Part shown: in pieces, positions 1-64,000 of the stretch
Numbering within the stretch: the first letter of the stretch is position 1
Layout: each line of letters opens with the position of its first letter
From: an uncultured Aquimarina sp.
Lineage (GTDB): Bacteria; Bacteroidota; Bacteroidia; Flavobacteriales; Flavobacteriaceae
Assembly: GCA_947498935.1 (NCBI GenBank)
Contig: CANMMM010000006.1
Location: 128,060 to 192,059 of the forward strand
Direction of reading: 5' to 3'
Length of the DNA stretch: 64,000 nt
The notes under the pieces: model-generated
What the model was told of the DNA's origin: nothing
Databases searched by the model: none
The model's input: the letters and a program-made list of their open reading frames with translations, nothing else
Translations under genes and position numbers: made by a program

Positions 1-855
1 CTCGTATTTATTACCAATAGTAGGAGTGTGGGTAATATAATCTACAGCTGTTACTAAAGAGTAGTAAATAAATGCCCTTGTTTTCTCTCTATCATAATCC
101 GCAGGATAGTGCCCTGCTTCAAATAATATAGTAGGTATTCCCATATTGGTGAGTGTGTCTCCTACACAATTTAGATTAAAGCCATCATCATATCTCCCTA
201 CAGCATTAGGAATATATTGCTGTAATACTGTGTTCATAGCTGAAATGATTTCCATACCTACTTTTCGGCAGGGAGTAATAGTGCGTTCAGCATCTCCAGC
301 AGGCGATAGAAATGAAATAGTAGCACTATTAGGTGTAGTTCCTGCGCCAAATATAGTACGCTGCCCATGTAAATTAAAAGCTACATCAGGCTGTATATGT
401 CGAATCACATCATGCAGAATTATACTTTCTTTCTGTGTTCGGTTTTGTGCATCTCTATTAAGATCTACTTGATTATAATTAAGTCGTGTATACGCTTTAG
501 CTCCATCAGGACTTAAAATAGGTATTATATATAATGTACATTTCTGTAAGATCGTAGTTGCCCATTCATTATCGGGAGCAATCAACGTATTTATAAAATC
601 AAATATAGCTTTGGTAGTCGTACTTTCATTTCCATGCATTTGAGACCAAAACAATAATTTTTTAGATCCAGTACCTAAGGTAATTAAATCGATAGGGGCA
701 TTGTTTTCTGAACTACCCAACGTAGTGATTGTAATTGCTGTTTTAGATTTTAATTTTTCTAATAAGGGCGCTATATGGCTTAGATGAATATATCTACCAG
801 ATAGTGAAGCTTCCTTGTTTTTTTTAAAGAAAGCAGATAATGTGTCTGTATGCAT
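1..855 (-). CDS. M14-family zinc carboxypeptidase-like protein; N-terminal part only, the ORF runs off the left edge of the window
   Basis: Own translation of the minus strand from the ATG at 855: MHTDTLSAFFKK...LLFWSQMHGNESTTTKAIFDF...NRDAQNR...NLHGQRT. It shows the HxxE zinc-ligand motif and overall M14/succinylglutamate-desuccinylase-like features. The open frame continues to position 1. It is absent from the ORF track because it is truncated. Confidence 0.7.
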   Translation of the reverse strand, partial: MHTDTLSAFFKKNKEASLSGRYIHLSHIAPLLEKLKSKTAITITTLGSSENNAPIDLITLGTGSKKLLFWSQMHGNESTTTKAIFDFINTLIAPDNEWATTILQKCTLYIIPILSPDGAKAYTRLNYNQVDLNRDAQNRTQKESIILHDVIRHIQPDVAFNLHGQRTIFGAGTTPNSATISFLSPAGDAERTITPCRKVGMEIISAMNTVLQQYIPNAVGRYDDGFNLNCVGDTLTNMGIPTILFEAGHYPADYDREKTRAFIYYSLVTAVDYITHTPTIGNKYE

Positions 856-917
856 AACTCAATTTATAAAAACAAAATTAAGATTGTTTCTCGAAGTATC
901 ATAACTGTAGTAAGGTA

Positions 918-1229
918 TTTACAAAAGTAAACAGAGAAGTGGTTCACAAATGTAAAAGAACTGCATTTACATTTGTAAACAAGGTGTTAGAGTCAAATGA
1001 GTTACTTCTGTAAACAATCATTAAGGTTTAATTCACAAAATAAAACTAAATACTTTTCTTAGATTTTTAAATCATATTAATATCATGCATATCAATTGAT
1101 TATATGTTTTTACCTGTAGCGTTTGTTTAATACTTTGTTAGAAGTGTTTACATATGTAAATTAGAGATGTTACTTTTTTTGTTTACTTTTGTAATATATA
1201 TGCTAACCAAAATAGTTTACAATGGTAAA
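918..1229. promoter_or_regulatory. Array of seven 14-bp palindromic sites (TTTACA-N2-TGTAAA type) upstream of, and overlapping, the start codon of the HTH gene
   Basis: Sites read at 918-931, 943-956, 966-979, 1001-1015, 1147-1160, 1182-1195 and 1216-1229. The last one overlaps the ATG at 1222. Examples: tttacatttgtaaa, tttacatatgtaaa, tttacaatggtaaa. Confidence 0.5.
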
Positions 1230-1713
1230 CACTACAGCTTTCGGAAAAAGAATAGAACAAATCATGCATTATTATGCTTTACCTGCTTCAGGCTTTGCTG
1301 ATTTAATGGGAGTGGGGCGATCTTCTATATCACATATCTTATCAGGCAGGAACAAACCAAGTCTTGATTTTGTTATGAAAATTATAGATGCATACGAAGA
1401 AGTAGATCTACATTGGTTATTATATGGACAAGGTACATTTCCTAAACCTAAAAAAGTAACCCCTCCTAAAGCTACTATACCAATAGAAACACCTAATCAG
1501 CCTGCAAATGATATAAATACAGCTGCTACATCAGCAGTAATTAAGGATCATCAAGATTTATTTTCACAATCCCCTTCTACGGATAGTTCATTAGCTGATA
1601 GTACTACAGTAAAGGATCCTATCATAGCAGCAAGTACCGATATAGCTAAAGAAGTAGAACAGATTGTCGTATTCTATACAGATGGTACTTTTAAAGCATA
1701 TACGTCTAGTTAA
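1222..1713 (+). CDS. XRE-family helix-turn-helix DNA-binding protein with a Pro/Thr/Ser-rich C-terminal tail
   Basis: The N-terminus FGKRIEQIMHYYALPASGFADLMGVGRSSISHILSGRNKPSLDFVMKI fits the HTH_3/XRE pattern. The ORF is intact with an ATG start. Confidence 0.7.
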   Translation: MVNTTAFGKRIEQIMHYYALPASGFADLMGVGRSSISHILSGRNKPSLDFVMKIIDAYEEVDLHWLLYGQGTFPKPKKVTPPKATIPIETPNQPANDINTAATSAVIKDHQDLFSQSPSTDSSLADSTTVKDPIIAASTDIAKEVEQIVVFYTDGTFKAYTSS

Positions 1714-1787
1714 TGCTATTTTCTGATAGCATTTCTATCATATCTAAAGAAATAAATCTATTTTCGCTCAGTAATTATAGTATATAA

Positions 1788-2165
1788 ATGACTCGTTTTT
1801 TATTCATAATAGGCATAAGCATATGCATACAATCCTGTTACCACCAAGACCGTAATTGTATCGATTTTAAAACAGGTACTTTTGAAGCAGAAGCATACCT
1901 AAATGGTCAAATTGTAAAAAGTAAAAGCATCCGCAATGATACTATAGAAATAGACTACTTTAATGGCAAAACCGATACCTCTTCCATTCGATGGATTAAT
2001 GAATGTGAATATATAGGTACCAAACTACACCCTAAAAATCGCCAAGAAGAAAAACCGTTGCACATTAAGATATTATACACCGATAAGGATAGTTATACCT
2101 TTGAATACGGTTATGTAGGTCAAAAAAAGAACAAACAACAAGGAACCGCTAAAAAAACACATTAA
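1788..2165 (+). CDS. Small putative lipoprotein (hypothetical)
   Basis: Signal/lipobox-like N-terminus MTRFLFIIGISICIQSC. The stop abuts the next ATG (2163-2165 TAA, 2166 ATG). Confidence 0.5.
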   Translation: MTRFLFIIGISICIQSCYHQDRNCIDFKTGTFEAEAYLNGQIVKSKSIRNDTIEIDYFNGKTDTSSIRWINECEYIGTKLHPKNRQEEKPLHIKILYTDKDSYTFEYGYVGQKKNKQQGTAKKTH

Positions 2166-2966
2166 ATGTTGGAAATTTTTACATCAGCAGATGCTTGGGT
2201 TGCATTACTCACGCTTACTTTCTTAGAAATTGTTTTAGGAATAGATAATATTATCTTTATTTCTATAGCTAGTAGTAAATTACCTGAAAAAGAGCAAAAA
2301 AAAGCAACTAACATAGGACTATTATTAGCGATGGTTATGCGTATTGTACTACTGTTCGGGATTTCATTACTCGTAGCTATGGAAGCCCCCTTTTGGCATA
2401 TCAATCTACCATGGATAGAAGCAGGAATTAGTGGACAAGCATTGATATTATTCGGTGGAGGGATGTTTTTATTGTACAAAAGCGTACATGAAATACACGA
2501 AAAAGTAGATGAAAAAGGGGAGGAAGAGAAAGAATTGGCCCAAAAAAGTACGACCTCTTTATCCAAGGCCATTGTACAGATCACACTCATCAATGTCGTA
2601 TTCTCTTTTGATTCTATCCTTACAGCAGTAGGGATGACCAATGGTTTAAGTGACAACCCTAATGATGCTTTATTACTAATGATTATAGCTGTTATTATAT
2701 CTGTACTAATTATGATGTTATTCGCCACCCCCGTGGGTCGTTTTGTAAATAAACATCCATCCATACAGATTTTAGGACTATCTTTTTTAATCTTGATCGG
2801 TTTTATGCTTATAGCAGAAGCAGCACACTTGGCACATTTAGTTATTTTTGAGCAATCAGTAGGTACTATCCCTAAAGGGTATCTGTATTTTACTATTGCA
2901 TTTTCACTATTTGTAGAGTTTATCAATTTTAAACTACGTAAAAAAGGGAAGAGTTTACAATTGTAA
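2166..2966 (+). CDS. TerC-family integral membrane protein
   Basis: LEIVLGIDNIIFISIA and a second FSFDSILTAVGM repeat, multi-pass hydrophobic profile, 266 aa. Confidence 0.85.
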   Translation: MLEIFTSADAWVALLTLTFLEIVLGIDNIIFISIASSKLPEKEQKKATNIGLLLAMVMRIVLLFGISLLVAMEAPFWHINLPWIEAGISGQALILFGGGMFLLYKSVHEIHEKVDEKGEEEKELAQKSTTSLSKAIVQITLINVVFSFDSILTAVGMTNGLSDNPNDALLLMIIAVIISVLIMMLFATPVGRFVNKHPSIQILGLSFLILIGFMLIAEAAHLAHLVIFEQSVGTIPKGYLYFTIAFSLFVEFINFKLRKKGKSLQL

Positions 2967-2990
2967 ACAACTTAGAATACACACTTAGTT

Positions 2991-3578
2991 ATGAATGATG
3001 AATTAAAAGAATTGACTACTCGTAGCGGAGGACAGTGCGAATTGTGTAGTGCTAACACACAGTTAGCAATCTATAAAGTGCCAAAATCTCCTAATGTGGG
3101 TACAGATGCAAGTGTATTGATTTGTGATACTTGTCATACACAATTAGAAAATCCCGAAAAGGTAGATGTCAATCATTGGCGATGTTTAAACGATAGTATG
3201 TGGAGCCAGGTACCAGGAGTACAAGTGATCGCTTGGCGAATGCTCACCAGACTGAGAGCGGAGGGCTGGCCACAAGAGTTATTAGAAATGCTCTATTTAG
3301 ATGATGAAACATTAGAATGGGCAAAAGCTACAGGAGAAGCAGATGACCCAGAAGATACAATTGTACACAAAGATGCCAATGGCGGCATATTACAGGCAGG
3401 AGATACAGTAGTTTTGATCAAAGATTTAGTAGTAAAAGGAGCTAATTTTACTGCCAAAAGAGGAACCGCTGTGCGTAACATCAGCTTGGTACATGACAAT
3501 GCATCTCATATAGAAGGCCGTGTAAATGGACAACAGATTATACTACTTACACAATATGTAAAAAAATCTACTGCATAA
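2991..3578 (+). CDS. phnA: PhnA-family zinc-ribbon protein
   Basis: N-terminal CxxC...CxxC (CELCSAN...CDTCH) and a C-terminal PhnA-type domain: DANGGILQAGDTVVLIKDLVVKGANFTAKRGTAVRNISLV. Confidence 0.8.
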   Translation: MNDELKELTTRSGGQCELCSANTQLAIYKVPKSPNVGTDASVLICDTCHTQLENPEKVDVNHWRCLNDSMWSQVPGVQVIAWRMLTRLRAEGWPQELLEMLYLDDETLEWAKATGEADDPEDTIVHKDANGGILQAGDTVVLIKDLVVKGANFTAKRGTAVRNISLVHDNASHIEGRVNGQQIILLTQYVKKSTA

Positions 3579-3599
3579 ACATTTATAAAATATTACTGC

Positions 3600-3687
3600 G
3601 GGCGTTCCCCAAGGGTCAGGCTATCCGCTATATCTTTTGGCAGCACTAAGGTGCTACCAAAAGGATGCCGCTCCTATCCCTAACGCA
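3600..3687 (+). repeat. REP-like ~90-bp intergenic element, subtype A (copy R1)
   Basis: gggcgttccccaagggtcaggctatccgct...aaaggatgccgctcctatccctaacgca. It shares both ends with the copies at 7658, 18810 and 52638. It lies 22 nt after the phnA stop, in the same sense. Confidence 0.85.
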
Positions 3688-3744
3688 GTAAATAATTATT
3701 CCCTTATTTACGATGCGCTACCAAAGTTAACATTCTGTATAATT

Positions 3745-4122
3745 TTATGGTTTGGTTACTGTCATTGTTTGGATGACAGCAGTAGTGTGACAGTTATCTA
3801 TATGCATTCCTATTTCTTGTTCTAGATGTATACCGGTTACATAATAGGTTTTACAACTATCTTTTTCAGTATTACTTTTTCCAAAATCTACATTTCCTTT
3901 TTGTAGTATAGTAGTTATGATACTGCTATCAATAGCATGCGAAAGCATTACTGATTTTACCTGTTCACTATAGCGTTGTTTTTTAATGCGAATATTTTTT
4001 AAAACTCTAGCATTGGGACCATAATCACAAGACGCTTTTTTGCCACCTAAGAAGAAGAATAGAAAAAATAAACCAATAATAAATCCAAAAAAATAATAAC
4101 CTAAGCGATGTGCTAGTTTCAT
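3745..4122 (-). CDS. Hypothetical protein with an N-terminal membrane anchor
   Basis: 125-aa ORF with an N-terminal hydrophobic helix (YYFFGFIIGLFFLFFFLGG). No family recognised. Confidence 0.45.
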   Translation of the reverse strand: MKLAHRLGYYFFGFIIGLFFLFFFLGGKKASCDYGPNARVLKNIRIKKQRYSEQVKSVMLSHAIDSSIITTILQKGNVDFGKSNTEKDSCKTYYVTGIHLEQEIGMHIDNCHTTAVIQTMTVTKP

Positions 4123-4191
4123 ATCACAGTATAAAATTTAGAAATGCAAACTTACTCAAAGTTTTTATGCACACAACATTTATTAGTAATT

Positions 4192-4437
4192 GAACTCATC
4201 TTGACTTTTTCTTTTCTCTAAAAAATGACTAAAATTCTCATGTACTTCGTCACTTTTATATAATCTTTAGTATTGAAGTGGTTTAAACTTTTTTCAATTT
4301 GCTATAAAAACGATCTTTTGCACTCAAATTTTGTAATTTTTGAGTTCCGTAGCGCTGCTATGCAACTAAAAAATCACTGTATTTGATCACAAAATCTTAG
4401 TTTTTCGCTGAAATCAAAAAAGTTTGAATCACTTCAT
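4192..4437. repeat. MITE-like repeat: a type-2 terminus fragment (4192-4255) plus one complete ~164-bp copy (4274-4437)
   Basis: The complete copy starts gaagtggtttaaacttttttcaatttgctataaaaacgatcttttgcactc and ends gaaatcaaaaaagtttgaatcacttc, giving ~20-bp terminal inverted repeats. The core gagttccgtagcgctgctatgcaac is shared with the other copies. Confidence 0.85.
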
Positions 4438-4572
4438 TGTAATGTTTCTAAAATTACCTTACAAGATCAGAAGTAAATACATTCGTGGTTCAAAACAAAA
4501 AGGTACGATACTATTGTAGTCTCTTTCTATAGTGATGAGAAGAAGTTTACATCACTTCATGCTCATATTTTT

Positions 4573-5772
4573 CTATAGGATTAATAGATTGATATCCCTG
4601 TAGGATAAATCAAACCAATCAGCCACGGATTTATTAGTTAGAATACCGTGATAAAAATACAATCCGTTTTTCAATCCTTTATCGAATCGCACAGTATTTT
4701 CGATACCACCTTCTTCTCCGATTTGTAGTAAATAGGGGGTAAAAATATTGCTAATTGATAACGAAGACGTTTTGGCATATTTAGAGGGGATATTAGGCAC
4801 GCAATAATGTACCACTCCATGTTTGATAAAGGTAGGGTGATCATGTGTAGTGACCTCACTGGTTTCGAAGCACCCTCCCATATCGATACTGACATCGATA
4901 ATAATAGCTCCAGTTTTCATACGTTCTACCATGGTTTCAGACACAATAATTGGCGAACGATTTTTTCCTCTTACTGCGCCAATCACTACATCACATCTTC
5001 TCAATGCTTTTAATAGATTTTTGGGCTGTATAGTAGAGGTGTATAAAGGCCTTCCTACATTGGTTTGCAAACAGCGTAGTTTGGTAATAGAATTATCAAA
5101 CACTTTTACATTAGCACCTAGGCCAATTGCAGATCGAGCAGCAAACTCGCCTACAGTACCAGCACCTACGATTACTACTTCTGCGGGTGGCACGCCACTA
5201 ATGTTTCCGAGCATGAGTCCAGATCCTATGGTGGTGTTGCTCATCAATTCAGAGGCGATCAGTACTGCAGCTGTTCCTGCTATTTCACTCAGAGCCCTTA
5301 CAGCTGGGTATGCACCATCTACATCTCTAATAAATTCGAAACCAAGAGCAGTAATTCTTTTTTTAGCCAATTCCTGAAAAAAGTCTTTGGACTGTGTTTT
5401 TAGTTGTAGAGCAGAGATCAATACAGTTTGTGGATTGATATGTGCTAATTCTTCTAGCGATGGCGGTTCTACTTTTAGGATAATCGGACACCCAAATACT
5501 TTGGTACTATCGTTAGTTACTTCTGCACCAGCTTCGCTATATTCACGATCTGTAAAACTAGCTCCTAATCCTGCATTGGCCTCGATCATTACTCGGTGTC
5601 CATGTGCTGTGAGTGCAGCTACTGCATCGGGTGTAAGACATACGCGTTTTTCTTGATAACTAGTTTCTTTGGGGATCCCTATAAATAGTTTTCCTTTTTG
5701 TCGTGTAACTTCTATCATTTCCTCCTGTGGTAGGAGTTGCTCTTTGGTAAAAGGAGAAGATGGTTGATTCAT
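4573..5772 (-). CDS. ald: Alanine dehydrogenase family NAD-dependent dehydrogenase
   Basis: 399 aa. IGIPKETSYQEKRVCLTPDAV, Rossmann motif VVIVGAGTVGEFAA, and a C-terminal VHYCVPNIPS typical of the AlaDH/PNT family. Confidence 0.75.
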   Translation of the reverse strand: MNQPSSPFTKEQLLPQEEMIEVTRQKGKLFIGIPKETSYQEKRVCLTPDAVAALTAHGHRVMIEANAGLGASFTDREYSEAGAEVTNDSTKVFGCPIILKVEPPSLEELAHINPQTVLISALQLKTQSKDFFQELAKKRITALGFEFIRDVDGAYPAVRALSEIAGTAAVLIASELMSNTTIGSGLMLGNISGVPPAEVVIVGAGTVGEFAARSAIGLGANVKVFDNSITKLRCLQTNVGRPLYTSTIQPKNLLKALRRCDVVIGAVRGKNRSPIIVSETMVERMKTGAIIIDVSIDMGGCFETSEVTTHDHPTFIKHGVVHYCVPNIPSKYAKTSSLSISNIFTPYLLQIGEEGGIENTVRFDKGLKNGLYFYHGILTNKSVADWFDLSYRDINLLIL

Positions 5773-5939
5773 TTGTTGTGTGTAATTCTGCTTCTCAAAT
5801 TACGAATAAAAAAGTAAAGTATGCAAATTATACTTTTGTTTGATTCTATAAACTCAATTATTTGCAAAACTCATGCTTTGAAGTGATTTAAACTTCTTTA
5901 TATACAAAGTAGCCATCTACTAGCTGTAATAATAAAAAA

Positions 5940-6461
5940 TCATCGAAGTTTATTCCACCATGTTCTTTTATGAGTTTTAGAGAGCGTCGTTAATTCAGAC
6001 AAATCTACCCCATTTATGATATCAAAAAGTTTATTCCGTATGATGTAATTTAGCATCAGGATGATACCAGTAATTGGAATTAAGACATAAATATCTTTGT
6101 AATCGATCATATCAGAATCTTCTACCACAATCGATAGTAATTGAAATGTATATAGGGCTATGGGTACCATAATGACCATATACCACCAATGCTTACAAGT
6201 AAAAAACCAAATGAGAAACAAGAGTAGGGGAATGAGTTTGCCTAATAAAACCCACGTAAATACATTGATATTTTCATAGTACCTACTTTGGTATACAAAA
6301 AATGAACTTTCCCAAATCGCTGCATTTGGGAATAGTTCATTCAAATAAAATAAAAAGGGAATTGTAGCAATTAAAAAAGCAATACAATTAGCCATTTTTA
6401 GGCTTCTTAATTTTTGGTGTGTGAACTGACCTTTGTTCGATTCTTTTAGTAGCTTTTTCAT
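5940..6461 (-). CDS. Hypothetical multi-pass membrane protein
   Basis: 173-aa ORF with about 4 hydrophobic segments. No family recognised. Confidence 0.45.
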   Translation of the reverse strand: MKKLLKESNKGQFTHQKLRSLKMANCIAFLIATIPFLFYLNELFPNAAIWESSFFVYQSRYYENINVFTWVLLGKLIPLLLFLIWFFTCKHWWYMVIMVPIALYTFQLLSIVVEDSDMIDYKDIYVLIPITGIILMLNYIIRNKLFDIINGVDLSELTTLSKTHKRTWWNKLR

Positions 6462-6690
6462 GATTTGTGGTTGAATAAAGGGAATGGGTGTTTAGTTCAT
6501 ATATACCGAATGCATAAAACATACTTACTAAAATTGTCGTCGTGATTTTCATTATATATAGGATTTATTAATTTTAGTGTAGTCATATATTCGCTTTGAT
6601 GATACAATCTTTCAATTATAAAATTCATAATCTATTAGAAAGTGGGTTTAAAACATTTTTTATAAAGAAATGTTTACTCTTTATTATATA

Positions 6691-6988
6691 GAAGTGGTTT
6701 ACTCTTTTTTAATTTCAGCAAAAAACAAAGATTTTGTGATCAAATACAGTGATCCTCTTGTTGCATAGCACTGCTATGGAACTCAAAAAACTGTAAAACT
6801 TGAGTGCAAAAGATCGTTTTTGTAGCAAATTGAAAAAAAAAAGTTCAAATCACTTCATTAGCTAAAAGCGAAGATTTGTAATCCTAGGGAAGCGATTTTT
6901 TATTGCATAGCAATGCTACGGAACTCAAAAATTGCAGAATTAGGATGCAAAAGATCGTTTTATAGCTAATTGTAAAAAAGTATACACG
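6691..6988. repeat. MITE-like repeat: one complete copy (6691-6856, inverted relative to 4274) and an adjacent partial copy (6869-6988)
   Basis: gaagtggtttactcttttttaatttcagc...gttgcatagcactgctatggaactcaaaaa...caaattgaaaaaaaaaagttcaaatcacttc. The second unit repeats the core attgcatagcaatgctacggaactcaaaaatt. Confidence 0.85.
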
Positions 6989-7093
6989 TCTTATATTTAA
7001 GTACTAGTAAAATCATTTTAAACTTACTTAATTATTCTTGTAAGAAAAAGCGTAGAGACCTTAATTTTTTGTTTTCTAGTGATTTCGGTAGGA

Positions 7094-7498
7094 TTATCTC
7101 ATAAAAAGTACTCTTTTACCATCGCTTTGTATATCAATTTGTATTTGAGTTGCATGGATAGGTAGTAAGTTGGTAATTTTCTGAGGCCATTCTATAAAAA
7201 TCCATGCATCTGTATCTATATATTCTTCGTATCCAATATCATATACTTCTTCTTCATCTTGTATACGATAAAAATCAAAATGATAAATAATGTTGTCTGT
7301 ACCTTTGTACTCATTCACTAGAGAGTACGTAGGGCTACTAATTGTATCTTGTACTCCTAATTGTTTGCAGATTTCTTTGATCAGAGTTGTTTTTCCAACT
7401 CCCATAGGGGCATCAAATAAGATAATTTTATAGGGGCAATGGGTTATAATTTCGTTGGCAATAGTAGCTAGGTCATTTAGGGCATAGGTGAATTTCAT
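7094..7498 (-). CDS. tsaE: tRNA threonylcarbamoyladenosine (t6A) biosynthesis ATPase TsaE
   Basis: 134 aa with a P-loop GVGKTTLIK followed by SPTYSLVNEY and HFDFYR, the YjeE/TsaE signature order. Confidence 0.85.
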   Translation of the reverse strand: MKFTYALNDLATIANEIITHCPYKIILFDAPMGVGKTTLIKEICKQLGVQDTISSPTYSLVNEYKGTDNIIYHFDFYRIQDEEEVYDIGYEEYIDTDAWIFIEWPQKITNLLPIHATQIQIDIQSDGKRVLFMR

Positions 7499-7657
7499 AC
7501 TCGTTATATTCTATATATATATTCCATATTTGGAATAAATATAACATTAGTAATTGCTTTATAAGTACTAAAGTTGAGTAATTTTTAGTGTTATTTTTAA
7601 AGTATTTATTTAGATAAGTATGTTTATTGTTTTAAAATCAGTTATTTGTTTTTTATT

Positions 7658-7743
7658 GCGTTAGGGATAGGAGCGGCATCCTTTTTTGTTTTTTTTCAAA
7701 CAAAAAAGATATAGCGTATAGCCCGACCCTTGTGGTAACGCCC
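7658..7743 (-). repeat. REP-like element, subtype A (copy R2, inverted)
   Basis: gcgttagggataggagcggcatccttttttg...caaaaaagatatagcgtatagcccgacccttgtggtaacgccc. It lies 11 nt downstream of the minus-strand stop at 7754, in sense orientation. Confidence 0.85.
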
Positions 7744-7753
7744 ATACTAAGCA

Positions 7754-8593
7754 TTAAGTGTTACTAAAAGATGTGATGGTAGTGATTAAAGTATTGGTAT
7801 CTACATCGATAAGATCTTCTAGTTCTTCTGAGCTAGTTTTTGATTCCATATCTTTTTGGTAAGATACTAATTTCCAGTGAGATTGATCATATTCTAATGC
7901 GGTTAAATTTTCGATCCAATCTCCAGAATTTAGATAGGTACAAGATCCGTTTTTAGTTGTTTTAGTTGCAATTTGGGGTTGATGTATATGACCGCAAACC
8001 ACGTAATCATAGCCATTGTCAATAGCTAGCTCTGCAGCAACTTGCTCAAAATCATTAATGTATTTGACAGCTTTTTTGACACTGTTTTTAATTTTTTTAG
8101 AAAGCGAGAATTTTTCTTTCCCCATTTTTTCTAATATCCAATTGATGCATTGATTGAGTACAATAAGCATATCATAGCCCCACCCACCAAGTTTGGCTAA
8201 CCATTTTGCATTTTGTATGGATGCATCAAACACATCGCCATGAAAAATCCATGCTTTTTTAGCATTGTCTAAGGTAAGCACCACTTTATCTACTAACTCA
8301 AAGTTACCCATCTGGGTATCACTAAATTTTCGAAGCATTTCATCGTGATTTCCTGTCACATATATGACTTTAGTCCCTTTAGTGGACAGGGAAATGATTT
8401 TTTTGATAATTTTGAGATGTGGTTTAGGAAAATACCGTTTTCTAAATTGCCAAATATCTATGATATCACCATTTAGAATCAATGTTTTGGGCTTTATACT
8501 ATTTAAATAATGTAGTAATTCTTTTGCATGACAACCGTATGTACCTAAATGTATATCTGAAATAACTACTAGCTCGACAGGTCGTTTCTTCAT
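7754..8593 (-). CDS. lpxH: UDP-2,3-diacylglucosamine diphosphatase-like metallophosphoesterase
   Basis: Calcineurin-like motifs in order: SDIHLG, NGDIIDIW, GNHDE, GHIH. 279 aa. Confidence 0.7.
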   Translation of the reverse strand: MKKRPVELVVISDIHLGTYGCHAKELLHYLNSIKPKTLILNGDIIDIWQFRKRYFPKPHLKIIKKIISLSTKGTKVIYVTGNHDEMLRKFSDTQMGNFELVDKVVLTLDNAKKAWIFHGDVFDASIQNAKWLAKLGGWGYDMLIVLNQCINWILEKMGKEKFSLSKKIKNSVKKAVKYINDFEQVAAELAIDNGYDYVVCGHIHQPQIATKTTKNGSCTYLNSGDWIENLTALEYDQSHWKLVSYQKDMESKTSSEELEDLIDVDTNTLITTITSFSNT

Positions 8594-8756
8594 ACTTACG
8601 ATTGTTTCTTACAAATTAACTACCTAATAGTTACTAAATATTTAACTGGTGATGAGAAGATTGTTACGAATTCTTACAAAAAGGAGTGATGTATTATCAT
8701 ACTGTTATGTGAATATTGTTTTAAGGTATATAGATTATCTAAAAGGCTTTAGATAC

Positions 8757-8793
8757 AAAAAAGAGGCTACCTGAAAAGGTAGCCTCTTTTTAT
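8757..8793 (-). terminator. Rho-independent terminator downstream of the M57 peptidase gene
   Basis: Perfect 11-bp stem aagaggctacc / ggtagcctctt with loop tgaaaa. It is flanked by A and T runs on both sides, so it could act bidirectionally. Confidence 0.7.
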
Positions 8794-8836
8794 TCTTCAT
8801 TTTCAAACGTAACCAATAAAAATGAACGTTCAGTAA

Positions 8837-9652
8837 TTAATAAACAAAACGTAATGCATTGATATCTCCTGTAGTAAACGGTCTATCTGAACCATTACTA
8901 CAAGCTAACATCCAAGAGCCAGCCTCCGGTCCTGCGGGAGTACCTGGAATATAAAGTGCTCCAAAACGCCCTTCATTATTAAAGTTCCCTCCACAGCTGT
9001 ACGAGCGATCATCCCAATCGGTATGTCTAAATCCGATGGCATGTCCAATTTCGTGTGCTACTACGGTTACTGCATCAGCACCTACACTTTCTCCTCCGTA
9101 TATCTGAGAATTCAGTACGATTGGTGTAGCAGGTCTACCGTTTCTTGGGAATCCAGCACTACGCCCTAAAATGGTTCCACCACCTGGTGGACTAGGAATG
9201 TTTTCTGATAGAATCGCAATATCAGAAGTAGCTCTACTAAATGCTCTTCTAAAAGTAAGGTTGGTTCCTACAGCATTGTAACGTCTCAATGCTTCTAAAA
9301 AGGCAGCTTCCATTACTCTTCCGAATGCTGTATCCAAATATACATCTACAGTCACCGCTCTATCTCTGGGTAATAAATCAGGAGCTACATAATGTTTGAA
9401 TTGAGTTCCAGCATTGCTTTCTAGCATGTAATCTATCATTTCTTGGTCTAAAAAAATATCTCCTTCTACTACATGACCTTCTTTACCATCCATAGTAGCT
9501 TGGTAAACCCCATTGGTATTAAAACCAAGTGATTTGAGTTGATCCATGGTAGTCATGTCTGTTGGGATAGGGGAATTTTCTTGATCTTTTTCACATGCCA
9601 AAAACAATAGTGAAGACAAGCCTAAGCAGGCAAATAATTTGCTTCCTTTCAT
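8837..9652 (-). CDS. M57-family (HEIGH zinc-binding) metallopeptidase lipoprotein
   Basis: Lipobox LLFLAC and zinc motif VVAHEIGHAIGFRHTDW. 271 aa. Confidence 0.8.
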   Translation of the reverse strand: MKGSKLFACLGLSSLLFLACEKDQENSPIPTDMTTMDQLKSLGFNTNGVYQATMDGKEGHVVEGDIFLDQEMIDYMLESNAGTQFKHYVAPDLLPRDRAVTVDVYLDTAFGRVMEAAFLEALRRYNAVGTNLTFRRAFSRATSDIAILSENIPSPPGGGTILGRSAGFPRNGRPATPIVLNSQIYGGESVGADAVTVVAHEIGHAIGFRHTDWDDRSYSCGGNFNNEGRFGALYIPGTPAGPEAGSWMLACSNGSDRPFTTGDINALRFVY

Positions 9653-10225
9653 AATCTAATAAGGGTTTGAGTTTGTATTAGGGTACCAAATGTATACAAT
9701 TTCAGGAGAAAAAAAATTAACATATTTTCATCCGTTTAACAGAAAAAATGGTTTTTTCAAGGTTTACTTTAACGTTTTCTTTGGAAGATTAATAAGCTTT
9801 TTAAGTGTCGTTTGTGTATTTCTTTTTTCCCCTCTCATGTAATTGTAATTCTGTGATTTAAAAGAGTTAATTTTTACGTAACAATAGCATAAAAATCAAT
9901 GATAGATTAATTACTATTTAAAACTAAGTACTACTACTTAAATTAGAGAGTTGTTACTTATTTTTTTTAACTTTTAATTATATTTTTTTAACATTAAATT
10001 ATGTTAAAGTCGTTTCTTTTTTATTGTTTTACCTCTGTATCTGTTGATGGTTTTGTGTAATTATGCTTAGAGTGGATTAATTCAATAATCTCAAAATAGA
10101 TGTTCTATAAATGAATGTATGATTATGAATTTTGTATAGCCTTAGTTTAAAACACGGGGTTTTTTCTACAATAGCTTATGGTGAGTCATATTAAATAACA
10201 GTGATGGTTTTTTTAAAAGAGTTAT

Positions 10226-10384
10226 GAAAGTGATGTATCCTTTTTTGATTTCAGCAATATTATAGAGATGATTGTGATCAATGCAGTGAGTTCATTAAAT
10301 AGTAGCGTTACGAAACTCAAAAATTATAAGATTTAAGAGCAAAAGATCATTTTATAGCAAATCGAAAAAAGTTTAAATGACTTC
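10226..10384. repeat. MITE-like repeat, complete diverged copy
   Basis: gaaagtgatgtatccttttttgatttcagc...agtagcgttacgaaactcaaaaatt...caaatcgaaaaaagtttaaatgacttc. Confidence 0.8.
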
Positions 10385-10485
10385 ATGGCATAGATTCAAT
10401 TTTTAGTGTAGAAATGCTAGTTTTTATGTGAAAAAACTAGCGTTTTTTTAAGATTAAAAATTACATTTGCCTAAAATTATTATTG

Positions 10486-11556
10486 ATGGCAGGAAATACG
10501 TTTGGAAACCTTTTTAAGGTAACTACTTTTGGAGAATCACATGGAGTAGCTATTGGAGGTGTTATTGATGGATGCCCAGCTGGGGTAGCTATAGATTTAG
10601 AGGCGATACAAGCAGAATTAGATCGTCGTAAACCAGGGCAATCTGCTATAGTTACACAACGCAAGGAACCAGATACAGTAGCTTTTTATTCAGGTATTTT
10701 TGAAGGGGTGACTACGGGGACTCCGATTGGTTTTGTAATTAAAAATGCAAATCAAAAGTCGAAAGACTATTCACATATAAAGGATTCATACCGACCTTCG
10801 CATGCAGATTATACCTATGATCAGAAATACGGAATTAGAGATTACAGAGGCGGAGGACGTTCTTCTGCTAGAGAAACTGCCAGTAGAGTAGTGGCTGGTG
10901 CTATCGCTAAACAAGTATTAGATTCATTAGGAATTACATTCAATGCCTATGTTAGTGGTGTAGGTACTATACAATTAGGAGTGCCTCATACAGCATTAGA
11001 CCTGTCCCTTACAGAAAGTAATATTGTACGTTGTCCAGATCCAGCAAAAGCTGCTGAAATGGAGCAATATATAAAACAGATTCGTAAAGAAGGAGATACA
11101 GTAGGAGGGATTGTAAGTTGTGTAATCAGTGGAGTACCCGTTGGGCTTGGAGAACCAGTTTTCGATAAACTACACGCAGAATTAGGAAAAGCAATGCTAT
11201 CGATCAATGCTGTTAAAGGATTTGAATACGGTAGTGGTTTTGAAGGAGCTGCCCTTAAAGGAAGCGAGCATAATGATCTGTTTAACACAGACGGAACTAC
11301 TAAAACCAATTTATCCGGAGGTATCCAAGGAGGAATCTCTAATGGGATGGATATATATTTTAAGGTGGCTTTTAAACCTGTAGCTACGATCATGCAGGAT
11401 CAAGATACCATTGACAAAGAAGGAAATATCGTTACGATGCAAGGAAAAGGAAGACATGATCCATGTGTAGTACCAAGAGCAGTTCCTATTGTCGAAGCTA
11501 TGGCCGCACTAGTTATTGCAGATTATTGGTTATTGAATCGCACTATCAAAAAGTAA
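10486..11556 (+). CDS. aroC: Chorismate synthase
   Basis: [20 protein letters not shown]...[11 protein letters not shown]...[13 protein letters not shown]. The ATG at 10486 is preferred over the in-frame TTG at 10483 used by the ORF track. Confidence 0.95.
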
Positions 11557-11585
11557 ATTTTATAGCCATATCATACGTTAATATT

Positions 11586-11617
11586 ACGGTAATCTTAGTA
11601 AGATTGCCGTTTTTTTG
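11586..11617 (+). terminator. Rho-independent terminator after aroC
   Basis: Stem acggtaatctt / aagattgccgt (one G-U pair) followed by a T7 run. Confidence 0.7.
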
Positions 11618-11654
11618 TATTTAATTTATATCTTCGGCGGTTTGCGTTCTACAA

Positions 11655-11697
11655 TAGAATACTATTCTAAGTAGTATTCAGTACGTTGAGTATTCTA
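11655..11697. promoter_or_regulatory. Candidate operator: palindrome tagaatactattcta plus two further AGTATTC half-sites upstream of the DAACS transporter gene
   Basis: Read directly: tagaatactattcta (11655-11669), gtattc (11674-11679), gtattc (11690-11695). Confidence 0.3.
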
Positions 11698-11777
11698 ATA
11701 GGAGAGCAAACAAAAGACGTTTCATAACTAATCATACAAAGAGGAAGCTTTTTCCTTAAAAAACTTAGCAACTTTTC

Positions 11778-13100
11778 ATGAAGAAATTAGCATTGCACTG
11801 GCAGATTTTAATCGGAATGGTAGTAGGTGTACTATTCGGTTTTTTGATGACTCAATTTACGTGGGGTAAGGTATTTGTAGGCAATTGGATCAAACCTTTA
11901 GGAACTATTTTTGTCAATCTCCTAAAATTGATAGCAGTTCCACTAATTCTAGCATCGCTCATCAAAGGAATTTCTGATTTAAAAGATATTTCTAAATTCA
12001 AACGAATAGGAGGGAGAACTATCATTATTTATATCCTTACTACCGTCGTAGCGATCACCATTGGTTTGGTATTAGTTAATATATTGAAACCGGGGGATGG
12101 AATTACGACGACTACGATAGAGAAATTGACCACTGCATATGCGGGTAACTCTAAAATTTCTGAACGTATTGCCGAAGCAGGCCGACAGCAACAAAGTGGG
12201 CCGTTACAATTTGTAATAGATATGGTGCCGCAGAATGCTGTAGCGGCAATGAGTAATAATAAGCTGATGTTACAAGTTATTTTCTTCGCTATTTTTCTAG
12301 GAATAAGTATGCTGTTGATCAAAGAAAAACAAGCAGCTCCCTTAAAACAATTTTTTGATAGCTTAAATGAAGTGGTACTTAAAATGGTAGATTTGATTAT
12401 GCTATCAGCACCTTATGCAGTTTTTGCCTTATTAGCTAATGTAGTAGTCACCTCTGATGATCCTGATATTTTAATAGCCTTGCTGCGATATGCAGGAGTG
12501 GTATTTGTGGGGCTAGCTCTAATGATTGCAGTATATTGTATATTGGTCATGCTTATCACCAAAAAATCACCAATTTGGTTTTTAAAACAGATCAGCCCCG
12601 CACAATTATTGGCTTTTTCTACCAGTTCTAGTGCAGCCACATTACCTGTTACGATGGAGCGTGTAGAAGAACACATCGGGGTGGATAAAGAAGTATCTAG
12701 TTTTGTACTGCCAGTAGGAGCTACGATTAATATGGATGGTACGAGTCTGTATCAAGCTGTAGCTTCTGTATTTATTATGCAAGTATTATGGCCAGAAGGG
12801 CTTACATTCAGTAATCAGATTACGATTGTAGTAACGGCATTATTAGCCTCTATAGGCTCCGCTGCTGTACCTGGTGCAGGAATGGTAATGCTCGTAATCG
12901 TATTAGAAGCTATCGGTTTTCCCTCAGATAAATTACCCATTGGTTTAGCCCTCATTTTTGCAGTAGATAGACCTTTAGATATGTTGCGTACTACTGTAAA
13001 TGTTACAGGAGATGCCACAGTGTCTATGTTGGTCGCTAAATCTGTAGGTAAATTAGGAACTCCAAAAGTAAAGGAGTGGGATGACCATTATAAACAATAG
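11778..13100 (+). CDS. Dicarboxylate/amino acid:cation symporter (DAACS, GltP-like)
   Basis: 440 aa, multi-pass. Motifs SSSAATLPVTM, GATINMDGTSLYQ and DRPLDMLRTTVNVTGD are typical of the SDF/DAACS family. Confidence 0.85.
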   Translation: MKKLALHWQILIGMVVGVLFGFLMTQFTWGKVFVGNWIKPLGTIFVNLLKLIAVPLILASLIKGISDLKDISKFKRIGGRTIIIYILTTVVAITIGLVLVNILKPGDGITTTTIEKLTTAYAGNSKISERIAEAGRQQQSGPLQFVIDMVPQNAVAAMSNNKLMLQVIFFAIFLGISMLLIKEKQAAPLKQFFDSLNEVVLKMVDLIMLSAPYAVFALLANVVVTSDDPDILIALLRYAGVVFVGLALMIAVYCILVMLITKKSPIWFLKQISPAQLLAFSTSSSAATLPVTMERVEEHIGVDKEVSSFVLPVGATINMDGTSLYQAVASVFIMQVLWPEGLTFSNQITIVVTALLASIGSAAVPGAGMVMLVIVLEAIGFPSDKLPIGLALIFAVDRPLDMLRTTVNVTGDATVSMLVAKSVGKLGTPKVKEWDDHYKQ

Positions 13101-13221
13101 CGAGCATCCATCTTAATAAATTGCTCATTAATATAATACACGCCGTTTATAGTGCGTGTATCCTCCTTAATAAAAAGTAACTAATAGGTACAATCAAGTA
13201 CTAAAAAAGATTCGGTAGCTT

Positions 13222-14673
13222 ATGGATACAAAGCACCAACCACATGCTGCTATGCATGCAGTATACGATACAGAAAGTTTTAGAACAATAGGTCAGGAAC
13301 TCATTGAGTTACTAGCTGATCATTTGGATGCGGTACAGCAGCAAGCCAAGCCTGTACTTTCGTATCGAAGCCCAGAAGAAGAACTTGCATTTTGGAAAGA
13401 AGATTTTAAAACAGAGGCTTCTACAGAGATGCTTTCTTTTTTTCGTACAATACTAGCACGCTCTATCTCTGTGCACCACCCACATTACATGGGGCATCAA
13501 GTATCTGTACCTGCACTCATAGGTAGTTTATCGGGTCTCGTATCAGATGTTCTGAGTAATGGTACAGCTGTTTACGAAATGGGAATGGCTTCTAATGCGA
13601 TTGAAAAAGTAGTAACTGATTTTGTAAATAAACAATTAGGGTATGATACTACTAGTGGAGGGTTTCTAACCTCTGGTGGTACATTGGCTAATCTTACAGC
13701 ATTATTAGCAGCACGTAGTGCTAAAGCTCCTACGGCTGTATGGGAAAATGGACATACAGATCAATTAGCTGTACTGGTATCTGAAGAAGCACATTATTGT
13801 ATCGATCGAGCAGCTAGAATTATGGGATTAGGAACACAAGGGATTATAAAAATACCTGTAGATGATCAATTTCAGATGCAAACTAGCATGTTAGAATCTA
13901 AGTTAGAAGAAGCTAAACAACAAGGGCTGCATGTCATTGCACTTATTGGTTGTGCCTCTTCTACAGCTACAGGTGCGTATGATGATCTCACAGCATTAGC
14001 AGCCTTTGCGAAGCAGCATAATATATGGTTGCATGTAGACGGTGCACATGGAGGGGGAGTTATTTTCTCAGAAAAATATGCGCATTTGGCTCAAGGAATT
14101 GAGCAAGCAGACTCTGTAGTCATTGATTTTCATAAAATGCTGCTCACCCCTGCATTAACCACTGCTTTAGTATTTAAAAATCATAAAAACGCCTATGCTA
14201 CCTTCCAGCAAAAGGCACAATATCTCTGGAATGCGCAAGAATCTACAGAATGGTACAACTCTGGTAAACGTACATTCGAATGCACCAAACTGATGATGGG
14301 GATGAAGGTATATAGCATTCTAAAAATGCATGGCAAAGAAGTTTTTGGCAAAAATGTAACATACTTATATGATATTGCCAAAACGTTTGCTACTCAATTA
14401 CAAGACCATCCAGATTTTGAATTATTGACTTTTCCACAAGCCAATATTGTTAATTTTAGATTCATCAATTGCGATTCCACAAAAATAGATTATATCAATG
14501 ATCTGATACATGAACATATCATTGCAGAAGGACAATTCTATATCGTACAAACCACCGTACAATCCAAACGATTTTTAAGAGTAGCGATTATGAATCCTTT
14601 GACTAAAGCAGCTGATTTTACTACATTATTAGCACATATTATAACGATATATAAAACCTCAATACAGGCGTAA
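13222..14673 (+). CDS. PLP-dependent group II amino-acid decarboxylase
   Basis: 483 aa. SGGTLANLTALLAAR, HVDGAHGG, and DFHKML as the PLP-lysine motif. Confidence 0.8.
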   Translation: MDTKHQPHAAMHAVYDTESFRTIGQELIELLADHLDAVQQQAKPVLSYRSPEEELAFWKEDFKTEASTEMLSFFRTILARSISVHHPHYMGHQVSVPALIGSLSGLVSDVLSNGTAVYEMGMASNAIEKVVTDFVNKQLGYDTTSGGFLTSGGTLANLTALLAARSAKAPTAVWENGHTDQLAVLVSEEAHYCIDRAARIMGLGTQGIIKIPVDDQFQMQTSMLESKLEEAKQQGLHVIALIGCASSTATGAYDDLTALAAFAKQHNIWLHVDGAHGGGVIFSEKYAHLAQGIEQADSVVIDFHKMLLTPALTTALVFKNHKNAYATFQQKAQYLWNAQESTEWYNSGKRTFECTKLMMGMKVYSILKMHGKEVFGKNVTYLYDIAKTFATQLQDHPDFELLTFPQANIVNFRFINCDSTKIDYINDLIHEHIIAEGQFYIVQTTVQSKRFLRVAIMNPLTKAADFTTLLAHIITIYKTSIQA

Positions 14674-14980
14674 AAATCATATAAGACCAATGTTTAGGCA
14701 ATTTGTGACACCTATATATATATAGACATTTATCTATTATCATTTGATTATCAGAATGTTATTTTTTGATATACACAAACGGAGTTTACAGTTCACAAGG
14801 ATTGTATGATTTTGTGTAACTATTTATAAATCATTTATTTATAGTCGATATGTATTGTGTCGTGATGACTGCATAAAATAGGGGGAAAACCCCTATTTGA
14901 TTTCTAGTGAAACTCCCTTTAATTTGTATCATAAATATAAATACCTTTGAATCAAACACTAACACTTAAACACACACGTC

Positions 14981-15160
14981 ATGAAACGGCTTTTTCTACC
15001 CTTAGCGTTGATGGCATTTGCAGTCATATGCTTATGCATCGTACACATAGATAATGTAAATAAATTAGATGAAGAGTTTAATCAGCTCAGAGAAAAACAT
15101 CAAGTAGAACATCATCAGAAAGAAATCAAAACAACGAAAACTAGGTTAACAAACAATTAG
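14981..15160 (+). CDS. Small (59 aa) membrane-anchored protein, paralogue 1
   Basis: Own translation: MKRLFLPLALMAFAVICLCIVHIDNVNKLDEEFNQLREKHQVEHHQKEIKTTKTRLTNN. It is below the ORF-track cutoff and clearly similar to the product of 15801-15953. Confidence 0.45.
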   Translation: MKRLFLPLALMAFAVICLCIVHIDNVNKLDEEFNQLREKHQVEHHQKEIKTTKTRLTNN

Positions 15161-15495
15161 AAATAAATTCAATTACAATTTTATACTATTATTACGATAC
15201 AACAACCACATTTCCTGTAACAATAGTATGTAGCATCGTATAGATACAACCATACCCTTTTTTAAACATTTGCAGGCACAACTAACCAATAAATAAGCAA
15301 ATGAATTTGTATCAAAGTTGTACAGTGCTATCGTTAGATGCTTTTAGTTTAGGCGCTATTTATACATGTATCTAACGTAACTGTACGCTTGATAAAAAGA
15401 AGGGTGTTGATTCTTACGATCACCTATACAAAATGAAGAACATAAACTCATGTACCTATTCCTGAAAGGTAATTGGCACTTATTTCTAAGCAAAG

Positions 15496-15531
15496 AAACC
15501 CTTTGATATAGTTAGTATCAGAGGGTTTTTT
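15496..15531 (+). terminator. Rho-independent terminator inside the long 14.7-15.8 kb spacer
   Basis: Stem ccctttgata / tatcagaggg (one G-U pair), loop tagttag, then a T6 run. Confidence 0.6.
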
Positions 15532-15800
15532 GTACGAAAAACTAAAGAAAACACCATTCCTTAAGTGACTCTAGGATCAATATTTAACATTAATTATACT
15601 TTTCTTTTTCTTGTAAGATAGAGTATTATGTGATTAATTAACTTTTCTGTAACAGTTGTAAGTAACGAATTCTAGTTATATCATTACGAATTCTAGAACA
15701 GAGGTAAATAAAGTACCATCTTATGTTAATTTTAGGATATAATTAACGGTTGTCGTTTAATTATTACACACACATTACAAACCCCCAAAATAAAAATAAC

Positions 15801-15953
15801 ATGAAACAATTTTTACTTCCTATTGCATTATTAAGTTTTGCGATTTCTTGCCTAATGTACGTACATATGGATAATATGGAGTTAATTGACCAGAAAGTAA
15901 CGGAATTAGAGCATGAGCAAATAAAAATGGATACTTTTTTAAGAGCATCCTAA
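15801..15953 (+). CDS. Small (50 aa) membrane-anchored protein, paralogue 2
   Basis: From the internal ATG of the 15750 ORF: MKQFLLPIALLSFAISCLMYVHMDNMELIDQKVTELEHEQIKMDTFLRAS. It aligns with paralogue 1 along its whole length. Confidence 0.45.
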   Translation: MKQFLLPIALLSFAISCLMYVHMDNMELIDQKVTELEHEQIKMDTFLRAS

Positions 15954-15968
15954 ATAGGACTTAAGAAT

Positions 15969-16391
15969 TTAAGGTTGGTCAATAAAAAGCGCTTTCAATT
16001 CAGGCGTTGGAATTGTACAGCTGCTTTTTTTGCCAAACCATTTATATCTATTTCTAGACACAACATCATATATATAATCTCTGACTGTTTTAGGTATCAG
16101 TAGAAATACTGATAAGAAGGGATATCCACCAGACAGCTGTTTTGCAATTTGTAAAGCAGCTGTCGATTTATGGTAATAAGTCGTAGTAGTTTCTGGTAGA
16201 ATTAATAGAATCGTATCCAATTTAGTGGCATCTATAGCACGTGCAGCAGCCAATTGTTGCCCAATCTCACTCTGTAACGAAGCGTAGCGAAATACATCTT
16301 TATGATCATGCTTAATAATAAAATTAACAGCATCATTACATAAATTGCAGACCCCATCAAATAATACTACTTTTTTGCCTTCTAACTCCAT
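15969..16391 (-). CDS. DCC-family thiol-disulfide oxidoreductase (DUF393)
   Basis: N-terminal FDGVCNLCNDAVNFIIKHD matches the DxxCxxC DCC signature. 140 aa. Confidence 0.8.
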   Translation of the reverse strand: MELEGKKVVLFDGVCNLCNDAVNFIIKHDHKDVFRYASLQSEIGQQLAAARAIDATKLDTILLILPETTTTYYHKSTAALQIAKQLSGGYPFLSVFLLIPKTVRDYIYDVVSRNRYKWFGKKSSCTIPTPELKALFIDQP

Positions 16392-16461
16392 AGTACAAAT
16401 ATACGTAGCTTCGTATTGCTGTAAGCATACTTTTCTTTTTCTTAACTTCTGTACCCCCTTT

Positions 16462-17277
16462 TTACTTTACAATCACAGAATCAATTACCTCTCTGGTCGT
16501 AATCTGTAAATTAGCAGGGAGTAAGTTATCCTTAGGCAATACAGCGAGGTAGCGGTCATTATTAGAATCAAAAACCTGCTTAAAAACAGGCCTCGATAAT
16601 TGCAATATATCACAGATCTCTGTAATCAGATCTAAGTGATAAATCAAGTCTTTGCTTCCTAAGTGAAAAATCCCTTTTTTATTTCGATTAATAATATAGT
16701 GGAGCTGTTGTGTTAATTTAGCAATAGAAGTTGCATTAATAATCACATTCGGAAATACCTCTATACCCACATTTAGATCATACAATGTTTTAATCTCTTG
16801 TACCCTAGGAGTAGTAGCACCAAATACCATCGGTACTCTAGCAATCACATACTTATGGGTAGGTAGTCGCATTAATGCATTCTCAATCTTAATTTTTAGT
16901 TTTCCATACGTGCTCTCACTCAATGTTTTATCGTATTCATACGATGGATAATTACTAAAAGAGTCAAACACATTGGCGCTGGACATAAATACCAGTTTAC
17001 ACCGATGTGTTTTGATCCATTGAATCATTCGATAATGCGCATCTAATTGCGCATTAAAATTACCTCGCAGAGCAGCAATAATCACCGTAGGTTTTAACGC
17101 ATCGAGCAAGATCGAAATATCTTCCAGTTCCATATCATACTGAAAAAACTTTTGATTCTGTTCAAAAAAAGCATTATCCCTTCTATAGGTACCATATGTA
17201 TCGAAATAAGAATTAAGTTCTTTATACAATGCATTACCTATAAAACCACTAGCACCTATGATGAGAATTTTTTTCAA
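16462..17277 (-). CDS. NAD(P)-dependent SDR-family epimerase/reductase
   Basis: MKKILIIGASGFIGNALYKEL Rossmann motif. 271 aa. The start codon read on the minus strand is TTG. Confidence 0.65.
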   Translation of the reverse strand: MKKILIIGASGFIGNALYKELNSYFDTYGTYRRDNAFFEQNQKFFQYDMELEDISILLDALKPTVIIAALRGNFNAQLDAHYRMIQWIKTHRCKLVFMSSANVFDSFSNYPSYEYDKTLSESTYGKLKIKIENALMRLPTHKYVIARVPMVFGATTPRVQEIKTLYDLNVGIEVFPNVIINATSIAKLTQQLHYIINRNKKGIFHLGSKDLIYHLDLITEICDILQLSRPVFKQVFDSNNDRYLAVLPKDNLLPANLQITTREVIDSVIVK

Positions 17278-17320
17278 ATAAAAACCAGTATGAAAATATA
17301 TTGTTAGTTCCTATGTTTAT

Positions 17321-17481
17321 CAAGCTGTTTACACTTTTTTCAATTTGCTATAAAAACGATATTTTGCACTCAAATTTTGCAATTTTTAGATTCTGTAGCA
17401 CAGCGATGCAACAACAAAAAAATGCTTTTAGTCACAAAATCTTCGATTCTAGCTGAAATCAAAAAAGTGTAAGCTACTTAC
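17321..17481. repeat. MITE-like repeat, complete copy
   Basis: caagctgtttacacttttttcaatttgctataaaaacgatattttgcactcaaattttgcaatttttag...gctgaaatcaaaaaagtgtaagctacttac. Confidence 0.85.
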
Positions 17482-17483
17482 TT

Positions 17484-18563
17484 TTATTTATAAAATGGCA
17501 GTTTCACTACAGAAGCAGGAATAGCTTTCTTACGTACCCGTATCTTTATAGCAGTTCCCGCACTCGCCAAGGCCGTAGGTACATAACCAAGACCAATTCC
17601 TTTTCCTAATGACGGCGACATCGTACCCGAAGTGACAACACCTATTGGCTGTTCACCTGCATCTAAGATGTCATACCCCTGTCTAGGAATGCCACGCTCA
17701 TTGAGTTCAAAAGCCACTAACTTACGCGTAGGCCCTTCTTTTTTCTGTAATGCCAATGCCTCTGCATTAACAAAATCTTTAGAGAATTTAGTTATCCATC
17801 CCAATCCTGCTTCGATAGGCGAGGTCGTATCATCAATATCATTACCATATAAGCAGTATCCCATTTCTAAGCGTAATGTATCCCTAGCAGCAAGCCCGAT
17901 AGGTTGTATTCCATAATCAGCTCCAGCAGCCAGTACACGCTCCCAAACCTGTGCCACCTCTTCATTCTTGCAATAAATTTCGAATCCTCCGCTACCCGTA
18001 TAACCAGTAGCAGAAATAATCACATGTTCGATTCCAGCAAAATCAGCAACCTCAAAACTATAAAAAGGAATATCAGCAAGTGCCACAGATGTCAGAGACT
18101 GCATCGCCATCACAGCCTTAGGCCCTTGAATAGCTAATAAAGAATAGGCTTCTGATAGGTCACGCATCGTAGCTCCCATCGTATTATGGCGCTCGATCCA
18201 CTCCCAATCCTTTTGGATATTAGAAGCATTTACTACTAATAAATATTTTTCTGCTTCGATTCTATATACAATCAGATCATCTACAATACCACCATCTGCA
18301 TTCGGCATACAACTATACTGTGCTTTACCATCCACTAACTTAGCAGCATCATTAGAAGTCACTTTTTGTATCAGTTCCAAGGCATTTGGTCCTGTAATCA
18401 AGAACTCTCCCATATGTGATACATCGAATACCCCTACGCCATTGCGTACAGTCTCGTGTTCTACCGTTACTCCTTTATACGACACAGGCATATTATATCC
18501 TGCAAATGGTACCATTTTAGCCCCCAAAGCTATGTGTGCTGCTGTCAAAGCTGTATCCTTCAT
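17484..18563 (-). CDS. gcvT: Glycine cleavage system aminomethyltransferase T protein
   Basis: 359 aa. [21 protein letters not shown] and [18 protein letters not shown] are all canonical GcvT. Confidence 0.95.
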
Positions 18564-18809
18564 TGTCTTATAAAATCTTTACTTAAATTAGTATATACAT
18601 CATCCTGCTATCCATTATTGATTCCTATGCCTTAGTACACAGTATCAATAATCTTTAGTAAAACTGATGCCGAAAGTAAAAAACTTTGCGCTCCTATACA
18701 ATGCTTTTGTTTGATAAGTTATTAGTATCGATACCGAGATAAGACATCTTATTACATAAATCTTAAAAATCATAACATTTTGTTATAATATTCGTAGTGT
18801 TGTAGTGCT

Positions 18810-18899
18810 GGGCGTTCCCCAAGGGTCGGGCTATCCGCTGTATCTTTTTTGTTTTTTTAAAGGAAAACAAAAAAGGATGCCGCTCCTATCCCTAACGCA
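18810..18899 (+). repeat. REP-like element, subtype A (copy R3)
   Basis: gggcgttccccaagggtcgggctatccgctgtatcttttttg...caaaaaaggatgccgctcctatccctaacgca. It sits in a divergent intergenic region and is one of two copies not 3' of a co-oriented gene. Confidence 0.85.
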
Positions 18900-18978
18900 A
18901 GGAATATGTATACCTTACCTAATGTATTCATTGCATAAAAAATCTTTATAGATCTCAATTTATATTACTTTATATGTT

Positions 18979-19040
18979 GAAAGTGATGTAAACTTTTTCA
19001 ATTTGTTATAAAAACGTATTTTGCAGTCCGAATTCTATAC
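18979..19040. repeat. MITE-like repeat, half copy
   Basis: gaaagtgatgtaaactttttcaatttgttataaaaacgtattttgcagtccgaatt matches the left half of the 4274 copy. Confidence 0.75.
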
Positions 19041-19725
19041 TAGAGTACTATTGGCTACGACTTCTCAAAATATTTTTTTAACCAAAAAAGAAAAACTACG
19101 CTGTCAGAACTGCTCCAAACCCATTCCTTTGGGTAAATCTTTTGTAGCTGAAAGCGAGAAGCACAAAGGTGTTTGTTTTAATTGTTCGCCATTTGTAGGA
19201 TATGTCATGCTACCTGCTGGAGATGCAGCCATGACTCGTAGATCCAAAAAATATTCTACATTATGTGGTGTCGTGTGGGCGTGGAATCAACGAAGAAAAC
19301 GTTATGAACGCAAAGGACAACTCGTAGAACCTAGCGCTATCGAAAAAGCCAAAATCGAATGTGCCAAAGATCAAGAGGTGCGTGTGCAAAAAAATAAGAA
19401 AGCCGCCGTAGTACGTGCACAACAAGACCGACTCTATATAGCGGAATTTGCTAGACACGTTCGAATGAAATATCCTTATTGTCCAGAAAATAGAGAAATT
19501 ATCATAGCCCAACATGCTTGCCAGAAATATAGCGGTAGAGTGGGGCGTACCGCAGATGCCAAAGAATTTGATGCAAAAATGATCGACCTAGCCGTTATAG
19601 CCCATATCCGACATATAGAAACTAATTATGACAATGAATTCGGAAAAGGAAAACGCAAAAAAGAAATTCGTAGTAGTATTAGACCCGACATAGATCAAAT
19701 CCTTAAAAAATGGAAAGGTCTGTAA
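19021..19725 (+). CDS. DUF2293-like protein with an N-terminal CxxC...CxxC zinc ribbon; start codon uncertain
   Basis: CQNCSKPI...CFNCSPF, then GDAAMTRRSKKYS and AVIAHIRHIETNYD. There is no ATG upstream of the zinc ribbon. The only in-frame candidates are TTG at 19021 (inside the MITE half copy) and TTG at 19051. Confidence 0.6.
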   Translation: MQSEFYTRVLLATTSQNIFLTKKEKLRCQNCSKPIPLGKSFVAESEKHKGVCFNCSPFVGYVMLPAGDAAMTRRSKKYSTLCGVVWAWNQRRKRYERKGQLVEPSAIEKAKIECAKDQEVRVQKNKKAAVVRAQQDRLYIAEFARHVRMKYPYCPENREIIIAQHACQKYSGRVGRTADAKEFDAKMIDLAVIAHIRHIETNYDNEFGKGKRKKEIRSSIRPDIDQILKKWKGL

Positions 19726-19791
19726 CTAAACCTAATAAAGATTTATTGCGCCTTTTTGCAGATAAAACGTCTCTATATACCACCTATAGCC

Positions 19792-19953
19792 ATGCCCAAA
19801 AAAGGAAAACAAAAAAATACTGAAAACAAGGCCAAACATGCTAAACTAATGCATCGCAAGAAAAACAAATTGCGAAAAGATAAGGAAGCACGTGCAGCTA
19901 GGCTCAAAGAACTCGTACATCGAATCAATACACAACAAGATGCAAATACCTAA
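19792..19953 (+). CDS. Small lysine-rich basic protein (hypothetical)
   Basis: ATG at 19792: MPKKGKQKNTENKAKHAKLMHRKKNKLRKDKEARAARLKEL... Low complexity. It overlaps the next gene start by 14 nt. Confidence 0.3.
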   Translation: MPKKGKQKNTENKAKHAKLMHRKKNKLRKDKEARAARLKELVHRINTQQDANT

Positions 19954-20338
19954 GAATTGTCCCTGTGGTTATCCCAAAGCTTATGCAGATTGCTGTGGTC
20001 GTATCCATTCAGATATTACAGCAGCGCATACAGCCGAGCAATTAATGCGGTCGCGCTACAGTGCCTTCGTATTGGCTAAAGGCGCTTATTTACAGAAAAG
20101 TCATCATGCTACTACCAGACCTACTCACCAAGAAAACAAAGCACTACTCAAATGGACTAAAAGTGTACAGTGGCTACGACTCCAAGTACTTAATGCGACC
20201 AAAGGAATGCAACAGGATCAAGAAGGTACTGTAGAGTTTAAAGCTTTCTATTATGAAAATGGTACACTAGAAATGATTCATGAACGATCTTCCTTTGTTA
20301 AACAACATGGTCATTGGGTATATCTAGATGCCCAGTAA
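19940..20338 (+). CDS. YchJ/UPF0225-family SEC-C-motif protein
   Basis: From the ATG at 19940: MQIPKNCPCGYPKAYADCCGRIH...LMRSRYSAF. Confidence 0.75.
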   Translation: MQIPKNCPCGYPKAYADCCGRIHSDITAAHTAEQLMRSRYSAFVLAKGAYLQKSHHATTRPTHQENKALLKWTKSVQWLRLQVLNATKGMQQDQEGTVEFKAFYYENGTLEMIHERSSFVKQHGHWVYLDAQ

Positions 20339-20343
20339 TTTAC

Positions 20344-20946
20344 TTATAGAACATGGATAGCAGGCGTTTTTTTCATACGATTGATCAGTGTATTGGTCGT
20401 CACCCTAGAAGTTCTTGTATAATCTGCTAATTCATTTTGGTTAAACGGATAATTCATCGTTTTAGTAGGCATCGTAGCAATCGCTACGCTCGATTTTTCC
20501 TGTAATTCGTGTAAGCTACTGACCAATCGCTTTTTAGAAGATCGATGATGTAGTGTCTTGATCCTTTTTTCGATCTCAGTATATTCTTGCTTTAATAGCA
20601 GTTGTAGTATCTGATGCGATCTGTGCATCTTTAACTTTAATAAATGAGACAATTCAAACTCAAAAAGAACTGTCTTTTTTACAGCAGTAAATGTAAAATT
20701 AGAACACGTACCCTGTACTAAAAAACTAGTGCCAAAAGTTTGGTTTTTGGTCAGTAATGCACCAATCATTTCATAGCCTTTCTCATTAAAACAAGAAGCC
20801 TTTACAAAACCCTCTCGGATTAAGTACACTTTCTTCACCAACTTATTTTTGTATACAATTACTTCCTTCTGCTGGTACGTTTTCTCCTTATAAGCGCCCG
20901 TTTCTATCCAGCTATCCAATATTTTATGTCTAACATCTGAATTCAT
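20344..20946 (-). CDS. Crp/Fnr-family transcriptional regulator
   Basis: 200 aa with a cNMP-binding-like N-terminal barrel (VYLIREGFVKA) and a C-terminal HTH (NELADYTRTSRVTTNTLINRM). Confidence 0.7.
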   Translation of the reverse strand: MNSDVRHKILDSWIETGAYKEKTYQQKEVIVYKNKLVKKVYLIREGFVKASCFNEKGYEMIGALLTKNQTFGTSFLVQGTCSNFTFTAVKKTVLFEFELSHLLKLKMHRSHQILQLLLKQEYTEIEKRIKTLHHRSSKKRLVSSLHELQEKSSVAIATMPTKTMNYPFNQNELADYTRTSRVTTNTLINRMKKTPAIHVL

Positions 20947-21196
20947 TGGTATACGATTAACAAAACATTATAATAACACCAACAATATATAGAATAATTG
21001 TCGCCAAAATGACGCCATTTGTACGGTAAACACGCATATTTTATATGTTTTATCTATAGTAGTTAGTAGTGTATTAGTAAAATTTCAAAAGATTTTGTGT
21101 TCGTTTTTTTATATGAATTGCTAGGGGGCGCCGCTACTTTAGATCCCTCAAACAACAATGTTCAATCACTTAATTAAACCCGTTTTATATAATAGA

Positions 21197-21290
21197 AAAT
21201 CTATTACGGCTTGAAACAGCTTCAAAACCTGATACCCCGCTATGTTTTTAAATATAACCATAGTGGTGCTATACTAACTATTTAGAAAAC
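21197..21290 (+). repeat. Third repeat family, copy A (~95 bp)
   Basis: aaaatctattacggcttgaaacagcttcaaaacctgata...tttttaaatataaccatagtggtgctatactaac aligns at roughly three-quarters identity with 34847-34940, in the same orientation. Confidence 0.7.
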
Positions 21291-21463
21291 ATCAGGTTGT
21301 ATTGCTTTTACAACCCTTATAACGAATTTTTATTATACAAAAAGGGTTAAAAACAACAACTCATGAAATCAGACAACACTCATGATTGTATCTGCCATCA
21401 AATTCGCAGACAATCACAGCATCCTCAACAACAGTATACAACCGTTACATTCATGCGAGCATT

Positions 21464-24400
21464 ATGATAGAAACCACCATCATACGAGATGCAACTGCTG
21501 AAGCAGCAGTGCATGAATTAGACAAGTTTTTACAGCCTCCAATTCGCGATCTCTCATTAGCAGATCAATATTTATTTCAGCGATTTGGACAAGGCCCCAT
21601 TACCAAGCTTCCTTTCTATTGTATTCATCATGCCTTTGAACAGCAAGCTAAGATGCATCCTAGAGCCATTGCAGCCTATCACCAAGGGGCTACGATTACC
21701 TATGCAGAATTGAATAGAAACGCACAATTCTTAGCCAAGCAGCTGATTGATGAAGGCGTACAAAAAGGAGACAATGTAGGACTATTTGTACAGCGTTCGA
21801 TTCCAATGCTTATTGGCATATTAGGGATCTTAAAGGCAGGAGCAGTCTATGTACCACAACACATAGGAGTGACCCCAGAAGAACAACTAAGTTATGTGAT
21901 AGACGCAGCATCGATCCAACATGTATTAACGATCAAAGCTTTTAAACATCTCGTTCCAGTAGTAACGACAGTCACTACTTTGGTCATTGATGAATTTACA
22001 GAAACCATCCCTGTAGATGCTATAGCACCTACATTACCTACAATTCCTATAACTGCACAAGATGGATGTTATATCATCTTTACCTCAGGAACTACAGGAA
22101 TGCCTAATGGAGTAGTCGTATCTCATGGTAATTTATGTAATGTAGTACTCACAGAACCTGGTAATCTAGGCATACGCCCAGGACTCAAAGTAGGACAGAT
22201 TCTCAGTATCAGTTTTGATATGTCTGTATGGGAAATCTTTGGTGCATTGGCTAATGGAGCTAGTCTGGTCATAAGAGGCAAGGATATCCAAGAAACTGTA
22301 AGTGAAGTCGATATCGTTATATCCACACCTACAATCTTAAGTACCTTAGATACCAATGCTTGTAAAAACGTAAAAGTAGTTGCCGTAGCAGGAGAACCAT
22401 GTCCTCGTATCTTAGCCGAAAAATGGGCAGAATTTAGTGCATTTTATAACTCATGTGGGCCTACAGAAACAACTATAGTTAATACCGCTCAGCGTTTTTT
22501 TCCTACCGATCAAGTAGTATCTATCGGAACTCCCATGCCCAATAATACTGTGTATATATTGGATGAGAATCGACAACCCTGTAAGATAGGAGAAGTAGGA
22601 GAAATGTGGGCAGGAGGCTATTGTGTGTCCAAGGGATATATCAATAATGCGACACTGACAGAAGAGCGCTATGCCGATGATCCTTTTTTAGGAGCAGGAT
22701 TCCGTATGTTTAGAACTCGAGATTTAGCGAGATGGACACCTAATGGAGGTTTAGAACATTTTGGTCGTACCGATGATCAAGTAAAAATTTTAGGATTTAG
22801 AGTAGAGTTAGACGCCATTTCTTCGATTGCCGAACAAATGCCTCAGACCAAACGAGCCGTAACCCTAAAAGTAGATCATAAAACCCTAGCGTTATTTATC
22901 AGTCCTGCAACAGCTACTACCACGATCGATATCGAAGCAATTAAAAAAAGGATAGAAGAGACCTTGCCCTATTACTACGTACCGAAGATCGTGATACCCA
23001 TCGCAGCATTGCCAATGACGCGTAGAGGGAAGATCGATAAGCGCAAATTAAAAGAAGTCATCGCACAAATCCCTCCTGAACCCCAAGAAACTATTCCAGA
23101 GAAACCACCAGAAAAAACTGTGGTAGCTACTAAAATGACTAAACATCAGGAAACACCACCACCAGATTTAGATACAGTGGTATTACCTACACAGAAACGC
23201 CCACTAGCTAGTATGTGGAAAGGAGAGAAACTGATGCACTATTACCGATTATTTGCCCTACTAGTATTGACCAATATGGGGATCCTGATCTATGGAAGTA
23301 CTACAGCCGATTGGTGGACAGTAACCAATGTCCCCATCGCTTTATTAGCCAAAATAGCCCTGATTAATTTTTCGATAGGCATTCTTATACGCCAGCAATA
23401 TGTGATCAATATGTTATTTGGCATAGCAACTAGTATTCCTGTAGATTGGCCATTATGGATGAGGCGAAGAGCAGGAAAGATCTATCATTTTGGCGGTATT
23501 CATATAGGAGGCACCGTTAGTGGTACGTTCTGGTATGTATTATTTACAGCCAGTATCTATTATCTTTATTTTGTAAACAATACCAGTAATGTACAGATCG
23601 ATACCCCTTTAGTATGGAGCACAAGTATGATTAGTGCACTTTGTATAGGGATGATCATCATGGCATTACCAAGTATTAGAGCTAAATATCATAACCAGTT
23701 CGAGCAGACACACCGTTTTGGAGGTTGGTTATCATTAGGATTACTCTGGTGGCAGTTGATACATTTACAACAGTTACATACACCCACACAACCATTGATA
23801 CACTCCACCAATTTTTGGTTATTAAGCCTAATTACGCTTAGTATTCTACTGCCTTGGTTACGTCTTAAAAAAGTAAAAGTAGACATCACCAAACCTTCTA
23901 ATCATGCGATTTTGGCTAGATTTAATTATGGAGTTACTCCATTTGCAGGTTCTTCTACCGCTATTAGTAGAAGCCCCTTATTAGAGTGGCACTCCTTTGC
24001 CAATGTACCCGAACCAGGGCGTGATGGTTTTAGACTTACCATCTCTAGAGCAGGAGACTGGACAGGAAAACTAATCGATGATATGCCGAGTCATGTGTGG
24101 GTTAAAGGGATTAGTACCGCAGGAGTAGGTAATATCGATCAGTTATTTAAAAAAGTAATTTGGGTAGCCACAGGAAGCGGTATTGGGCCTTGTCTACCGC
24201 ATTTATTGGCACAAGAAGTCCCCTCTAAACTTGTATGGGCTACACGCAACCCTAGAAAAACTTTTGGTGATGCACTAGTAGATGAAATCATGGAGGTACA
24301 GCCCGAAGCCCTCATATGGGATACCGATGCCTATGGAAAACCAGATATGGTAAAACTGGCTTACAAAGCCTATATGGATTTTGGAGCAGAGGCTATCATT

Positions 24401-24490
24401 TGTATTTCTAATAAAAAACTGACCTGGAAAGTAGTCTACGGTATGGAAAGCAGAGGGATTCCTGCCTATGGCGCCATCTGGGACTCATAA
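21464..24490 (+). CDS. NRPS-like adenylation domain fused to a multi-pass membrane region and an FNR-like NAD(P)-binding C-terminus; no carrier domain seen
   Basis: A-domain cores FTSGTTGMPNG, NSCGPTETT, GEMWAGGYCVSKGY, FRTRDLARW, GRTDDQVKILGFRVEL and PMTRRGKIDKRKL end at about 23050. A Pro-rich linker follows, then hydrophobic helices from about 23234 to 23870. The C-terminus carries VIWVATGSGIGPCLPHL. The ATG at 21464 is preferred over the TTG at 21386. Confidence 0.8.
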   Translation: MIETTIIRDATAEAAVHELDKFLQPPIRDLSLADQYLFQRFGQGPITKLPFYCIHHAFEQQAKMHPRAIAAYHQGATITYAELNRNAQFLAKQLIDEGVQKGDNVGLFVQRSIPMLIGILGILKAGAVYVPQHIGVTPEEQLSYVIDAASIQHVLTIKAFKHLVPVVTTVTTLVIDEFTETIPVDAIAPTLPTIPITAQDGCYIIFTSGTTGMPNGVVVSHGNLCNVVLTEPGNLGIRPGLKVGQILSISFDMSVWEIFGALANGASLVIRGKDIQETVSEVDIVISTPTILSTLDTNACKNVKVVAVAGEPCPRILAEKWAEFSAFYNSCGPTETTIVNTAQRFFPTDQVVSIGTPMPNNTVYILDENRQPCKIGEVGEMWAGGYCVSKGYINNATLTEERYADDPFLGAGFRMFRTRDLARWTPNGGLEHFGRTDDQVKILGFRVELDAISSIAEQMPQTKRAVTLKVDHKTLALFISPATATTTIDIEAIKKRIEETLPYYYVPKIVIPIAALPMTRRGKIDKRKLKEVIAQIPPEPQETIPEKPPEKTVVATKMTKHQETPPPDLDTVVLPTQKRPLASMWKGEKLMHYYRLFALLVLTNMGILIYGSTTADWWTVTNVPIALLAKIALINFSIGILIRQQYVINMLFGIATSIPVDWPLWMRRRAGKIYHFGGIHIGGTVSGTFWYVLFTASIYYLYFVNNTSNVQIDTPLVWSTSMISALCIGMIIMALPSIRAKYHNQFEQTHRFGGWLSLGLLWWQLIHLQQLHTPTQPLIHSTNFWLLSLITLSILLPWLRLKKVKVDITKPSNHAILARFNYGVTPFAGSSTAISRSPLLEWHSFANVPEPGRDGFRLTISRAGDWTGKLIDDMPSHVWVKGISTAGVGNIDQLFKKVIWVATGSGIGPCLPHLLAQEVPSKLVWATRNPRKTFGDALVDEIMEVQPEALIWDTDAYGKPDMVKLAYKAYMDFGAEAIICISNKKLTWKVVYGMESRGIPAYGAIWDS

Positions 24491-24594
24491 ACACGTTAAT
24501 TTTTCCAACTTATTTACGATCGATGTTATTATCACTATTTCCCTAGAAATAGCGATGTACTAACACACCTATATGTCTAACATTTAATAAGATT

Positions 24595-25371
24595 ATGAAA
24601 ATCACAATCACACAACATGAGCGTGTCTGTGTACTCACCTTACACAGGCCTGCACAGCTCAATGCTCTGAATACAGAGATGATGGAACAGCTAGTTACCA
24701 CCATGCAGCAACTCGAAAAAAAAGGAGAGGTAGGCTGTTTTGTCATCACAGGATCAGAAAAAGTCTTTGCAGCAGGAGCTGATATCAAAGAGATGGCACA
24801 GCATTCCTATGCATCCATGTATAGAGACGATTATTTTAGCGGCTGGGAATCATTTACAGCCATTCGAACCCCAAAAATTGCTGCAGTATCGGGGTATGCC
24901 CTTGGCGGTGGATGCGAATTAGCACTGATGTGCGATACTATTTATGCGACTACCACTGCACAATTCGGACAACCTGAGATCAAGCTAGGAGTTATTCCAG
25001 GTATCGGGGCAACACAGCGATTAACCAAGCGCATTGGCAAAGCCAAAGCAGCAGAAATGATCCTCACAGGTCGTATCATAGATGCGATCGAAGCGGAACA
25101 AATCGGATTAATTGCTAGAGTATTATCCAATAACAACTTTTTAGAACAGGTGCTTGCTATTGCTACAACCATCGCCTCCTACAGTCCGATGGCTACACAA
25201 CTAGGCATAGAATCAATGAATAGAGCACTAGAAGTAGGGTTACACGAGGGAATCTTATTTGAGCGTAGAATGTTTCATTCATTATTCGATACCCCAGATC
25301 AAAAAGAAGGAATGCAAGCCTTTATAGAAAAAAGAACACCAAATTTTACTACCCAAAAACAATGTATTTAA
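24595..25371 (+). CDS. Enoyl-CoA hydratase/isomerase (crotonase family)
   Basis: 258 aa. FAAGADIKEM, AAVSGYALGGGCELALMCD, EGMQAFIEKR. Confidence 0.9.
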   Translation: MKITITQHERVCVLTLHRPAQLNALNTEMMEQLVTTMQQLEKKGEVGCFVITGSEKVFAAGADIKEMAQHSYASMYRDDYFSGWESFTAIRTPKIAAVSGYALGGGCELALMCDTIYATTTAQFGQPEIKLGVIPGIGATQRLTKRIGKAKAAEMILTGRIIDAIEAEQIGLIARVLSNNNFLEQVLAIATTIASYSPMATQLGIESMNRALEVGLHEGILFERRMFHSLFDTPDQKEGMQAFIEKRTPNFTTQKQCI

Positions 25372-25391
25372 TCAATCAATTCGTACAACTC

Positions 25392-26126
25392 ATGAAAAAA
25401 ATCTTTATTATTAGTCTTATGATGAGCGTATGCTATGTTGCAAGCGCACAACAAGAACCTGTCAAGAAAAAAAAGGCCACATTGGCTGTAAAAATGATTC
25501 AGAACAGTGTCGCAGGATTTTCGCCGCTATTCTTAGGAAGTTTTGAAACCAATAAGAATTTTGACATCACTTTTTATAGTATGTTTTGGACCAATACTTC
25601 CTTTGGAAATTTAGAATCTGGAAGTGATCAGTTACTCGAAACAGGGATTGGTCTTGGGTTTAAACTACTAGACGGAAAACTGTATCTAAACCCAGGATTA
25701 GGACTGGGACATGGTAAATTTTTCTCGGATGTAGATGGTACTCGGATTGCAGAATCTCTGATTCCTAATACTTTTATAGCCTATCACGATCAGACTTTTG
25801 ATTTCGAAGGATATGCCGCCTATTATAAATCGATACGAGATAGTGGAAAATTATCCATCCGAGATTTATTTTTAGTATGGGCTGCTCCAGGAATTAATGT
25901 AGGTAAACGCTTTGTACTCGGTGCTTTTTTCGAAGAATTAGCATTTATGAATTTAGAAAATGACAATGTAAATATGAATATTCAGGTATATCGATTCCTT
26001 GGAGGGTCTATGAAACTTAAATTAGATAACGGAATGGCTTTTCGGTTTTCTGCTGGGGCTAATCTAGTAACTGATGTAGGTGCATCTGATGAGTTTTATA
26101 AAGTATCTGCTTTTATACCGCTCTAA
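25392..26126 (+). CDS. Hypothetical secreted or outer-membrane protein
   Basis: Start taken at MKKIFIISLMMSVCYVASAQ (signal peptide). The protein is rich in aromatic/Gly alternation, suggesting a beta-barrel. No family recognised. Confidence 0.5.
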   Translation: MKKIFIISLMMSVCYVASAQQEPVKKKKATLAVKMIQNSVAGFSPLFLGSFETNKNFDITFYSMFWTNTSFGNLESGSDQLLETGIGLGFKLLDGKLYLNPGLGLGHGKFFSDVDGTRIAESLIPNTFIAYHDQTFDFEGYAAYYKSIRDSGKLSIRDLFLVWAAPGINVGKRFVLGAFFEELAFMNLENDNVNMNIQVYRFLGGSMKLKLDNGMAFRFSAGANLVTDVGASDEFYKVSAFIPL

Positions 26127-26187
26127 AACTTATGAAATAATAACTTCTTAGACATTGAAGAGGTTTACTTTCTACAATTTATATAAA

Positions 26188-26226
26188 AGAGAACGCCTGT
26201 AAATAAAATAGTTACAGGCGTTCTTA
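26188..26226. terminator. Bidirectional hairpin terminator between convergent genes
   Basis: Perfect 12-bp stem gaacgcctgtaa / ttacaggcgttc with loop ataaaatag, located between the stops at 26126 (+) and 26246 (-). Confidence 0.65.
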
Positions 26227-26245
26227 TATATACTAGTAGCGGGGG

Positions 26246-26938
26246 CTAGTTGGTTTTTTCTTCTAATTTACTATTCAGTTTTTCTAATCTTTCTTCGTTC
26301 TTAGCTAGGCTGTTTTTTACTTTAGTAACCTTGTTTTGATGCTTGGATAGTTTTTCTTCGATTCGTGCTACTTTGGCTAATTTCTCAGTGTATTCAGCTT
26401 CTGTAATTTCACCAGCTGCTTTTTGGGCTGCCAATCGCTCTTTTGTTTTTTGGATTTTTTCAGCTCCTTTACTGCTTTTTTGCTCATAAAAGGCTAATTT
26501 TTCTTTTTTAGCTTCTATATTTTGCTGTAGTACATTAGACTTTTCGTTCTTAAACTCTTTGCGCTTGGTTTTTAGTGCTTCACGTTCTGTTTTATGCTCT
26601 TTTCGGAATGCTGCAAGTTTCGCTTTTACCTCTGGATTGGCTGCTAGATATGCCTTCTTTTCCTCGGGAGTCATCGACTTCATTTTGGTATAATGCTCAC
26701 CTAACGCAGCTTCTTTTTTGGCCTGAATATTTTTTCGAGCTTCTTTAATATCTTTTTTAGCTTCTTGCAACTCCTTTCTTTTGGATTTCATTTCTTGGTG
26801 TTGCTCTTTCATCTTAGCCTTTTGTTCTTTAGCAATTTCTTTGCGTTCTTTTAGCGCTTTATTGGCAGCTCCTTGCGCATAAGAAGTGCTTGTAATGGCT
26901 AGAAAACAGAGGGTAAGTATATAGTATTGTAATTTCAT
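26246..26938 (-). CDS. Secreted Lys/Glu-rich coiled-coil protein (hypothetical)
   Basis: MKLQYYILTLCFLAITSTSYAQ signal peptide, followed by about 200 aa of KE-rich heptad-like sequence. Confidence 0.5.
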   Translation of the reverse strand: MKLQYYILTLCFLAITSTSYAQGAANKALKERKEIAKEQKAKMKEQHQEMKSKRKELQEAKKDIKEARKNIQAKKEAALGEHYTKMKSMTPEEKKAYLAANPEVKAKLAAFRKEHKTEREALKTKRKEFKNEKSNVLQQNIEAKKEKLAFYEQKSSKGAEKIQKTKERLAAQKAAGEITEAEYTEKLAKVARIEEKLSKHQNKVTKVKNSLAKNEERLEKLNSKLEEKTN

Positions 26939-27056
26939 GTGCTGTATCATGTTTTAAGAGGTTGTATACGAACTACTATTCACTATGTTAGAAAGTTGTG
27001 TAATGAATAATTGTAGTTATTGTACAATATGTTGTTATATAAGGAGTAGGGTAGCT

Positions 27057-27284
27057 CTATAAGTTATCCAATTCATCAATCGCTTGATCGATTTCCTGTG
27101 CTTCTTTTTCTAACGTCTCAATATCTTCGCTAGCTGTTTCTTTTTGTATTTCTTCTACTGCTGTGTCTAAGACTTCTGCTGCTGTTTCTTTAGCAACTTC
27201 TTCTGTTTTTTCTGCTTTTTTATCTCCACACCCCACAAAGAAGAGGCCACTAGCGATAACGAGCATGCATAGTTGTTTTTTCAT
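27057..27284 (-). CDS. Small acidic lipoprotein (hypothetical)
   Basis: MKKQLCMLVIASGLFFVGC lipobox followed by a Glu-rich tail. 75 aa. Confidence 0.5.
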   Translation of the reverse strand: MKKQLCMLVIASGLFFVGCGDKKAEKTEEVAKETAAEVLDTAVEEIQKETASEDIETLEKEAQEIDQAIDELDNL

Positions 27285-27561
27285 AGTCCTTGAAAATTAT
27301 AAGTTATACAAACTAATATACTCATTTTTTACACGTAAATATCTCGTAAAGCCTTATTTTTAAACATCTTATGCTTAGTAAGTAACGATACCATGGGGAA
27401 ACTGTAATGATGAGTATAGTACTAGCATACAATCGAATGAAGAAAGCAGTATGCTAAAATAGTATGTACTGTATATTACTTATGGCAGTGAATACGAGTA
27501 ACTAGTATATAGAACAGAATATCTGTTTATAGTCTATATTTTTGTAGAATAGCATTTTTTT

Positions 27562-27652
27562 GCGTTAGGGATAGCAGTGGAAATCCCGCAGTACCGACCT
27601 TTAGGAGGGGCGAGGAATTGTAGCGGATAGCCCGACCCCTGTGGTAACGCCC
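27562..27652 (-). repeat. REP-like element, subtype B (copy R4, inverted)
   Basis: gcgttagggatagcagtggaaatcccgcag...gcgaggaattgtagcggatagcccgacccctgtggtaacgcc. It lies 22 nt downstream of the minus-strand stop at 27674, in sense orientation. Confidence 0.85.
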
Positions 27653-27673
27653 AACTTATGTAATCCTAGATAA

Positions 27674-28180
27674 TTATTGAAAGGTATAACGTGCACTCAC
27701 TCCAATATTAAAGTTGAGATCATCATTATTAAAACTATCAAAGAAAATCTCGGGCCTAAAGTCGATACTCACCATCAATGGAAAATCAAAGTGATATTCC
27801 ATTCCGATAGTACCAGACACAAAGCCAAAGGTTTCTGATTCATCTCTACCAGCTACGTTATCATTATAGTCTACCAATCCCAAGCCTAGACCTGGTCCTG
27901 TATACCAATATAATGCATTATCGATAGCAAAAAACCATTGATAGAAGCCTGAGAGCTTGACAGCATTAAAATTTGAACGCCCTCTTACCCCTAGGTTGGC
28001 TTCGATTCTGGTAGCTTCAGTAACCTTGTGTTGGTAGGAAGCTTCTGCCCAAAATCCACTTGCATCACTAAGTCTTAGTCCGATAGCATGCTTAGAAACA
28101 GTATCTTGCGCATTAGCAGTGTGAAAAAAAGGTATTATACAGATATAGCAGAGAGTCCATAATGGATGCTTCATAGTCAT
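27674..28180 (-). CDS. Outer-membrane beta-barrel protein (OmpW/porin-like small barrel)
   Basis: Signal peptide, alternating hydrophobic pattern and a C-terminal aromatic residue (ARYTFQ). 168 aa. Confidence 0.65.
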   Translation of the reverse strand: MTMKHPLWTLCYICIIPFFHTANAQDTVSKHAIGLRLSDASGFWAEASYQHKVTEATRIEANLGVRGRSNFNAVKLSGFYQWFFAIDNALYWYTGPGLGLGLVDYNDNVAGRDESETFGFVSGTIGMEYHFDFPLMVSIDFRPEIFFDSFNNDDLNFNIGVSARYTFQ

Positions 28181-28243
28181 AATTTTATACTATGTATAAC
28201 GCTTAGATCTATATTTTATGTGTGTATGTTGCTTAATGTTATG

Positions 28244-29065
28244 TTAATTACCTGATGGTTTATGGGGGTGCATATCTGTACTTTCGAAAATCTTATCAGC
28301 AGAATTGGTAATAAAGCCTGTAAATAATTTTCCGTTTTCTTGTGCATAACGATAGGCAAACTCATAATAGCAGGAGGTAATCTCATGGGTAGCTTCTTGG
28401 AAAGTAACCGCTACTTTATCTGCTAGAATACTGGATTGCTCTAGATACTGTGCGGGGCTTCCTTTGATCAATCCTCCAGCCGTATTCATCGCATAGCCAT
28501 TGGCTATTAGAAAATCATTGACAGCTTTGAGTGAATCGAATTGTGCTAACGCATTGACATTAACCGTAAAATGATTGGAACAAAATCCATTTACATACAA
28601 CCAAGCTGCATATTCGGATTCGGCTAGTAATTGCTGATACATAGCATAGGAGGGAGTGTCCCAAATACGCCCTTGTAGCACCAAATCTTTGGCAGCGAGC
28701 TTCGAGGAGGCTTGTGCTATTATTTCTTGTACAGTCTGCTGTAAATCAGTAGAAAATTGAGCAGTTAGTAATTGACTGATAAATATCTTGGGAGCTTGTG
28801 GATTGGTGGCATGCTCGTAATGCTTAGCATCTAGTTTTTTTGCCTGAAAATGATAACTCCCTTTTTCTTCATACCCCATAGCGATAAAGGGTTGTGCCAT
28901 GATAGAAATATCAGTACTAGGATGATCAAATGTACGAATGGCTATATGATCATTCAGCACAGTATTACCATGGGTTTCAAAAAGTGATTTGATCTTAGAT
29001 GCCGAAGGAGTTTTATCTGTGTATTGCTGCCAGAGTGCCTCAAAAAATGGTGTGTGTTGTGTCAT
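28244..29065 (-). CDS. DUF1338-family protein (HglS-like 2-oxoadipate dioxygenase/decarboxylase family)
   Basis: 273 aa. The N-terminal ...VLNDHIAIRTFDHP... and overall layout are typical of DUF1338. Confidence 0.75.
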   Translation of the reverse strand: MTQHTPFFEALWQQYTDKTPSASKIKSLFETHGNTVLNDHIAIRTFDHPSTDISIMAQPFIAMGYEEKGSYHFQAKKLDAKHYEHATNPQAPKIFISQLLTAQFSTDLQQTVQEIIAQASSKLAAKDLVLQGRIWDTPSYAMYQQLLAESEYAAWLYVNGFCSNHFTVNVNALAQFDSLKAVNDFLIANGYAMNTAGGLIKGSPAQYLEQSSILADKVAVTFQEATHEITSCYYEFAYRYAQENGKLFTGFITNSADKIFESTDMHPHKPSGN

Positions 29066-29088
29066 AAGTTATTTATTTTATAGCCCAG

Positions 29089-29237
29089 AAGTGCTGTATA
29101 CTTTTGTAATCTGTCTTAAAAACGATTTTTTGTATCCAATTTTTGTCATTTATAATGCTATGATGCCTCAAAAAATACTGTATTTGGTCACAAAATCTCA
29201 CGATGTTCTATCAGATCAAAAAAAGTACATACCACTT
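29089..29237. repeat. MITE-like repeat, diverged complete copy
   Basis: gaagtgctgtatacttttgtaatctgtcttaaaaacgattttttg...actgtatttggtcacaaaatctcacg...gatcaaaaaaagtacataccactt. Confidence 0.75.
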
Positions 29238-29383
29238 TGTAGCGTTTACTGTATATGTAGTAGTACTATCGTATAGATACATTACATATAGTGTGTTTAA
29301 AAAGTGAGTTCTTCTACAAAAATATTATTTTTGACAGCTCGACCGCTTTTTTTAAGCTAAGATTTAGATAAATATTCCAACAG

Positions 29384-32329
29384 ATGCCATTGCCCAATCC
29401 AACAGATACACATATTCATCAAGCATTTGATCAACTGCACAACTCCTTAGAAGGAGAGTTGTCATACGATTCGCTTACCACTGCTATTTATGCTACAGAT
29501 GCATCTGTATACCGGCGTGTTCCACTAGCGGTGGCATTTCCAAAAAACAAAAGAGATCTTCAGCAAATCATTGCTTTCGCCACGAAGCACAATTGTGGAT
29601 TGATCCCTAGAACAGCAGGCACCTCATTAGCAGGACAGTGTGTAGGAGATGGTATTGTGGTAGACGTATCTAAATATTGGACACAGATTATTGCAGTAGA
29701 TGAAGTCGCTAAAACAGTTACGGTAGCACCAGGAGTGATCCGAGATGATCTGAATCGGTTTTTAAAACCCTATGGATTGTTTTTTGGCCCTAATACGTCT
29801 ACCTCTAACCGATGTATGATTGGTGGAATGGTAGGGAATAATAGTAGTGGTACGACCTCGATTCAATACGGAGTTACGAGGGATAAAGTAGTACGTATGG
29901 ACACTGTGCTGTCAGATGGGAGCGAAGTCTCTTTTTCGAGTCTTTCTAAAGCAGAATTTGAGCAAAAATTAGCGCAAGATGATCTAGAAGGAACGATTTA
30001 CAAGGCAGTATATACCACGCTTAAAGATAAGGAAGTACAAGATCGTATACGAAATAATTTTCCAAAACCAGAAATTCATAGGCGTAGTACAGGTTATGCT
30101 ATAGATATGCTGATCGATACCAATGTATTTCAGGAGCATGCAGCAGATTTTAATATGTGTGCGCTACTAGCAGGTAGCGAAGGGACATTGGCGTTTTCTA
30201 CAGCCATTACCCTACAATTAGATGAATTGCCCCCAGCAAGATCACTAATGATTGCGGCGCATTATACATCGATAGCAGCTTGTCTACAGGCGGTAGCTCC
30301 CGTAATGCAGCATCGCCTATATACCTGCGAAATGATGGATAAAACCATCCTAGATTGTACTAAGAGTAATAAAGAGCAGTTACAAAATCGGTTCTTTATA
30401 GAAGGGGATCCACAAGCGATCTTAATGCTCGAAATTAAAGCAGATACCGCTACTGATTTAGAGACTCAAAAAGAAGCGTTATTAGAAACTTTAGTTGCCT
30501 CAGGGCTTTCGTATGCACATCCGATTCTTAGTGGAGGAGAAATACAGCAGGCATTAGAATTGCGAAAGGCAGGATTAGGACTATTAGGAAACATTGTAGG
30601 GGATAAAAAAGCGGTAGCTTGTATAGAAGATACTGCCGTAGCACTAGATGATCTAGCGCCTTATATCCAAGAGTTTTCGGCATTAATGCAGCGTTATGAG
30701 CAGCAAGCTGTGTATTATGCACATGCAGGGGCAGGGGAATTGCACCTACGTCCAATACTAAATCTAAAGAAAAAAGAGGATGTCGTATTGTTTAAGCAGA
30801 TTACAGATGATGTGGCTGCGCTGGTAAAAAAATACCAAGGATCTATGAGTGGTGAGCACGGAGATGGTATCGTACGTGCTAGTTATATCCCTTATATGAT
30901 TGGAGATGAAAATTATGCCCTGCTGGAAGCGATAAAAGAAGTATTTGATCCTAATGGGATACTCAATCCTGGCAAAATAGTAGCAGCATATCCTATGGAT
31001 ACACATTTGCGCTACGAAATAGATAGAGAAGAGCCTAGCATTCCTACACTACTAGATTTTACAGATTCTATGGGCATTCTACGCGCTACAGAAAAGTGTA
31101 ATGGGAGTGGTGATTGCAGGAAATCAGTAGCGGCAGGAGGGACGATGTGTCCTAGCTATCGCGCTACTTTAGATGAAAAAGATACAACACGTGCTAGAGC
31201 CAATGCCTTGCGCGAGTTTTTAACCAATAGCGAGAAAGCTAATAAATTCGATCAGCAAGCCCTAAAAGAGGTTTTTGACCTTTGTATCAGTTGCAAAGGA
31301 TGTGCGGGCGAATGCCCTTCTAATGTAGATGTAGCTACGTTAAAAGCAGAATTCGAATACCAGTACCAGCAGGCAAATGGTACGCCCTTACGCACTAAAT
31401 TGTTTGCCTACAATACACAATTATTACATATAGGGAGTAAAGTTCCTAAGCTTACGAACTTTTTACTACGTAATAATATCACTTCTACTATTTTAAAAAA
31501 CATATTAGGAGTCGCTAAACAACGTTCATTACCTTTGCTAAGTCCACAAACGTTACGAGCTTGGTGTACTACGCATTTAGCTGCTTTACAGCCTACACAA
31601 CCGATTCGTACCGTCGTACTTTTTATTGATGAATTTACGAATCTATTAGATAGTCCTATCGGTATCGATGCTATTGAGTTACTAACAGCATTGCAATACC
31701 GAGTACAAATTGTAGCACATAAAGAGAGTGGAAGGTCCTTTATTTCCAAAGGACTACTGGCAGAAGCTAAACAATTAGCCAATCATAATATTCAGGTGCT
31801 AAAAGATAGTGTTTCTGATGAAACACCGCTCATAGGTATAGAACCCTCAGCGATATTAACCCTTAGAGATGAATACCTACGATTGGCTGATGATAGAGTA
31901 GCTGCTAAAGCGCTGGCTAAACATGTACTGTTAATTGATGAGTTTTTGGCATCAGAAATTGAGAAAGGACATATTACAGCCGCCCAATTTACGACACAGA
32001 AAAAAGTGATCAAACTGCATGGACACTGCCACCAAAAAGCATTGTCTACAGTGCATAGAACATTTACTTATCTAAATTTACCAACGAATTATACGGTTAC
32101 CATCATTCCATCGGGTTGTTGTGGGATGGCAGGTTCTTTTGGATATGAAAAAGAGCATTATGCTACCAGTATGGCTATTGGAACACAAACACTGTTTCCT
32201 ACCGTTCAAAAAACAGCTACTGATACGCTCATTGCTGCTGTAGGTACTAGTTGTAGACATCAGATACTGGATGGTACTGGTAGAACAGCACTGCATCCTA
32301 TTCATATTCTTAAACAAGCTTTATTATAG
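29384..32329 (+). CDS. FAD-linked oxidase fused to 4Fe-4S and CCG-type domains (YdiJ-like putative D-2-hydroxyacid dehydrogenase)
   Basis: 981 aa. FAD-binding PCMH-type N-terminus (PRTAGTSLAGQCVG), a C-terminal FAD-oxidase motif (GSMSGEHGDGI), Cys clusters (CNGSGDCRK...CPS; CISCKGCAGECPS) and CCG-like repeats (SGCCGMAGSFG). Confidence 0.85.
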   Translation: MPLPNPTDTHIHQAFDQLHNSLEGELSYDSLTTAIYATDASVYRRVPLAVAFPKNKRDLQQIIAFATKHNCGLIPRTAGTSLAGQCVGDGIVVDVSKYWTQIIAVDEVAKTVTVAPGVIRDDLNRFLKPYGLFFGPNTSTSNRCMIGGMVGNNSSGTTSIQYGVTRDKVVRMDTVLSDGSEVSFSSLSKAEFEQKLAQDDLEGTIYKAVYTTLKDKEVQDRIRNNFPKPEIHRRSTGYAIDMLIDTNVFQEHAADFNMCALLAGSEGTLAFSTAITLQLDELPPARSLMIAAHYTSIAACLQAVAPVMQHRLYTCEMMDKTILDCTKSNKEQLQNRFFIEGDPQAILMLEIKADTATDLETQKEALLETLVASGLSYAHPILSGGEIQQALELRKAGLGLLGNIVGDKKAVACIEDTAVALDDLAPYIQEFSALMQRYEQQAVYYAHAGAGELHLRPILNLKKKEDVVLFKQITDDVAALVKKYQGSMSGEHGDGIVRASYIPYMIGDENYALLEAIKEVFDPNGILNPGKIVAAYPMDTHLRYEIDREEPSIPTLLDFTDSMGILRATEKCNGSGDCRKSVAAGGTMCPSYRATLDEKDTTRARANALREFLTNSEKANKFDQQALKEVFDLCISCKGCAGECPSNVDVATLKAEFEYQYQQANGTPLRTKLFAYNTQLLHIGSKVPKLTNFLLRNNITSTILKNILGVAKQRSLPLLSPQTLRAWCTTHLAALQPTQPIRTVVLFIDEFTNLLDSPIGIDAIELLTALQYRVQIVAHKESGRSFISKGLLAEAKQLANHNIQVLKDSVSDETPLIGIEPSAILTLRDEYLRLADDRVAAKALAKHVLLIDEFLASEIEKGHITAAQFTTQKKVIKLHGHCHQKALSTVHRTFTYLNLPTNYTVTIIPSGCCGMAGSFGYEKEHYATSMAIGTQTLFPTVQKTATDTLIAAVGTSCRHQILDGTGRTALHPIHILKQALL

Positions 32330-32571
32330 AAGTGAAAACCAATTTATAATCAATAGATTGCATTATTCATAAAAGTCAATTGCTTAAATATCGTATTTGC
32401 ATATGTGAAGAGTGCATAAAATTACTTTTCTAAGAAAGAGTACTAAAAAATTACATTCTTTCTAAATTACATGTCAAAACTATCTTTTTGTTTCCTTTTT
32501 TTATGTTTATTCTTTTTTTTTACCCATATTGTAGTAATCATATCTAACAATCCTTTGAGCTGCATCGCGTT

Positions 32572-32985
32572 ATGGAGTATGTAAAAGATTCCCCATTTTA
32601 TAAAGAAGCTATCCATGAATTGGAGTATCCATTTGGTAATTATTACCTTTTTGATACTTTTATTATAGCAGAAATTAAGGAAGGAATCGTTTTTACGTGG
32701 GATCACCATGCCCAAAAAGTGGTAAGTGATATGAGTAACCTATATGATCAGAATGGTGAGGATTTGGTGTATATCTCCAATAGAGTACATTCGTATTCTG
32801 TAAAACCCAATGATTGGATCAAGTTTTATAAAAATAATTACAGACTTAAGGGGTATGCTGTAGTCAGCTATTCCCCCAAAGGGTTCTTTGGAGGAATAAT
32901 AGAAAAGTTGTTTGTAAAAAATAAAATCCAGACTTTCGATAATCTAGCAAGTGCCATTGCTTGGGCGAGAACTATCGAAGAATAA
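32572..32985 (+). CDS. Hypothetical protein
   Basis: 137-aa ORF with an ATG start and coding-like composition. No family recognised. Confidence 0.45.
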   Translation: MEYVKDSPFYKEAIHELEYPFGNYYLFDTFIIAEIKEGIVFTWDHHAQKVVSDMSNLYDQNGEDLVYISNRVHSYSVKPNDWIKFYKNNYRLKGYAVVSYSPKGFFGGIIEKLFVKNKIQTFDNLASAIAWARTIEE

Positions 32986-32993
32986 ATAAGTGC

Positions 32994-34622
32994 TTATACC
33001 TGTATCACCCCTAGATTAAAAGGCTTTTCGATCGGTGCTTGATCAGCAGCCTCTATTCCCATAGAAATCCACTTTCTAGTCTCTAATGGATCTATGATAG
33101 CATCTGTCCACAATCTAGCAGCCGCATAATAAGGGGATATTTGTTGGTCATAACGCGCCTTTATCGTATCGAATAATTCTTTTTCATCTTCTTCGGATAA
33201 TTGCTTCCCTTGTTTTTTTAGCGAAGCTGTTTCTATCTGTAATAGTACTTTAGCTGCTTGTGCCCCTCCCATGACCGCTAGTGCAGCACTAGGCCATGCA
33301 CAGATCAATCTAGGATCATATGCCTTTCCACACATCGCATAATTACCTGCACCATACGAATTACCAATGACTACTGTAAATTTAGGCACTACACTATTAC
33401 TCACAGCATTGACCATTTTGGCTCCGTCTTTAATGATGCCACCATGCTCACTTTTACTACCTACCATAAACCCTGTCACATCTTGCAAGAATACAAGCGG
33501 TATTTTCTTTTGATTGCAATTCGCTATAAAGCGAGTAGCCTTATCAGCAGCATCTGAGTAGATAACCCCACCGAATTGCATTTCTCCTTTTTTAGTTTTT
33601 ACGATTTTACGCTGATTCGCTACAATCCCTACTGCCCATCCATCGATTCTGGCATAGCCTGTAATAATCGTCTGTCCGTATCCTTCTTTATAGGCTTCGA
33701 ACTCAGAGTTATCCACCAATCGATTGATAATCTCTTGCATATCATATTGTTCATTCCTCGCTTTTGGGAGTATGCCATAAATATCTTTTGGATTTAGCGC
33801 AGGAGCCTTCGTTGGTATTCTATTATACCCTGTAAGATCAGGAGCTCCAATTTTGCTCACGATATTTTGTATAGTATCTAGTGCATCTTTATCATCTTTG
33901 GATTTATAATCCGTAACCCCAGAAATTTCGCAATGCGTAGTTGCACCACCTAAGGTTTCATTATCGATGGTTTCGCCTATGGCAGCTTTCACTAAATAGC
34001 TACCAGCCAGAAAAATACTTCCTGTTTTATCTACAATCAGTGCTTCATCACTCATAATAGGTAGGTAAGCACCACCCGCTACACAACTGCCCATTACCGC
34101 AGCGATCTGAGTAATTCCCATGCTACTCATCACCGCATTATTTCTAAAAATACGGCCAAAATGTTCTTTATCTGGAAAAATCTCATCCTGCATCGGTAGG
34201 TACACACCAGCACTGTCTACAAGATAGATGATCGGTAATCTATTTTCGATAGCGATTTCTTGTGCTCTTAAGTTTTTCTTTCCTGTAATCGGAAACCAAG
34301 CTCCTGCTTTTACTGTAGCATCATTAGCTACTACTATACACTGTTTACCGCTGATATAGCCGATTTTTACGACTACGCCACCACTTGGGCACCCTCCGTG
34401 TTCTTCATACATCCCTTCTCCTGCAAAAGCGCCTATTTCTATCGCGTTTCTATCGGCATCTAACAGATAATCGATACGTTCTCTAGCCGTCATTTTTCCT
34501 TTTTGGTGTAGTTTTTCGATACGTTTTTCACCGCCACCCAAGTATACTTTGGCTAGTTTATGTTTTAAATCAGAGACTAGAAGTTTATTGTGGTCTTCGT
34601 TTTTATTGAAGTTTAAATCCAT
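32994..34622 (-). CDS. Acyl-CoA carboxylase carboxyltransferase subunit (methylcrotonyl-/propionyl-CoA carboxylase beta-like)
   Basis: MDLNFNKNEDHNKLLV...GGGEKRIEKLHQKGKMTARERIDYLLD and two crotonase-like CT halves. The ATG at 34622 is preferred over the upstream extension to 34697. Confidence 0.9.
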   Translation of the reverse strand: MDLNFNKNEDHNKLLVSDLKHKLAKVYLGGGEKRIEKLHQKGKMTARERIDYLLDADRNAIEIGAFAGEGMYEEHGGCPSGGVVVKIGYISGKQCIVVANDATVKAGAWFPITGKKNLRAQEIAIENRLPIIYLVDSAGVYLPMQDEIFPDKEHFGRIFRNNAVMSSMGITQIAAVMGSCVAGGAYLPIMSDEALIVDKTGSIFLAGSYLVKAAIGETIDNETLGGATTHCEISGVTDYKSKDDKDALDTIQNIVSKIGAPDLTGYNRIPTKAPALNPKDIYGILPKARNEQYDMQEIINRLVDNSEFEAYKEGYGQTIITGYARIDGWAVGIVANQRKIVKTKKGEMQFGGVIYSDAADKATRFIANCNQKKIPLVFLQDVTGFMVGSKSEHGGIIKDGAKMVNAVSNSVVPKFTVVIGNSYGAGNYAMCGKAYDPRLICAWPSAALAVMGGAQAAKVLLQIETASLKKQGKQLSEEDEKELFDTIKARYDQQISPYYAAARLWTDAIIDPLETRKWISMGIEAADQAPIEKPFNLGVIQV

Positions 34623-34702
34623 AGCTGTGTATTCTTTGCACGAAAATACAAAAAAAAGATACTGTTTTCGTGTATTAAATAAGGAGTCATACATCATTAG
34701 TA

Positions 34703-34792
34703 GTGCGTTTCCCTGCGGGTCAGGCTATCCGTTACAATTCCTCGCTCCTCCTATCGTCGGGCTGTGGGATTTCCACTGCTATCCTTAACGCA
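34703..34792 (+). repeat. REP-like element, subtype B (copy R5)
   Basis: gtgcgtttccctgcgggtcaggctatccgttacaattcctcgc...gggatttccactgctatccttaacgca. It lies in a 5' intergenic region. Confidence 0.8.
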
Positions 34793-34846
34793 AAAGAATT
34801 TCTTTATTAATTGTTTTACAATGGTTTACATCCTGTTTACGTAATA

Positions 34847-34940
34847 AAAAACTTATTACGGTCTCAAACTGCTGTAAAACCTGACACGCAATTCTATTTT
34901 TAAATAGTACCATAGCGATGTTATGCTAACATTTATAAAA
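34847..34940 (+). repeat. Third repeat family, copy B
   Basis: aaaacttattacggtctcaaactgctgtaaaacctgaca...tttttaaatagtaccatagcgatgttatgctaac. See 21197-21290. Confidence 0.7.
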
Positions 34941-35101
34941 TGAAGTCATCTTGACTTTTTGTTTTTTACCGAAAATGAGAAGAAATTTGACTGAATAAGG
35001 CACTTTTTGAAATTCATAGCAGCGCTACGGATAAAAAAAGTAACGAAATACAGGTGAATTTCAGGCATTTTTTAGGGAAAAGAAAAAGTCAAGATGAGTT
35101 C
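34941..35101. repeat. MITE-like repeat, variant with type-2 termini at both ends
   Basis: tgaagtcatcttgactttttg...catagcagcgctacgg...cattttttagggaaaagaaaaagtcaagatgagttc. The termini are inverted repeats of each other. Confidence 0.8.
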
Positions 35102-35369
35102 TATATCTGATTTTGTTGATTTTACACCCCTGATAGCGAAGTTCTATTAGATAAAGCAGGTTAAAAGGAGAAAAGCAGTACTGAGTATTCTAAAAAAAAT
35201 GCTAAAATATAACGTGAATCTGGTAAAATAACTAACTAAAAAACAGTAATTTACTAATGATTAACGATAAAAGCCTATCAGTAAAAGGTATTTTTTGACG
35301 ATAAAAAACCGATATTTGTAGTAGAATAACGAACAAAACATACAATTTATACAAATAACCGCATAGAGA

Positions 35370-35552
35370 ATGGGAATGAATAAAAATACAGTGCTTGCAT
35401 GGGCAACAATCATTATGGTGGGAGTAGGATTATTATTGGTCGGATTGGGTGCTTTCCGCTACAGAGATGTATCTGGTTGGGGATTTGCCGCTGTTGGGCT
35501 TGGCTTCTTTGCCAATGCTTGGGTATTTAATGCCCTAAAAGGAAGAGTTTAA
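35370..35552 (+). CDS. Small two-helix membrane protein (hypothetical)
   Basis: 60 aa with two hydrophobic helices, located just upstream of ettA. Confidence 0.45.
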   Translation: MGMNKNTVLAWATIIMVGVGLLLVGLGAFRYRDVSGWGFAAVGLGFFANAWVFNALKGRV

Positions 35553-35595
35553 TAGTACACAAATAAAACATACACTTAGCTAATTATTACTATTT

Positions 35596-37287
35596 ATGTC
35601 AGACGATAAGAAAATTATTTTTTCAATGTCTGGAGTCACTAAAACGTACAAAAGTGCCAATACTCCAGTACTCAAAAATATATATTTAAGCTTTTTTTAC
35701 GGAGCTAAAATCGGAATATTAGGACTCAATGGGTCTGGAAAATCTACCTTGCTCAAAATCATAGCAGGAGTTGATAAAAATTATCAGGGAGATGTAGTAT
35801 TCTCATCAGACTATTCAGTAGGCTACCTAGAACAAGAACCCCAACTAGATCCCGAAAAAACGGTGTTGGATGTCATTAAAGAAGGGGTTTCTGAAACAGT
35901 AGCAGTACTCGATGAGTACAATAAGATCAATGATCTTTTCGCATTGCCAGAAGTATACGAAGATGCCGATAAGATGCAGGAGCTTATGGATAAACAGGCT
36001 AAACTGCAAGATCAGATCGATGCGACCAATGCATGGGAACTAGATACCAAGTTAGAGATCGCTATGGATGCCTTACGTACACCAGATGCCGATAAAAAGA
36101 TTGGAGTATTATCTGGAGGAGAACGTCGTAGAGTAGCACTTTGTAGACTTCTATTAAGAGAGCCAGACGTGTTACTACTAGATGAGCCTACCAACCACCT
36201 CGATGCAGAATCTGTACATTGGTTAGAGCATCACTTAGCCCAATACAAAGGAACGGTGATCGCCGTTACACACGATAGATACTTCTTAGACAATGTAGCA
36301 GGATGGATCTTAGAACTCGATAGAGGAGAAGGAATTCCATGGAAAGGAAATTACTCTTCGTGGTTAGACCAAAAGGCAAAACGCCTTGAGCAAGAGAGTA
36401 AATCTGCATCCAAGCGTCAGAAAACACTAGAACGAGAGCTAGATTGGGTACGACAGGGAGCCAAAGGAAGACAGACAAAACAAAAGGCACGTCTAAAAAA
36501 CTATGATAAGTTACTCAATCAAGACCAAAAGCAACTAGACGAAAAATTAGAAATCTACATCCCTAATGGACCGCGATTAGGAACCAATGTGATCGAGGTA
36601 ACGGGGATTAGCAAAGCCTACGGTGATAAACTACTCTATGAGGATCTAAACTTTAACCTACCACAAGCAGGAATCGTAGGAATCATAGGGCCTAATGGTG
36701 CTGGTAAGACCACTATCTTTAGAATGATTATGGGCGAAGAAACGCCTGATAAAGGTAGTTTTCAGGTAGGAGAAACCGCTAAAATAGCCTATGTAGACCA
36801 AAGTCATAGTAACATCGATCCCGAAAAAACAATATGGCAGAATTTTAGCGATGAGCAAGAATTAATCATGATGGGAGGGAGACAAGTAAATTCTAGAGCC
36901 TATTTAAGTCGTTTTAACTTTGGAGGAAGTGAGCAGAACAAAAAAGTAGCTACACTATCAGGAGGAGAGCGCAACCGATTGCACTTAGCCATGACGCTCA
37001 AAGAAGAAGGAAACGTACTCTTATTAGATGAGCCGACCAATGATCTAGATGTTAATACGCTCAGAGCACTAGAAGAAGGATTAGAAAACTTTGCAGGCTG
37101 TGCAGTAGTTATTTCTCACGATAGATGGTTCTTAGATAGAATTTGTACGCATATATTAGCTTTCGAAGGAGAATCGCAAGTATATTTCTTTGAAGGTAGT
37201 TTCTCTGAGTACGAAGAAAACAAAAAGAAACGCCTAGGAGGAGACCTTACTCCAAAGCGTATCAAATACAAAAAATTAGTACGTTAG
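35596..37287 (+). CDS. ettA: Energy-dependent translational throttle ABC-F ATPase EttA
   Basis: 563 aa with two ABC cassettes (GLNGSGKST / LSGGERRR; GPNGAGKTT / LSGGERNR) and the characteristic N-terminus IFSMSGVTKTY. Confidence 0.95.
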   Translation: MSDDKKIIFSMSGVTKTYKSANTPVLKNIYLSFFYGAKIGILGLNGSGKSTLLKIIAGVDKNYQGDVVFSSDYSVGYLEQEPQLDPEKTVLDVIKEGVSETVAVLDEYNKINDLFALPEVYEDADKMQELMDKQAKLQDQIDATNAWELDTKLEIAMDALRTPDADKKIGVLSGGERRRVALCRLLLREPDVLLLDEPTNHLDAESVHWLEHHLAQYKGTVIAVTHDRYFLDNVAGWILELDRGEGIPWKGNYSSWLDQKAKRLEQESKSASKRQKTLERELDWVRQGAKGRQTKQKARLKNYDKLLNQDQKQLDEKLEIYIPNGPRLGTNVIEVTGISKAYGDKLLYEDLNFNLPQAGIVGIIGPNGAGKTTIFRMIMGEETPDKGSFQVGETAKIAYVDQSHSNIDPEKTIWQNFSDEQELIMMGGRQVNSRAYLSRFNFGGSEQNKKVATLSGGERNRLHLAMTLKEEGNVLLLDEPTNDLDVNTLRALEEGLENFAGCAVVISHDRWFLDRICTHILAFEGESQVYFFEGSFSEYEENKKKRLGGDLTPKRIKYKKLVR

Positions 37288-37310
37288 TACTATTCTTATA
37301 CAACTCTTTA

Positions 37311-37350
37311 CTGCCTAAAAATGTGAATACTTTTTAGGCAGTTGTTTTTT
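37311..37350 (+). terminator. Rho-independent terminator after ettA
   Basis: Stem ctgcctaaaaa / tttttaggcag followed by ttgtttttt. Confidence 0.7.
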
Positions 37351-37362
37351 AATTCTAGACCA

Positions 37363-38064
37363 ATGTCGCTTCGAGATATACAAGTAATCGCATTTGATGC
37401 AGATGATACCTTATGGATCAATGAACCTTTTTTTAGACAGGCAGAAGCCGAAGTTGCTGAACTACTAGCAGTCTATCTGCCCAAAGAAGAGATTCATACA
37501 CGCTTATACGAGATGCAGATGCAAAACCTAGCATTATACGGTTACGGGATCAAAGCATTTACGCTATCTCTCATAGAAGCAGCAATTGCCATCTCTGATG
37601 GAGCAATTGACAGTAGTGGAATCCAGCAATTGATAGCTATTGGCAAGCGTATGTTGCAAGAACCCGTTACCTTACTAGAAGGCATCGAAACTACCTTAGC
37701 TACTTTAGCCACAAAATATCGTTTGGTAGTAGCGACCAAAGGCGATTTATTAGACCAACAACGAAAATTAGAACGTTCTGGGCTCGCATCCTATTTTCAT
37801 CATATAGAAATTGTAGCCCATAAAACAGAAAAGGAATATCGAGCTTTGATACAGCATTTAGATATTCCACCCACAGCTTTTTTAATGGTTGGGAATTCTC
37901 TAAAGTCTGATATTGTACCCGTGCTCAATATCGGAGCACATGCGATTCATATTCCATTTCATACGACTTGGGCACATGAACAGTACGAGGGTACAATTGA
38001 TAGTCCTTTGTTTAAACAAGTAACCGCAGCCAGCGAATTAGTAGCTTTATTTAGTCTGAAGTGA
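37363..38064 (+). CDS. HAD-superfamily hydrolase
   Basis: From the ATG at 37363: MSLRDIQVIAFDADDTLW (DxDxT motif), ATKGD, GNSLKSD. The ORF-track start at 37342 lies inside the ettA terminator. Confidence 0.8.
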   Translation: MSLRDIQVIAFDADDTLWINEPFFRQAEAEVAELLAVYLPKEEIHTRLYEMQMQNLALYGYGIKAFTLSLIEAAIAISDGAIDSSGIQQLIAIGKRMLQEPVTLLEGIETTLATLATKYRLVVATKGDLLDQQRKLERSGLASYFHHIEIVAHKTEKEYRALIQHLDIPPTAFLMVGNSLKSDIVPVLNIGAHAIHIPFHTTWAHEQYEGTIDSPLFKQVTAASELVALFSLK

Positions 38065-38277
38065 TGTAGACTTTTTTAATTTCAGCGGACATCGAAAGAT
38101 TCTATGACCAAATGCAGTAATTTTTGTTGCATAGCAGTACTACGAATAAACAAGTAACCAAATACAGCTAGGTTTCAGTCATTTTTTAGGGAAAAGAAAA
38201 AGTCAAGATGAGTTCATTGTTAATTTTGGGTGCAAAAGCGAATTTTACAGCCAATTAAAAAAAGTGAAAACCACTCT
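38059..38277. repeat. MITE-like repeat: a chimeric complete copy (38059-38215, type-1 left end and type-2 right end) plus a fragment (38225-38277)
   Basis: gaagtgatgtagacttttttaatttcagcgg...gttgcatagcagtactacg...cattttttagggaaaagaaaaagtcaagatgagttc. The first bases overlap the TGA stop of the HAD gene. Confidence 0.8.
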
Positions 38278-38295
38278 GTAACCATTTTCTTTGTT

Positions 38296-38877
38296 TTAAG
38301 GTGTTATCTCTTGCAATTCGATCACTGTGCCGGGCTGCAAAGTGCCTAACATAATATTACCAACTCGTACTCGTACCAATCTAAGCGTAGGAAAACCTAC
38401 AGCAGAAGTCATTTTTCGCACTTGCCTAAATTTACCTTCTGTGAGTGTTACCGAAATCCAACTCGTAGGACCATGACGCGCATCTCGTATCTTTTTTCCT
38501 CTATCTGGTAGTGTAGGAGTGGTGTTTAATTGCAATACTTTACAGGGTTTTGTATCATACTTTTTGCCATTAAAACCAATCTGTACACCCGCTGCTAATG
38601 CTGCAATCGCTTCTGGTGTAATAGCACCATCTACTTGCGCATAGTATTCTTTTTCGATAGCACTGCTATTTACATAATTACTTATTTTTCCATCTGTAGT
38701 GAGTAATAATAGGCCTTCTGATTTTTCGTCTAATCGTCCGATAGACATCGTTCCTTCTGGAAAATCGTGTAAGGCACCTAATAGTTTTTTGGAATGTTGT
38801 TTTTGCCCATTATTGATAAACTGACTCAGGTATCCATAAGGTTTATAAAGCTTAAAATGGCGATGATGAATAGACAT
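38296..38877 (-). CDS. RsuA/RluE-family pseudouridine synthase
   Basis: GRLDEKSEGLLLLTTDG catalytic-Asp motif and KEYYAQV. 193 aa. Confidence 0.85.
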   Translation of the reverse strand: MSIHHRHFKLYKPYGYLSQFINNGQKQHSKKLLGALHDFPEGTMSIGRLDEKSEGLLLLTTDGKISNYVNSSAIEKEYYAQVDGAITPEAIAALAAGVQIGFNGKKYDTKPCKVLQLNTTPTLPDRGKKIRDARHGPTSWISVTLTEGKFRQVRKMTSAVGFPTLRLVRVRVGNIMLGTLQPGTVIELQEITP

Positions 38878-39082
38878 ATAGCTAGCGTATGATACAAAGC
38901 TGCATAGATACTACTAAAAAATGACAAACACCAGATACAGTTTTCATACTAGGTGATTCATTATTAACTTTATTGTATGATGTATGTAATGATCCGAAAA
39001 GTGTAAATCACTTCTTCTATAAAATCACAGATCAACTTACAGGAAAACACTCTAAAAAAGAAAGTTTCTTTTGCGTACACAC

Positions 39083-39877
39083 CTAATCTGTTTCTTTTGC
39101 AGGATACCAGTCTAATTGAATGACCTGTATCGCATTGGTACGAGAGGTAATCATTTCCCGAAATGAAGTGACATCGCTTAGACCATTCGTACCACGGTAG
39201 TGATAAGGATATACTTGTTTAGGCGCAAATGCCATAACAGCATCAGCTGCACTTGCTACAGTCATAGTATAAGGTAAATTCATACATATAAAAGCTTTAT
39301 CGATGTTTTCTAAAGCACGCATTTCAGGAATATCTTCAGTATCTCCAGAAAAGTACACGCGTTCTTCACCTAGCGTAATGATATAGCCATTACCACGTCC
39401 TTTGGGATGAAATTTTAAAGCCTCTTCTCGTAGATTATACATAGGCACAGCTTCTATCTGAATACCATGAGTAGTCGTACGCTCTCCATTTTTCAATACA
39501 ATTAATTGTGATGTATAACGTGCTGGAAGTTTTTCTGCCACAGCGATTGGAGCAATGATCTTAGCATTATTTATAGAGAGTTCTTCTAGCGTATCTATAT
39601 CCATATGATCGCCATGAATATCAGTAATTAGTACAATAGTTGCTTCGGGTTGATTCACAAACCTATTAGCACCGCCTGCGGGATCAATATATAGTGTTAT
39701 ATTTTCATAGGTAAGTACCGCACTAGCATGTTGTATAGGAGTGATATATATGGCTTCTGATACTGCTAGTGTATCTTGGACAGTAGCAGTAGAAGGTATA
39801 GTTTCTGTTTTTTTATCTTTTTTACAGCTGATCAAACAGCAATAGATACAACAGTATATGAAGATACGAATGTGCAT
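39083..39877 (-). CDS. MBL-fold metallo-hydrolase lipoprotein
   Basis: Lipobox CCLISC and ITDIHGDHMD metal-binding motif. 264 aa. Confidence 0.7.
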   Translation of the reverse strand: MHIRIFIYCCIYCCLISCKKDKKTETIPSTATVQDTLAVSEAIYITPIQHASAVLTYENITLYIDPAGGANRFVNQPEATIVLITDIHGDHMDIDTLEELSINNAKIIAPIAVAEKLPARYTSQLIVLKNGERTTTHGIQIEAVPMYNLREEALKFHPKGRGNGYIITLGEERVYFSGDTEDIPEMRALENIDKAFICMNLPYTMTVASAADAVMAFAPKQVYPYHYRGTNGLSDVTSFREMITSRTNAIQVIQLDWYPAKETD

Positions 39878-39899
39878 AGTATTTGGTTTTTATAGCAAA

Positions 39900-40661
39900 T
39901 TACATACCAGTTGTTTTCCATAATTTAAAGGCCATAAAGCATACCATAATCAATAAAGCGATTTTTACGATTTTTTCACCTTGCTGTACTGCCCATCTAC
40001 TACCTATCCAACCACCAGCAGCATTGCCTATAGCTAATGCAATACCATAAAGATAATTGAGCTGATCATTATATGCAAAAACAGCGAGTGCTCCTATCGT
40101 ATAAATTCCAACTACTACAGCTTTGATGGCATTAGCTGTTAACAAATTAGTATGATTAATCGTAGTTAGTGCTAGCAGAATCAGGATACCCACACCAGCT
40201 TGTATAAAACCACCATAGATACCAATACCAAAAAATACCACTATCGAAAGCCATCGGTATTTTCCATGTGTTCGGATAGCTGTTTCCAAATTCGTTTTTT
40301 TAGGTTTAAAGACCATAAATAGAACAATACCTAGCATGATCACAGCGAGTATTTTATTAAATAATGCTCCTTTGATCGTGATAGCGATCTTAGCGCCAAT
40401 GAGCGAGCCTATCAGTGCTGAAATACCTATGTAGATACTAAAAACAGTAGGAGTAATCCCTTTGCTCTTAAATCCCGAAATCGAGGTAATACTCTGTAGT
40501 AAAATACCGATTCTGTTTGTACCATTTGCAACCGCTGGGGGGACTCCCATAAAAATAAGCATGGGTAGTGTAAGTAATGATCCTCCACCAGCAATCGTAT
40601 TGATAATGCCAGCTACACATCCGATAACTGCTAATAGGGGTAGTGCTAAATATTCGTTCAT
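39900..40661 (-). CDS. TauE/SafE-family sulfite/anion exporter
   Basis: 253 aa with about 8 TM helices. Motifs GGGSLLTLPMLIF and VANGTNR. Confidence 0.8.
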   Translation of the reverse strand: MNEYLALPLLAVIGCVAGIINTIAGGGSLLTLPMLIFMGVPPAVANGTNRIGILLQSITSISGFKSKGITPTVFSIYIGISALIGSLIGAKIAITIKGALFNKILAVIMLGIVLFMVFKPKKTNLETAIRTHGKYRWLSIVVFFGIGIYGGFIQAGVGILILLALTTINHTNLLTANAIKAVVVGIYTIGALAVFAYNDQLNYLYGIALAIGNAAGGWIGSRWAVQQGEKIVKIALLIMVCFMAFKLWKTTGM

Positions 40662-42511
40662 TAGTATATGTTATAGGATCAAAAATACAGTGTTTTTTTG
40701 GATTTGAGATTTGTTTAATTCTCAAAAACTATCGTAGATTTACTATATCAACCAAAATAAGACACACCATCAAGACATTACATAAAATATTCCCCATTTT
40801 AGAGAGTACAAAGGGATATACTGCCTCTATTTTTAGAGCAGATTTAATCGCTGGTATTACAGTAGGTGTGGTATTAATTCCACAAGCTATCGCCTATGCT
40901 TTATTGATGGGTACACCACCCATTTATGGATTATATGCCTGTGTAATCCCCTTGATCCTGTATGCTATTTTTGGAACTTCTAGACAATTGAGTATTGGTC
41001 CTGTAGCGGTAACAGCTATTTTGGTGATGAGTGGTGTCAGTCAATTAGCAGCTCCTTTTACACCAGAGTTTACAAATTTGGTCATATTTAGTGGTTTATT
41101 AATCGGTATTTTACAAATCATCCTGAGCGTACTACGAATGGGTTTTTTAGTAAATCTGATTTCTCAGCCTGTTATTTCAGGCTTCATTTCTGCAGCAGCC
41201 ATTGTCATTATTGTTTCGCAATTAGGAGCTTCACTAGGCATTCAAATCCCTAGGTTTCCGTATACACATCAAAAATTAGGGTATGCCATACAACATCTCG
41301 CAGATATTCATTGGATTACCTTTTTGATTTGTAGCAGTTCTATAGCAGCCATGCTAGGACTCAAAAAATGGAAACGCTCTTTTCCTGGAGCACTATTTGT
41401 ATTAGTCATCACTACGATATTGACCATCGTATTTGATCTAAAATCATATGGAGTGGCAGTTATAGAAGATGTACCAGGTGGATTACCCGCTTTTGAAATC
41501 CCCACAATGAGCTATGATACGATGGTAGCATTGATTCCATCGGTACTCACAGTTACGTTTATAGGATATGTAGGGAGTATAGGTATTGCCAAGTCCTTGG
41601 AGATGAAAAATAGAGACCATGAAATTCGCCCGAATCAAGAATTATTAGCATTAGGAATTGCTAAAATCATCGGAGCATTTTTTCAGGCGCCTCCTTCATC
41701 GGGGAGTTATAGCCGATCTGCTATTAATGATGAAGCAGGAGGGAAGACAGCCATATCTTCGATCATTACGGTATGCATGGTTATGATTTCATTACTATTT
41801 CTAACCTCTTTCTTTTATTATATTCCTAAGGCCGTATTGGCAGCCACTATTTTAGTATCAGTATTTGGGTTAATCAATTATAGCGAAGCCAAGTACTTAC
41901 TAAAATTAAGAAGAAGAGAATTTATCGTTATGTTAATCACTTTTATAGGTACACTAGTATTTGGGGTAGAAAGAGGTATTTTTATAGGCGTGATCCTATC
42001 GTATATATTCTTGCAATATTACAGTTCTAGACCCCATGTAGCAGAATTGGTGAATATCCCTAATACAGAATATTACCGAAATATCAATCGATTTCCAGAA
42101 GCCAAACAATCAGAAGATTACTTAATCATTCGATTCGATGATCAACTATATTTTGCGAATACAAGTTATTTTAAGGATACGATTTTACAACACATACAAC
42201 AGCGAGGTACACCACCTAGATTTCTGATCTTAGTCACTACTAATATCCATGATATAGACAGTACGGCATTACATGTATTAGAAGACCTACATCAGTATTT
42301 AGAGGATTCTAAAATTCAATTATTGATCACGGGTACGATAGGCCCTGTACGTGATTTTCTAAAAAGGTCAGGTTTTACCGATAGATTGGGTACAATGCAT
42401 TATTTTATGAACATTGCAGACGCAGTAAATTTTGTAGAAAACGACACCTCTACAAAACATACTTTCGAACCCGCTATTCAATACAATAAAAAGCGCTCCT
42501 TTTTAGATTAA
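40643..42511 (+). CDS. SulP-family anion transporter with a C-terminal STAS domain; start codon uncertain
   Basis: FPILESTKGY...RADLIAGITVGVVLIPQAIAYA..., many TM helices and a STAS-like tail (IIRFDDQLYFAN). The only in-frame canonical start I found is GTG at 40643, which overlaps the divergent TauE gene by 19 nt. Confidence 0.8.
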   Translation: MLNIRSLVYVIGSKIQCFFGFEICLILKNYRRFTISTKIRHTIKTLHKIFPILESTKGYTASIFRADLIAGITVGVVLIPQAIAYALLMGTPPIYGLYACVIPLILYAIFGTSRQLSIGPVAVTAILVMSGVSQLAAPFTPEFTNLVIFSGLLIGILQIILSVLRMGFLVNLISQPVISGFISAAAIVIIVSQLGASLGIQIPRFPYTHQKLGYAIQHLADIHWITFLICSSSIAAMLGLKKWKRSFPGALFVLVITTILTIVFDLKSYGVAVIEDVPGGLPAFEIPTMSYDTMVALIPSVLTVTFIGYVGSIGIAKSLEMKNRDHEIRPNQELLALGIAKIIGAFFQAPPSSGSYSRSAINDEAGGKTAISSIITVCMVMISLLFLTSFFYYIPKAVLAATILVSVFGLINYSEAKYLLKLRRREFIVMLITFIGTLVFGVERGIFIGVILSYIFLQYYSSRPHVAELVNIPNTEYYRNINRFPEAKQSEDYLIIRFDDQLYFANTSYFKDTILQHIQQRGTPPRFLILVTTNIHDIDSTALHVLEDLHQYLEDSKIQLLITGTIGPVRDFLKRSGFTDRLGTMHYFMNIADAVNFVENDTSTKHTFEPAIQYNKKRSFLD

Positions 42512-43479
42512 TTCAGTTTTTTCGGTTGGTATTCATGTGTTTTGATCCCCATACCATAATTGATATGATTACCTTTGATTAAGTTATTTCCTTCGCTGTA
42601 CTCCTTGTCAAATCGCAGCCATGTTCGATTTTTAAAAAATATCCTACGCGTAAATGTTTGCGGGTGCGCTATCTTATTAGTAAAGGGTAATAATGGTCTA
42701 AAAGTAGTCGATACTTTTACAATTCCCTTTCGAGTCGCTACTTCGTGGTATTTTTTGGTATGTTGTAATTTACCCGCAGCATCCGTATACCCCAGTACTT
42801 GTATCGCTATAAAGATTCCTTCTTCGGGGATAAACACTTTGCGCTCTGTAATATCGAGTTCGAAATTGGATTTATCTTTATTAGTAATTCTAAAAATAAT
42901 AGCATCACCAGGCAATCGTTTACCCGGATACCCTTTTTCGTTTTTATAGAACTGCATTTTAAAGAGCGTAGAAAAAGATTGCTTTTTTCCAGAACCTTTC
43001 TTGCTTTCCATCATTACAGGTAGCGTTACATGAGTAATTTTGATAGGGTGAGTAGCTTTTTTATCAAAAAACACTGCAATTTCAGATTCTACCGTAGGCA
43101 ACCAACATCTAAAATAATCATTGTGTATGATGGGATTCTTTTTACGCTTTTTATAAGGACCCAAATTTTCACTTGTAATCACTACCTCCTGTAACTCATC
43201 AATATGCTGTATAAGTCGAATAGTTGCAGGTAGTGCCGATGTACTTAACGCTGTTTCTTTATATCCTAATGCAGAGATGTATAAAGAGTCTATATCTTTG
43301 TATAATTTTTTAGGAAATTTAAACAGCCCATCAGCATCTGCAAAAATACCATTACCATTACCAAAAGAAATGGTAGCATATGCGATTCCTCTTTGACCTG
43401 ATGCATCTACAATCGTATGTGCTTGCGAAAAAAGGCAATAAGGGGCTAAGACTATGAATAACCATTTGATATGATTCAT
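42508..43479 (-). CDS. Carboxypeptidase-regulatory-like domain protein (hypothetical, secreted)
   Basis: Signal peptide followed by IVDASGQRGIAYATISFGNGNGIFADADGLFKF, a CarboxypepD_reg-like beta sandwich. Confidence 0.55.
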   Translation of the reverse strand: MNHIKWLFIVLAPYCLFSQAHTIVDASGQRGIAYATISFGNGNGIFADADGLFKFPKKLYKDIDSLYISALGYKETALSTSALPATIRLIQHIDELQEVVITSENLGPYKKRKKNPIIHNDYFRCWLPTVESEIAVFFDKKATHPIKITHVTLPVMMESKKGSGKKQSFSTLFKMQFYKNEKGYPGKRLPGDAIIFRITNKDKSNFELDITERKVFIPEEGIFIAIQVLGYTDAAGKLQHTKKYHEVATRKGIVKVSTTFRPLLPFTNKIAHPQTFTRRIFFKNRTWLRFDKEYSEGNNLIKGNHINYGMGIKTHEYQPKKLN

Positions 43480-43554
43480 AAGGATAAGAAAATGGGGATT
43501 TTTAAAACTTTAAAATAGAAAAAAATTATGATATAGCATGATTTTTATAACAAT

Positions 43555-43679
43555 GAAGTGATTTAAACTTTTTTGATTTCAGCGAACATCGTAAGATTTT
43601 GTGATCAAATGAAGTGATTTTTTTGTTGCATAGCAGCGCTACGGAACTCAAAAATCACAAAATTTGGGGGCACCACTTC
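43555..43679. repeat. MITE-like repeat, shortened copy
   Basis: gaagtgatttaaacttttttgatttcagcgaacatcg...gttgcatagcagcgctacggaactcaaaaatcac...caccacttc. Confidence 0.8.
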
Positions 43680-43893
43680 AATCTATATTACTTCATTGCC
43701 ATAATAGAACGTTATGCTGTACATAGAAGTATATTTTTTCTTATTTTTCCATTGATTTTTAGACAATCTATGCGTATAATTCATCTAAAATATCAAATCA
43801 ATATCGTATAGATTAGTGACTAACTAACGAATTCATAATACAGGCTTTATGTTATAATAATACCTGAAACCAACAGAAACTCGAAATTTGAAT

Positions 43894-45012
43894 ATGCAAA
43901 CAAGTACTACTTTTTCGATTCCAGAGATGCACGAAAGCTTTAGTATTAATAAGATATCTTATACTAAAGAAAGCTTGCAAAAACTTGCTTTTAAGTATCA
44001 ACAAGAAGGAGAAGTATACCAGCAAGAGATCGGTAGTTTTTTACTAGAGTGGCTTGATGATAAGGATCATGTGATTGTACAGACATCAGGCTCCACAGGC
44101 ACTCCTAAGAAAATCAAGGTTTTAAAAACGCATATGATCAATAGTGCAAAAGCTACAGGAAAATTCTTTAAACTAGAGGCAGGCACTACTGCATTAGTAT
44201 GCCTTTCTGCTGCTTTTATTGCTGGTAAAATGATGCTTGTACGCGCGATGGTACTAGGTTGGAAAATTGAGTGTGTACCCCCTAAAATCAATCCACTAGA
44301 TGCGGTGTACAAACACTATGATTTCTGTGCCATGGTACCACTACAATTAGACAATTCAATCAATAGATTACATCTCATCAAAAAACTAATTGTCGGAGGA
44401 GGCAGTATTTCAGAAAATTTAAGAGCATTGCTACAAGGTATCCAAACTAAAGTATATGAAACCTATGGAATGACCGAAACAGTAACACATATTGCCGCCA
44501 GAAGGGTCAATCCAAAGAAAAAAGAAAAAAAAGAAGCCCCTTTTTTTAAAGCATTGCCCAATATCACATTACAGCAAGACGAACGCAATTGTTTAGTCAT
44601 CAAAGCACCACTAGTCAGTACTGAAACTATCGTAACAAATGATATTGTAGCATTAAAAACCTATAAAAAGTTCCATTGGAAAGGTCGGTTCGATAACGTG
44701 ATCAACAGTGGAGGGATCAAACTCTATCCCGAAGAAATAGAAACCAAACTACAAGTACTCATTGCGCATCGTTTTTTTATTAGTAGTGTTCCCGATGATG
44801 CCCTTGGCGAAAAAGTAGTACTGATCCTAGAAGACCACTATGATCCAGCTACACTTAGCGCATTACAGAATAACATGCAGCAGCTACAAACACTCTCTAA
44901 ATACGAAAGACCCAAAGCGATGTATTGCATTCCACAATTTCTAGAAACAGGTAGTGGCAAGGTACAACGTACTAAAACACTCGCCTTAGCACTAGAAACT
45001 CATACAGGATAA
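43894..45012 (+). CDS. AMP-dependent synthetase/ligase (short MenE-like acyl-CoA ligase)
   Basis: QTSGSTGTPKK, YETYGMTETVTH and a C-terminal GKVQR. The ATG at 43894 is preferred over the TTG at 43888. Confidence 0.75.
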   Translation: MQTSTTFSIPEMHESFSINKISYTKESLQKLAFKYQQEGEVYQQEIGSFLLEWLDDKDHVIVQTSGSTGTPKKIKVLKTHMINSAKATGKFFKLEAGTTALVCLSAAFIAGKMMLVRAMVLGWKIECVPPKINPLDAVYKHYDFCAMVPLQLDNSINRLHLIKKLIVGGGSISENLRALLQGIQTKVYETYGMTETVTHIAARRVNPKKKEKKEAPFFKALPNITLQQDERNCLVIKAPLVSTETIVTNDIVALKTYKKFHWKGRFDNVINSGGIKLYPEEIETKLQVLIAHRFFISSVPDDALGEKVVLILEDHYDPATLSALQNNMQQLQTLSKYERPKAMYCIPQFLETGSGKVQRTKTLALALETHTG

Positions 45013-45050
45013 TATACACTTCTAATATATTTTTAGCTTCTAGACAATAT

Positions 45051-45078
45051 ATAGCCCGACCCTTGTGTGGTAACGCCC
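45051..45078 (-). repeat. REP-like element, truncated copy (R6)
   Basis: atagcccgacccttgtgtggtaacgccc retains only the 5' conserved end. It lies 33 nt downstream of the miaE stop, in sense orientation. Confidence 0.7.
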
Positions 45079-45110
45079 TAAATAATACAAACGAATTGAG
45101 CAGTAAAAAA

Positions 45111-45692
45111 CTACCCGTGAATGGTTTCTTGATTGCCTAAACCTCTCATGATTTCAGCTTCGTACGTAAGGAGAGCTTGCCATTTTTCGTCTACTTCTGC
45201 GCGTTCTCCATATTGGCGTGCAAAATTGAGGAACATGGTATAATGATTTGCTTCGCTGACCATGAGATCTCGGTAGAATTTAGCGAGTTCAGGGTCTTGC
45301 AGTTCCTCCGACAGTAATTTAAAACGTTCGCAGCTTCTGGCTTCAATCAATGCGGCATACAGTAATCGGTGTACGAGTTGTGTGGTTCTGCTACCGCCTT
45401 TTGGAAAAAATTTTACCAACTGGAGTACGTAATCATCTTTGCGATCTCTACCGAGGATAAATCCTCTTTCTAGGATTTTGTCATGCACCATTTTGAAATG
45501 GCTGATTTCTTCTTTGACCAATTTGGTCATTTCTTGTACCAACTCCGTATATTCTGGAAAACTCACAATCAAGGAAATCGCTGTAGAGGTCGCTTTTTGC
45601 TCGCAATAGGCATGATCCGTCAGGATTTCTTCTATATTTTTTTCTACAATATTCACCCATCTTGGGTCTGTGGGAAGTTTTAAACCTAGCAT
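45111..45692 (-). CDS. miaE: tRNA-(ms2io6A)-hydroxylase MiaE
   Basis: MLGLKLPTDPRWVNIVEKNIEEILTDHAYCEQKA and a second EARSCERF diiron motif. 193 aa. Confidence 0.85.
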   Translation of the reverse strand: MLGLKLPTDPRWVNIVEKNIEEILTDHAYCEQKATSTAISLIVSFPEYTELVQEMTKLVKEEISHFKMVHDKILERGFILGRDRKDDYVLQLVKFFPKGGSRTTQLVHRLLYAALIEARSCERFKLLSEELQDPELAKFYRDLMVSEANHYTMFLNFARQYGERAEVDEKWQALLTYEAEIMRGLGNQETIHG

Positions 45693-45752
45693 ATCTATTC
45701 TTCTATGGTACCAAATTAAGGATGTAAAATTACTATTTTGAAAATGATTATA

Positions 45753-47879
45753 CTAATTAACTTCAGCAGCTTCTTTATCGAGTATGGCTAGGGCTACTTT
45801 AATTGTTCCGTAATCCATGGCTTGCTCAAAATGCTCGAAATAAGGTCTTAGTGTATCAGGATTATCGAGTGTTTTCTTAGCTTCCTTCACGGCTGATAGA
45901 TCTTCTTTATTAACCAGTTTTTTTAAATTGACGGCTTCTCCTATGTCATAGCACTTGATCAAGTGCGAAAAAATCGTGGAAATGGCGAGTTCCCTTTTGG
46001 TAGCGATTTCTTCTATTGTCCAACCACTCGCATACAAGGCTAGGGTTTCTTTATGAGAACCATTTTTACTCTTTTTAGCTCTCTTTTTTTTCGTTTTTTC
46101 GGCAGAAAAATCGATAATCGCTTTGATAAAATCAGCTCCGTAATCCTGCATTTTCTGCCTTCCGACTCCGCTGATTTGCAAGAATTCTTCGTCGCTCATC
46201 GGGCGTGCTTTTTCCATTTCTTTTAGCGTAGCATCACTAAATATCTGATAGGCAGGGATACCTGCTTCTTTAGATAGTGCTAATCGTAATTCGCGCAATT
46301 TGGCAAATAAAGTATTCTTTTTAGTCGTAGTTATTGGGTCTACTTTTACCTCTTTTATTTTTTCGAATTCTGCTAAGTTTGCCAAGCTTACCTTTTCGCC
46401 TTCAAAAAGGACTTTTCGAGACAGTTCGGTGAGTCGTAATTTATTTTTTTCATGAAAAGCGATCTCTAAATATCCCTGATTGATCAGTTGGATCATGTAT
46501 TGCTGCCAATCTTTCCACGATATATCTTTCGCAATTCCATAGGTTTTGAGTTTCTGGTACTCATGATCAAAAACCGTCGCATTTTGGGCACCTCTCAGAA
46601 TATCAATGATCGTTCCCATGGTGGCGTCTTGCTTGGCTCGGGTTACACAGGACAGCGCTTTCTGAGCGATGACCGTTCCATCGATAAAACTAGGCGGATT
46701 GGTACATACATCGCAATTACCACAGTCTTCTTCTACCAATTCTCCAAAATAACTGAGTAGTATTTTTCGTCGACAACTCAGGGAATCGGCATATTGCTTC
46801 ATCCGATCCAATTTGGCTATTTGTACCTCTTTATTACCAGACATATCTGCAAATTTTTGCAGTTGTACGACATCGGCATAGCTATGAAATAATAAAGTAG
46901 AAGAGGGCAGTCCATCACGTCCTGCACGTCCAATTTCTTGGTAATACCCTTCTATATTTTTAGGTAGGTTATAATGAATTACCCATCGGACATTGGATTT
47001 ATCGATTCCCATCCCAAAAGCGATGGTGGCACAGACAATCTGTATGGTATCATTGATAAATTCATCTTGTACCCGTGCTCTTTTTTCATGATCGATCCCT
47101 GCGTGATAAGCGGCAGCATTAAATCCCTGCTGCTGTAATTTATCTGCTAGTTGCTCAGTGGCTTTTCGGCTTAGGCAATAGATAATCCCACAATCATTGG
47201 GCTTATCATTCAGGAAACTGATAATCTGTTCGATACGTTTATTACCAGGGCGCACCTCTAGCTTTAGGTTCGGCCTGTCGAAAGAGGCTAAAAATTGCTT
47301 CGCATGTGGGATACTCAATTGATTGCAGATATCCTGTCGTGTCGCTTTATCAGCAGTAGCCGTCAGTGCCACTACAGGTACTTGTGGGAATCGCTTCTTT
47401 AGATACCCTAGTTGCGTATAAGCGGGTCTAAAATCATGCCCCCATGCAGAAATACAGTGCGCTTCATCTACTGCAATTAAACTAATGGTAATCTGCGGTA
47501 GAATACCATCTAGCATGCTTAAACTTTCGGGGGCTACGTATAGCAATTTGATTTTTTGTTGGATCAGTCGATCATAGATGTCTTGTTGTTCTTCCTCTAC
47601 CTGGCTACTATTTACAAATGCTGCAGGGATACCATTGGCCAATAGGCCATCTACCTGATCTTTCATTAAGGCAATCAGTGGCGATATCACTAAGGTAACT
47701 CCGGGTAATACCAGTGCAGGTAGTTGATAACAAATGGATTTTCCTCCTCCAGTAGGCATAATGACTAAGCTGTCATTGCCTGCTAGCAGCGTATCGATAA
47801 TATCTTGCTGTAACGGGCGAAAGCTATCGTACCCAAAGTATTCTTTTAACGTTTGTACTATTTGTGATTGTTCTGGCAT
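45753..47879 (-). CDS. recQ: ATP-dependent DNA helicase RecQ
   Basis: 708 aa. [32 protein letters not shown], zinc-binding CxxxxCGNCDVC, and a C-terminal HRDC-like region. Confidence 0.95.
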
Positions 47880-47946
47880 AATGAATATAAAACGACTGTG
47901 GATGTCAAAAATATAAAATACCCTTGGGTAAATCTTAGAACTCCTT

Positions 47947-50007
47947 TCAATTTTTTGAATTCAGTAAGCTTTCTTTATAACTTAATAGTTGTTTTTTCTT
48001 GGTAAAATAGCCTTTAGACACCAATCGCGCATAGGTGTGTAGGGCGGTAAACAAGATTTCTAAATGTTCGTTATGATACTTTTCCCCTTCGAAATAATGT
48101 AGACTTTTCGCAGTATAAGATTCTAAATTGGTTTGGATAGTCGGTGTTATTTCATCGGCATACTGCGAGTCTTCTAATAGTTCTGTAATGTATGTTTTCA
48201 AAAGATTTTCCTTAGGAATCAAAGCCCTGAAATTAGCCCGTATCGTATCAAAGGGAGTGGTATTGGCTATAAATTCTAGTTGTACATATATGTCATTATA
48301 GATGCCTATTTGCTGCTCATAGACAGCATCATGGGCAAACAAATTGGTGTATAAGGTTTGTAGTTGTGGAGATGTCGTGGTCTGCTGTTCGAGTTGGTAA
48401 AAGTAGTGATAGATAGCTAGATCATTCGCCTTAATACGTTCCTGTACATCCGTCAATTCTTTGGCTAAAGTTTCAGATAGAGACAGTGCAGCTGTATACT
48501 TGTATTTTGTACCGTCGTAATCAAAGGATTTAATCGCTAGCTCTTTATTAGCAATTTGTTTCAAGATCGCAATATCATTTTCTAATGCATTGGCGGTATA
48601 AATCCATGTATTCTTTTCTGTAGAAAATAAATCTTCAAAACTATCGGATGTTACAACAGGAGTGAGTGCTGAAGGATCAAAATGTATGGGGGTTTTAATA
48701 TCGTAATAGCCATTAAACACTTTGGCAAAGGTTTCGCTTTTAAAATCGGCAACAAATCCTTCTCTAAACGCTTCAAATGACAGTGGAGTAGGGGTTTCGC
48801 TATACTGTACATTGGTAAATAGCTGTTGGGTCATCCGTTCTTCTAATTGGTCGTACGTATTGAATAATGCACTTGCCAATCGAGGTGTTGTAGTAGTTTC
48901 AGCTACCTGCATCTTCTCTAAACGTGCAATACGTTCTTGTACACTAGGATGTGATGCCCACTGATCTCTAATTACTAGTTTAGAAGTGTTATATCGGTCT
49001 ATATACGCTGTATCTACCGCTGGCAATTCAGCCACCATGGGCAGCTGATCTTCTGTAGCAAAAAAATGCATCACAAAACGCTGTTCTTTAAATACATTTG
49101 TACTGATCGTATTTGCAGCCATAGAGGGATCATAAAAATTCAGCGTAGCGTTAAACGAATGATCCGCCAGATTCATACGCAGTAGTGCAGATCGTAGCGG
49201 CTTGGTTCCTGTTACATGCGCTGCGATTTCATCTGCATGGAATTCCATTTCTCTAGATAAACTCAGGTAGCTCCTATTCATAAAGCCGTATAACTGTAGA
49301 AATATCCATTGGATCATTTCGATAATTTTTACTGCAATAACTACAAAAATTCCAAAATACCCACTCGCATTTGCCCACTGCTGTAATAGCTGATCATACG
49401 ATTCATTATCGTGCAGCATATTATAAATAATTTGGTTTGCATGATACACATAACTACCCACCTTCATGGTACGCTGACTGAAATGTCCAAATTCATGAGC
49501 TAAAATAGCTTTTAGTTCTTCTTCATGAATCGTATTGACCAATCCCAATCCTATGACTAGATTTTTCTGCACAGGCAGAAACATACTCCAAAAACTAGCA
49601 TCGTAAAATACAGACGCATTGACCTCTGGCGAGATGTATATTTTTTTAGGAAAAGATGTGCCCACCTCAGATACGATCTGTCGAATCGTCGCATAGAGTT
49701 CGGGTTGTTCTTGTTCGGTTAGTTCCGTGAGGTGCGAACGATCAATTGTTGTTTTCTTAAACAAGAATTTTACTACAAAAATGAGTATAAAAATCCCTAA
49801 ACTAGCCAATCCTATACCAAGTGCGATGGTAAAAAAACGAGGTACTTCTACAATTAGTAAAATACCTGCATAGATACACGCGATGGTAAGTAACACTGCA
49901 AATAAGAGAATACATAGATATACAATGATAAACACAGCAATAGCAGTAATGGCTTTGGTGGTTTGCATTTTAAAATCCTGTGATAATTGTACGTCATTTT
50001 TGATCAT
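47947..50007 (-). CDS. M48-family membrane zinc metallopeptidase with a large C-terminal extension
   Basis: N-terminal TM helices followed by the [10 protein letters not shown] HExxH motif. 686 aa. Confidence 0.8.
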
Positions 50008-50262
50008 AATACACTTTTATAGTTACGGAACTCGTATATAAGTGTCAGATCACAGTGAAATGTTACCTCTAAATTGTCATAAATTTGTAATTATCTGTAA
50101 AAAAGGCAGTAAAATCACCTAAAAATGAAGAGGATAACATCAAAGTAGTTTCAATGTTATGAACGTTGTATACCCATTTTGATTTCTCCAACATCGAAAA
50201 TTCTATGGACAAAAGCAGTCCTGTTTTAATGCTACGTTGTCATCTTGCGTGTAGTATTTTTT

Positions 50263-50352
50263 GCGTTAGGGATTGCAGTGAAAATCCCACAGCTACGACC
50301 ATAGGAGTAGCGAGGAATTGTAACGAAAAGCCCGACCCTTGTGGTAACGCCC
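50263..50352 (-). repeat. REP-like element, subtype B (copy R7, inverted)
   Basis: gcgttagggattgcagtgaaaatcccacag...gcgaggaattgtaacgaaaagcccgacccttgtggtaacgcc. It lies 35 nt downstream of the dnaX stop, in sense orientation. Confidence 0.85.
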
Positions 50353-50386
50353 TAAGATTAATCGAAATAAAAAGTGAAGAGGTGTA

Positions 50387-51092
50387 CTATATATCCAAAT
50401 CAAAAAACGAACGTAACTTATCGATCAATGGATTTTTTTCTTTTAGTTTTTCGTATTTGTCTTGTGTGGTAAAGGCATATTTTTTAGAAACCTCTTCATT
50501 AACCGTAATTTCTAGCGTAATATCATAATTCTCTAGTTTCCTATATAGATACTGTAATAATCCAGCCTGAGCCGATTCTAAATCTACCTTCATCGATTGA
50601 TTAGGCAGTTCTAAAAGAATGGTATTGCCTTCGGTATTCGGAATATTCATCGCGAACATCGATCCAATGATACGTTCTCCTTTTTTATCCTGCATCTTAC
50701 CATATTCGATCCATGCCGCACGTAATGCTTCTTCTGTAAATGGTTTTCTAGGTAAGTTCGTAGGATCAATCACCTGTTCTACCTTACTCTCTTCGTGTTC
50801 CTTTTTCTTTTTAATACTACTCAGCGAGAAACCAGATACACGTTTATTCCCTACATTTTTAATATCTAGCTTAGGTGCTTTTGGAGTCGGTGGAGTAGGA
50901 GGTACTTCCGCTGGCGGAGGTGTCGTATTCGTATCTTCAGGCGTTGCTATTGCTGTGCCGGGAGTTGCTACTGTAGGTGGCGGTGTACTAGACGTCGTGT
51001 CTGTAGCTGTTGCAGGGGTTTTGGCAATCGGTTGTGTCCCTTTGCTCCTAAAAAAGCTAGGAGGGATTATGTAAGGCTGCCCTTTTTTTTTT
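50387..51092 (-). CDS. dnaX: dnaX tau-specific C-terminal region, readable only in the -1 frame relative to the N-terminal ORF
   Basis: Own translation of the -1 frame from the A-run: KKKGQPYIIPPSFFRSKGTQPIAKTPATATDTTSSTPPPTVATPG...PKAPKLDIKNVGNKRVSGFSLSSIKKKKEHEE...VIDPTNLPRKPFTEE...FFDLDI*. The frame is open from 51100 down to the stop at 50387. Confidence 0.65.
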
Positions 51093-52155
51093 CTCCGTCT
51101 TCAGTAAGTACAGAGGCCAATTGCATCAAGCACAATTCTACTAACAGCCGTTGATTACGACTCGTTTTATACGTCAGATCACAATCATTTGCCAGTTCTA
51201 TTCCTCTGAGTAAGAATCCCTGTGGTGCTTTCTGGGATTGCTCACTGTATTTTTGCTTTGTTTGCTCTCCAACCTCTAGTAATGCAATCGTAGCAGGGTT
51301 TTTACACACTAATAAATCTCTAAAATGCGATGCCAATCCTGCTATAAAATGATGCCCATCAAATCCCTTACTCAGGATTTCATTAAAGGTCAATAACAAT
51401 TGCGGAATGTTATTCTCTAGGATCAAATCTGTAGTCGTAAAGTACGTTTCATAGTCCAACACATTCAGATTTTCGGTTACCGCCTGCCGTGTTAGGTTTG
51501 TACCACTAAAGCTCACTACTCTGTCGAAAATAGACAGCGCATCACGCATCGCACCATCTGCTTTTTGTGCAATAATCTGTAATGCATCTTCCTCTGCATC
51601 AATCCCTTCTTGCTTGGCCACCTCCATCAAGTGTAACTTCGCGTCAGTAACCGTAATTCTTTTAAAATCAAATATTTGACATCTAGAAAGAATCGTAGGG
51701 ATGATCTTGTGTTTTTCGGTAGTCGCTAGGATAAAGATGGCATGCTTCGGAGGTTCTTCTAGCGTTTTTAGAAACGCATTAAAAGCCGCCTGTGATAGCA
51801 TGTGTACTTCATCAATAATGTATACCTTATACGTACCGATTTGTGGAGGGATGCGTACCTGCTCGATCAAACTACGAATATCATCTACAGAGTTATTCGA
51901 AGCCGCATCTAGCTCAAAAATATTAAACGCAAAATCTTCATCAGGATTTTCATGTTCCTGCTGATTGATCGTTTTAGCTAGAATCCTAGCACAAGATGTT
52001 TTTCCCACACCACGCGGTCCTGTAAATAACAGTGCCTGTGCCAAATGGTTATTTTCAATCGCATTCAGTAAAGTATTGGTAATAGCTTGCTGCCCCACCA
52101 CATCCTTAAATGTACTAGGTCTATACTTACGTGCTGATACGATAAAATGTTCCAT
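51067..52155 (-). CDS. dnaX: DNA polymerase III gamma/tau subunit, 0-frame product (gamma-like, ~362 aa)
   Basis: MEHFIVSARKYRPSTFKDVVGQ, GPRGVGKTS, and a DEVH-box variant IIDEVHMLS. Start taken at the ATG at 52155. Confidence 0.9.
   Translation of the reverse strand: MEHFIVSARKYRPSTFKDVVGQQAITNTLLNAIENNHLAQALLFTGPRGVGKTSCARILAKTINQQEHENPDEDFAFNIFELDAASNNSVDDIRSLIEQVRIPPQIGTYKVYIIDEVHMLSQAAFNAFLKTLEEPPKHAIFILATTEKHKIIPTILSRCQIFDFKRITVTDAKLHLMEVAKQEGIDAEEDALQIIAQKADGAMRDALSIFDRVVSFSGTNLTRQAVTENLNVLDYETYFTTTDLILENNIPQLLLTFNEILSKGFDGHHFIAGLASHFRDLLVCKNPATIALLEVGEQTKQKYSEQSQKAPQGFLLRGIELANDCDLTYKTSRNQRLLVELCLMQLASVLTEDGEKKKGSLT
51083..51092 (-). other. A10 homopolymer containing the A_AAA_AAG slippery heptamer in dnaX
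   Basis: Minus strand: GAC GGA GAA AAA AAA AAG GGC AGC CTT ACA TAA. The 0 frame stops 4 codons after the heptamer. A hairpin ctccta-N7-taggag lies about 20 nt downstream. Confidence 0.8.
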
Positions 52156-52310
52156 ATATTGCAAATTTACACATTGCACTCAAAAAATAACCGCTCCCCA
52201 TTGCTTTTTCTACGGAGTTATCAACAAGCCCATAGCATTTGCAGTAGTTTCTCAAAATAATACCCCTCATATACCATCCACACCGATGAATTGTAATACT
52301 TTTGCCAAAA

Positions 52311-52610
52311 AGTAGGTCGCCTTATCGCTGTACTTATTGATTAAGTAAAGAGGAAAGTCCGGACACCATAGTGCACTATAGCGGGTAACGCCCGTCCATC
52401 GCGAGATGAGGACCAGTGCAACAGAAAGAATGTACAGATCATGCTGTAGTGAAACCAGGTAAACTCTATAGGGTGCAACGTCATGTATACCAGCGCAAAA
52501 GAGCGGCACGCTCAATGCTGGAGGGTAGACGGTTAGACGCTGGTAGTAATACCAGTGCTAGATAAATGATAAGGAACCTTTTGGTTACAGAATCCGGCTT
52601 ATGACCTGCT
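52311..52610 (+). ncRNA. rnpB: RNase P RNA (bacterial type A)
   Basis: Universally conserved P4 halves gaggaaagtccggac (5') and acagaatccggcttat (3'). P1 pairs agtaggtc (52311) with gacctgct (52603-52610), and a T-run follows. Confidence 0.9.
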
Positions 52611-52637
52611 TTTTTTTACTAATTTTAATACGAATAT

Positions 52638-52725
52638 GGGCGTTCCCCAAGGGTCGGGCTATCCGCTGTATCTTTTTTGGTTTTACAGAAAACCAAAAAA
52701 GGATGCCGCTCCTATCCCTAACGCA
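52638..52725 (+). repeat. REP-like element, subtype A (copy R8)
   Basis: gggcgttccccaagggtcgggctatccgctgtatcttttttgg...ccaaaaaaggatgccgctcctatccctaacgca. It lies 28 nt after the rnpB 3' end, in the same sense. Confidence 0.85.
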
Positions 52726-52835
52726 GTGCTACCGTTTCTACTTTGGGCACTGATGCTATATTACCAATCTTTTAACAGGAAATACCGCTAATTTTCTTGT
52801 AAATTGTGCACTCCTAAAAGAAAAATTGTAACAAT

Positions 52836-53963
52836 ATGAATATTGCGATTGTATGCTATCCTACCTTTGGAGGTAGTGGAGTAGTAGCCACCGAACTAGG
52901 CATTGCACTGGCCAAACGAAACCATCAGGTTCATTTCGTAACCTACAAACAGCCCGTTCGACTGGGGTTATTAAGTCCTAATATTCATTTTCATGAAGTT
53001 ACCGTACCCGAATACCCCTTATTCCAATACCAACCCTATGAATTAGCATTGTCTAGCAAGTTGGTAAACACAGTCAAAAAGCACAAAATCGATGTACTAC
53101 ACGTGCATTACGCCATACCACATGCCTATGCTGGCTATATGGCTAAAAAAATGCTCGCAGAAGAAGGGATTCATATACCTATGATCACCACCCTGCACGG
53201 TACCGATATTACACTCGTAGGGAATCATCCGTTTTACAAACCCGCAGTGACTTTTAGCATCAATGAGAGCGATATTGTAACCTCTGTATCTCAAAGCCTT
53301 AAAGAAGATACACTACGCCTTTTTGACCTTACCAAAGAGATCAAAGTAGTTCCTAATTTTATAGACGCCTCCTCGCATCAAACGGCATTTACCGATTGCC
53401 AACGCGAGCTGATGGCCACACCAGAAGAACGTATCATTACACATATCAGTAATTTCAGACCCGTAAAACGTATTCAGGATATTATTGCTGTTTTTTATCA
53501 AGTACAAAAAGAAATTCCTGCTAAATTACTCATGGTAGGTGATGGTCCAGAACGAAAACCTGCCGAAGCCAAGTGCAAAGAGTTAGGCATCAAAGACAAA
53601 GTAATTTTTCTGGGCAATAGCAATGAGATTGATAAGATTCTGTGTTTTTCAGACCTGTTCTTATTACCCTCAGAACGCGAAAGTTTTGGATTAGCCGCCT
53701 TAGAAGCTATGATTAATAAAGTACCCGTGATCTCTAGCAATACCGGTGGAATTCCCGAAGTAAACATACAAGGCGTATCAGGATACCTGAGTGATGTAGG
53801 AGACATCGATGCGATGGCTGCCAATGCCTTAAAAATACTACGCGATGATGCCGTACTCGCTACCTTTAAGCAAGGCGCCTATAACGAAGCGATGAAATTT
53901 GATATAGAATCCATCGTACCCTTGTACCTTTCGTTATATGAAGAAGCATTAGCGCTGGTGTAG
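52836..53963 (+). CDS. bshA: GT4 glycosyltransferase, BshA-like (N-acetyl-alpha-D-glucosaminyl L-malate synthase)
   Basis: MNIAIVCYPTFGGSGVVATELGIALAKRNHQVHFVT and a C-terminal ESFGLAALEAM EX7E motif. 375 aa. Confidence 0.75.
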   Translation: MNIAIVCYPTFGGSGVVATELGIALAKRNHQVHFVTYKQPVRLGLLSPNIHFHEVTVPEYPLFQYQPYELALSSKLVNTVKKHKIDVLHVHYAIPHAYAGYMAKKMLAEEGIHIPMITTLHGTDITLVGNHPFYKPAVTFSINESDIVTSVSQSLKEDTLRLFDLTKEIKVVPNFIDASSHQTAFTDCQRELMATPEERIITHISNFRPVKRIQDIIAVFYQVQKEIPAKLLMVGDGPERKPAEAKCKELGIKDKVIFLGNSNEIDKILCFSDLFLLPSERESFGLAALEAMINKVPVISSNTGGIPEVNIQGVSGYLSDVGDIDAMAANALKILRDDAVLATFKQGAYNEAMKFDIESIVPLYLSLYEEALALV

Positions 53964-54069
53964 GGAATTAAATACCATAACATTTACTAAAATGCATTCC
54001 TCCACTTTCCAAATACAGCAAAGTAGCATAGGATACTAATGCACCGATTTGCTTATTTAAAAAGGAAAT

Positions 54070-54103
54070 ATCATAGCACTAATCACTTTATCAGCGCTAT
54101 GAT
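54070..54103. terminator. Hairpin between convergent genes (possible bidirectional terminator)
   Basis: atcatagcact / agcgctatgat imperfect stem, located between the stops at 53963 (+) and 54109 (-). Confidence 0.4.
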
Positions 54104-54108
54104 CAATT

Positions 54109-57100
54109 TTATTGCATTTTTATGGCACCGATATCTACATTCCATAATTTTTGATTGTACGCAGGTATCTGATTGCTGATCAGGTCTTCAGCAGTTTTTT
54201 TATACTCCGCCCATTGCTTGTCTAATTCCGCCTTTCGATCCAGTACAGCTTGCGTAATTTTAGGCAAACTATTATTCGCCTGATTCATCAAAAACAGGTA
54301 TTCTGCAGAGAATTTATTTTCAAAATTCTCTACATCGTCATACGCCTGAGAGCGACGTTGTACCATTGCTGTATCCCATGCTTTTATAGCCTTTAACAAC
54401 GCCTTTCCTTCTTGGATTAACACTGTATCCTTATGTGTTTCTTTTAATTGTTGGATCGATGTACGAATATCTGTAGCCATGCGATGTAATAGGTTTACTT
54501 TCTGATGCATATCGGTAGCACTCGCTTCGAATTGGAGCATCAAGGCATCATAGGCCTCATATGTTTCTTTCGTTACCTGATAATGCGGATTTTCTTTGAT
54601 GATTGCCTTGGTAGTATAGGTATTGCCATCATAGGTTAATTGCAGCGTATACGTTCTGGGGATCACGCGATGTCCATTAAAACTCGCCTCTATATACACT
54701 TTAGGCACTCCAGGAACAATTGGGTGTTGCATATTCCACACAAAACGATTCAATCCTTTTTTCTTAGGCAATTGCGGCGCTCTAGGTGCACCGCCACCAG
54801 TATGAGGGATATATTTCTTGTCCTTTTCTGATGTATAACTATTAATTACTGTTCCTTTGCTATCCAATACGTTTAGGGTAACTGCTTTGGTGCTATCAAT
54901 AGTTGGTAACTCGTAGTACAACTCGATACCATTCGTCGGATTTACTCCCACAAAATCTTGCATCCCTTTAAAAGTATCTAACTTGCCATTCATTTTACTT
55001 CCCCAATGCCCATAATAGATAGGCGCAGGCTCATATACCTTGACACCCTTATTTTTTGGCGTATACTGCGATAATAACGATAGGTTATCCAAAATCCAAA
55101 ATGCCCTACCAGATGTCGCTACAATCAAGTCATTGCGATGTACTTTTATGTCTAAAATAGGAGTAATGGGCAGGTTTCGCTGAAATGACTCCCATTGTGC
55201 GCCTCCATCAAATGAAATATACATACCCAGTTCTGTACCTGCATATAACAATCCTTTCTTAGTAGCATCCTCGCGTACCACTCGTGTATGTGCGCCATAA
55301 GGAATTCCCTTGTTTATCGATTTCCACGATTTTCCATAGTCATCACTTTTATAAAGAGCAGGAGTGTAGTCCCCCAATTTATAGCGAGTCGTAGCAATGT
55401 ACACCACAGCAGGATCATGCGGAGATACTTCAATCGCATTGATCAAGGTTTCTTCCAGTTGTTTCGGAGTGATATTTTGCCAAGTAGTACCATTATCCCT
55501 TGTTATATGTACCAAACCATCATCACTTCCCGAATAAAATACGCCTTTTTCATGAGGAGATTCTACTAAGTAACTGATCGTACCATAGTTTTCTGCTCCT
55601 ACCGCTTCATTCGTGTACGGACCACCGCCTTTGCCTTGTTTGGCATCGATATCCCTTGTCAGATTTGGAGAAAAATGTGTCCAATTGACGCCTAGATCTT
55701 TTGATTGCAGTATTCGTTGTGCCGCATGAAAAATGGTATTCGGCTCATGTTGTGACCAAACGATCGGTGCATTCCAATTGTATAGGTATTTCATATCTCT
55801 AGCCGCTTTTCCCAGATACTGAATAGGGGAGGCCATGATCTTAGTACTTACCATTTCTTTCATATCTAAAGCTTCGATCGTACCCAAATAACTACCACCC
55901 ACTGTCACAGTAGAATTATTGGGATCAAATGCCAAAAAGGCACTCTCTCCACCCGCAGCCTTTGTCCAATTACGCTCAGCAATTCCATAGCCCGTCATAT
56001 TCATACTCGCTATTTTGATAGAAGAATTGTCTTGCTGACCCGCATAGATATTATACGGCACCAAATTATCTACATTGATCCTATAAAATTGCCCTGTAGG
56101 CATGATATTTTGCGTAGACCATGTTTTTCCAGAATTAAATGAAATCGCAGCCCCACCATCATTGGCAATCACCATATTCTTAGAATTCGTAGGATGTATC
56201 CATAAATCATGAAAATCACCATGTGTTCCTGTAATTTTCTGCCAGCGTTTCCCACCGTCTTTAGAACGATATGCAGATGCACTCAGCACATAGACCGTTT
56301 CTTCATCCTTCGGATCGATAAACAACTCAGTATAATACCATGCACGTTGCGTCAATCGATTATCTCCACTGACCAGCTTCCAACTTTTACCCGCATCCGT
56401 GGATACATACAATCCGCTACCATCCTTTTGGGTATCGCTTTCTACGAGCGCATATACTTTACTACTATTGCTTCTACACACTGCTATGGCCAGTTTTCCT
56501 AATGTTTTAGGCAATCCTTTGTCTAATTTGGTCCATGTTTCGCCTCCATCTTCCGATTTATACAATCCACTGCCTTCGCCACCGCTGATCATTTTCCAAG
56601 GCGTTCGTTGGTGGTGCCATAGTGCTGCATATAGTATTTGCGGATTATTCATATCGATCACCAATTCCGATGCACCCGAAAATTGATTCACAAAGAGTAT
56701 TTGTTTCCACGTTTTCCCACCATCTATCGATTTATACACCCCACGTTCTGAAGTAGGAGTCGCATATTTTCCTTGTGCCGCAACATATACGATATCGGGA
56801 TTCGTAGGATGAATGACTATTCTAGAGATTTGTTCAGTTTTGGACAATCCTATAGACTTCCATGTTTTACCAGCATCTGTAGATTTATATACCCCATCAC
56901 CATAGGAAGTCATGACACCACGAATTGCATGTTCACCCATTCCCACATACAGGATATTGGGATTGCTTTCAGAAGCCGCGATAGCACCTACAGACCCCGT
57001 TTTAAAGAAACCATCACTGATATTCTTCCAATGTTGTCCCGCATCTTCCGTTTTCCACAGTCCACCGCCAGTAGTCCCCATATAATAGGTGAGAGGGTCA

Positions 57101-57249
57101 TTTACGATACCAGTAGCACTCACAGAACGTCCCCCTCTAAAAGGACCAATATTTCGGTATTTCATCGAAGAAAAATAAGCATCTGCCTCTTGGGCGATAT
57201 TCACTACAGGCACTGCTAACAGTAGCATACAAACAATCCTTAGTCTCAT
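54109..57249 (-). CDS. Secreted BNR/Asp-box repeat protein (sortilin/VPS10-like double beta-propeller)
   Basis: 1046 aa with a signal peptide and at least 9 Asp-box motifs, including [56 protein letters not shown] and SFDGGAQW. Confidence 0.8.
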
Positions 57250-57447
57250 AGGTACGGGTTTTAATAAGCGCCTAAAGTAACAAGAATAATTCGCTTTGTA
57301 GCGGGGTAGTGAGAGAGAACTTTTCCACAGTTTATTAAGAGAAGGAAGGAATAATTGTAGTTATAACGATGTAGGAGAAAATGGTATAATATAAGGAGAG
57401 AAAGTGTAGTTATTTAGGGGTTAGACATAAGCCAGAATAACCAAAGT

Positions 57448-57792
57448 CTATAAATCAATAAGGTATTTTATTCTAAAATAGCATTCTTTAGCTAATGGTT
57501 CTAACGATTCTCCATTGGGTGTAATAGTATAATCAAGTGATCTGTTCATAAAAGAAGCATATGTTTCTTCCAAATAATGATTTGTTTTTTCTTTTGGTAT
57601 ATGCATAAGCTTATAGATAATTTCCAAAATTGCAAGATGATGCATACTTAGTCCATCTAACCCTATACTTTCTAATCCGTACAATAATTGACTATGTTTA
57701 AGATCTTGTACTATTAGATCAATGATTATTTGTTCATTTTCCATAAAACTTTCAAATTTTATTTCTGAAATCCACCTTTCAAATTGTGACAC
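57448..57792 (-). CDS. Hypothetical protein at the left edge of the AT-rich island, divergent from the HTH-methyltransferase operon
   Basis: 114-aa ORF with an ATG start. No motif recognised. Its composition matches the island rather than the flank. Confidence 0.45.
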   Translation of the reverse strand: MSQFERWISEIKFESFMENEQIIIDLIVQDLKHSQLLYGLESIGLDGLSMHHLAILEIIYKLMHIPKEKTNHYLEETYASFMNRSLDYTITPNGESLEPLAKECYFRIKYLIDL

Positions 57793-57806
57793 CTTACGAT
57801 AAAAAA

Positions 57807-57874
57807 TTCCGATTATCAGAACAAATATACCGAAATAAAGACAAAATAAAAACTAATTATTCAGAAAATCGGAA
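57807..57874. promoter_or_regulatory. Inverted repeat in the divergent promoter region (candidate operator for the small HTH protein)
   Basis: ttccgattatcagaa (57807-57821) and ttcagaaaatcggaa (57860-57874) are reverse complements at 13 of 15 positions. A third related ctgattat lies at 57883-57890. Confidence 0.4.
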
Positions 57875-57920
57875 TAAAATATCTGATTATGTAGATTTAT
57901 AACCATAAAAACAGACAAAA

Positions 57921-58139
57921 ATGACTGATTTAGGTCTATATCTTTCTAGAAAATCTGTCAACAGATCTGATGTTTCTCGAAAAACAGGTATTAGTAAAAC
58001 CCGTCTTAGCGAATTGGCAAATAACAAGAAAACCAAATTAAGAGCAGATGAATTATATTTAATAGCACTTGCTATTGATGTTGATCCTTGTGAAATATTT
58101 GAAGAAGTTTGTAAAGAATTAAAACTTGTCGAGAAATAA
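57921..58139 (+). CDS. Small XRE-family HTH protein (R-M controller-protein-like position)
   Basis: 72 aa. SRKSVNRSDVSRKTGISKTRLSELANNKKTKLRADELYLIALAI fits the HTH_3 pattern. The stop is 2 nt before the methyltransferase ATG. Confidence 0.8.
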   Translation: MTDLGLYLSRKSVNRSDVSRKTGISKTRLSELANNKKTKLRADELYLIALAIDVDPCEIFEEVCKELKLVEK

Positions 58140-58141
58140 CT

Positions 58142-59257
58142 ATGGATATTTTAATTGAAGACAAATTATCATTGCATACGAATTTAAATAATGTTTCCAA
58201 TACTCCTCTAGGGTGCGATATTTTTAGTGGAGCAGGAGGGATGAGTCTTGGTGCAGAAATGGCGGGAATAAATATTTCTTTTGCTGTAGAAAATGACAAA
58301 TATGCTGCGGATACTTTTATTAAGAATCATAGCTCGTCAAAAGTTATTGTAGAAGATATAAGAAATGTTAAGCCTACAGAATTAATTTCTAAAAACCCTT
58401 TTGTACTATTCGGAGGACCGCCTTGTCAAGGCTTTTCGTTATCAAACACAGTTACTAGAAATTCTAAAAATGAAAAAAATAGTTTGTTTGAGGAATTTTT
58501 AAGATTTATCGAAGAGCTTGAACCACAATGGTGTGTTTTCGAAAATGTTGAAGGTTTTAGAAGTTTTCAAAAAGGTAAAGTTGTAAAAATTTTAAAAAAA
58601 CGATTAGAAGATTTAGGATATACTGTGAATTTTGATGTTTTAATAGCATCTGATTATGGAGTTCCTCAAGACAGGAAACGTTTTTTTATGATTGGAAATA
58701 AAAATGGAATAAAATTTAAATTTCCTCAGCCATTAACTAATAAATTCACAGTAGCAGATGCAATTTCAGATTTACCAAATTTACAGAATGGTGATTTTAT
58801 TGAATCTCTACCTTATAATGGTTTGGCTAATAACGAATTTGCTAATACTATGAGAGCAAAATCAAACTTCTCTATGCAGAATTATGTTTCTAGAAATAGA
58901 GATTACGTATTGGAGAGATATAGGCATATAGGACAAGGAGAAAACTGGAAAGCTATACCAGATGAATTAATGGCAAATTATGCTAACAAAAACAATTGTC
59001 ATTCAGGAATATATAAGCGCTTAAACTCTGAAAAACCATCGGTAGTTATTTCTAATTACAGAAAAAATATGTTGATACACCCTTTTGAAAACAGAGGTTT
59101 ATCAGTTAGAGAAGCTGCAAGATTACAAAGTTTTCCTGATGATTTTATTTTTCAAGGTACATTAATGTATATGCAACAACAAATAGGTAACGCTGTTCCT
59201 CCTTTATTAGCTAAAGCACTATTTGACCAAATTAATGAAATGACATATAATGGCTAA
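58142..59257 (+). CDS. DNA (cytosine-5)-methyltransferase
   Basis: All canonical m5C motifs in order: I DIFSGAGGMSLG, IV GGPPCQGFS, VI FENVEGF, VIII QDRKRFF, IX RLQSFPDDF, X GNAVPP. Confidence 0.95.
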   Translation: MDILIEDKLSLHTNLNNVSNTPLGCDIFSGAGGMSLGAEMAGINISFAVENDKYAADTFIKNHSSSKVIVEDIRNVKPTELISKNPFVLFGGPPCQGFSLSNTVTRNSKNEKNSLFEEFLRFIEELEPQWCVFENVEGFRSFQKGKVVKILKKRLEDLGYTVNFDVLIASDYGVPQDRKRFFMIGNKNGIKFKFPQPLTNKFTVADAISDLPNLQNGDFIESLPYNGLANNEFANTMRAKSNFSMQNYVSRNRDYVLERYRHIGQGENWKAIPDELMANYANKNNCHSGIYKRLNSEKPSVVISNYRKNMLIHPFENRGLSVREAARLQSFPDDFIFQGTLMYMQQQIGNAVPPLLAKALFDQINEMTYNG

Positions 59258-61379
59258 TAACAGAAAAGATTCTATAACGTTTAATTTTGATGTCAGCGCA
59301 TATAGGTTACTAGGTAGAGAACTTATTACAGATAGAATAACTGCTTTATTTGAGTTAGTTAAAAATGCTTATGATGCAAATGCTGAAAATGTTTCAGTTG
59401 AATTCCAAAATATTAATCCATTAAGTACCGATTCCAAAATAATTATTAAAGATGATGGTATTGGAATGCAATTTTCTGATATTAAAAATAAATGGATGGT
59501 AATTGGTACAAGTAGTAAAAGAAGAGAGCGACTTTCTCCACCACCACATAGAAGAAAAGTGTCGGGAAAAAAAGGTGTTGGCAGGTTTGCAGTTGATAAA
59601 TTAGGAGAAAAATTAATATTAAAAACTAAAAAAAAGGAAGACAAACAATTATTATGTTTGGAAACTGATTGGTCACATTATTCTGGATTAGAGAATTCTC
59701 AATTTAAATTAAACTTTGAAGATGAAAAACCTTTTTTTACAGATGTTGAAAATAGTTATTGGTATGAAGATTCACTTAAAAATAATCAAGGAACAATACT
59801 AGAAATTTCTTTGGTAAGTGAGATATGGACAAAAGATGATATAAATAGGGCATACAAAGAATTATCTAAATTAGTATCTCCAAATACAGATATTAAAAAA
59901 ACATATCCATTTAATATTACTATTAAAGCCCCTTATGAAGGGTTTGAAAATAAAATTGTAAAGACACAATTAATAGATTTTGCTACAGAGAAAATTCAAT
60001 TATCATATAATATTGATAAAGAGACACAAGAAATATTACAGTATAACAAAATTGAAAAGTACTTGTCTATAAAAAATGTTCCGAAAAGACCTTGTGGTTT
60101 ACTTAAATTAAACATTTATTATTTTAACGAGGAAGACAAAGCTAGATATAGAAAACATTTTGGAACAACATTAGATGGTATAAAAATTTATAGAGATGGC
60201 ATTATTACAACACCATTTGCCGAATATGTTTCAGATAGAAATAAGAAAAAAGATATATTAGGAATTGATAAGAGAAGGTGGTCTGGTTTTTTCGATAGGC
60301 TCTCTAATAGGGATTTGTTAGGTTACGTTGAAATTACAGATGAAAATAATCCGAATATTATAGAATCAACTAATAGACAGGGTTTTGTAGATAATGAGGC
60401 TTGGGGGGAATTACATTCTTTTGTTATAGAGCAAATTAGTCAATTAGAACAATATTTGAGTAATTTAAAAAAGACTCAGAGAAAAGCAACTAAATCAAAT
60501 TTAGGAGGAACTAACAAAGATTTAAAAGAACTAAAGAAAGATATTGCTTTAATAAAAAAAGATGCGTCTCCTGTAGTCAAAGAAAAGCTAAAGAATATTG
60601 AAGCTAACTTAGGGAAAATACAAGGTAGTGTAAATAAAAGTATTAAGGAGTATGCTAAATTAGAGAAGGAAACCAAACAAAAAGAGAACCTCTTTTTTAG
60701 CCTTGTTTCTCTTCAAACTTATGCTGCTATGTTCTCTCATATGACAAAGCATACTATAGGTCATATTTTAACAAGTGCGGAATATTTTAATAATAATTAC
60801 CCTAATCCAAAATTAGAAAATAGGTTTATTAAAATATCTAAGAATATTTATAATGAAATGCTTAAACTCAGAAAAGGTGTAGATTTTATGCTTAAATACG
60901 CAAAGTCAGATACTGAGTTTGAAGAAATTAATTTAAAAGACCTTGTAACTAATCTATTTAATGATATCTATTATGATAGGTTTTTAAAAGAAAATATAAA
61001 TACAGAAATAGCAATTAATGAAGAACTAATTTTAAATTATAATAGAAAATCTATTGAAGATATTTTTGATAATTTAATTTCAAATTCTATAAAAGCATTA
61101 AAAGGAATTGATAATAAACACATTAAATGTAGTAGTATAACAACTAAGAATGATTTAACAATTTTATTCTCTGATAATGGAATAGGTATTAAAGAGGAAG
61201 ATAGATTTAGGATTTTCGACATTTTCTTTACTAAAACATCTGAAGATGGAGGAGCTGGAATGGGACTTTATATGGTTAAAACTAGAGTAGAAGCAATGCA
61301 AGGAAATATTGAGGTAGTTGAAAATGAGTTCAAACCTAATGGAGCTACTTTAAAAATCACATTACCATTTAAAAAATAA
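59250..61379 (+). CDS. Dual-GHKL protein: N-terminal MORC/MutL-like ATPase module, a middle region, a coiled coil, and a histidine kinase (DHp plus HATPase_c)
   Basis: N-terminal Bergerat motifs: ELVKNAYDA (res 35-43), DDGIGM (68-73), GKKGVGRFA (106-114). A K/E-rich coiled coil spans about 400-480. H-box-like FSHMTKHTIGH (495-505). HK boxes: N DNLISNSIKA (607-616), G1 DNGIGI (642-647), F FDIFF, G2 GGAGMGL (667-673). The start overlaps the MTase stop by 8 nt. Confidence 0.8.
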   Translation: MANNRKDSITFNFDVSAYRLLGRELITDRITALFELVKNAYDANAENVSVEFQNINPLSTDSKIIIKDDGIGMQFSDIKNKWMVIGTSSKRRERLSPPPHRRKVSGKKGVGRFAVDKLGEKLILKTKKKEDKQLLCLETDWSHYSGLENSQFKLNFEDEKPFFTDVENSYWYEDSLKNNQGTILEISLVSEIWTKDDINRAYKELSKLVSPNTDIKKTYPFNITIKAPYEGFENKIVKTQLIDFATEKIQLSYNIDKETQEILQYNKIEKYLSIKNVPKRPCGLLKLNIYYFNEEDKARYRKHFGTTLDGIKIYRDGIITTPFAEYVSDRNKKKDILGIDKRRWSGFFDRLSNRDLLGYVEITDENNPNIIESTNRQGFVDNEAWGELHSFVIEQISQLEQYLSNLKKTQRKATKSNLGGTNKDLKELKKDIALIKKDASPVVKEKLKNIEANLGKIQGSVNKSIKEYAKLEKETKQKENLFFSLVSLQTYAAMFSHMTKHTIGHILTSAEYFNNNYPNPKLENRFIKISKNIYNEMLKLRKGVDFMLKYAKSDTEFEEINLKDLVTNLFNDIYYDRFLKENINTEIAINEELILNYNRKSIEDIFDNLISNSIKALKGIDNKHIKCSSITTKNDLTILFSDNGIGIKEEDRFRIFDIFFTKTSEDGGAGMGLYMVKTRVEAMQGNIEVVENEFKPNGATLKITLPFKK

Positions 61380-61385
61380 TAAATT

Positions 61386-61982
61386 ATGACTGTAACTTTT
61401 GTAATTATAGATGATAATGAAGAAATAAGGGAACACGCTTTATTATTTACTCTTGAAGATAAATACCAAAATATCATTTTTTTTTCCAATCCAAGTGAAG
61501 GGTTACAATACATAAAAGGTAATTTAGATATAAATTTAATAGTCTTATTAGACATCGAATTTTCTGATAATGACAAAAAGAATGGACATATACTTCTTGA
61601 AGAAATCTATAACGCATCTGCTTTAATACCTGTTATTTTATGGAGCGGTATAAATGAAACTAAAGAAGAGTTCAGTGATTTTATTAATAATCAGGCTTTT
61701 GGTTTTTTGAGCAAAACTTCTACCATAAAAGAATCAATGGTAATAATTGATAAAGCATATAATCACTTAAAAAATAGTTTAGATAATACGATTGAAGATT
61801 GGATTATTAGTAATGAAACAGACAAAGAAAAACCTATTTATTTAACTGCTGATGGCGAAACTTATTCTTTAAATGATATTCTAAAAGAAATTAGACTACA
61901 AACGCCCATTGGTAAAGAGTTTTCATCAAAACTAAACGCATTGACCATAGATTTATTATTACGTAAAAAAGAGAATTTATAA
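61386..61982 (+). CDS. CheY-like receiver (REC) domain protein with an ~85-aa uncharacterised C-terminal extension
   Basis: The acidic pair D9-D10 (IIDDNE), D56 (VLLDIEF), S87 (ILWSG) and K110 (FLSKT) fall at the CheY D12/D13, D57, T87 and K109 spacing. No DNA-binding output domain recognised. Confidence 0.75.
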   Translation: MTVTFVIIDDNEEIREHALLFTLEDKYQNIIFFSNPSEGLQYIKGNLDINLIVLLDIEFSDNDKKNGHILLEEIYNASALIPVILWSGINETKEEFSDFINNQAFGFLSKTSTIKESMVIIDKAYNHLKNSLDNTIEDWIISNETDKEKPIYLTADGETYSLNDILKEIRLQTPIGKEFSSKLNALTIDLLLRKKENL

Positions 61983-62584
61983 TGGTTGATGTTATTGGGT
62001 TATTTGATAATGAAGATGATTCTTTAGGGCTTTTTTTTCATCTTTGCTATGAAGATTTAATAAGCTATTTAGAAAATAATCCTATAAATATATCTTATTT
62101 TAATAGCCGTAGGCTTAATGAAATTTCTATCTCATTAATAACTGATTCGTTAGGTAAATTTATAACTTTAGCATATTCTCACGGTAGTGAAACAGAATTA
62201 TTAAGAGAAAATATTCCATACATTTCTACAGAAGTTAATATCGATAAATTTTCTGATTCTTTTTTTTATACCTGCTCTTGTCATACTGGAAAAGTTTTAG
62301 GAGAAAAATTAATAAATAATGGAGCCTTAAACTATATTGGTTATCGAGATAAATTTAAAGTTTGGGGATTCAATATGAATCCCTACATTGATTGTGCTAA
62401 TTATGGAATTAAACTTTTCTTCGAAAACCATTGCACAAATGATATTATTACTTTAATGAAGGAAAAGTATACTGAACATATCGATAATTACGAAAATGAT
62501 ATTTTTGGTGCAGCTATGTTGGTTTCAAATAGAAATAGCCTTGTTAGTTTTGGAAATAACATTTCAATTAACGATTTAAGTTGA
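61982..62584 (+). CDS. Hypothetical 200-aa protein with a candidate caspase/CHAT-like (clan CD) His-Cys dyad
   Basis: The ATG overlaps the upstream TAA (TAATG). A hydrophobic strand then H-G (FITLAYSHGSE, H67) and a hydrophobic strand then C-x-x-G (FFYTCSCHTG, C100) lie 33 residues apart. This is the order and context seen in caspase/legumain/CHAT folds. The CDS call is solid; the fold assignment is motif-level inference only. Confidence 0.55.
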   Translation: MVDVIGLFDNEDDSLGLFFHLCYEDLISYLENNPINISYFNSRRLNEISISLITDSLGKFITLAYSHGSETELLRENIPYISTEVNIDKFSDSFFYTCSCHTGKVLGEKLINNGALNYIGYRDKFKVWGFNMNPYIDCANYGIKLFFENHCTNDIITLMKEKYTEHIDNYENDIFGAAMLVSNRNSLVSFGNNISINDLS

Positions 62585-63115
62585 AATTTTAAAAAAAAAG
62601 ACTTTGTAAAATCAGAGTTTAAAAACTTCAATGCTGAAAGAGTTACTAGATTTAGCATCTTCATCATCGGAATATCCAGCAGCAGTAAAGTATTGTTTAA
62701 AAAGTTCAGGGTATGATTGGGGCAGATAATATTGTACAACGAGCTGCTTAAGTTCTTGTATAATTATGTAAAATAGAGCCCGCGTTTTTTACCCAGATGA
62801 AGCGTTTGCAAAATGGCTTCAGAAAACTCTCGTGAAAACAATATAAAAGTAAGGTTTATAAGGCTAGTTTAAAATAATCTTACTACAATATAGCGACTGC
62901 GGCGTACATTTGGGAAATTTTATGCTATTGCGAAAACCTTCACGAGAATCACGTAAAAATTTTTATCACGTATATTTTATCGAATACGCGATTTATAAAC
63001 TACCTAGCAGAATATTTCAACAATGGAATTATGATGTGATGACCCGAGTAGCTACGATTACTAGGATATTTTACATAGTATTACATTATAACTACTAATG
63101 TGGCAGGCGTGTCGC

Positions 63116-63209
63116 AAAACGGCTTTGACATAATATCTGTCGATCGATATAATACGCTGGCGCGTACTTATATCTGATATTATATCAAATACGCGGTATC
63201 CGCCGTTTT
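63116..63209. other. Long imperfect nested hairpin (~94 nt) in the non-coding tail of the island
   Basis: Outer arms: aaaacggc+tttgacataatatc (63116-63137) pair with gatattatatcaaa (63176-63189) and gccgtttt (63202-63209), separated by a 12-nt bulge. Inner hairpin: gatataatacgc (63146-63157) pairs with gcgtacttatatc (63162-63174). Confidence 0.6.
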
Positions 63210-63370
63210 ACTTCAATAAACACATTTGTACTATAATTTATATTATGTAAAATAGAGTTATTCAGAACCTCCTTTTCTTTCTTATTTTATCCCACTGCAC
63301 AATAGTTACAAAAAATACTAGTTTAATTATTTTTTGTAAATTAGAATGCGATTCGTCGCAATCAGACATT

Positions 63371-63513
63371 GAAGTGATGTACTCTTATTTTATTTCTGCG
63401 ATAAATAAAGGATTTGTGACCAAATGAGTATTGTTTGTGCTATAGTAGCATTACAGCACTCAAAAACTACAACAGCCCGTTTTTATAGCTAAATAAAAAA
63501 AGTATAACACTTC
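63371..63513. repeat. MITE-like repeat, diverged complete copy at the right border of the island
   Basis: gaagtgatgtactcttattttatttctgcg...gatttgtgaccaaatgag...gcattacagcactcaaaaact...aaaaaaagtataacacttc. Confidence 0.75.
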
Positions 63514-63536
63514 ATTAATAACAACTACGCCCCATT

Positions 63537-63986
63537 ATGCAGTTCTATTCGTTTTTATGTGCTTTTATATGTTTTTTCTGTAGCCATACAGATACACCTA
63601 CCATTACACCAACTTCTTATATTGGCAAATGGAAAATTGAAGGCGGTTCTGTGATAGAACTCTATCAAAAGGATCAATTATTCTATGGCAAAATCTGTAA
63701 ACGTACCGCAAATCCGAGATGTAATCTGAATGGTTTAGATAACAAAAACCCTGACAAAACATTGCGCTCACGATCATTAATCGGTATTGATATCATAAAC
63801 AATCTATCCTATGATACTGAAGATCAGGAATTATCTGGCGGTACGATCTATAATGCAGACAGCGGAAAAACATACACCGTAAAAATGTGGATTACTACAG
63901 ATGATGTAAACACCTGTTTTATAAGAGCCTATAAAGGATTTCTATTCAAAACCTTTACTGCTACACGCGTTTTGGAGCATGATTAA
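63537..63986 (+). CDS. DUF2147-family secreted protein
   Basis: Signal peptide, then GKWKIEGGSVIELYQKDQLFYGKI...NKNPDKTLRSRSLIG...GGTIYNADSGKTYTVKM, typical of DUF2147. Confidence 0.75.
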   Translation: MQFYSFLCAFICFFCSHTDTPTITPTSYIGKWKIEGGSVIELYQKDQLFYGKICKRTANPRCNLNGLDNKNPDKTLRSRSLIGIDIINNLSYDTEDQELSGGTIYNADSGKTYTVKMWITTDDVNTCFIRAYKGFLFKTFTATRVLEHD

Positions 63987-64000
63987 TCCTTGACTACAAT

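Follow-up and report, generated by a model that had tools for sequence, protein, structure and literature searches.

Ambrosia, a five-gene anti-phage system of Pseudomonas aeruginosa, was described in 2025 (van den Berg et al., bioRxiv 10.1101/2025.09.30.679545). It comprises genes for an XRE protein, a methylase, a HATPase kinase (AbrB), a receiver (AbrC) and an HNH nuclease, all five of which are needed for phage defence, and the substitutions AbrB N40A and AbrC D60A each abolish it. In the model that its authors prefer, the receiver controls transcription; phage was not protected by methylation, host toxicity was not seen, and the system was reported in Gammaproteobacteria only (bioRxiv 10.1101/2025.09.30.679545). 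The triad of methylase, HATPase_c_3-kinase and receiver had been described computationally in 2021 (Bellieny-Rabelo et al., PMC8011034), as HEF_HK/Response_reg_2 'two-component-like' elements associated with paraMORCs and R-M systems. In these, a protein with HATPase_c_3, DHp and HATPase_c domains has a receiver-like gene next to it and a C5 methylase upstream; they occur in Bacteroidetes among others. A regulatory role was proposed for them, and experiments were not part of that paper (PMC8011034).

The window, i.e. the whole 64,000-nt stretch of Aquimarina sp. DNA that was analysed, carries a cassette with the Ambrosia layout XRE-MTase-HATPase/HK-REC-effector. Because Ambrosia has this equivalent layout, the cassette is a further variant of an established kind and not an undescribed class, and the first-pass annotation, which had put the system forward as a candidate undescribed one, overstated its case, the triad having been described in 2021 and Ambrosia validated in 2025. 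The two differ in that the methylase is of the N6-adenine type in Ambrosia and of the C5-cytosine type in the window, and in that the Ambrosia effector is an HNH nuclease whereas the effector candidate of the window is a caspase-like protease. It is this caspase-like fourth gene, together with the lack of a constant nuclease, that we found described nowhere in the literature.

Gene order, conservation and upstream region

The ORF list showed five plus-strand genes packed at junctions of +2, -8, +6 and -1 nt (Table 1), exactly the 2-nt gap, 8-nt overlap, 6-nt gap and 1-nt overlap claimed beforehand. The start assigned to the set at that time, 57448, belongs to an unrelated ORF on the minus strand, whose end it marks; the five genes begin at 57921. 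GC content was 26-30% in the island and about 38-42% in the flanks.

Table 1. Features of the cassette and its upstream region (window coordinates)
Feature	Position (nt)	Strand	Remarks
Divergent 114-aa ORF	57448..57792	-	inside low-GC island; no family
Inverted repeat	57806..57875	.	two 22-nt arms, 26 nt apart; intergenic, upstream of HTH gene
72-aa ORF	57921-58139	+	XRE-family HTH, controller-like
371-aa ORF	58142-59257	+	C5 cytosine DNA methyltransferase
709-aa ORF	59250-61379	+	GHKL/histidine kinase, soluble sensor kinase
HATPase_c_3 (GHKL), kinase residues 31-142	59340-59675	+	Pfam
S5-like region after GHKL, T374-N-R-Q-x-F379		+	motif invariant
DHp helix, H497	60738-60740	+	H497 invariant; coiled region between S5-like part and DHp
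Catalytic HATPase_c, kinase residues 600-708	61047-61373	+	Pfam; C-terminal
198-aa ORF	61386-61982	+	response regulator
Response_reg, receiver residues 6-116	61401-61733	+	Pfam; D10 present
Phospho-acceptor D56	61551-61553	+	receiver domain
Receiver C-terminal domain, about 75 aa	61749-61979	+	conserved; fold without match
200-aa ORF	61982-62584	+	clan-CD cysteine protease candidate
H67-G68	62180-62185	+	200-aa protein; putative catalytic His
C100	62279-62281	+	200-aa protein; putative catalytic Cys

Among 80 loci retrieved from other genomes, 78 had the genes for the methylase, kinase, receiver and 200-aa protein in identical order, contiguous and tightly spaced; in the remaining two, a contig end interrupts the locus. 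Synteny is thus conserved beyond the source genome, which supports the first reading of the locus, and the arrangement is not due to chance, since order and contiguity are kept in so many loci. The core unit is therefore these four genes, which are probably coupled in translation. Relatives occurred mainly in Bacteroidota; others came from Ignavibacteria-like MAGs and spirochaetes, and the cassette was also seen on a Stenotrophomonas plasmid. Their neighbouring genes varied (R-M, Vsr, McrB-like, OLD-like, integrase). A nuclease gene was looked for within the island and not found, in agreement with the first reading of the locus, and none was constant across relatives: among nearest neighbours, HNH_2 was seen in 4/137 and Vsr in 6/137, genes which also occur in some HEF_HK neighbourhoods.

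The 72-aa protein matched Pfam HTH_26 (7e-10) and HTH_3 (3e-6). Although it had been listed as a component of the system, and an XRE gene belongs to the Ambrosia layout, it is missing from most relatives: an orthologue was present in only 5/79 loci, and in about nine further loci the start of the methylase gene is overlapped by a small XRE-like ORF of another kind, as judged by eye from the alignment. The gene is a subclade accessory outside the conserved core. The arms of the inverted repeat (pair I4) are 82% complementary, and conserved blocks stand at the equivalent place in four relatives (loci L002-L005); the repeat is a candidate operator for the XRE/controller protein. Searches of Pfam, PADLOC, NCBIfam and PHROGs assigned the divergent 114-aa ORF to no family, and one 36%-identical ORF lies at the equivalent relative position in one locus (L074); its membership of the system is uncertain.

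Methylase and sensor kinase

The 371-aa protein is a complete C5 methyltransferase (Pfam DNA_methylase, 8e-72; TIGR00675 dcm, 3e-62; PADLOC MTase_II, 5e-119) that carries the motifs FSGAGG, PPCQ, ENV, QDRKR and GNAVPP. Every full-length homologue retained the PCQ, ENV, QxR and GN motifs, and the methylases of the relatives formed two exchangeable classes (49 and 27 loci).

By its sequence, the N-terminal half of the 709-aa kinase is paraMORC-like (GHKL + S5-like). It shares with the paraMORC/MORC GHKL ATPases (Iyer, Abhiman and Aravind 2008, PMC2292703) an N-terminal HATPase_c_3 followed by a T-N-[KR]-Q-x-F type motif, and genomic linkage to cytosine methylases and Vsr, whereas its C-terminal partner is a histidine kinase instead of a nuclease, TIR or helicase. 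Contrary to an earlier statement, HK/REC modules do occur with R-M-associated paraMORC ATPases, as the counterexamples in PMC8011034 show. The window cassette resembles those HEF_HK elements in its soluble kinase, downstream receiver-like gene and upstream C5 methylase; however, no scanned cassette member gave a match to PF19191 or to PF19192, the phospho-acceptor His is followed by I/A/M in the cassette kinases and by an acidic residue in HEF_HK, and a caspase-like neighbour was not characterised in PMC8011034. Both ATP sites were invariant across 81 sequences. Of the two phospho-acceptors put forward, H497 and H501, the former was invariant (81/81), while position 501 is Thr in 53/81.

The kinase aligned over residues 21-381 with the first 399 residues of AbrB (28% identity, E 6e-32). 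AbrB N40 aligns with N39 of the kinase, and AbrC D60 with D56 of the receiver. The defence role suggested beforehand is plausible because of this homology to a protein of a validated system, and the cassette probably does act in defence. The methylation and toxicity results obtained with Ambrosia mean, on the other hand, that neither an abortive outcome nor a part for the methylase in telling self from non-self is to be assumed.

The N-terminus of the kinase also matched that of BbrUII/HgiDII restriction enzymes (NF050001, 4e-20; PADLOC REase_II, 7e-14, the only PADLOC model matched by this protein), which would fit a conventional Type II R-M system with the 709-aa protein as a restriction enzyme with a GHKL N-terminus. 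We consider this very improbable: the matches cover just about 125 N-terminal residues (profile positions 3-128 for NF050001), the NF050001 score of 71.8 bits falls short of the family cut-off of 550, and the remainder is a DHp + HATPase_c kinase, with no nuclease family or motif detected with Pfam.

Covariation was assessed from pairwise identities over 76 loci, with shared ancestry left in the values. [quoted passage not shown] The pattern suggests a chain of partners methylase/kinase/receiver/protease. The strict linkage of the methylase to the cassette and its covariation with the sensor half of the kinase, as well as the location in a low-GC mobile island and on plasmids, would likewise suit a selfish addiction module, in which methylation silences the sensor and loss or dilution of the methylase leads, via unmethylated sites and the relay, to killing of the cell by the protease. 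Defence would then be a by-product of post-segregational killing. Ambrosia, however, showed no host toxicity (bioRxiv 10.1101/2025.09.30.679545), and we regard this explanation as improbable, though it is compatible with the preferred one and not exclusive of it.

Receiver and caspase-like protein

Response_reg (PF00072) was matched by 48/49 members of the receiver family. D10 and D56 were invariant in 80/80, and E137, W139, R170 and G176 nearly so. The C-terminal domain gave no match in Pfam or PDB, HTH/winged-helix families included, the 198-aa protein matched no PADLOC model, and its single-sequence structure model was unusable (pLDDT 38.8). The phosphorylated receiver might bind DNA via this domain and induce the operon upon infection, the protease being active once made. 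Such a switch has been proposed for Ambrosia: infection induced reporter genes that had been placed in the cluster, and a winged helix is attributed to AbrC (bioRxiv 10.1101/2025.09.30.679545), and the window operon has an operator-like inverted repeat upstream. The absence of an HTH/winged-helix match speaks against it, as does the failure of the domain to align with the apparently unrelated C-terminus of AbrC; furthermore, the gene for the receiver overlaps that for the protease and the two covary in sequence, which fits a protein complex equally well. We therefore hold this switch to be possible, if on the unlikely side.

Neither Pfam, PADLOC, NCBIfam nor PHROGs placed the 200-aa protein in a family, and it matched no curated protease family above threshold; sequence-level membership of the C14, C25 and CHAT families was not found, although 4/58 family members gave weak Peptidase_C25 matches. 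Its AlphaFold2 model (pLDDT 96.1, pTM 0.93) had its best matches to gingipain R, separase, caspase-8/-11/-6, SAVED-CHAT and Craspase TPR-CHAT in a Foldseek search of PDB (probability 1.00, TM 0.54-0.66), and metacaspase-like, clostripain and caspase-domain proteins in BFVD. D9, H67, G68, C100 and G120 were invariant in 80/80 family members, and in the model H67 and C100 directly follow the strands that bear the catalytic dyad in the clan-CD fold. Model and structure search thus agree with the caspase/CHAT-like fold and His...Cys dyad recognised in the first-pass annotation, which makes the protein a candidate cysteine protease of clan CD (caspase/gingipain/CHAT-like) that stands alone. The place of the clan-CD S1-pocket residue is taken by D9, an invariant residue, which suggests that the enzyme would cut after a basic residue.

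Annotated in the sources as 'sensor histidine kinase' and 'response regulator', the kinase and receiver might instead form a cytoplasmic two-component system that responds to the state of DNA or to nucleotide levels and controls cellular genes, in keeping with the role proposed by Bellieny-Rabelo et al. (PMC8011034); the 200-aa protein would then either act as a processing protease or be a partner without catalytic function. Such housekeeping or epigenetic signalling is quite improbable in view of the patchy distribution, cross-phylum horizontal transfer, exchange of methylase class and variable mobile or R-M neighbours, and of the homology of the kinase to the validated defence protein AbrB. 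The invariant His/Cys dyad, moreover, argues for catalysis.

Proposed relay to the protease

The preferred reading, to which we give a probability of about 0.5, is that the window holds an Ambrosia-type cassette for conflict or defence, acquired by horizontal transfer and working as a relay to a protease. Like Detocs (histidine kinase, receiver buffer, receiver-effector), it would use a His-Asp phosphorelay as the core of defence signalling, with exchangeable effectors; it differs in having a methylase and a paraMORC sensor half, both absent from Detocs, and in having no second receiver 'buffer' protein and an effector unfused to the receiver. With SAVED-CHAT/PCaspase, Craspase TPR-CHAT and gingipain-type C25 proteins the 200-aa protein shares the clan-CD fold and the His-Gly ... 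Cys dyad, and the known examples are triggered effectors. The window protein, in contrast to prokaryotic caspase-like proteases, has only 200 aa and stands alone, with no sensor or adaptor domain, and its control apparently lies with a phosphorelay instead of the cyclic nucleotides or CRISPR complex of known caspase-like effectors.

We infer the following course. Host DNA would be marked by the C5 methyltransferase, with the XRE protein as an optional controller of expression, and the paraMORC-type GHKL+S5 half of the sensor would engage DNA or the methylase and report infection or unmodified DNA. The C-terminal kinase half would then autophosphorylate H497, from which the phosphoryl group would pass to D56 of the receiver. 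[quoted passage not shown]

The operon and its predicted products

The ORF listing of the window gave five ORFs in the same direction, with junctions of +2, -8, +6 and -1 nt, which are exactly the genes and the spacing described in the first-pass annotation. The start given there, 57448, was wrong: it is a coordinate of an unrelated minus-strand ORF (114 aa), and the first ORF of the operon starts at 57921. The GC content of the operon region was 26-30%, compared with approximately 38-42% over the flanking 10 kb. Neither a tRNA gene nor an integrase was found in the 64-kb window, and no convincing pair of direct repeats could be observed flanking the low-GC island. Blocks of sequence in the inverted-repeat region upstream of the XRE gene were kept in four related genomes, and this repeat looks like a candidate operator for a controller protein. 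The 114-aa ORF has a 36%-identical counterpart at an equivalent relative position in a related locus, L074 (683-1009, minus strand). Downstream of the last cassette gene, approximately 950 nt were free of ORFs of ≥100 aa. Promoters of Bacteroidota usually differ from the sigma-70 consensus TTGACA-17-TATAAT; a perfect 12/12 match to this consensus was nevertheless seen ahead of the ORF at 63537.

Features of the operon and the surrounding low-GC island, in window positions
Feature	Position	Strand	Remark
Low-GC island	57300-63400		Bounded by the gene of a 1046-aa repeat-rich protein (54109-57249, minus strand) and an ORF at 63537
Divergent ORF, 114 aa	57448-57792	-	Within the low-GC island; no family matched
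Inverted repeat pair, 22 nt	57806-57875		ATTCCGATT...AATCGGAAT; upstream of the XRE gene
XRE-type HTH protein, 72 aa	57921-58139	+	
C5 DNA methyltransferase, 371 aa	58142-59257	+	
GHKL/histidine kinase, 709 aa	59250-61379	+	
Receiver protein, 198 aa	61386-61982	+	
Caspase-like protein, 200 aa	61982-62584	+	
Sigma-70 consensus match	63125-63153		Upstream of the ORF at 63537

The 72-aa protein matched HTH_26/HTH_3 (Pfam) and is of the XRE type, and the 371-aa protein is a complete C5-cytosine methyltransferase (PF00145, TIGR00675), the motifs of which were retained in every full-length homologue aligned. Pfam assigned residues 31-142 of the 709-aa protein to HATPase_c_3 and residues 600-708 to a HATPase_c of the kinase type. 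The N-terminal GHKL domain (PF13589, 1.4e-25) resembles that of paraMORC/MORC ATPases in its intact ATP-binding motifs: E35, N39, D68xGxG and G106/G109/G111 were invariant in 81 sequences. Also invariant in these sequences were T374-N-R-Q-x-F379, which we take to be the MORC-type S5 motif, H497 and the C-terminal N and G boxes, while H501, named earlier as an alternative phospho-acceptor, was not conserved. The first approximately 125 residues matched the N-terminus of the BbrUII/HgiDII restriction enzymes and REase_II of PADLOC, the only PADLOC match of the kinase; the receiver showed none. A full-length restriction enzyme of the BbrUII/HgiDII type was not recognised, since NF050001 covered only profile positions 3-128 of 659 and scored 71.8 bits where the cut-off is 550, and the nuclease part of this family found no match in the 709-aa protein. 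In the 198-aa protein, a receiver domain (PF00072, matched by 48 of 49 relatives) in which D10 and D56 are invariant is followed by a conserved C-terminal domain of approximately 75 aa. Profile searches with this domain gave nothing credible in Pfam or among PDB sequences (best E in the latter, 0.32), and a single-sequence structure model of the receiver (pLDDT 38.8) was unusable for fold identification.

The 200-aa protein matched no profile library searched, Pfam included, and a profile of its family found nothing among PDB sequences, a likeness being visible by fold comparison only. An AlphaFold2 model built from an alignment of 99 family members reached a pLDDT of 96.1 and a pTM of 0.93. 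Foldseek comparison of this model with the PDB yielded clan-CD enzymes for all of the top 30 matches (probability ≥0.99), headed by gingipain R, separase, caspase-8, -11, -6 and -1, the SAVED-CHAT filament and Craspase TPR-CHAT (probability 1.00, query TM 0.54-0.66); a viral structure library returned metacaspase-like, clostripain and caspase-domain proteins. In the model, a strand at residues 60-65 leads to H67-G68 and a strand at 93-98 leads to C100, and these residues occupy the predicted catalytic-dyad positions of the clan-CD fold. D9, H67, G68, C100 and G120 were invariant in all 80 homologues. The clan-CD matches, the placement of the dyad and the invariant residues thus support, at the level of the fold, the earlier guess that this is a caspase/CHAT-like protein; membership of a curated family (C14, C25 or CHAT) was not found. 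Of 58 relatives, four had sub-threshold matches to Peptidase_C25, the best at E 0.0037, and one UniRef homologue is named 'CHAT domain-containing protein'. D9 lies at the end of the first strand of the model and, because this position contributes to the S1 pocket in clan-CD enzymes, the invariant aspartate may point to a basic P1 preference of the putative protease.

Distribution and gene neighbourhoods

The cassette is real, conserved and mobile. Relatives of the 709-aa kinase were detected in at least 162 genomes (one genome per GTDB species), a lower bound because the peptide patterns used restrict what the scan can detect. Of the 80 loci kept, 78 had the genes for the methylase, the kinase, the receiver and the 200-aa protein contiguous and in the same order, the remaining two being cut by contig ends, so that the synteny which had been proposed as a check is indeed conserved outside the Aquimarina genome. 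The closest named relatives of the cassette proteins are those of Tenacibaculum maritimum. On the Bacteroidota side, hosts include Flavobacteriia, Bacteroidia (Prevotella and Bacteroides of gut and rumen), Cytophagia, Sphingobacteriia, Chitinophagia and Saprospiria; among other hosts are Kapaibacterium/Ignavibacteria-like MAGs, Treponema/Spirochaetes and one Thermoplasmatota bin. The latter, a 4.8-kb contig (L019), carries a full cassette with identities to the window genes nearly the same as those of Draconibacterium-type loci, and probably reflects faulty binning and not an occurrence in archaea. The same four genes, with 20-29% identity, were found on the Stenotrophomonas rhizophila plasmid CP065518.1 (L081, 4628-11008). 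This stretch is without annotated genes, the plasmid table having only four features in the whole record, and a TnsA-like (Tn7-type) gene lies approximately 750 nt downstream of the cassette. None of the complete phages carries the system, a tblastn search of plasmids with the 200-aa protein gave no match at E ≤0.001, and no DNA-level match to the cassette was obtained in E. coli.

The family of the 200-aa protein comprises 1,315 clusters at 50% identity (E ≤0.001). Among the best 150 of these, almost all members were standalone proteins of approximately 200-220 aa, with a few shorter fragments, one protein of 282 aa and no sign of domain fusions. An orthologue of the XRE gene was present in 5 of 79 loci, and this gene is not part of the core; in about nine further loci a different XRE-like small ORF, as judged by eye, overlaps the start of the methylase.

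The neighbours of the cassette were variable and included extra C5 methylases, Vsr, HNH_2, McrB-like AAA_5, OLD-like AAA_15/21, DUF3226, integrases and genes of ordinary metabolism. When 784 flanking ORFs were clustered and the 137 nearest neighbours were scanned with Pfam and PADLOC, no constant or hidden nuclease emerged, only sporadic Vsr, HNH_2, AAA_5 and AAA_15/21; the 25 top families listed in the PADLOC scan were all methylases. In four Flavobacterium-type loci (L008, 11318-12531; L009, L010 and L012) a gene for an HNH_2 endonuclease directly follows the caspase-like gene, in L008 with a Vsr gene after it, and these cassettes are therefore predicted to hold both protease and HNH nuclease genes. 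In a group from rumen and gut Prevotella and Bacteroidales (L030-L041, approximately 11400-16100), the genes after the L030 cassette encode a second C5 methylase, a McrB-like AAA_5 protein of 692 aa and a protein of 486 aa; upstream, an AAA_15/21 ATPase and a 210-aa protein are encoded in some of the loci. The 692-aa family was seen downstream in 14 loci, the second methylase in approximately six and the 486-aa family in approximately five. The surroundings of the L030-L041 group are a defence-island-like context. The Campylobacter coli conjugative plasmid NZ_CP109820.1 (L082, 6004-10457) carries a related HATPase_c_3/HATPase_c kinase of 732 aa, a 340-aa response regulator with a C-terminal part of approximately 240 aa and, encoded in the reverse direction, a dcm gene. 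This regulator aligned with neither the 200-aa family nor the receiver C-terminal domain. In total, 41 Campylobacter plasmid records matched the kinase.

Comparison with Ambrosia and the HEF_HK elements

In a computational study without experiments, Bellieny-Rabelo et al. (2021, PMC8011034) described proteins composed of HATPase_c_3, a DHp domain (HEF_HK) and HATPase_c, which adjoin a receiver-like Response_reg_2 gene (linkage 91.6%), are usually located downstream of a C5 methylase and were proposed to descend from paraMORCs. Vsr and HNH_2 occur nearby, the hosts are Proteobacteria and Bacteroidetes, and several neighbouring gene families are left unnamed (PMC8011034). These kinase-receiver pairs contradict the first-pass annotation, according to which paraMORC ATPases associated with restriction-modification (R-M) lack such modules. 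The window cassette has the same three kinase domains, a receiver-like gene downstream and a C5 methylase upstream. PF19191 (HEF_HK) and PF19192 (Response_reg_2), however, gave no match to a window protein at E ≤1, assuming that the Pfam copy contains both, and neither was among the 25 families matched most often in the lists for the 20 kinases and the 49 receivers scanned. Also, the residue after H497 is I, A or M in the window family and not acidic. Because of these two differences, the cassette is placed by sequence comparison as a sister branch of the 2021 family, outside the scope of its Pfam models.

Ambrosia, validated in P. aeruginosa (van den Berg et al. 2025, bioRxiv 10.1101/2025.09.30.679545), consists of the XRE regulator AbrR, the N6 methylase AbrA, the HATPase_c_3/HATPase_c kinase AbrB, the receiver AbrC and the HNH nuclease AbrD. 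Every gene is required for defence, which is abolished by AbrB N40A or AbrC D60A; expression increases upon infection, AbrA methylation gives phage no protection, and the system was interpreted as a two-component switch over an R-M-like nuclease (10.1101/2025.09.30.679545). The first 399 residues of AbrB, as printed in the supplement of that paper, aligned with residues 21-381 of the window kinase (28% identity, E 6e-32, BLASTP), N40 being aligned with N39, and both kinases have the same Pfam set. The receiver domain of AbrC aligned weakly with that of the window, D60 standing opposite D56 (hhalign probability 8.6%), and the C-terminal parts did not align. Like AbrR, the window HTH_26/HTH_3 protein heads its cluster, although so few of the related loci have its orthologue. 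The methylases differ, AbrA being an N6-adenine and the window enzyme a C5-cytosine methyltransferase, and so do the last genes, since AbrD is an HNH endonuclease without similarity to the 200-aa protein and its clan-CD fold. Detocs differs in its DtcA kinase, DtcB receiver buffer and DtcC receiver-effector fusion, whereas the window cassette has a single receiver gene and an unfused effector.

The layout, which had been proposed as undescribed, is therefore already known from Ambrosia and the 2021 family, and the caspase-like last gene appears to be the new part. No description of such a partner in these cassettes was found in the literature searched, which covered the main text of the 2021 paper. 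Thus the observation behind the first-pass annotation was confirmed, and its interpretation was borne out only in part.

Partner covariation and proposed mode of action

Pairwise identities over 76 loci, uncorrected for shared ancestry and with correlations weaker within each methylase class, showed that divergence of the methylase tracks the N-terminal half of the kinase (rho 0.73, and 0.65 as a partial correlation controlling for the C-terminal half) and not the C-terminal half (-0.11 when the N-terminal half is controlled for). The methylase class agreed with that of the nearest neighbour by kinase N-terminal half in 75 of the 76 loci. Likewise uncorrected for shared ancestry, the kinase C-terminal half gave 0.39 with the receiver domain versus 0.18 with the receiver C-terminal domain, and the protease gave 0.40 with the C-terminal domain versus 0.23 with the receiver domain. 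This pattern is suggestive of a chain of partners, in which the methylase would pair with the kinase N-terminal half, the kinase C-terminal half with the receiver, and the receiver C-terminal domain with the protease.

Ambrosia, the 2021 family and the window cassette have the methylase, the paraMORC-kinase and the receiver in common, whereas the last gene varies: HNH in Ambrosia, a clan-CD protease in the window and a longer regulator in the Campylobacter plasmid variant. Because of this shared part and differing last gene, the 709-aa protein would sense and generate the signal, the receiver would relay it and the 200-aa putative protease would be the output. The window cassette is probably a conflict or defence system with a protease output. 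Once phosphorylated, the receiver would either activate the protease directly or, in line with the proposal for Ambrosia, act on transcription. In a tentative reading, to which we assign a probability of roughly 0.3, a methylation-coupled paraMORC clamp and a His-Asp phosphorelay would directly activate a minimal caspase-like protease at the post-translational level.

Compared with Ambrosia, the methylase, sensor kinase and receiver are retained and the nuclease is swapped for a protease. This replacement and the wide distribution of the cassette suggest that the conserved core is the methylase together with the paraMORC-kinase sensor, and raise the question of which role a DNA methylase plays where the output of the system cannot distinguish DNA. 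The cassette is a candidate defence system, missed by current PADLOC models, for Bacteroidota, among them Prevotella/Bacteroides of gut and rumen and the fish pathogen Tenacibaculum. If the clamp, phosphorelay and protease are coupled as proposed, the cassette would be an immune pathway that turns epigenetic self/non-self sensing into proteolysis without a nuclease, and phosphorelay would be added to the known triggers of caspase-like proteases in bacterial immunity. The Ambrosia-type sensor would then be a module of general use, to which different effectors can be coupled, and not one that regulates an R-M-like nuclease.

Follow-up and report, generated by a model that had tools for sequence, protein, structure and literature searches.

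The dual-GHKL sensor histidine kinase encoded in the analysed window (the whole 64,000-nucleotide stretch of DNA from an uncultured Aquimarina sp.) serves, with a probability of roughly 60%, as the sensor kinase in an Ambrosia-type, methyltransferase-linked and mobile two-component cassette, for which a role in defence against phages or mobile elements is the most likely one and a protease output is proposed. The gene is part of a five-gene operon coding for an XRE-HTH protein, a C5 methylase (Dcm), the kinase, the response-regulator-like protein RR198 and P200 (Table 1). What would be new in this cassette is that it looks, from a predicted structure, to end in a small caspase-like protease and not in a nuclease.

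Table 1. Features of the cassette, in window positions
Feature	Position	Strand	Size, residues or basis
Conserved intergenic motifs GAACAAATAT (57819-57828) and AGAAAATCGGA (57865-57873)	57819..57873	+	5' of the HTH gene
XRE/Cro-type HTH protein	57921..58139	+	72 aa; Pfam HTH_26 E 7e-10, HTH_3 E 3e-6
C5 cytosine DNA methyltransferase (Dcm)	58142..59257	+	371 aa; PF00145 E 8e-72
Dual-GHKL sensor histidine kinase	59250..61379	+	709 aa; HATPase_c_3 + HATPase_c
N-terminal GHKL (Bergerat) ATPase fold of the kinase	59307..59864	+	residues ~20-205; Pfam, PDB profile, conservation
Beta-rich middle domain of the kinase	59865..60389	+	residues ~206-380; AF2 element order, conserved columns
Coiled-coil linker and DHp hairpin of the kinase	60390..60902	+	residues ~381-480 and ~481-551; AF2 helices, Foldseek
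HK catalytic (CA) GHKL domain of the kinase	60915..61376	+	residues ~556-709; PF02518 E 1.8e-24
RR198	61386..61982	+	198 aa; REC residues 1-120, PF00072 E 4.5e-8
P200, predicted minimal caspase/CHAT-fold cysteine protease	61982..62584	+	200 aa; AF2 + Foldseek

An earlier reading of the DNA letters (the sequence-only reading) had proposed that a single soluble polypeptide contains two GHKL folds. Its reading frame is exact, and Pfam assigns two domains to the product, HATPase_c_3 over residues 31-142 (E 1.4e-25) and HATPase_c over residues 600-708 (E 1.8e-24), both far exceeding the gathering scores. The same Pfam scan matched no PAS, GAF, TPR or HisKA model, and the Kyte-Doolittle maximum is 1.03 (19-residue mean), which argues against a TM helix, as the sequence-only reading had stated for TM, PAS, GAF and TPR segments. 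The motifs it had read in the N-terminal fold, the H-box and the CA boxes are all present at the residues it named, and these residues are invariant in an alignment of 35 kinase orthologues. Among 65 relatives at 24-59% identity, the Bergerat and HK box residues are either invariant or at least 90% conserved.

The N-terminal motifs are E35-LVK-N39-AY-D42-A, D68-DGIGM and G106-KKG109-VG111-RFA, the key residues being E35, N39, D42, D68, G70, G72, G106, K108, G109 and G111, and the ATP-binding motifs are intact. A profile of residues 1-400 matched the N-domains of MutL, PMS1, HtpG and Hsp90 in the PDB (E ~1e-7), and by this comparison the fold belongs to the MutL/PMS1/HtpG/Hsp90 branch and not to the HK branch, in agreement with the type first assigned to it. 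The fold also matches the N-terminal part of BbrUII/HgiDII-family restriction enzymes (E 4e-20), a likeness confined to residues 11-139. As for the middle domain, no Pfam or PDB sequence match was found; its conserved positions comprise GIKIY314-R-D316-G, D335, K341-R-R and R376. In the AlphaFold2 model of the kinase (mean pLDDT 71), residues 259-381 form three strands, a helix, a strand and a helix, an S5-compatible order at moderate pLDDT, so that the domain is a possible S5-like transducer. The fold search with the full-length kinase was dominated by its HK core. No DNA-binding domain was identified in the kinase.

Concerning the C-terminal half, the modelled helices span residues 383-438, 441-516 and 520-551, the first two being long and leading into a DHp-like hairpin, followed by the CA domain. 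The best PDB fold matches of the model are the DHp+CA cores of HK853 and WalK (Foldseek, E ~1e-13 to 1e-14). Within the H-box (FS-H497-MTKHTIGH), His497 (codon 60738-60740) is the candidate phospho-acceptor, invariant in the orthologues and at least 90% conserved across the superfamily, where Glu is usually next to it. The CA domain, which matched histidine kinases in the PDB at E 1e-10, has an N box (N612), a G1 box (D642-N-G644-I-G646), an F box (F656/F659) and a G2 box (G668-AG670-MG672). These boxes, together with the H-box His in the DHp hairpin, are the features of a classical sensor kinase, and the N-terminal GHKL module stands, as had been suggested, where a complete HK core would have its sensor. 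In the kinase, a coiled coil of ~130 residues connects the MutL/Hsp90-type GHKL ATPase and the conserved beta-rich middle domain to the DHp (His497) and CA domains.

The further claim that this architecture had not been described is refuted. Judging from database matches it is common, since 670 clusters (50% identity) match the kinase at E <= 1e-30. It corresponds both to AbrB of Ambrosia (10.1101/2025.09.30.679545) and to 'group 1' of Bellieny-Rabelo et al. 2021, i.e. HATPase_c_3 + DHp + HATPase_c kinases catalogued beside REC-like genes and C5 methylases (PMC8011034). The HEF_HK/Response_reg_2 family of that paper resembles the window cassette by its soluble HATPase_c_3 + HATPase_c kinase, its adjoining REC-like gene, a C5 methylase usually located upstream and sporadic Vsr and HNH_2 neighbours (PMC8011034); C5 methylase and R-M genes likewise neighbour the window-type kinases. 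The window kinase gave no match to HEF_HK (PF19191) even at E <= 10, and this model matched one of the 65 sampled superfamily members. Unlike the partners described there, RR198 passes the canonical PF00072 and has no Response_reg_2 (PF19192) match. The Results and Discussion of PMC8011034 make no mention of a caspase-like gene.

Ambrosia (AbrR-AbrA-AbrB-AbrC-AbrD) is made of an XRE protein, a methyltransferase, the dual-GHKL kinase AbrB, a REC protein and an HNH protein; it is a validated phage defence in P. aeruginosa, is induced on infection without host toxicity, and has been reported in Gammaproteobacteria only (10.1101/2025.09.30.679545). The window kinase is a homologue of AbrB according to BLASTP, its residues 21-381 aligning with the N-terminal 399 aa of AbrB given in Table S1 (28% identity, E 6e-32). 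Full-length colinearity is given by the protein P0254: it shares 48% identity with AbrB, and its alignment to the window kinase covers residues 7-707 of the latter. An end-to-end match (27% identity, E 3e-57) was obtained with the kinase of a Deinococcus HTH-N6 MTase-HK-REC-HNH cassette. Both systems share a HATPase_c_3 + HATPase_c kinase (747 aa for AbrB vs. 709 aa in the window) and the same gene logic (XRE, MTase, kinase, REC, last gene), the XRE (HTH_26) and methylase (PF00145) genes being directly 5' of the kinase. They differ in the methylase class (C5 in the window vs. N6 for AbrA), in the hosts (Bacteroidota vs. the reported Gammaproteobacteria) and in the last gene, which codes for the caspase-fold P200 in the window and for the type IV HNH nuclease AbrD in Ambrosia. 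No HNH match was found in P200, and the window has no counterpart of the Ambrosia nuclease. A wHTH is attributed to AbrC, whereas none was recognised in RR198, a REC protein with D56, and the two showed no significant similarity beyond their REC-likeness.

According to the preprint, defence was abolished when conserved residues were mutated in any predicted functional domain of Ambrosia; AbrB N40A and AbrC D60A are among the mutants constructed, a loss of protection being stated explicitly for D60A (10.1101/2025.09.30.679545). AbrB N40 is the equivalent of N39 in the window kinase; this work amounts to the ATPase-mutant check suggested with the sequence-only reading, carried out on a homologue.

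The order Dcm, HK, RR, P200 is kept in all 20 full-length Bacteroidota genome loci, down to 43% kinase identity, and in every informative metagenome locus. Dcm, which also matched TIGR00675 dcm (E 3e-62) and PADLOC MTase_II (E 5e-119), is directly 5' of the kinase gene in 19 of these genome loci, its stop overlapping the kinase start by 8 nt in the window. In the exception, locus L020, a single gene, encoding a BbrUII/HgiDII restriction enzyme (729 bits), separates Dcm from the kinase, and a Vsr gene lies 3' of the cassette. The tie to a methylase proposed from the neighbouring gene (PF00145) was extended to the superfamily, in which C5, N6 and Eco57I-like enzymes occur, N6 methylases accompanying the kinase relatives in Deinococcus, Roseomonas and Pseudomonas. 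The tight or overlapping junctions of the cassette fit a single operon.

Such an association could also mean a strict R-M analogue, in line with the sensing of nucleic acid that the sequence-only reading had considered, in which the N-terminal GHKL and middle domains would bind DNA and report unmethylated sites, the kinase being off on DNA methylated by the host Dcm and on with unmethylated incoming DNA. In its favour, the methylase is invariably linked to the kinase, and the GHKL fold is common to the ATP-dependent BbrUII/HgiDII (paraMORC3-like) enzymes, which combine a MutL/Hsp90-type N-terminal GHKL with a neighbouring DNA methylase and which, in L020, stand side by side with the kinase. 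Iyer et al. 2008 described paraMORC GHKL proteins of R-M systems, and MutL- and MORC-type ATPases act on DNA (PMC2292703). However, the likeness ends at the GHKL fold: the restriction enzymes have a C-terminal nuclease where the window kinase has a coiled coil and an HK core lacking any identified DNA-binding domain. In Iyer et al. 2008 the phrase 'histidine kinase' is used twice, spelling out 'GHKL', with no mention of a histidine-kinase fusion, and 'receiver' and 'two-component' are never used (PMC2292703). Moreover, phages grown on cells with the AbrA methylase alone stayed sensitive to Ambrosia (10.1101/2025.09.30.679545), which argues against a simple sensing of unmethylated DNA in that system, and with the varied methylase classes of the superfamily, any such readout could not be tied to one chemistry or sequence. 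The R-M analogue is thus considered unlikely.

Downstream of the kinase, RR198 scored 33.7 bits against PF00072 (cut-off 30.2), and the alignment of 18 orthologues identifies its REC residues D9, D10, the phospho-acceptor D56, S87 and K110. Its C-terminal domain (residues 121-198, ~80 aa) has no Pfam, PDB or database relatives beyond this cassette and co-varies with the P200 type among close relatives only. RR198 matched no known DNA-binding model. In the alignment, the C-terminal region reads as a helix, a turn with a conserved Gly and a helix.

P200 starts within the stop of RR198 (TAATG); this overlap fits a complex between both proteins. The P200 model (pLDDT 94, pTM 0.92) matched SAVED-CHAT (8tl0), caspases 4/6/8/11, CED-3, separase and gingipains in Foldseek (E 4e-5 to 1e-3, TMq 0.55-0.65, probability ~1.0), and sequence searches against Pfam, NCBIfam, PADLOC and the PDB gave no match, caspase, Peptidase_C14 and CHAT models included. 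A candidate dyad is formed by His67 (62180-62182), in an S-H67-G motif after strand 60-65, and Cys100 (62279-62281), in C100-x-T-G after strand 93-98, both invariant in 18-21 orthologues down to 27% identity. On the predicted structure and these two residues, P200 is a predicted caspase-like protease; one orthologue bears the UniRef name 'CHAT domain-containing'. The predicted fold resembles that of clan CD caspase/CHAT proteases such as SAVED-CHAT (8tl0), with the His after beta3 and the Cys after beta4, but P200 is only 200 aa long, has no sensor or pro-domain and differs from the clan CD immune proteases in giving no sequence-profile match. It is apparently controlled by a REC protein, vs. 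a cyclic nucleotide or a CRISPR complex for SAVED-CHAT-type proteases. The gene is always directly 3' of the RR gene, and it has diverged far more rapidly than the genes around it (36-80% identity where the kinase has 70-84%). Rapid divergence is frequent among immune effectors.

For the preferred reading, a defence cassette of the Ambrosia type, homology and the known behaviour of GHKL proteins and histidine kinases suggest the following course. An infection-linked cue would cause the N-terminal GHKL module to close or dimerise in an ATP-dependent manner, and the change would be relayed by the coiled coil to the DHp, where the CA domain would allow His497 to be autophosphorylated. The phosphoryl group would then pass to Asp56 of RR198, and phospho-RR198 might switch on P200, as a His67/Cys100 caspase-like protease, either directly or via induction of the operon, P200 in turn cleaving host or phage proteins and stopping the infection. 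The methylase may serve in self-marking or belong to the effector arm, and the HTH protein could provide a C-protein-like delay or repression. RR198, with its novel C-terminal domain, is translationally coupled to P200, and no HNH nuclease is present. It is conceivable, if still tentative, that in an Ambrosia-like immune system of Bacteroidota a minimal caspase-like protease took the place of the nuclease, with a kinase gated by a MutL/Hsp90-type ATPase acting directly, through a REC adaptor, on a caspase-fold executioner. If true, a caspase would here be under the control of a His-Asp phosphorelay and coupled to a DNA methylase, an arrangement of which no description was found in the literature searched, nor was one found there of a caspase-like output for a dual-GHKL cassette. 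By description, a close parallel for phosphotransfer as an immune signal and not as gene regulation is Detocs, which has a cytoplasmic sensor kinase with a non-canonical N-terminal sensor and swappable effectors (10.1101/2023.01.24.525353). Unlike the window cassette, Detocs has a TPR sensor in place of GHKL, effectors (PNP and others) fused to REC and a buffer REC protein, and it lacks a methylase. The present system is not represented among the PADLOC models, none of which matched the kinase-RR-P200 module.

Alternatively, the cassette could be purely regulatory, tuning methylase or R-M expression (epigenetic control) with no killing effector, P200 being either a partner without catalytic activity or a regulatory or maturation protease, with the HTH repressor or RR198 as possible substrates. 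This was speculated by Bellieny-Rabelo et al. 2021 (PMC8011034), and it is part of the Ambrosia model, which proposes that transcription is driven by the REC protein (10.1101/2025.09.30.679545). The C-terminal domain of RR198, with its helix-Gly turn-helix pattern, might bind DNA, and the cassette would then act through transcription, as has been proposed for Ambrosia; the separate HNH_2 nucleases of some loci could be the real effectors. These HNH_2 genes adjoin the cassette in only 5 of ~20 orthologous loci, however, and most loci, the window included, have no nuclease to regulate. RR198 resembles no known DNA-binding protein model, P200 evolves fast while retaining its invariant His/Cys pair, and the HTH gene is undetected in the more distant loci. 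A purely regulatory role therefore appears improbable.

The cassette forms a mobile island of low GC content (26-30% vs. about 40%); in T. maritimum it has other neighbours, and relatives of it are carried by conjugative plasmids. This mobility, together with a C-protein-like HTH gene preceding that of the methylase, an arrangement also known from addictive type II R-M systems, would also suit a selfish addiction module, in which loss of the island and decay of methylation would leave a long-lived kinase, RR and protease to kill or arrest the cured cell, thereby stabilising the island, with defence secondary or absent. Such a module is very improbable: it requires methylation-state sensing, which is unproven, and its validated relative, Ambrosia, is an infection-induced defence without host toxicity (10.1101/2025.09.30.679545).

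As for the XRE-HTH protein, it is a candidate controller, by analogy with AbrR of Ambrosia, whose position it matches. Its gene was detected upstream of the methylase in six genome loci (L002-L005, L007 and L008), in the metagenome locus L033 and in T. maritimum. Upstream of it, GAACAAATAT and AGAAAATCGGA stand out as invariant blocks in the alignment of six orthologous upstream regions, and this conservation makes the region a candidate promoter or operator.

The locus formed by the kinase, the methylase, the REC protein and P200 is, in our verdict, most likely an Ambrosia-like, methylase-linked defensive two-component cassette; the finding itself is real, its headline novelty is not. The compact, closely spaced operon (see table) lies within a stretch of 26-30% GC, at ~57.3-63 kb of the window, vs. 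about 40% in the flanks. PADLOC matches in the operon were limited to the methylase and to the N-terminal GHKL of the kinase (as REase_II), and there was no system-level PADLOC model for the cassette.

Genes of the operon (nucleotide positions in the window) and parts of the kinase AlphaFold2 model (residues)
Feature	Position	Strand	Remarks
XRE-type HTH	57921-58139	+	first operon gene
C5 methyltransferase (Dcm)	58142-59257	+	8-nt overlap with kinase start
Dual-GHKL kinase	59250-61379	+	709 aa; third gene of operon
RR198, REC protein	61386-61982	+	198 aa; after kinase
P200	61982-62584	+	200 aa; start overlaps RR198 stop (TAATG)
Kinase model: GHKL alpha/beta domain	residues 1-205
Kinase model: beta-rich middle domain	residues ~220-380
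Kinase model: two very long helices	residues 383-438, 441-516
Kinase model: DHp-like return helix, then CA domain	residues 520-551 (helix)

The kinase reading frame was found exactly where the sequence-only reading had placed it, and each of the motifs listed there occurs at its residue. By Pfam, HATPase_c_3 covers residues 31-142 (E 1.4e-25) and HATPase_c residues 600-708 (E 1.8e-24). The N-terminal fold carries E35/N39/D42, D68-DGIGM and G106-KKG109-VG111, the C-terminal fold N612, D642/G644/G646, F656 and G668/G670/G672, while H497 lies in the H-box FSHMTKHTIGH. Across 35 orthologues these motif residues do not vary, and in 65 relatives at only 24-59% identity each is either invariant or conserved to 90% or more. 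In this wider set, the residue after the H-box His is mostly Glu, which is a canonical feature of H-boxes.

The AlphaFold2 model of the kinase (mean pLDDT 71) comprises four parts, and its C-terminal 240 residues resemble the DHp+CA structures of HK853 and WalK (Foldseek, E about 1e-13 to 1e-14). A profile covering residues 1-400, made from 14 diverse relatives and searched against the PDB, matches the N-domains of MutL, PMS1, HtpG and Hsp90 (E about 1e-7), histidine kinases not being among its matches; a single soluble polypeptide therefore combines two GHKL folds that differ in lineage. The two folds claimed from sequence are thus confirmed by Pfam, the PDB profile search, Foldseek and the AlphaFold2 model. 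As for the middle domain, it received no fold assignment in the full-length search, where the kinase core dominates the matches. No transmembrane helix is seen, since the Kyte-Doolittle maximum is only 1.03 (19-residue window), and a Pfam-type search gave no match in the kinase to PAS, GAF, TPR, HAMP or HisKA models, in line with the absence of a membrane helix and of PAS, GAF or TPR sensors noted earlier.

The same reading had held that a GHKL-histidine kinase fusion was not a described architecture, which is contradicted by two reports (PMC8011034, 2021; 10.1101/2025.09.30.679545, 2025). In the former, Bellieny-Rabelo, Pretorius and Moleleki describe HATPase_c_3 + HEF_HK + HATPase_c in 174 of 222 sequences; the kinases are soluble, 91.6% of them are linked to a REC-like gene, a C5 methylase is usually upstream, Vsr and HNH_2 are nearby, and the authors propose a derivation from paraMORCs. 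The two Pfam models created in that work have no match among the window proteins and are matched by one of 65 superfamily members; they thus cover only a small part of a far more extensive family. The paraMORCs of R-M systems had been defined by Iyer et al. 2008 (PMC2292703), where the kinase fusion is unmentioned. Kaur et al. 2020 (PMC7159879) does not concern the dual-GHKL kinase cassette.

An exhaustive HMMER search with the window kinase returned 670 clusters (50% identity) at E ≤ 1e-30, mostly colinear over kinase residues ~7-708, and HATPase_c_3 and HATPase_c were both present in all 65 sampled members. The dual-GHKL kinase, catalogued in 2021, is a known and widespread protein, with hundreds of such clusters. 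Hosts include Proteobacteria, Deinococcus and Cyanobacteria, as well as plasmids, with Campylobacter accounting for 41 of the 72 plasmid matches. The neighbours of these kinases are methylases of other classes and, downstream, REC-like proteins that vary in length: a Deinococcus gobiensis plasmid locus, for example, carries an HTH, an Eco57I-like N6 MTase, the kinase (27% identity to the window kinase, E 3e-57, end to end), a 215-aa REC-like protein and an HNH.

The single Campylobacter plasmid examined, the 51-kb conjugative p15597A-2 of Campylobacter jejuni, bears the kinase, followed by a REC protein of 340 aa and by dcm in convergent orientation, and this kinase locus adjoins vapD and a recombinase. 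At two distant loci, in Roseomonas and Lysobacterales, dual-GHKL kinases of 813-826 aa come after an N6/N4 methylase; the next gene encodes a protein of 576-602 aa that matches no Pfam model and shows only faint REC-like similarity around residues 150-200. This protein may be a further uncharacterised output type.

One dual-GHKL kinase has already been shown to be essential for phage defence. The 2025 preprint (10.1101/2025.09.30.679545) validates Ambrosia, a system of P. aeruginosa that blocks phage and consists of the XRE protein AbrR, the N6 methylase AbrA, the kinase/Hsp90-like ATPase AbrB, the REC protein AbrC and the type IV HNH protein AbrD. Its genes are induced upon infection, a phage with AbrA methylation remains unprotected, and defence is stated to be abolished by conserved-residue mutation in any predicted domain, the loss of protection being reported explicitly for AbrC D60A. 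AbrB is listed in its Table S1 with 747 aa, HATPase_c, HATPase_c_3 and HATPase_c_5, and its first 399 residues are given. The window kinase aligns with these at 28% identity (E 6e-32), and P0254, a superfamily protein, is 48% identical to AbrB and aligns with window kinase residues 7-707, which makes the window kinase a homologue of AbrB. The mutants tested in the preprint include AbrB N40A (site in ELVKN40AYDADA), and N40, the Asn that binds Mg in the N-terminal GHKL, is the counterpart of N39 in the window kinase.

The two systems differ: Ambrosia has an N6 methylase and ends with the HNH gene abrD, whereas the window cassette has a C5 methylase and ends with P200, and its clade belongs to Bacteroidota classes outside the reported range of Ambrosia. 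Detocs is a functional analogue, although with a TPR sensor of its own and with REC-fused effectors (10.1101/2023.01.24.525353).

Within Bacteroidota, full-length kinase homologues number in the hundreds (56-90% identity). A genome scan, with one genome per species, gave 20 full-length loci from Flavobacteriia, Sphingobacteriia, Bacteroidia, Cytophagia and Chitinophagia. All 20 have the obligatory order Dcm, kinase, RR, P200, one of them (L020) with an extra gene between Dcm and the kinase; the order persists at kinase identities as low as 43%, and the junctions are short or overlap. This strictly conserved four-gene cassette, running through five classes, extends the family beyond the reported range of Ambrosia. 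In a metagenome scan seeded with P200, every copy with upstream DNA available lay directly 3' of an RR198 homologue. The closest kinase homologue (90%) is from Tenacibaculum maritimum, where the same five genes are flanked by unrelated RmuC/CSD/TetR/RadC genes on one side and Dus/MFS on the other; the cassette thus moves as a unit. Optional neighbours are an HNH_2 nuclease and Vsr, each at five loci.

In a Chitinophagaceae MAG (L020, 4855-11803), the order is Dcm, a BbrUII/HgiDII-family GHKL restriction enzyme (729 bits vs. a cut-off of 550), kinase, RR, P200 and Vsr. The cassette there sits inside a complete type II R-M system and two different GHKL-fronted proteins adjoin, an arrangement that hints at the origin of the kinase sensor module.

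The part worth following is the apparently new, clade-specific output module, made of a REC protein with an orphan domain and a minimal caspase/CHAT-fold protein. RR198 scores above the Response_reg threshold and carries the conserved REC residues, namely D9 and D10 as acidic pair, D56 as acceptor, S87 and K110. Its 80-residue C-terminal domain has no relative in Pfam, the PDB (profile search) or PHROGs, and among 5.8 billion proteins searched, the only hits were pieces of this very gene.

No family match was obtained for P200, and its profile gave nothing meaningful against PDB sequences; the fold assignment accordingly rests on its AlphaFold2 model (pLDDT 94, pTM 0.92). The best structural neighbours are a SAVED-CHAT protease (8tl0), caspases 4, 6, 8 and 11, CED-3, separase and gingipains (Foldseek E 4e-5 to 1e-3, TM 0.55-0.65). 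In this predicted caspase fold, His67 (S-H-G) directly follows strand 60-65 and Cys100 (C-x-T-G) strand 93-98, which are the positions of the caspase dyad, and both are invariant across all orthologues, down to 27% identity. One orthologue is labelled CHAT-domain protein in UniRef. No P200-like domain was found within the longer REC proteins of distant cassettes (Campylobacter, Enterobacter, Roseomonas, Deinococcus), and our literature search found no paper tying the dual-GHKL kinase family to a caspase-like protein.

P200 has diverged considerably faster than the genes around it. A comparison with L001-L022 shows that genomes whose kinase and methylase are all 70-90% identical carry at least two sequence types of P200, sharing either 70-80% or 36-45% of residues with the window copy, which points to rapid evolution or module exchange. 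Among close relatives, RR C-terminal domains of 83-87% identity pair with P200 of 70-80%, and those of 63-69% with P200 of 36-40%; REC, kinase and Dcm show no such split. On these alignments, a small sample, a module boundary inside the RR gene is suggested, with the C-terminal domain as a partner of P200; the co-variation is absent among distant loci and, being confined to close relatives, is only suggestive.

Concerning mechanism, the Ambrosia data, together with the way in which histidine kinases and the ATPases MutL, Hsp90 and MORC behave, lead us to propose that an infection-linked cue would cause the N-terminal GHKL plus middle module to close or dimerise in an ATP-dependent manner, that the long coiled coil would pass the signal to the DHp, and that the C-terminal CA domain would phosphorylate His497, from which the phosphate would go to Asp56 of RR198. 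Most speculatively, phospho-RR198 would activate P200, as an executioner protease, via the orphan domain. Alternatively, RR198 could be a transcription factor, as proposed for AbrC, P200 being merely induced; RR198 and AbrC share no similarity beyond both being REC proteins. Dcm could serve either in self-marking, as in R-M, or as part of the effector arm, as suggested for AbrA, and the HTH protein probably has a C-protein/AbrR role. Were P200 a phosphorelay-controlled protease, two-component signalling, DNA methylation and caspase-type proteolysis would be joined in a compact immune operon, itself a small tractable model for GHKL ATPase closure gating a histidine kinase.

Upstream of the HTH gene (57819-57873), the blocks GAACAAATAT and AGAAAATCGGA are kept in the orthologous regions of five other genomes, in an otherwise variable spacer, and may belong to an operator or promoter. 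The window also has an imperfect inverted pair, made up of TTCCGATT (57808) and AATCGGAA (57867). A 114-aa ORF (57448-57792, - strand), located within the low-GC region and pointing away from the operon, matches nothing in Pfam, NCBIfam, PADLOC or PHROGs and is without a counterpart at the related loci; it may be spurious or island cargo.

At the island borders, no tRNA, Rfam family or convincing flanking direct repeats were found. Between P200 and the next gene (62585-63536), ~0.95 kb are devoid of a convincing ORF and contain ATTATGTAAAATAGAG as two exact 16-nt direct repeats (62763 and 63242), with an inverted copy at 63067-63085; this stretch could be an end of the island, a small repeat element or regulatory DNA.

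Follow-up and report, generated by a model that had tools for sequence, protein, structure and literature searches.

Caspase-type proteases are emerging as executioners of bacterial immunity, and those known to us are all triggered by nucleotide second messengers, target RNA or STAND-type sensors. A stretch of 64,000 nucleotides from an uncultured Aquimarina sp., here called the window, raises the question whether such a protease may also be linked to a two-component response regulator. A preliminary description of positions 61386–62584 proposed a stand-alone receiver protein followed by a small caspase- or CHAT-like candidate effector, and regarded a REC-controlled version of such an effector as new. 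Both open reading frames can be read in the sequence on the + strand, and the TAA stop codon of the receiver gene (61980–61982) overlaps the start codon ATG of the gene that follows by one base (TAATG). The observation is confirmed to lie far beyond chance, and its setting and its meaning are taken up below.

A five-gene cassette on a low-GC island

Positions 61386–62584 hold just the final two of five genes that form a unit, arranged on one strand in the order XRE regulator, C5 DNA methyltransferase, histidine kinase, receiver protein and caspase-fold protein. The receiver had been taken to stand alone; directly upstream of it, however, after the methyltransferase and the XRE regulator, lies a 709-aa kinase that is likely its partner.

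57400..62750, strand (.): low-GC island that holds the whole cassette, from the composition profile
57921..58139, + strand: C-protein-like HTH regulator of the XRE/Cro type, 72 aa, whose gene opens the operon (Pfam HTH_26, 7e-10; HTH_3, 3e-6)
58142..59257, + strand: 371-aa C5 cytosine DNA methyltransferase (Pfam DNA_methylase, 8e-72, covering the whole model; PADLOC MTase_II, 5e-119)
59250..61379, + strand: 709-aa soluble sensor kinase that begins with a MORC-like GHKL ATPase, continues through a conserved middle region and a DHp helix carrying His497, and ends in a catalytic ATP-binding domain
61386..61982, + strand: 198-aa response regulator with a receiver domain and a conserved C-terminal domain of unclassified type
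61982..62584, + strand: predicted cysteine protease of 200 aa with a caspase fold (clan CD-like), candidate effector (AlphaFold, Foldseek)

The composition profile gives a GC content of 26–30% for the island and ~41% for its flanks. The cassette is horizontally acquired: each related locus compared has flanking genes of its own, one cassette copy sits in a phage-like contig, and Type ISP R-M genes occur as neighbours. Neither a tRNA gene nor flanking direct repeats were found at the borders of the island, and a scan for promoters and terminators gave sites no more numerous than in shuffled sequence. An HTH gene occupies the equivalent position in the related loci L003, L008–L010 and L019–L021.

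Pfam, NCBIfam and PADLOC reveal no nuclease domain in the genes of the cassette, which sets it apart from a classical type II R-M system with its endonuclease. The PADLOC models matched were those for the MTase, REase_II (at the N-terminus of the kinase) and HTH, and no others. Nor does the cassette contain an obvious gene for a protease substrate.

A minimal caspase-fold protein

In the 200-aa protein, the motifs AYSHGSE (with H67), YTCSCHTG (with C98 and C100) and ALNYIGY are found as described, and their arrangement had been read as the topology of clan CD peptidases. The predicted structure bears this reading out. The AlphaFold model (pLDDT 94, pTM 0.92) has the caspase-hemoglobinase fold, and its top Foldseek matches in the PDB are SAVED-CHAT 8tl0, which ranks best (E 4e-5, TM 0.63), caspases 6, 11, 4, 8 and 3, separase and gingipains. 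All 27 PDB matches at E ≤ 1e-3 are a caspase, SAVED-CHAT, separase or gingipain, with TM ≤0.65, and the matches in the viral library BFVD are metacaspase, clostripain and C14. H67 comes directly after strand 60–65 of the model and C100 directly after strand 93–98. The model consists of a bare minimal core devoid of sensor or recognition domains.

62180..62182, + strand: codon of His67, catalytic His candidate (SHG), CAC read directly, 162/162
62279..62281, + strand: codon of Cys100, catalytic Cys candidate (C-x-T-G), TGT read directly, 162/162

Conservation was assessed over 162 divergent relatives, mostly representatives of 50%-identity clusters. Every one of them has H67, C100 and G120, and 161 (99%) have G68. 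The three residues H67, C98 and C100 had been named as those whose conservation the protease proposal needs; the first and the last are invariant, but C98 varies and falls below the 80% conservation threshold. Because C100 is invariant and C98 is unconserved, C100 is the candidate nucleophile. A reading of C22, C98, C100 and C138 as a zinc site was set aside, given the variability of C98 in the wider family and the conservation of C22 and C138 at only 84–86%.

The relation of this protein to caspases is undetectable by sequence. No model of Pfam, NCBIfam, PADLOC or PHROGs detects it, the Pfam families CHAT (PF12770) and Peptidase_C14 (PF00656) match none of 71 members at E ≤ 10, and Peptidase_C25 matches 4 of the 71 weakly (best E 0.0021). 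A comparison of the family with PDB chains by sequence gave nothing relevant, and a tblastn search of the protease against plasmids gave no match. In hhalign, the family aligned with human caspase-3 with a non-significant probability of 1.5%; the sole local match places H67 on the histidine of the caspase SHG motif. One UniRef entry labels a homologue "CHAT domain-containing protein". With 736 representative clusters at 50% identity, this is a large caspase-core family unrecognised by the four model libraries. On the strength of the model, we predict that the 200-aa protein is a cysteine protease of the caspase type, and a very small one; as such it would be expected to hydrolyse peptide bonds.

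Kinase and receiver with conserved phosphorelay residues

The kinase carries two GHKL-type ATPase matches in Pfam, HATPase_c_3 at residues 31–142 (1.4e-25) and HATPase_c at residues 600–708 (1.8e-24). Its first ~130 residues match the BbrUII/HgiDII restriction enzymes (NF050001, 4e-20; PADLOC REase_II, 7e-14), and residues 464–705 match solved histidine kinase cores, among them those of ZraS, SrrB and HK853, with E values of 1e-11 to 1e-15.

59340..59675, + strand: GHKL ATPase domain of paraMORC type at the N-terminus of the kinase, proposed sensor; E35, N39, D42, D68, G70, G72 and G106–G111 invariant
60738..60740, + strand: codon of His497, predicted phospho-accepting histidine (FSHMTKH), invariant in 31 homologues (alignment A5) and inside the stretch aligned to solved DHp domains

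Both sets of ATP-binding motifs are, like His497, invariant across the 31 homologues of this alignment. H497, N608, D642, G644/G646 and G667–G672 are conserved to at least 90%, and all of them except G644 are invariant. Judged by its sequence, the kinase fits a HisKA-type transmitter, with a DHp helix bearing the conserved histidine and the N, G1, F and G2 boxes of a CA domain.

For the 198-aa protein, the claim of a receiver domain is borne out. The five CheY signature positions D9/D10, D56, S87 and K110 are present, Pfam Response_reg (PF00072) scores above its cut-off (E 4.5e-8, 33.7 bits against 30.2), and the AlphaFold model, in keeping with the (beta-alpha)5 fold, matches ~200 solved receiver domains. 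Over 49 diverse homologues, D56 is conserved in 100%, D10 in 98%, D9 in 84% and S/T87 in 100%. At position 110, only 67% of the 49 have K or R, which we count against the explanation preferred below.

61551..61553, + strand: codon of Asp56, predicted phospho-acceptor, GAC read directly, 100% in 49 homologues
61776..61979, + strand: receiver C-terminal domain, aa 131–198, with a helix, a beta-hairpin and two helices (AlphaFold pLDDT 86–95), candidate coupling or output domain

The C-terminal ~80 residues are as well conserved as the receiver domain itself, with E137, W139, L166, R170 and G176 invariant. In agreement with the earlier view that the protein has no recognisable DNA-binding output, this extension gave no credible match in Pfam or among PDB sequences, and a winged helix was detected neither in the AlphaFold model nor with Pfam or PDB sequences.

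Linkage of the genes in related loci

The receiver gene lies directly 5' of the caspase-like gene in 58 of the 59 related loci that have upstream DNA, and in 57 of these 58 the two genes overlap, from which it follows that both are made from one transcript, shared with the kinase. A kinase gene is found 5' of the receiver gene in 50 loci, and a C5-MTase gene directly 5' of the kinase gene in 36. In 19 loci a Vsr gene follows downstream of the cassette, implying that 5-methylcytosine is really made. A dedicated substrate gene, such as one for a gasdermin or a Csx30-like protein, was found in none of the ~60 loci. The hosts of the caspase-type cassette are mainly Bacteroidota.

Counterparts with another last gene occur on Deinococcus and Bacteroides plasmids, where genes for a MTase, a kinase and a receiver-like protein are accompanied by one for an HNH nuclease. 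The kinases of these HNH-type loci are homologous to the kinase of the window over 95–98% of its length at 23–27% identity. A Stenotrophomonas plasmid carries Dcm, a GHKL kinase and a receiver together with a distant His/Cys homologue of the protease (hhalign probability 93.7%). The C-terminal domain of the receiver is conserved in this protease-linked locus; its similarity to one HNH-linked receiver is non-significant, with a faint resemblance in the C-terminal helix.

A probable defence module and its alternatives

Taken together, these data make it probable that the cassette is a defence module against phages or foreign DNA, of the Ambrosia/paraMORC two-component kind, in which a protease replaces the usual HNH nuclease. 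The methylase would mark host DNA, and the MORC-like ATPase clamp of the kinase would sense a cue linked to infection, most plausibly DNA that lacks the methyl mark. The kinase would then autophosphorylate on His497 and pass the phosphoryl group to Asp56 of the receiver. The phosphorylated receiver would turn on the protease with its His67/Cys100 pair, either directly via its C-terminal domain, for instance by a phosphorylation-driven dimerisation that pairs two protease monomers, or via higher transcription of the operon. Cleavage of host or phage proteins by the protease would finally abort the infection. It is the gene order that suggests control of the protease by the receiver.

In favour of a defence module we count the fold, the invariant dyad, the gene linkage, the phosphorelay residues, the mobility, the HNH-type counterparts, the Ambrosia system and the Vsr genes. 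Against it we count that no library matches the protease, that a substrate gene is missing, that the Pfam families PF19191 and PF19192 are negative, the variability at K110, and a result with pre-methylated phage, which was still not protected from Ambrosia (bioRxiv 10.1101/2025.09.30.679545). The step in which the kinase senses unmethylated DNA is thus unsupported by the sole experimental relative.

A more specific version of this explanation, in which the His-Asp phosphorelay directly activates a minimal caspase, is put forward tentatively. Here the clamp would read DNA methylation, phospho-Asp56 would dimerise the receiver, and the C-terminal domain would dock the protease, so that activation by proximity leads to proteolytic abortive infection. 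It is possible in all its parts at once, yet we would not expect it.

Rather unlikely, too, is control by transcription only, with a phospho-receiver that binds DNA via its C-terminal domain and induces the operon, and a protease that is active once made, without physical coupling. The precedent is AbrC of Ambrosia, which is described as a REC domain with a winged helix and whose D60A substitution abolishes defence; reporter genes inserted in that cluster were induced on infection, and transcriptional control was proposed (bioRxiv 10.1101/2025.09.30.679545). The faint and non-significant likeness between the last helix of the present receiver and the C-terminus of the HNH-linked one points the same way. 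Neither Pfam nor the PDB sequences, however, link the C-terminal domain to a DNA-binding family, its topology of a helix, a hairpin and two helices is not that of a classical winged helix, and its median pI is 5.3. The near-universal overlap of the receiver and protease genes, and the presence in the operon of an XRE regulator of its own, also argue against this alternative.

The caspase-like protein might instead be a regulator that cuts the XRE repressor, methylase, kinase or receiver of its own system, the real output being methylation-dependent or located elsewhere. A minimal protein without recognition domains, in loci that lack a gasdermin- or Csx30-like substrate gene, would be consistent with such a role, which we nevertheless regard as very improbable: the gene fills the position of the HNH nuclease in the homologous cassettes, a typical effector slot, and the cassette has no other conserved candidate effector. 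Least probable of all is a selfish addiction or epigenetic module, in which loss of the methylase would leave host DNA unmarked, set off the kinase and let the protease kill the segregant cell; the strict linkage of the methylase, the mobility of the island, the co-occurrence of Vsr, which points to constitutive methylation, and the selfish R-M behaviour discussed for HEF_HK pairs by Bellieny-Rabelo et al. (PMC8011034) speak for it. Against it, the only tested relative, Ambrosia, protects against phages, and addiction would use the same sensing logic as defence, so that the two are not mutually exclusive.

If the cassette is indeed a defence module with a protease as its effector, phosphorelay joins the known modes by which caspase-fold enzymes are controlled, the Ambrosia/paraMORC scaffold becomes a general chassis with exchangeable effectors, and a 200-residue protease that is switched on by simple chemistry would be usable as a tool. 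Direct activation, should it hold, would be the first link between self/non-self marking of the R-M style, two-component signalling and caspase-type proteolysis. The cassette also makes the question of what bacterial MORC-like ATPases sense directly testable.

Comparison with known systems

The scaffold of methylase, kinase and receiver has been published as HEF_HK / Response_reg_2 pairs beside C5 methylases (Bellieny-Rabelo et al. 2021, PMC8011034). In these loci a soluble kinase with HATPase_c_3, DHp and HATPase_c has a small receiver-like neighbour without known output and a C5-MTase upstream, with Vsr or HNH genes nearby, and a paraMORC ancestry was proposed (PMC8011034). The same kinase architecture beside a small receiver and a C5-MTase is present here; however, PF19191 and PF19192 give no match at E ≤ 1, the receiver is a classical PF00072 member, and a caspase-like partner is not described in that study.

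The closest tested system is Ambrosia (AbrR/A/B/C/D), for which protection against phages has been shown, with all five genes and the receiver Asp required (bioRxiv 10.1101/2025.09.30.679545). Compared by described layout, both cassettes have an XRE regulator, a methyltransferase, a HATPase kinase, a receiver and an effector in equal order. Ambrosia, found mainly in Pseudomonadales, has an N6-adenine methylase, a receiver described with a winged-helix output and a type IV-like HNH nuclease effector (bioRxiv 10.1101/2025.09.30.679545), in contrast to the C5 methylase, the caspase-fold fifth gene, the unclassified output domain of the receiver and the mainly Bacteroidota hosts found here. Of the novelty first claimed for a REC-controlled caspase-like effector, the effector stands; the receiver-linked immune module does not, since its scaffold is published and a relative with an HNH effector has been tested.

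Less closely related systems share single elements with the cassette. Detocs (Rousset et al., Cell 2023) reportedly also uses a histidine kinase and receivers to signal against phages, with an enzyme as effector that acts downstream of a receiver domain; one of its receivers is said to serve as a buffer and another to be joined to an ATP-degrading nucleoside phosphorylase, and the system is said to have no methylase, in which it differs from the cassette described here. BbrUII/HgiDII-type restriction enzymes partner with C5 methylases. They share with the present kinase only the GHKL ATPase domain, their nuclease part being replaced here by a histidine-kinase transmitter.

On the effector side, bacterial CHAT/caspase-like proteases are immune effectors or relays. 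With SAVED-CHAT of type III CRISPR (PDB 8tl0), the TPR-CHAT of Craspase and gasdermin-activating proteases, the 200-aa protein has in common the caspase-hemoglobinase fold, with a His-Gly after one strand and a Cys after the next. Those proteases, however, have 400–700+ residues and SAVED or TPR sensors, with cyclic oligoadenylates or target RNA as activators, whereas the protein described here is a 200-residue core, linked genetically to a His-Asp phosphorelay and a methylase.

Organization of the cassette

The preliminary description placed a 198-aa receiver protein and a 200-aa caspase/CHAT-like candidate effector at 61386–62584, and a direct reading confirms both ORFs, at 61386–61982 and 61982–62584 on the + strand, as well as the stop/start overlap TAATG that joins them. 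The two-gene picture is, however, incomplete: five genes follow each other closely on the + strand, and the pair is the last two of them.

Genes of the cassette
57921–58139, +, Cro/XRE-type HTH protein, 72 aa
58142–59257, +, C5 cytosine DNA methyltransferase, 371 aa (Pfam DNA_methylase, 8e-72)
59250–61379, +, kinase, 709 aa (N-terminal HATPase_c_3, 1.4e-25; C-terminal HATPase_c, 1.8e-24)
61386–61982, +, receiver protein, 198 aa (Pfam Response_reg, 4.5e-8, above cut-off)
61982–62584, +, 200-aa protein (no match in Pfam, NCBIfam, PADLOC or PHROGs)

The region at about 57.4–62.7 kb has a GC content of 26–30%, compared with about 41% in the upstream flank and 32–34% downstream, and the difference from the upstream flank identifies it as a horizontally acquired island; searches around it for a tRNA gene or bounding repeats found none. 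The island also holds a 114-aa ORF on the − strand (57448–57792), divergent from the HTH gene, which is likewise unmatched in Pfam, NCBIfam, PADLOC and PHROGs and may be part of the cassette; small minus-strand ORFs occupy the equivalent position in two related loci, L020 and L021. Within roughly 900 nt 3' of the cassette, in a stretch without any ORF over 83 aa, the exact 16-nt repeat ATTATGTAAAATAGAG is present as two direct copies (62763–62778 and 63242–63257) and one inverted copy (63067–63085), and could be the scar of an insertion, form a small repeat element or serve as a regulatory site.

Predicted fold and active site of the candidate protease

In an AlphaFold2 model of the 200-aa protein, built on a 21-sequence alignment (pLDDT 94, pTM 0.92), H67 directly follows a strand at 60–65, and C100 a strand at 93–98. 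The best Foldseek match in the PDB is the SAVED-CHAT structure 8tl0 (E 4e-5, TM 0.63), and all 27 matches at E ≤ 1e-3 are SAVED-CHAT proteins, caspases (6, 11, 4, 8, 3 and 1), CED-3, separase or gingipains (R and K), i.e., members of the proposed clan only, which bears out the caspase-type fold. Matches in a viral structure library are metacaspase-like, clostripain and C14 proteins. The kinship is visible only at the level of the predicted fold; Pfam CHAT and C14 match none of 71 family members, Peptidase_C25 weakly matches 4 of them, sequence searches against the PDB found nothing, and hhalign of the family against caspase-3 was not significant.

A word-indexed search returned 20 relatives with at least 47% identity, all of about 200 aa and unannotated except for one UniRef entry, 'CHAT domain-containing protein'. 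With an exhaustive profile search, the set grew to 736 representative clusters (E ≤ 1e-3), 104 of which reach E ≤ 1e-30; almost all are stand-alone proteins of 200–215 aa. The protein hence belongs to a large family that none of the searched domain libraries (Pfam, NCBIfam, PADLOC, PHROGs) recognizes. Among 162 aligned sequences, mostly representatives of clusters at 50% identity, H67, C100 and G120 are invariant, G68 is present in 161, and D9 and D12 are conserved in 96% and 92%, respectively; the 71-sequence alignment agrees with this pattern. H67, C98 and C100 had been put forward as candidate catalytic residues; H67 and C100 are retained in all 162 sequences, whereas C98 varies, and C100 is therefore the likely nucleophile. 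Since the model matches the caspase fold and H67 and C100 are invariant, both checks set in the preliminary description, on fold and on residue conservation, came out in favour of the protease hypothesis, and the interpretation is largely supported with respect to fold and catalytic residues.

In caspase-fold enzymes, the residue ending strand 1 helps to shape the S1 pocket, and is Arg in caspases and Asp in metacaspases and paracaspases. Here D9 and D12, both conserved, come after strand 3–8, which suggests that the candidate protease may prefer basic P1 residues.

Kinase and receiver protein

Kinase residues 464–705 match the solved histidine-kinase cores of ZraS, SrrB and HK853 (E 1e-11 to 1e-15). 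Among 31 homologues, little or no variation is seen at His497, in the N, G1, F and G2 boxes, or in the three ATP-binding motifs of the N-terminal GHKL domain. This domain most resembles the BbrUII/HgiDII restriction enzymes (NF050001, 4e-20; PADLOC REase_II, 7e-14); neither a transmembrane nor a nuclease domain was detected in the kinase. A middle segment of about 100 residues (roughly 283–382; DGIKIYRDGIITTPFAEY ... GIDKRRYSGFFD ... TNRQDFVDN, encoded within 59250–61379) is about as highly conserved as the ATPase motifs, matches no family, and could be a MORC-like transducer or a DNA-contact module.

In the receiver protein model (pLDDT 84.8), a standard receiver fold leads into a long helix, a β-hairpin (150–153, 159–161) and helices 162–170 and 174–192, and a fold search with this model returned receiver domains only. 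Across 49 diverse homologues, D56 and S/T87 are conserved in 100%, D10 in 98% and K/R110 in 67%. The C-terminal domain (median pI 5.3) is conserved at least as strongly as the receiver domain itself, with E137, W139, L166, R170 and G176 invariant. Searches of Pfam and of the PDB sequences gave no match to it, in agreement with the suggested lack of a recognizable DNA-binding output, although this is absence of evidence rather than proof.

Conservation across related loci

Related loci comprised 21 anchored on the protease or receiver, one viral contig, and 42 from metagenomes, for which a distant sub-clade (28–40% identity to the 200-aa protein) served as anchor. In 59 loci the sequence extends 300 nt or more upstream; the receiver gene ends at the protease gene start in 58 of them, and the genes overlap in 57 of these 58 pairs; the kinase gene lies 5' of the receiver gene in 50, and the C5 methyltransferase gene 5' of the kinase gene in 36, the remainder being cut by contig ends. 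The sole exception to receiver–protease adjacency, L067 (7001–7635), is a truncated remnant; its caspase-like gene has lost the 5' end and His motif, and kinase, receiver and methylase are missing. Judged by their translations, the genes beside it look like other defence genes; one product has 796 aa, and the other is a leucine-rich-repeat protein of 644 aa with a putative ATPase domain.

Flanks vary between loci and include transposases, resolvases, a Type ISP restriction–modification enzyme and one phage tape-measure gene. A Vsr (very short patch repair) mismatch endonuclease is encoded immediately after the caspase-like gene in 19 loci (L014, L015, L018, L019, L026–L028, L031, L038, L040–L046, L048, L051 and L052), which implies that 5-methylcytosine is made constitutively; tblastn found no significant similarity to Vsr anywhere in the window. 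The predicted viral contig L025 (IMG/VR UViG_3300030393_000016; 4202–8606 and 10552–14901) carries the full methylase–kinase–receiver–protease cassette and, about 2 kb away, a phage tape-measure-like gene of 1449 aa, so (pro)phages are vehicles for some of the copies.

In metagenome copies, apparent frameshifts split the receiver gene in L005 (7380–8004), which is intact in the near-identical L006 (7381–8004), and the kinase gene in L010, a Mesonia MAG (1320–3509); either the assemblies are wrong at these points or the cassettes are inactivated. In L005, L006, L012–L015, L017 and L018, the kinase is 42–44% identical to the window copy and the C5 methylase 26–30%, reflecting either much faster divergence or exchange of the methylase, possibly with a changed target sequence.

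Proposed mechanism

The best-supported reading of the cassette is a defence (or addiction) system, in which the methylase would mark self DNA, the kinase would sense an infection-linked cue through its MORC-like clamp, His497 would phosphorylate Asp56 of the receiver, and the phosphorylated receiver would turn on the predicted His67/Cys100 protease. The main rival is transcriptional control by the receiver, as proposed for the phage-defence system Ambrosia. Direct activation of the candidate protease is favoured because the receiver and protease genes overlap near-universally, and because the C-terminal domain of the receiver is strongly conserved, acidic and unlike a DNA-binding domain. Caspases are as a general rule activated by induced proximity, and receivers dimerize on phosphorylation; applied here, these properties would likewise argue for direct activation.

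Relation to known systems

Homologues of the window kinase on three plasmids (tblastn, 23–29% identity over 95–98% of its length) lie in related cassettes: HTH, N6 methyltransferase, kinase, receiver-like protein and HNH on a Deinococcus plasmid; kinase, receiver-like protein, HNH and N6 methyltransferase on a Bacteroides plasmid; and Dcm, GHKL kinase and unannotated ORFs at 7093–7731 and 7743–8423 on the Stenotrophomonas rhizophila plasmid CP031730.1 (L022). The first L022 ORF is a receiver with a C-terminal domain like that of the window receiver (hhalign E 6e-5), and the second, of 226 aa with SHG and SCGT motifs, is a distant relative of the caspase-like family that aligns to its core (probability 93.7%), so that the cassette reaches Gammaproteobacteria and a plasmid. 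From these layouts, the caspase-like gene fills the slot of the HNH nucleases.

Bellieny-Rabelo et al. (PMC8011034) reported 644 regions in which soluble kinases, composed of HATPase_c_3, a DHp domain of a new type (HEF_HK) and HATPase_c, adjoin small receiver-like Response_reg_2 proteins and C5 methylases; HNH_2 or Vsr lies close by, and a paraMORC origin was proposed; the two Pfam models of these authors match none of the window cassette proteins. Ambrosia, validated in Pseudomonas in a 2025 preprint (10.1101/2025.09.30.679545), consists of an XRE regulator, an N6-adenine methylase, a HATPase kinase, a REC–winged helix protein and a type IV-like HNH nuclease; defence needs all genes and the receiver Asp, and expression goes up on infection. 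Pre-methylated phage is still restricted by Ambrosia, which cautions against simply assuming restriction–modification logic. A literature search found no published description of a protease-armed variant, and the HEF_HK/Response_reg_2 report names no caspase-like partner. The earlier suggestion that a receiver-controlled caspase-like effector would be new is thus overstated: the kind of system, that of HEF_HK and Ambrosia, is known, and what is new is the variant armed with the candidate protease.
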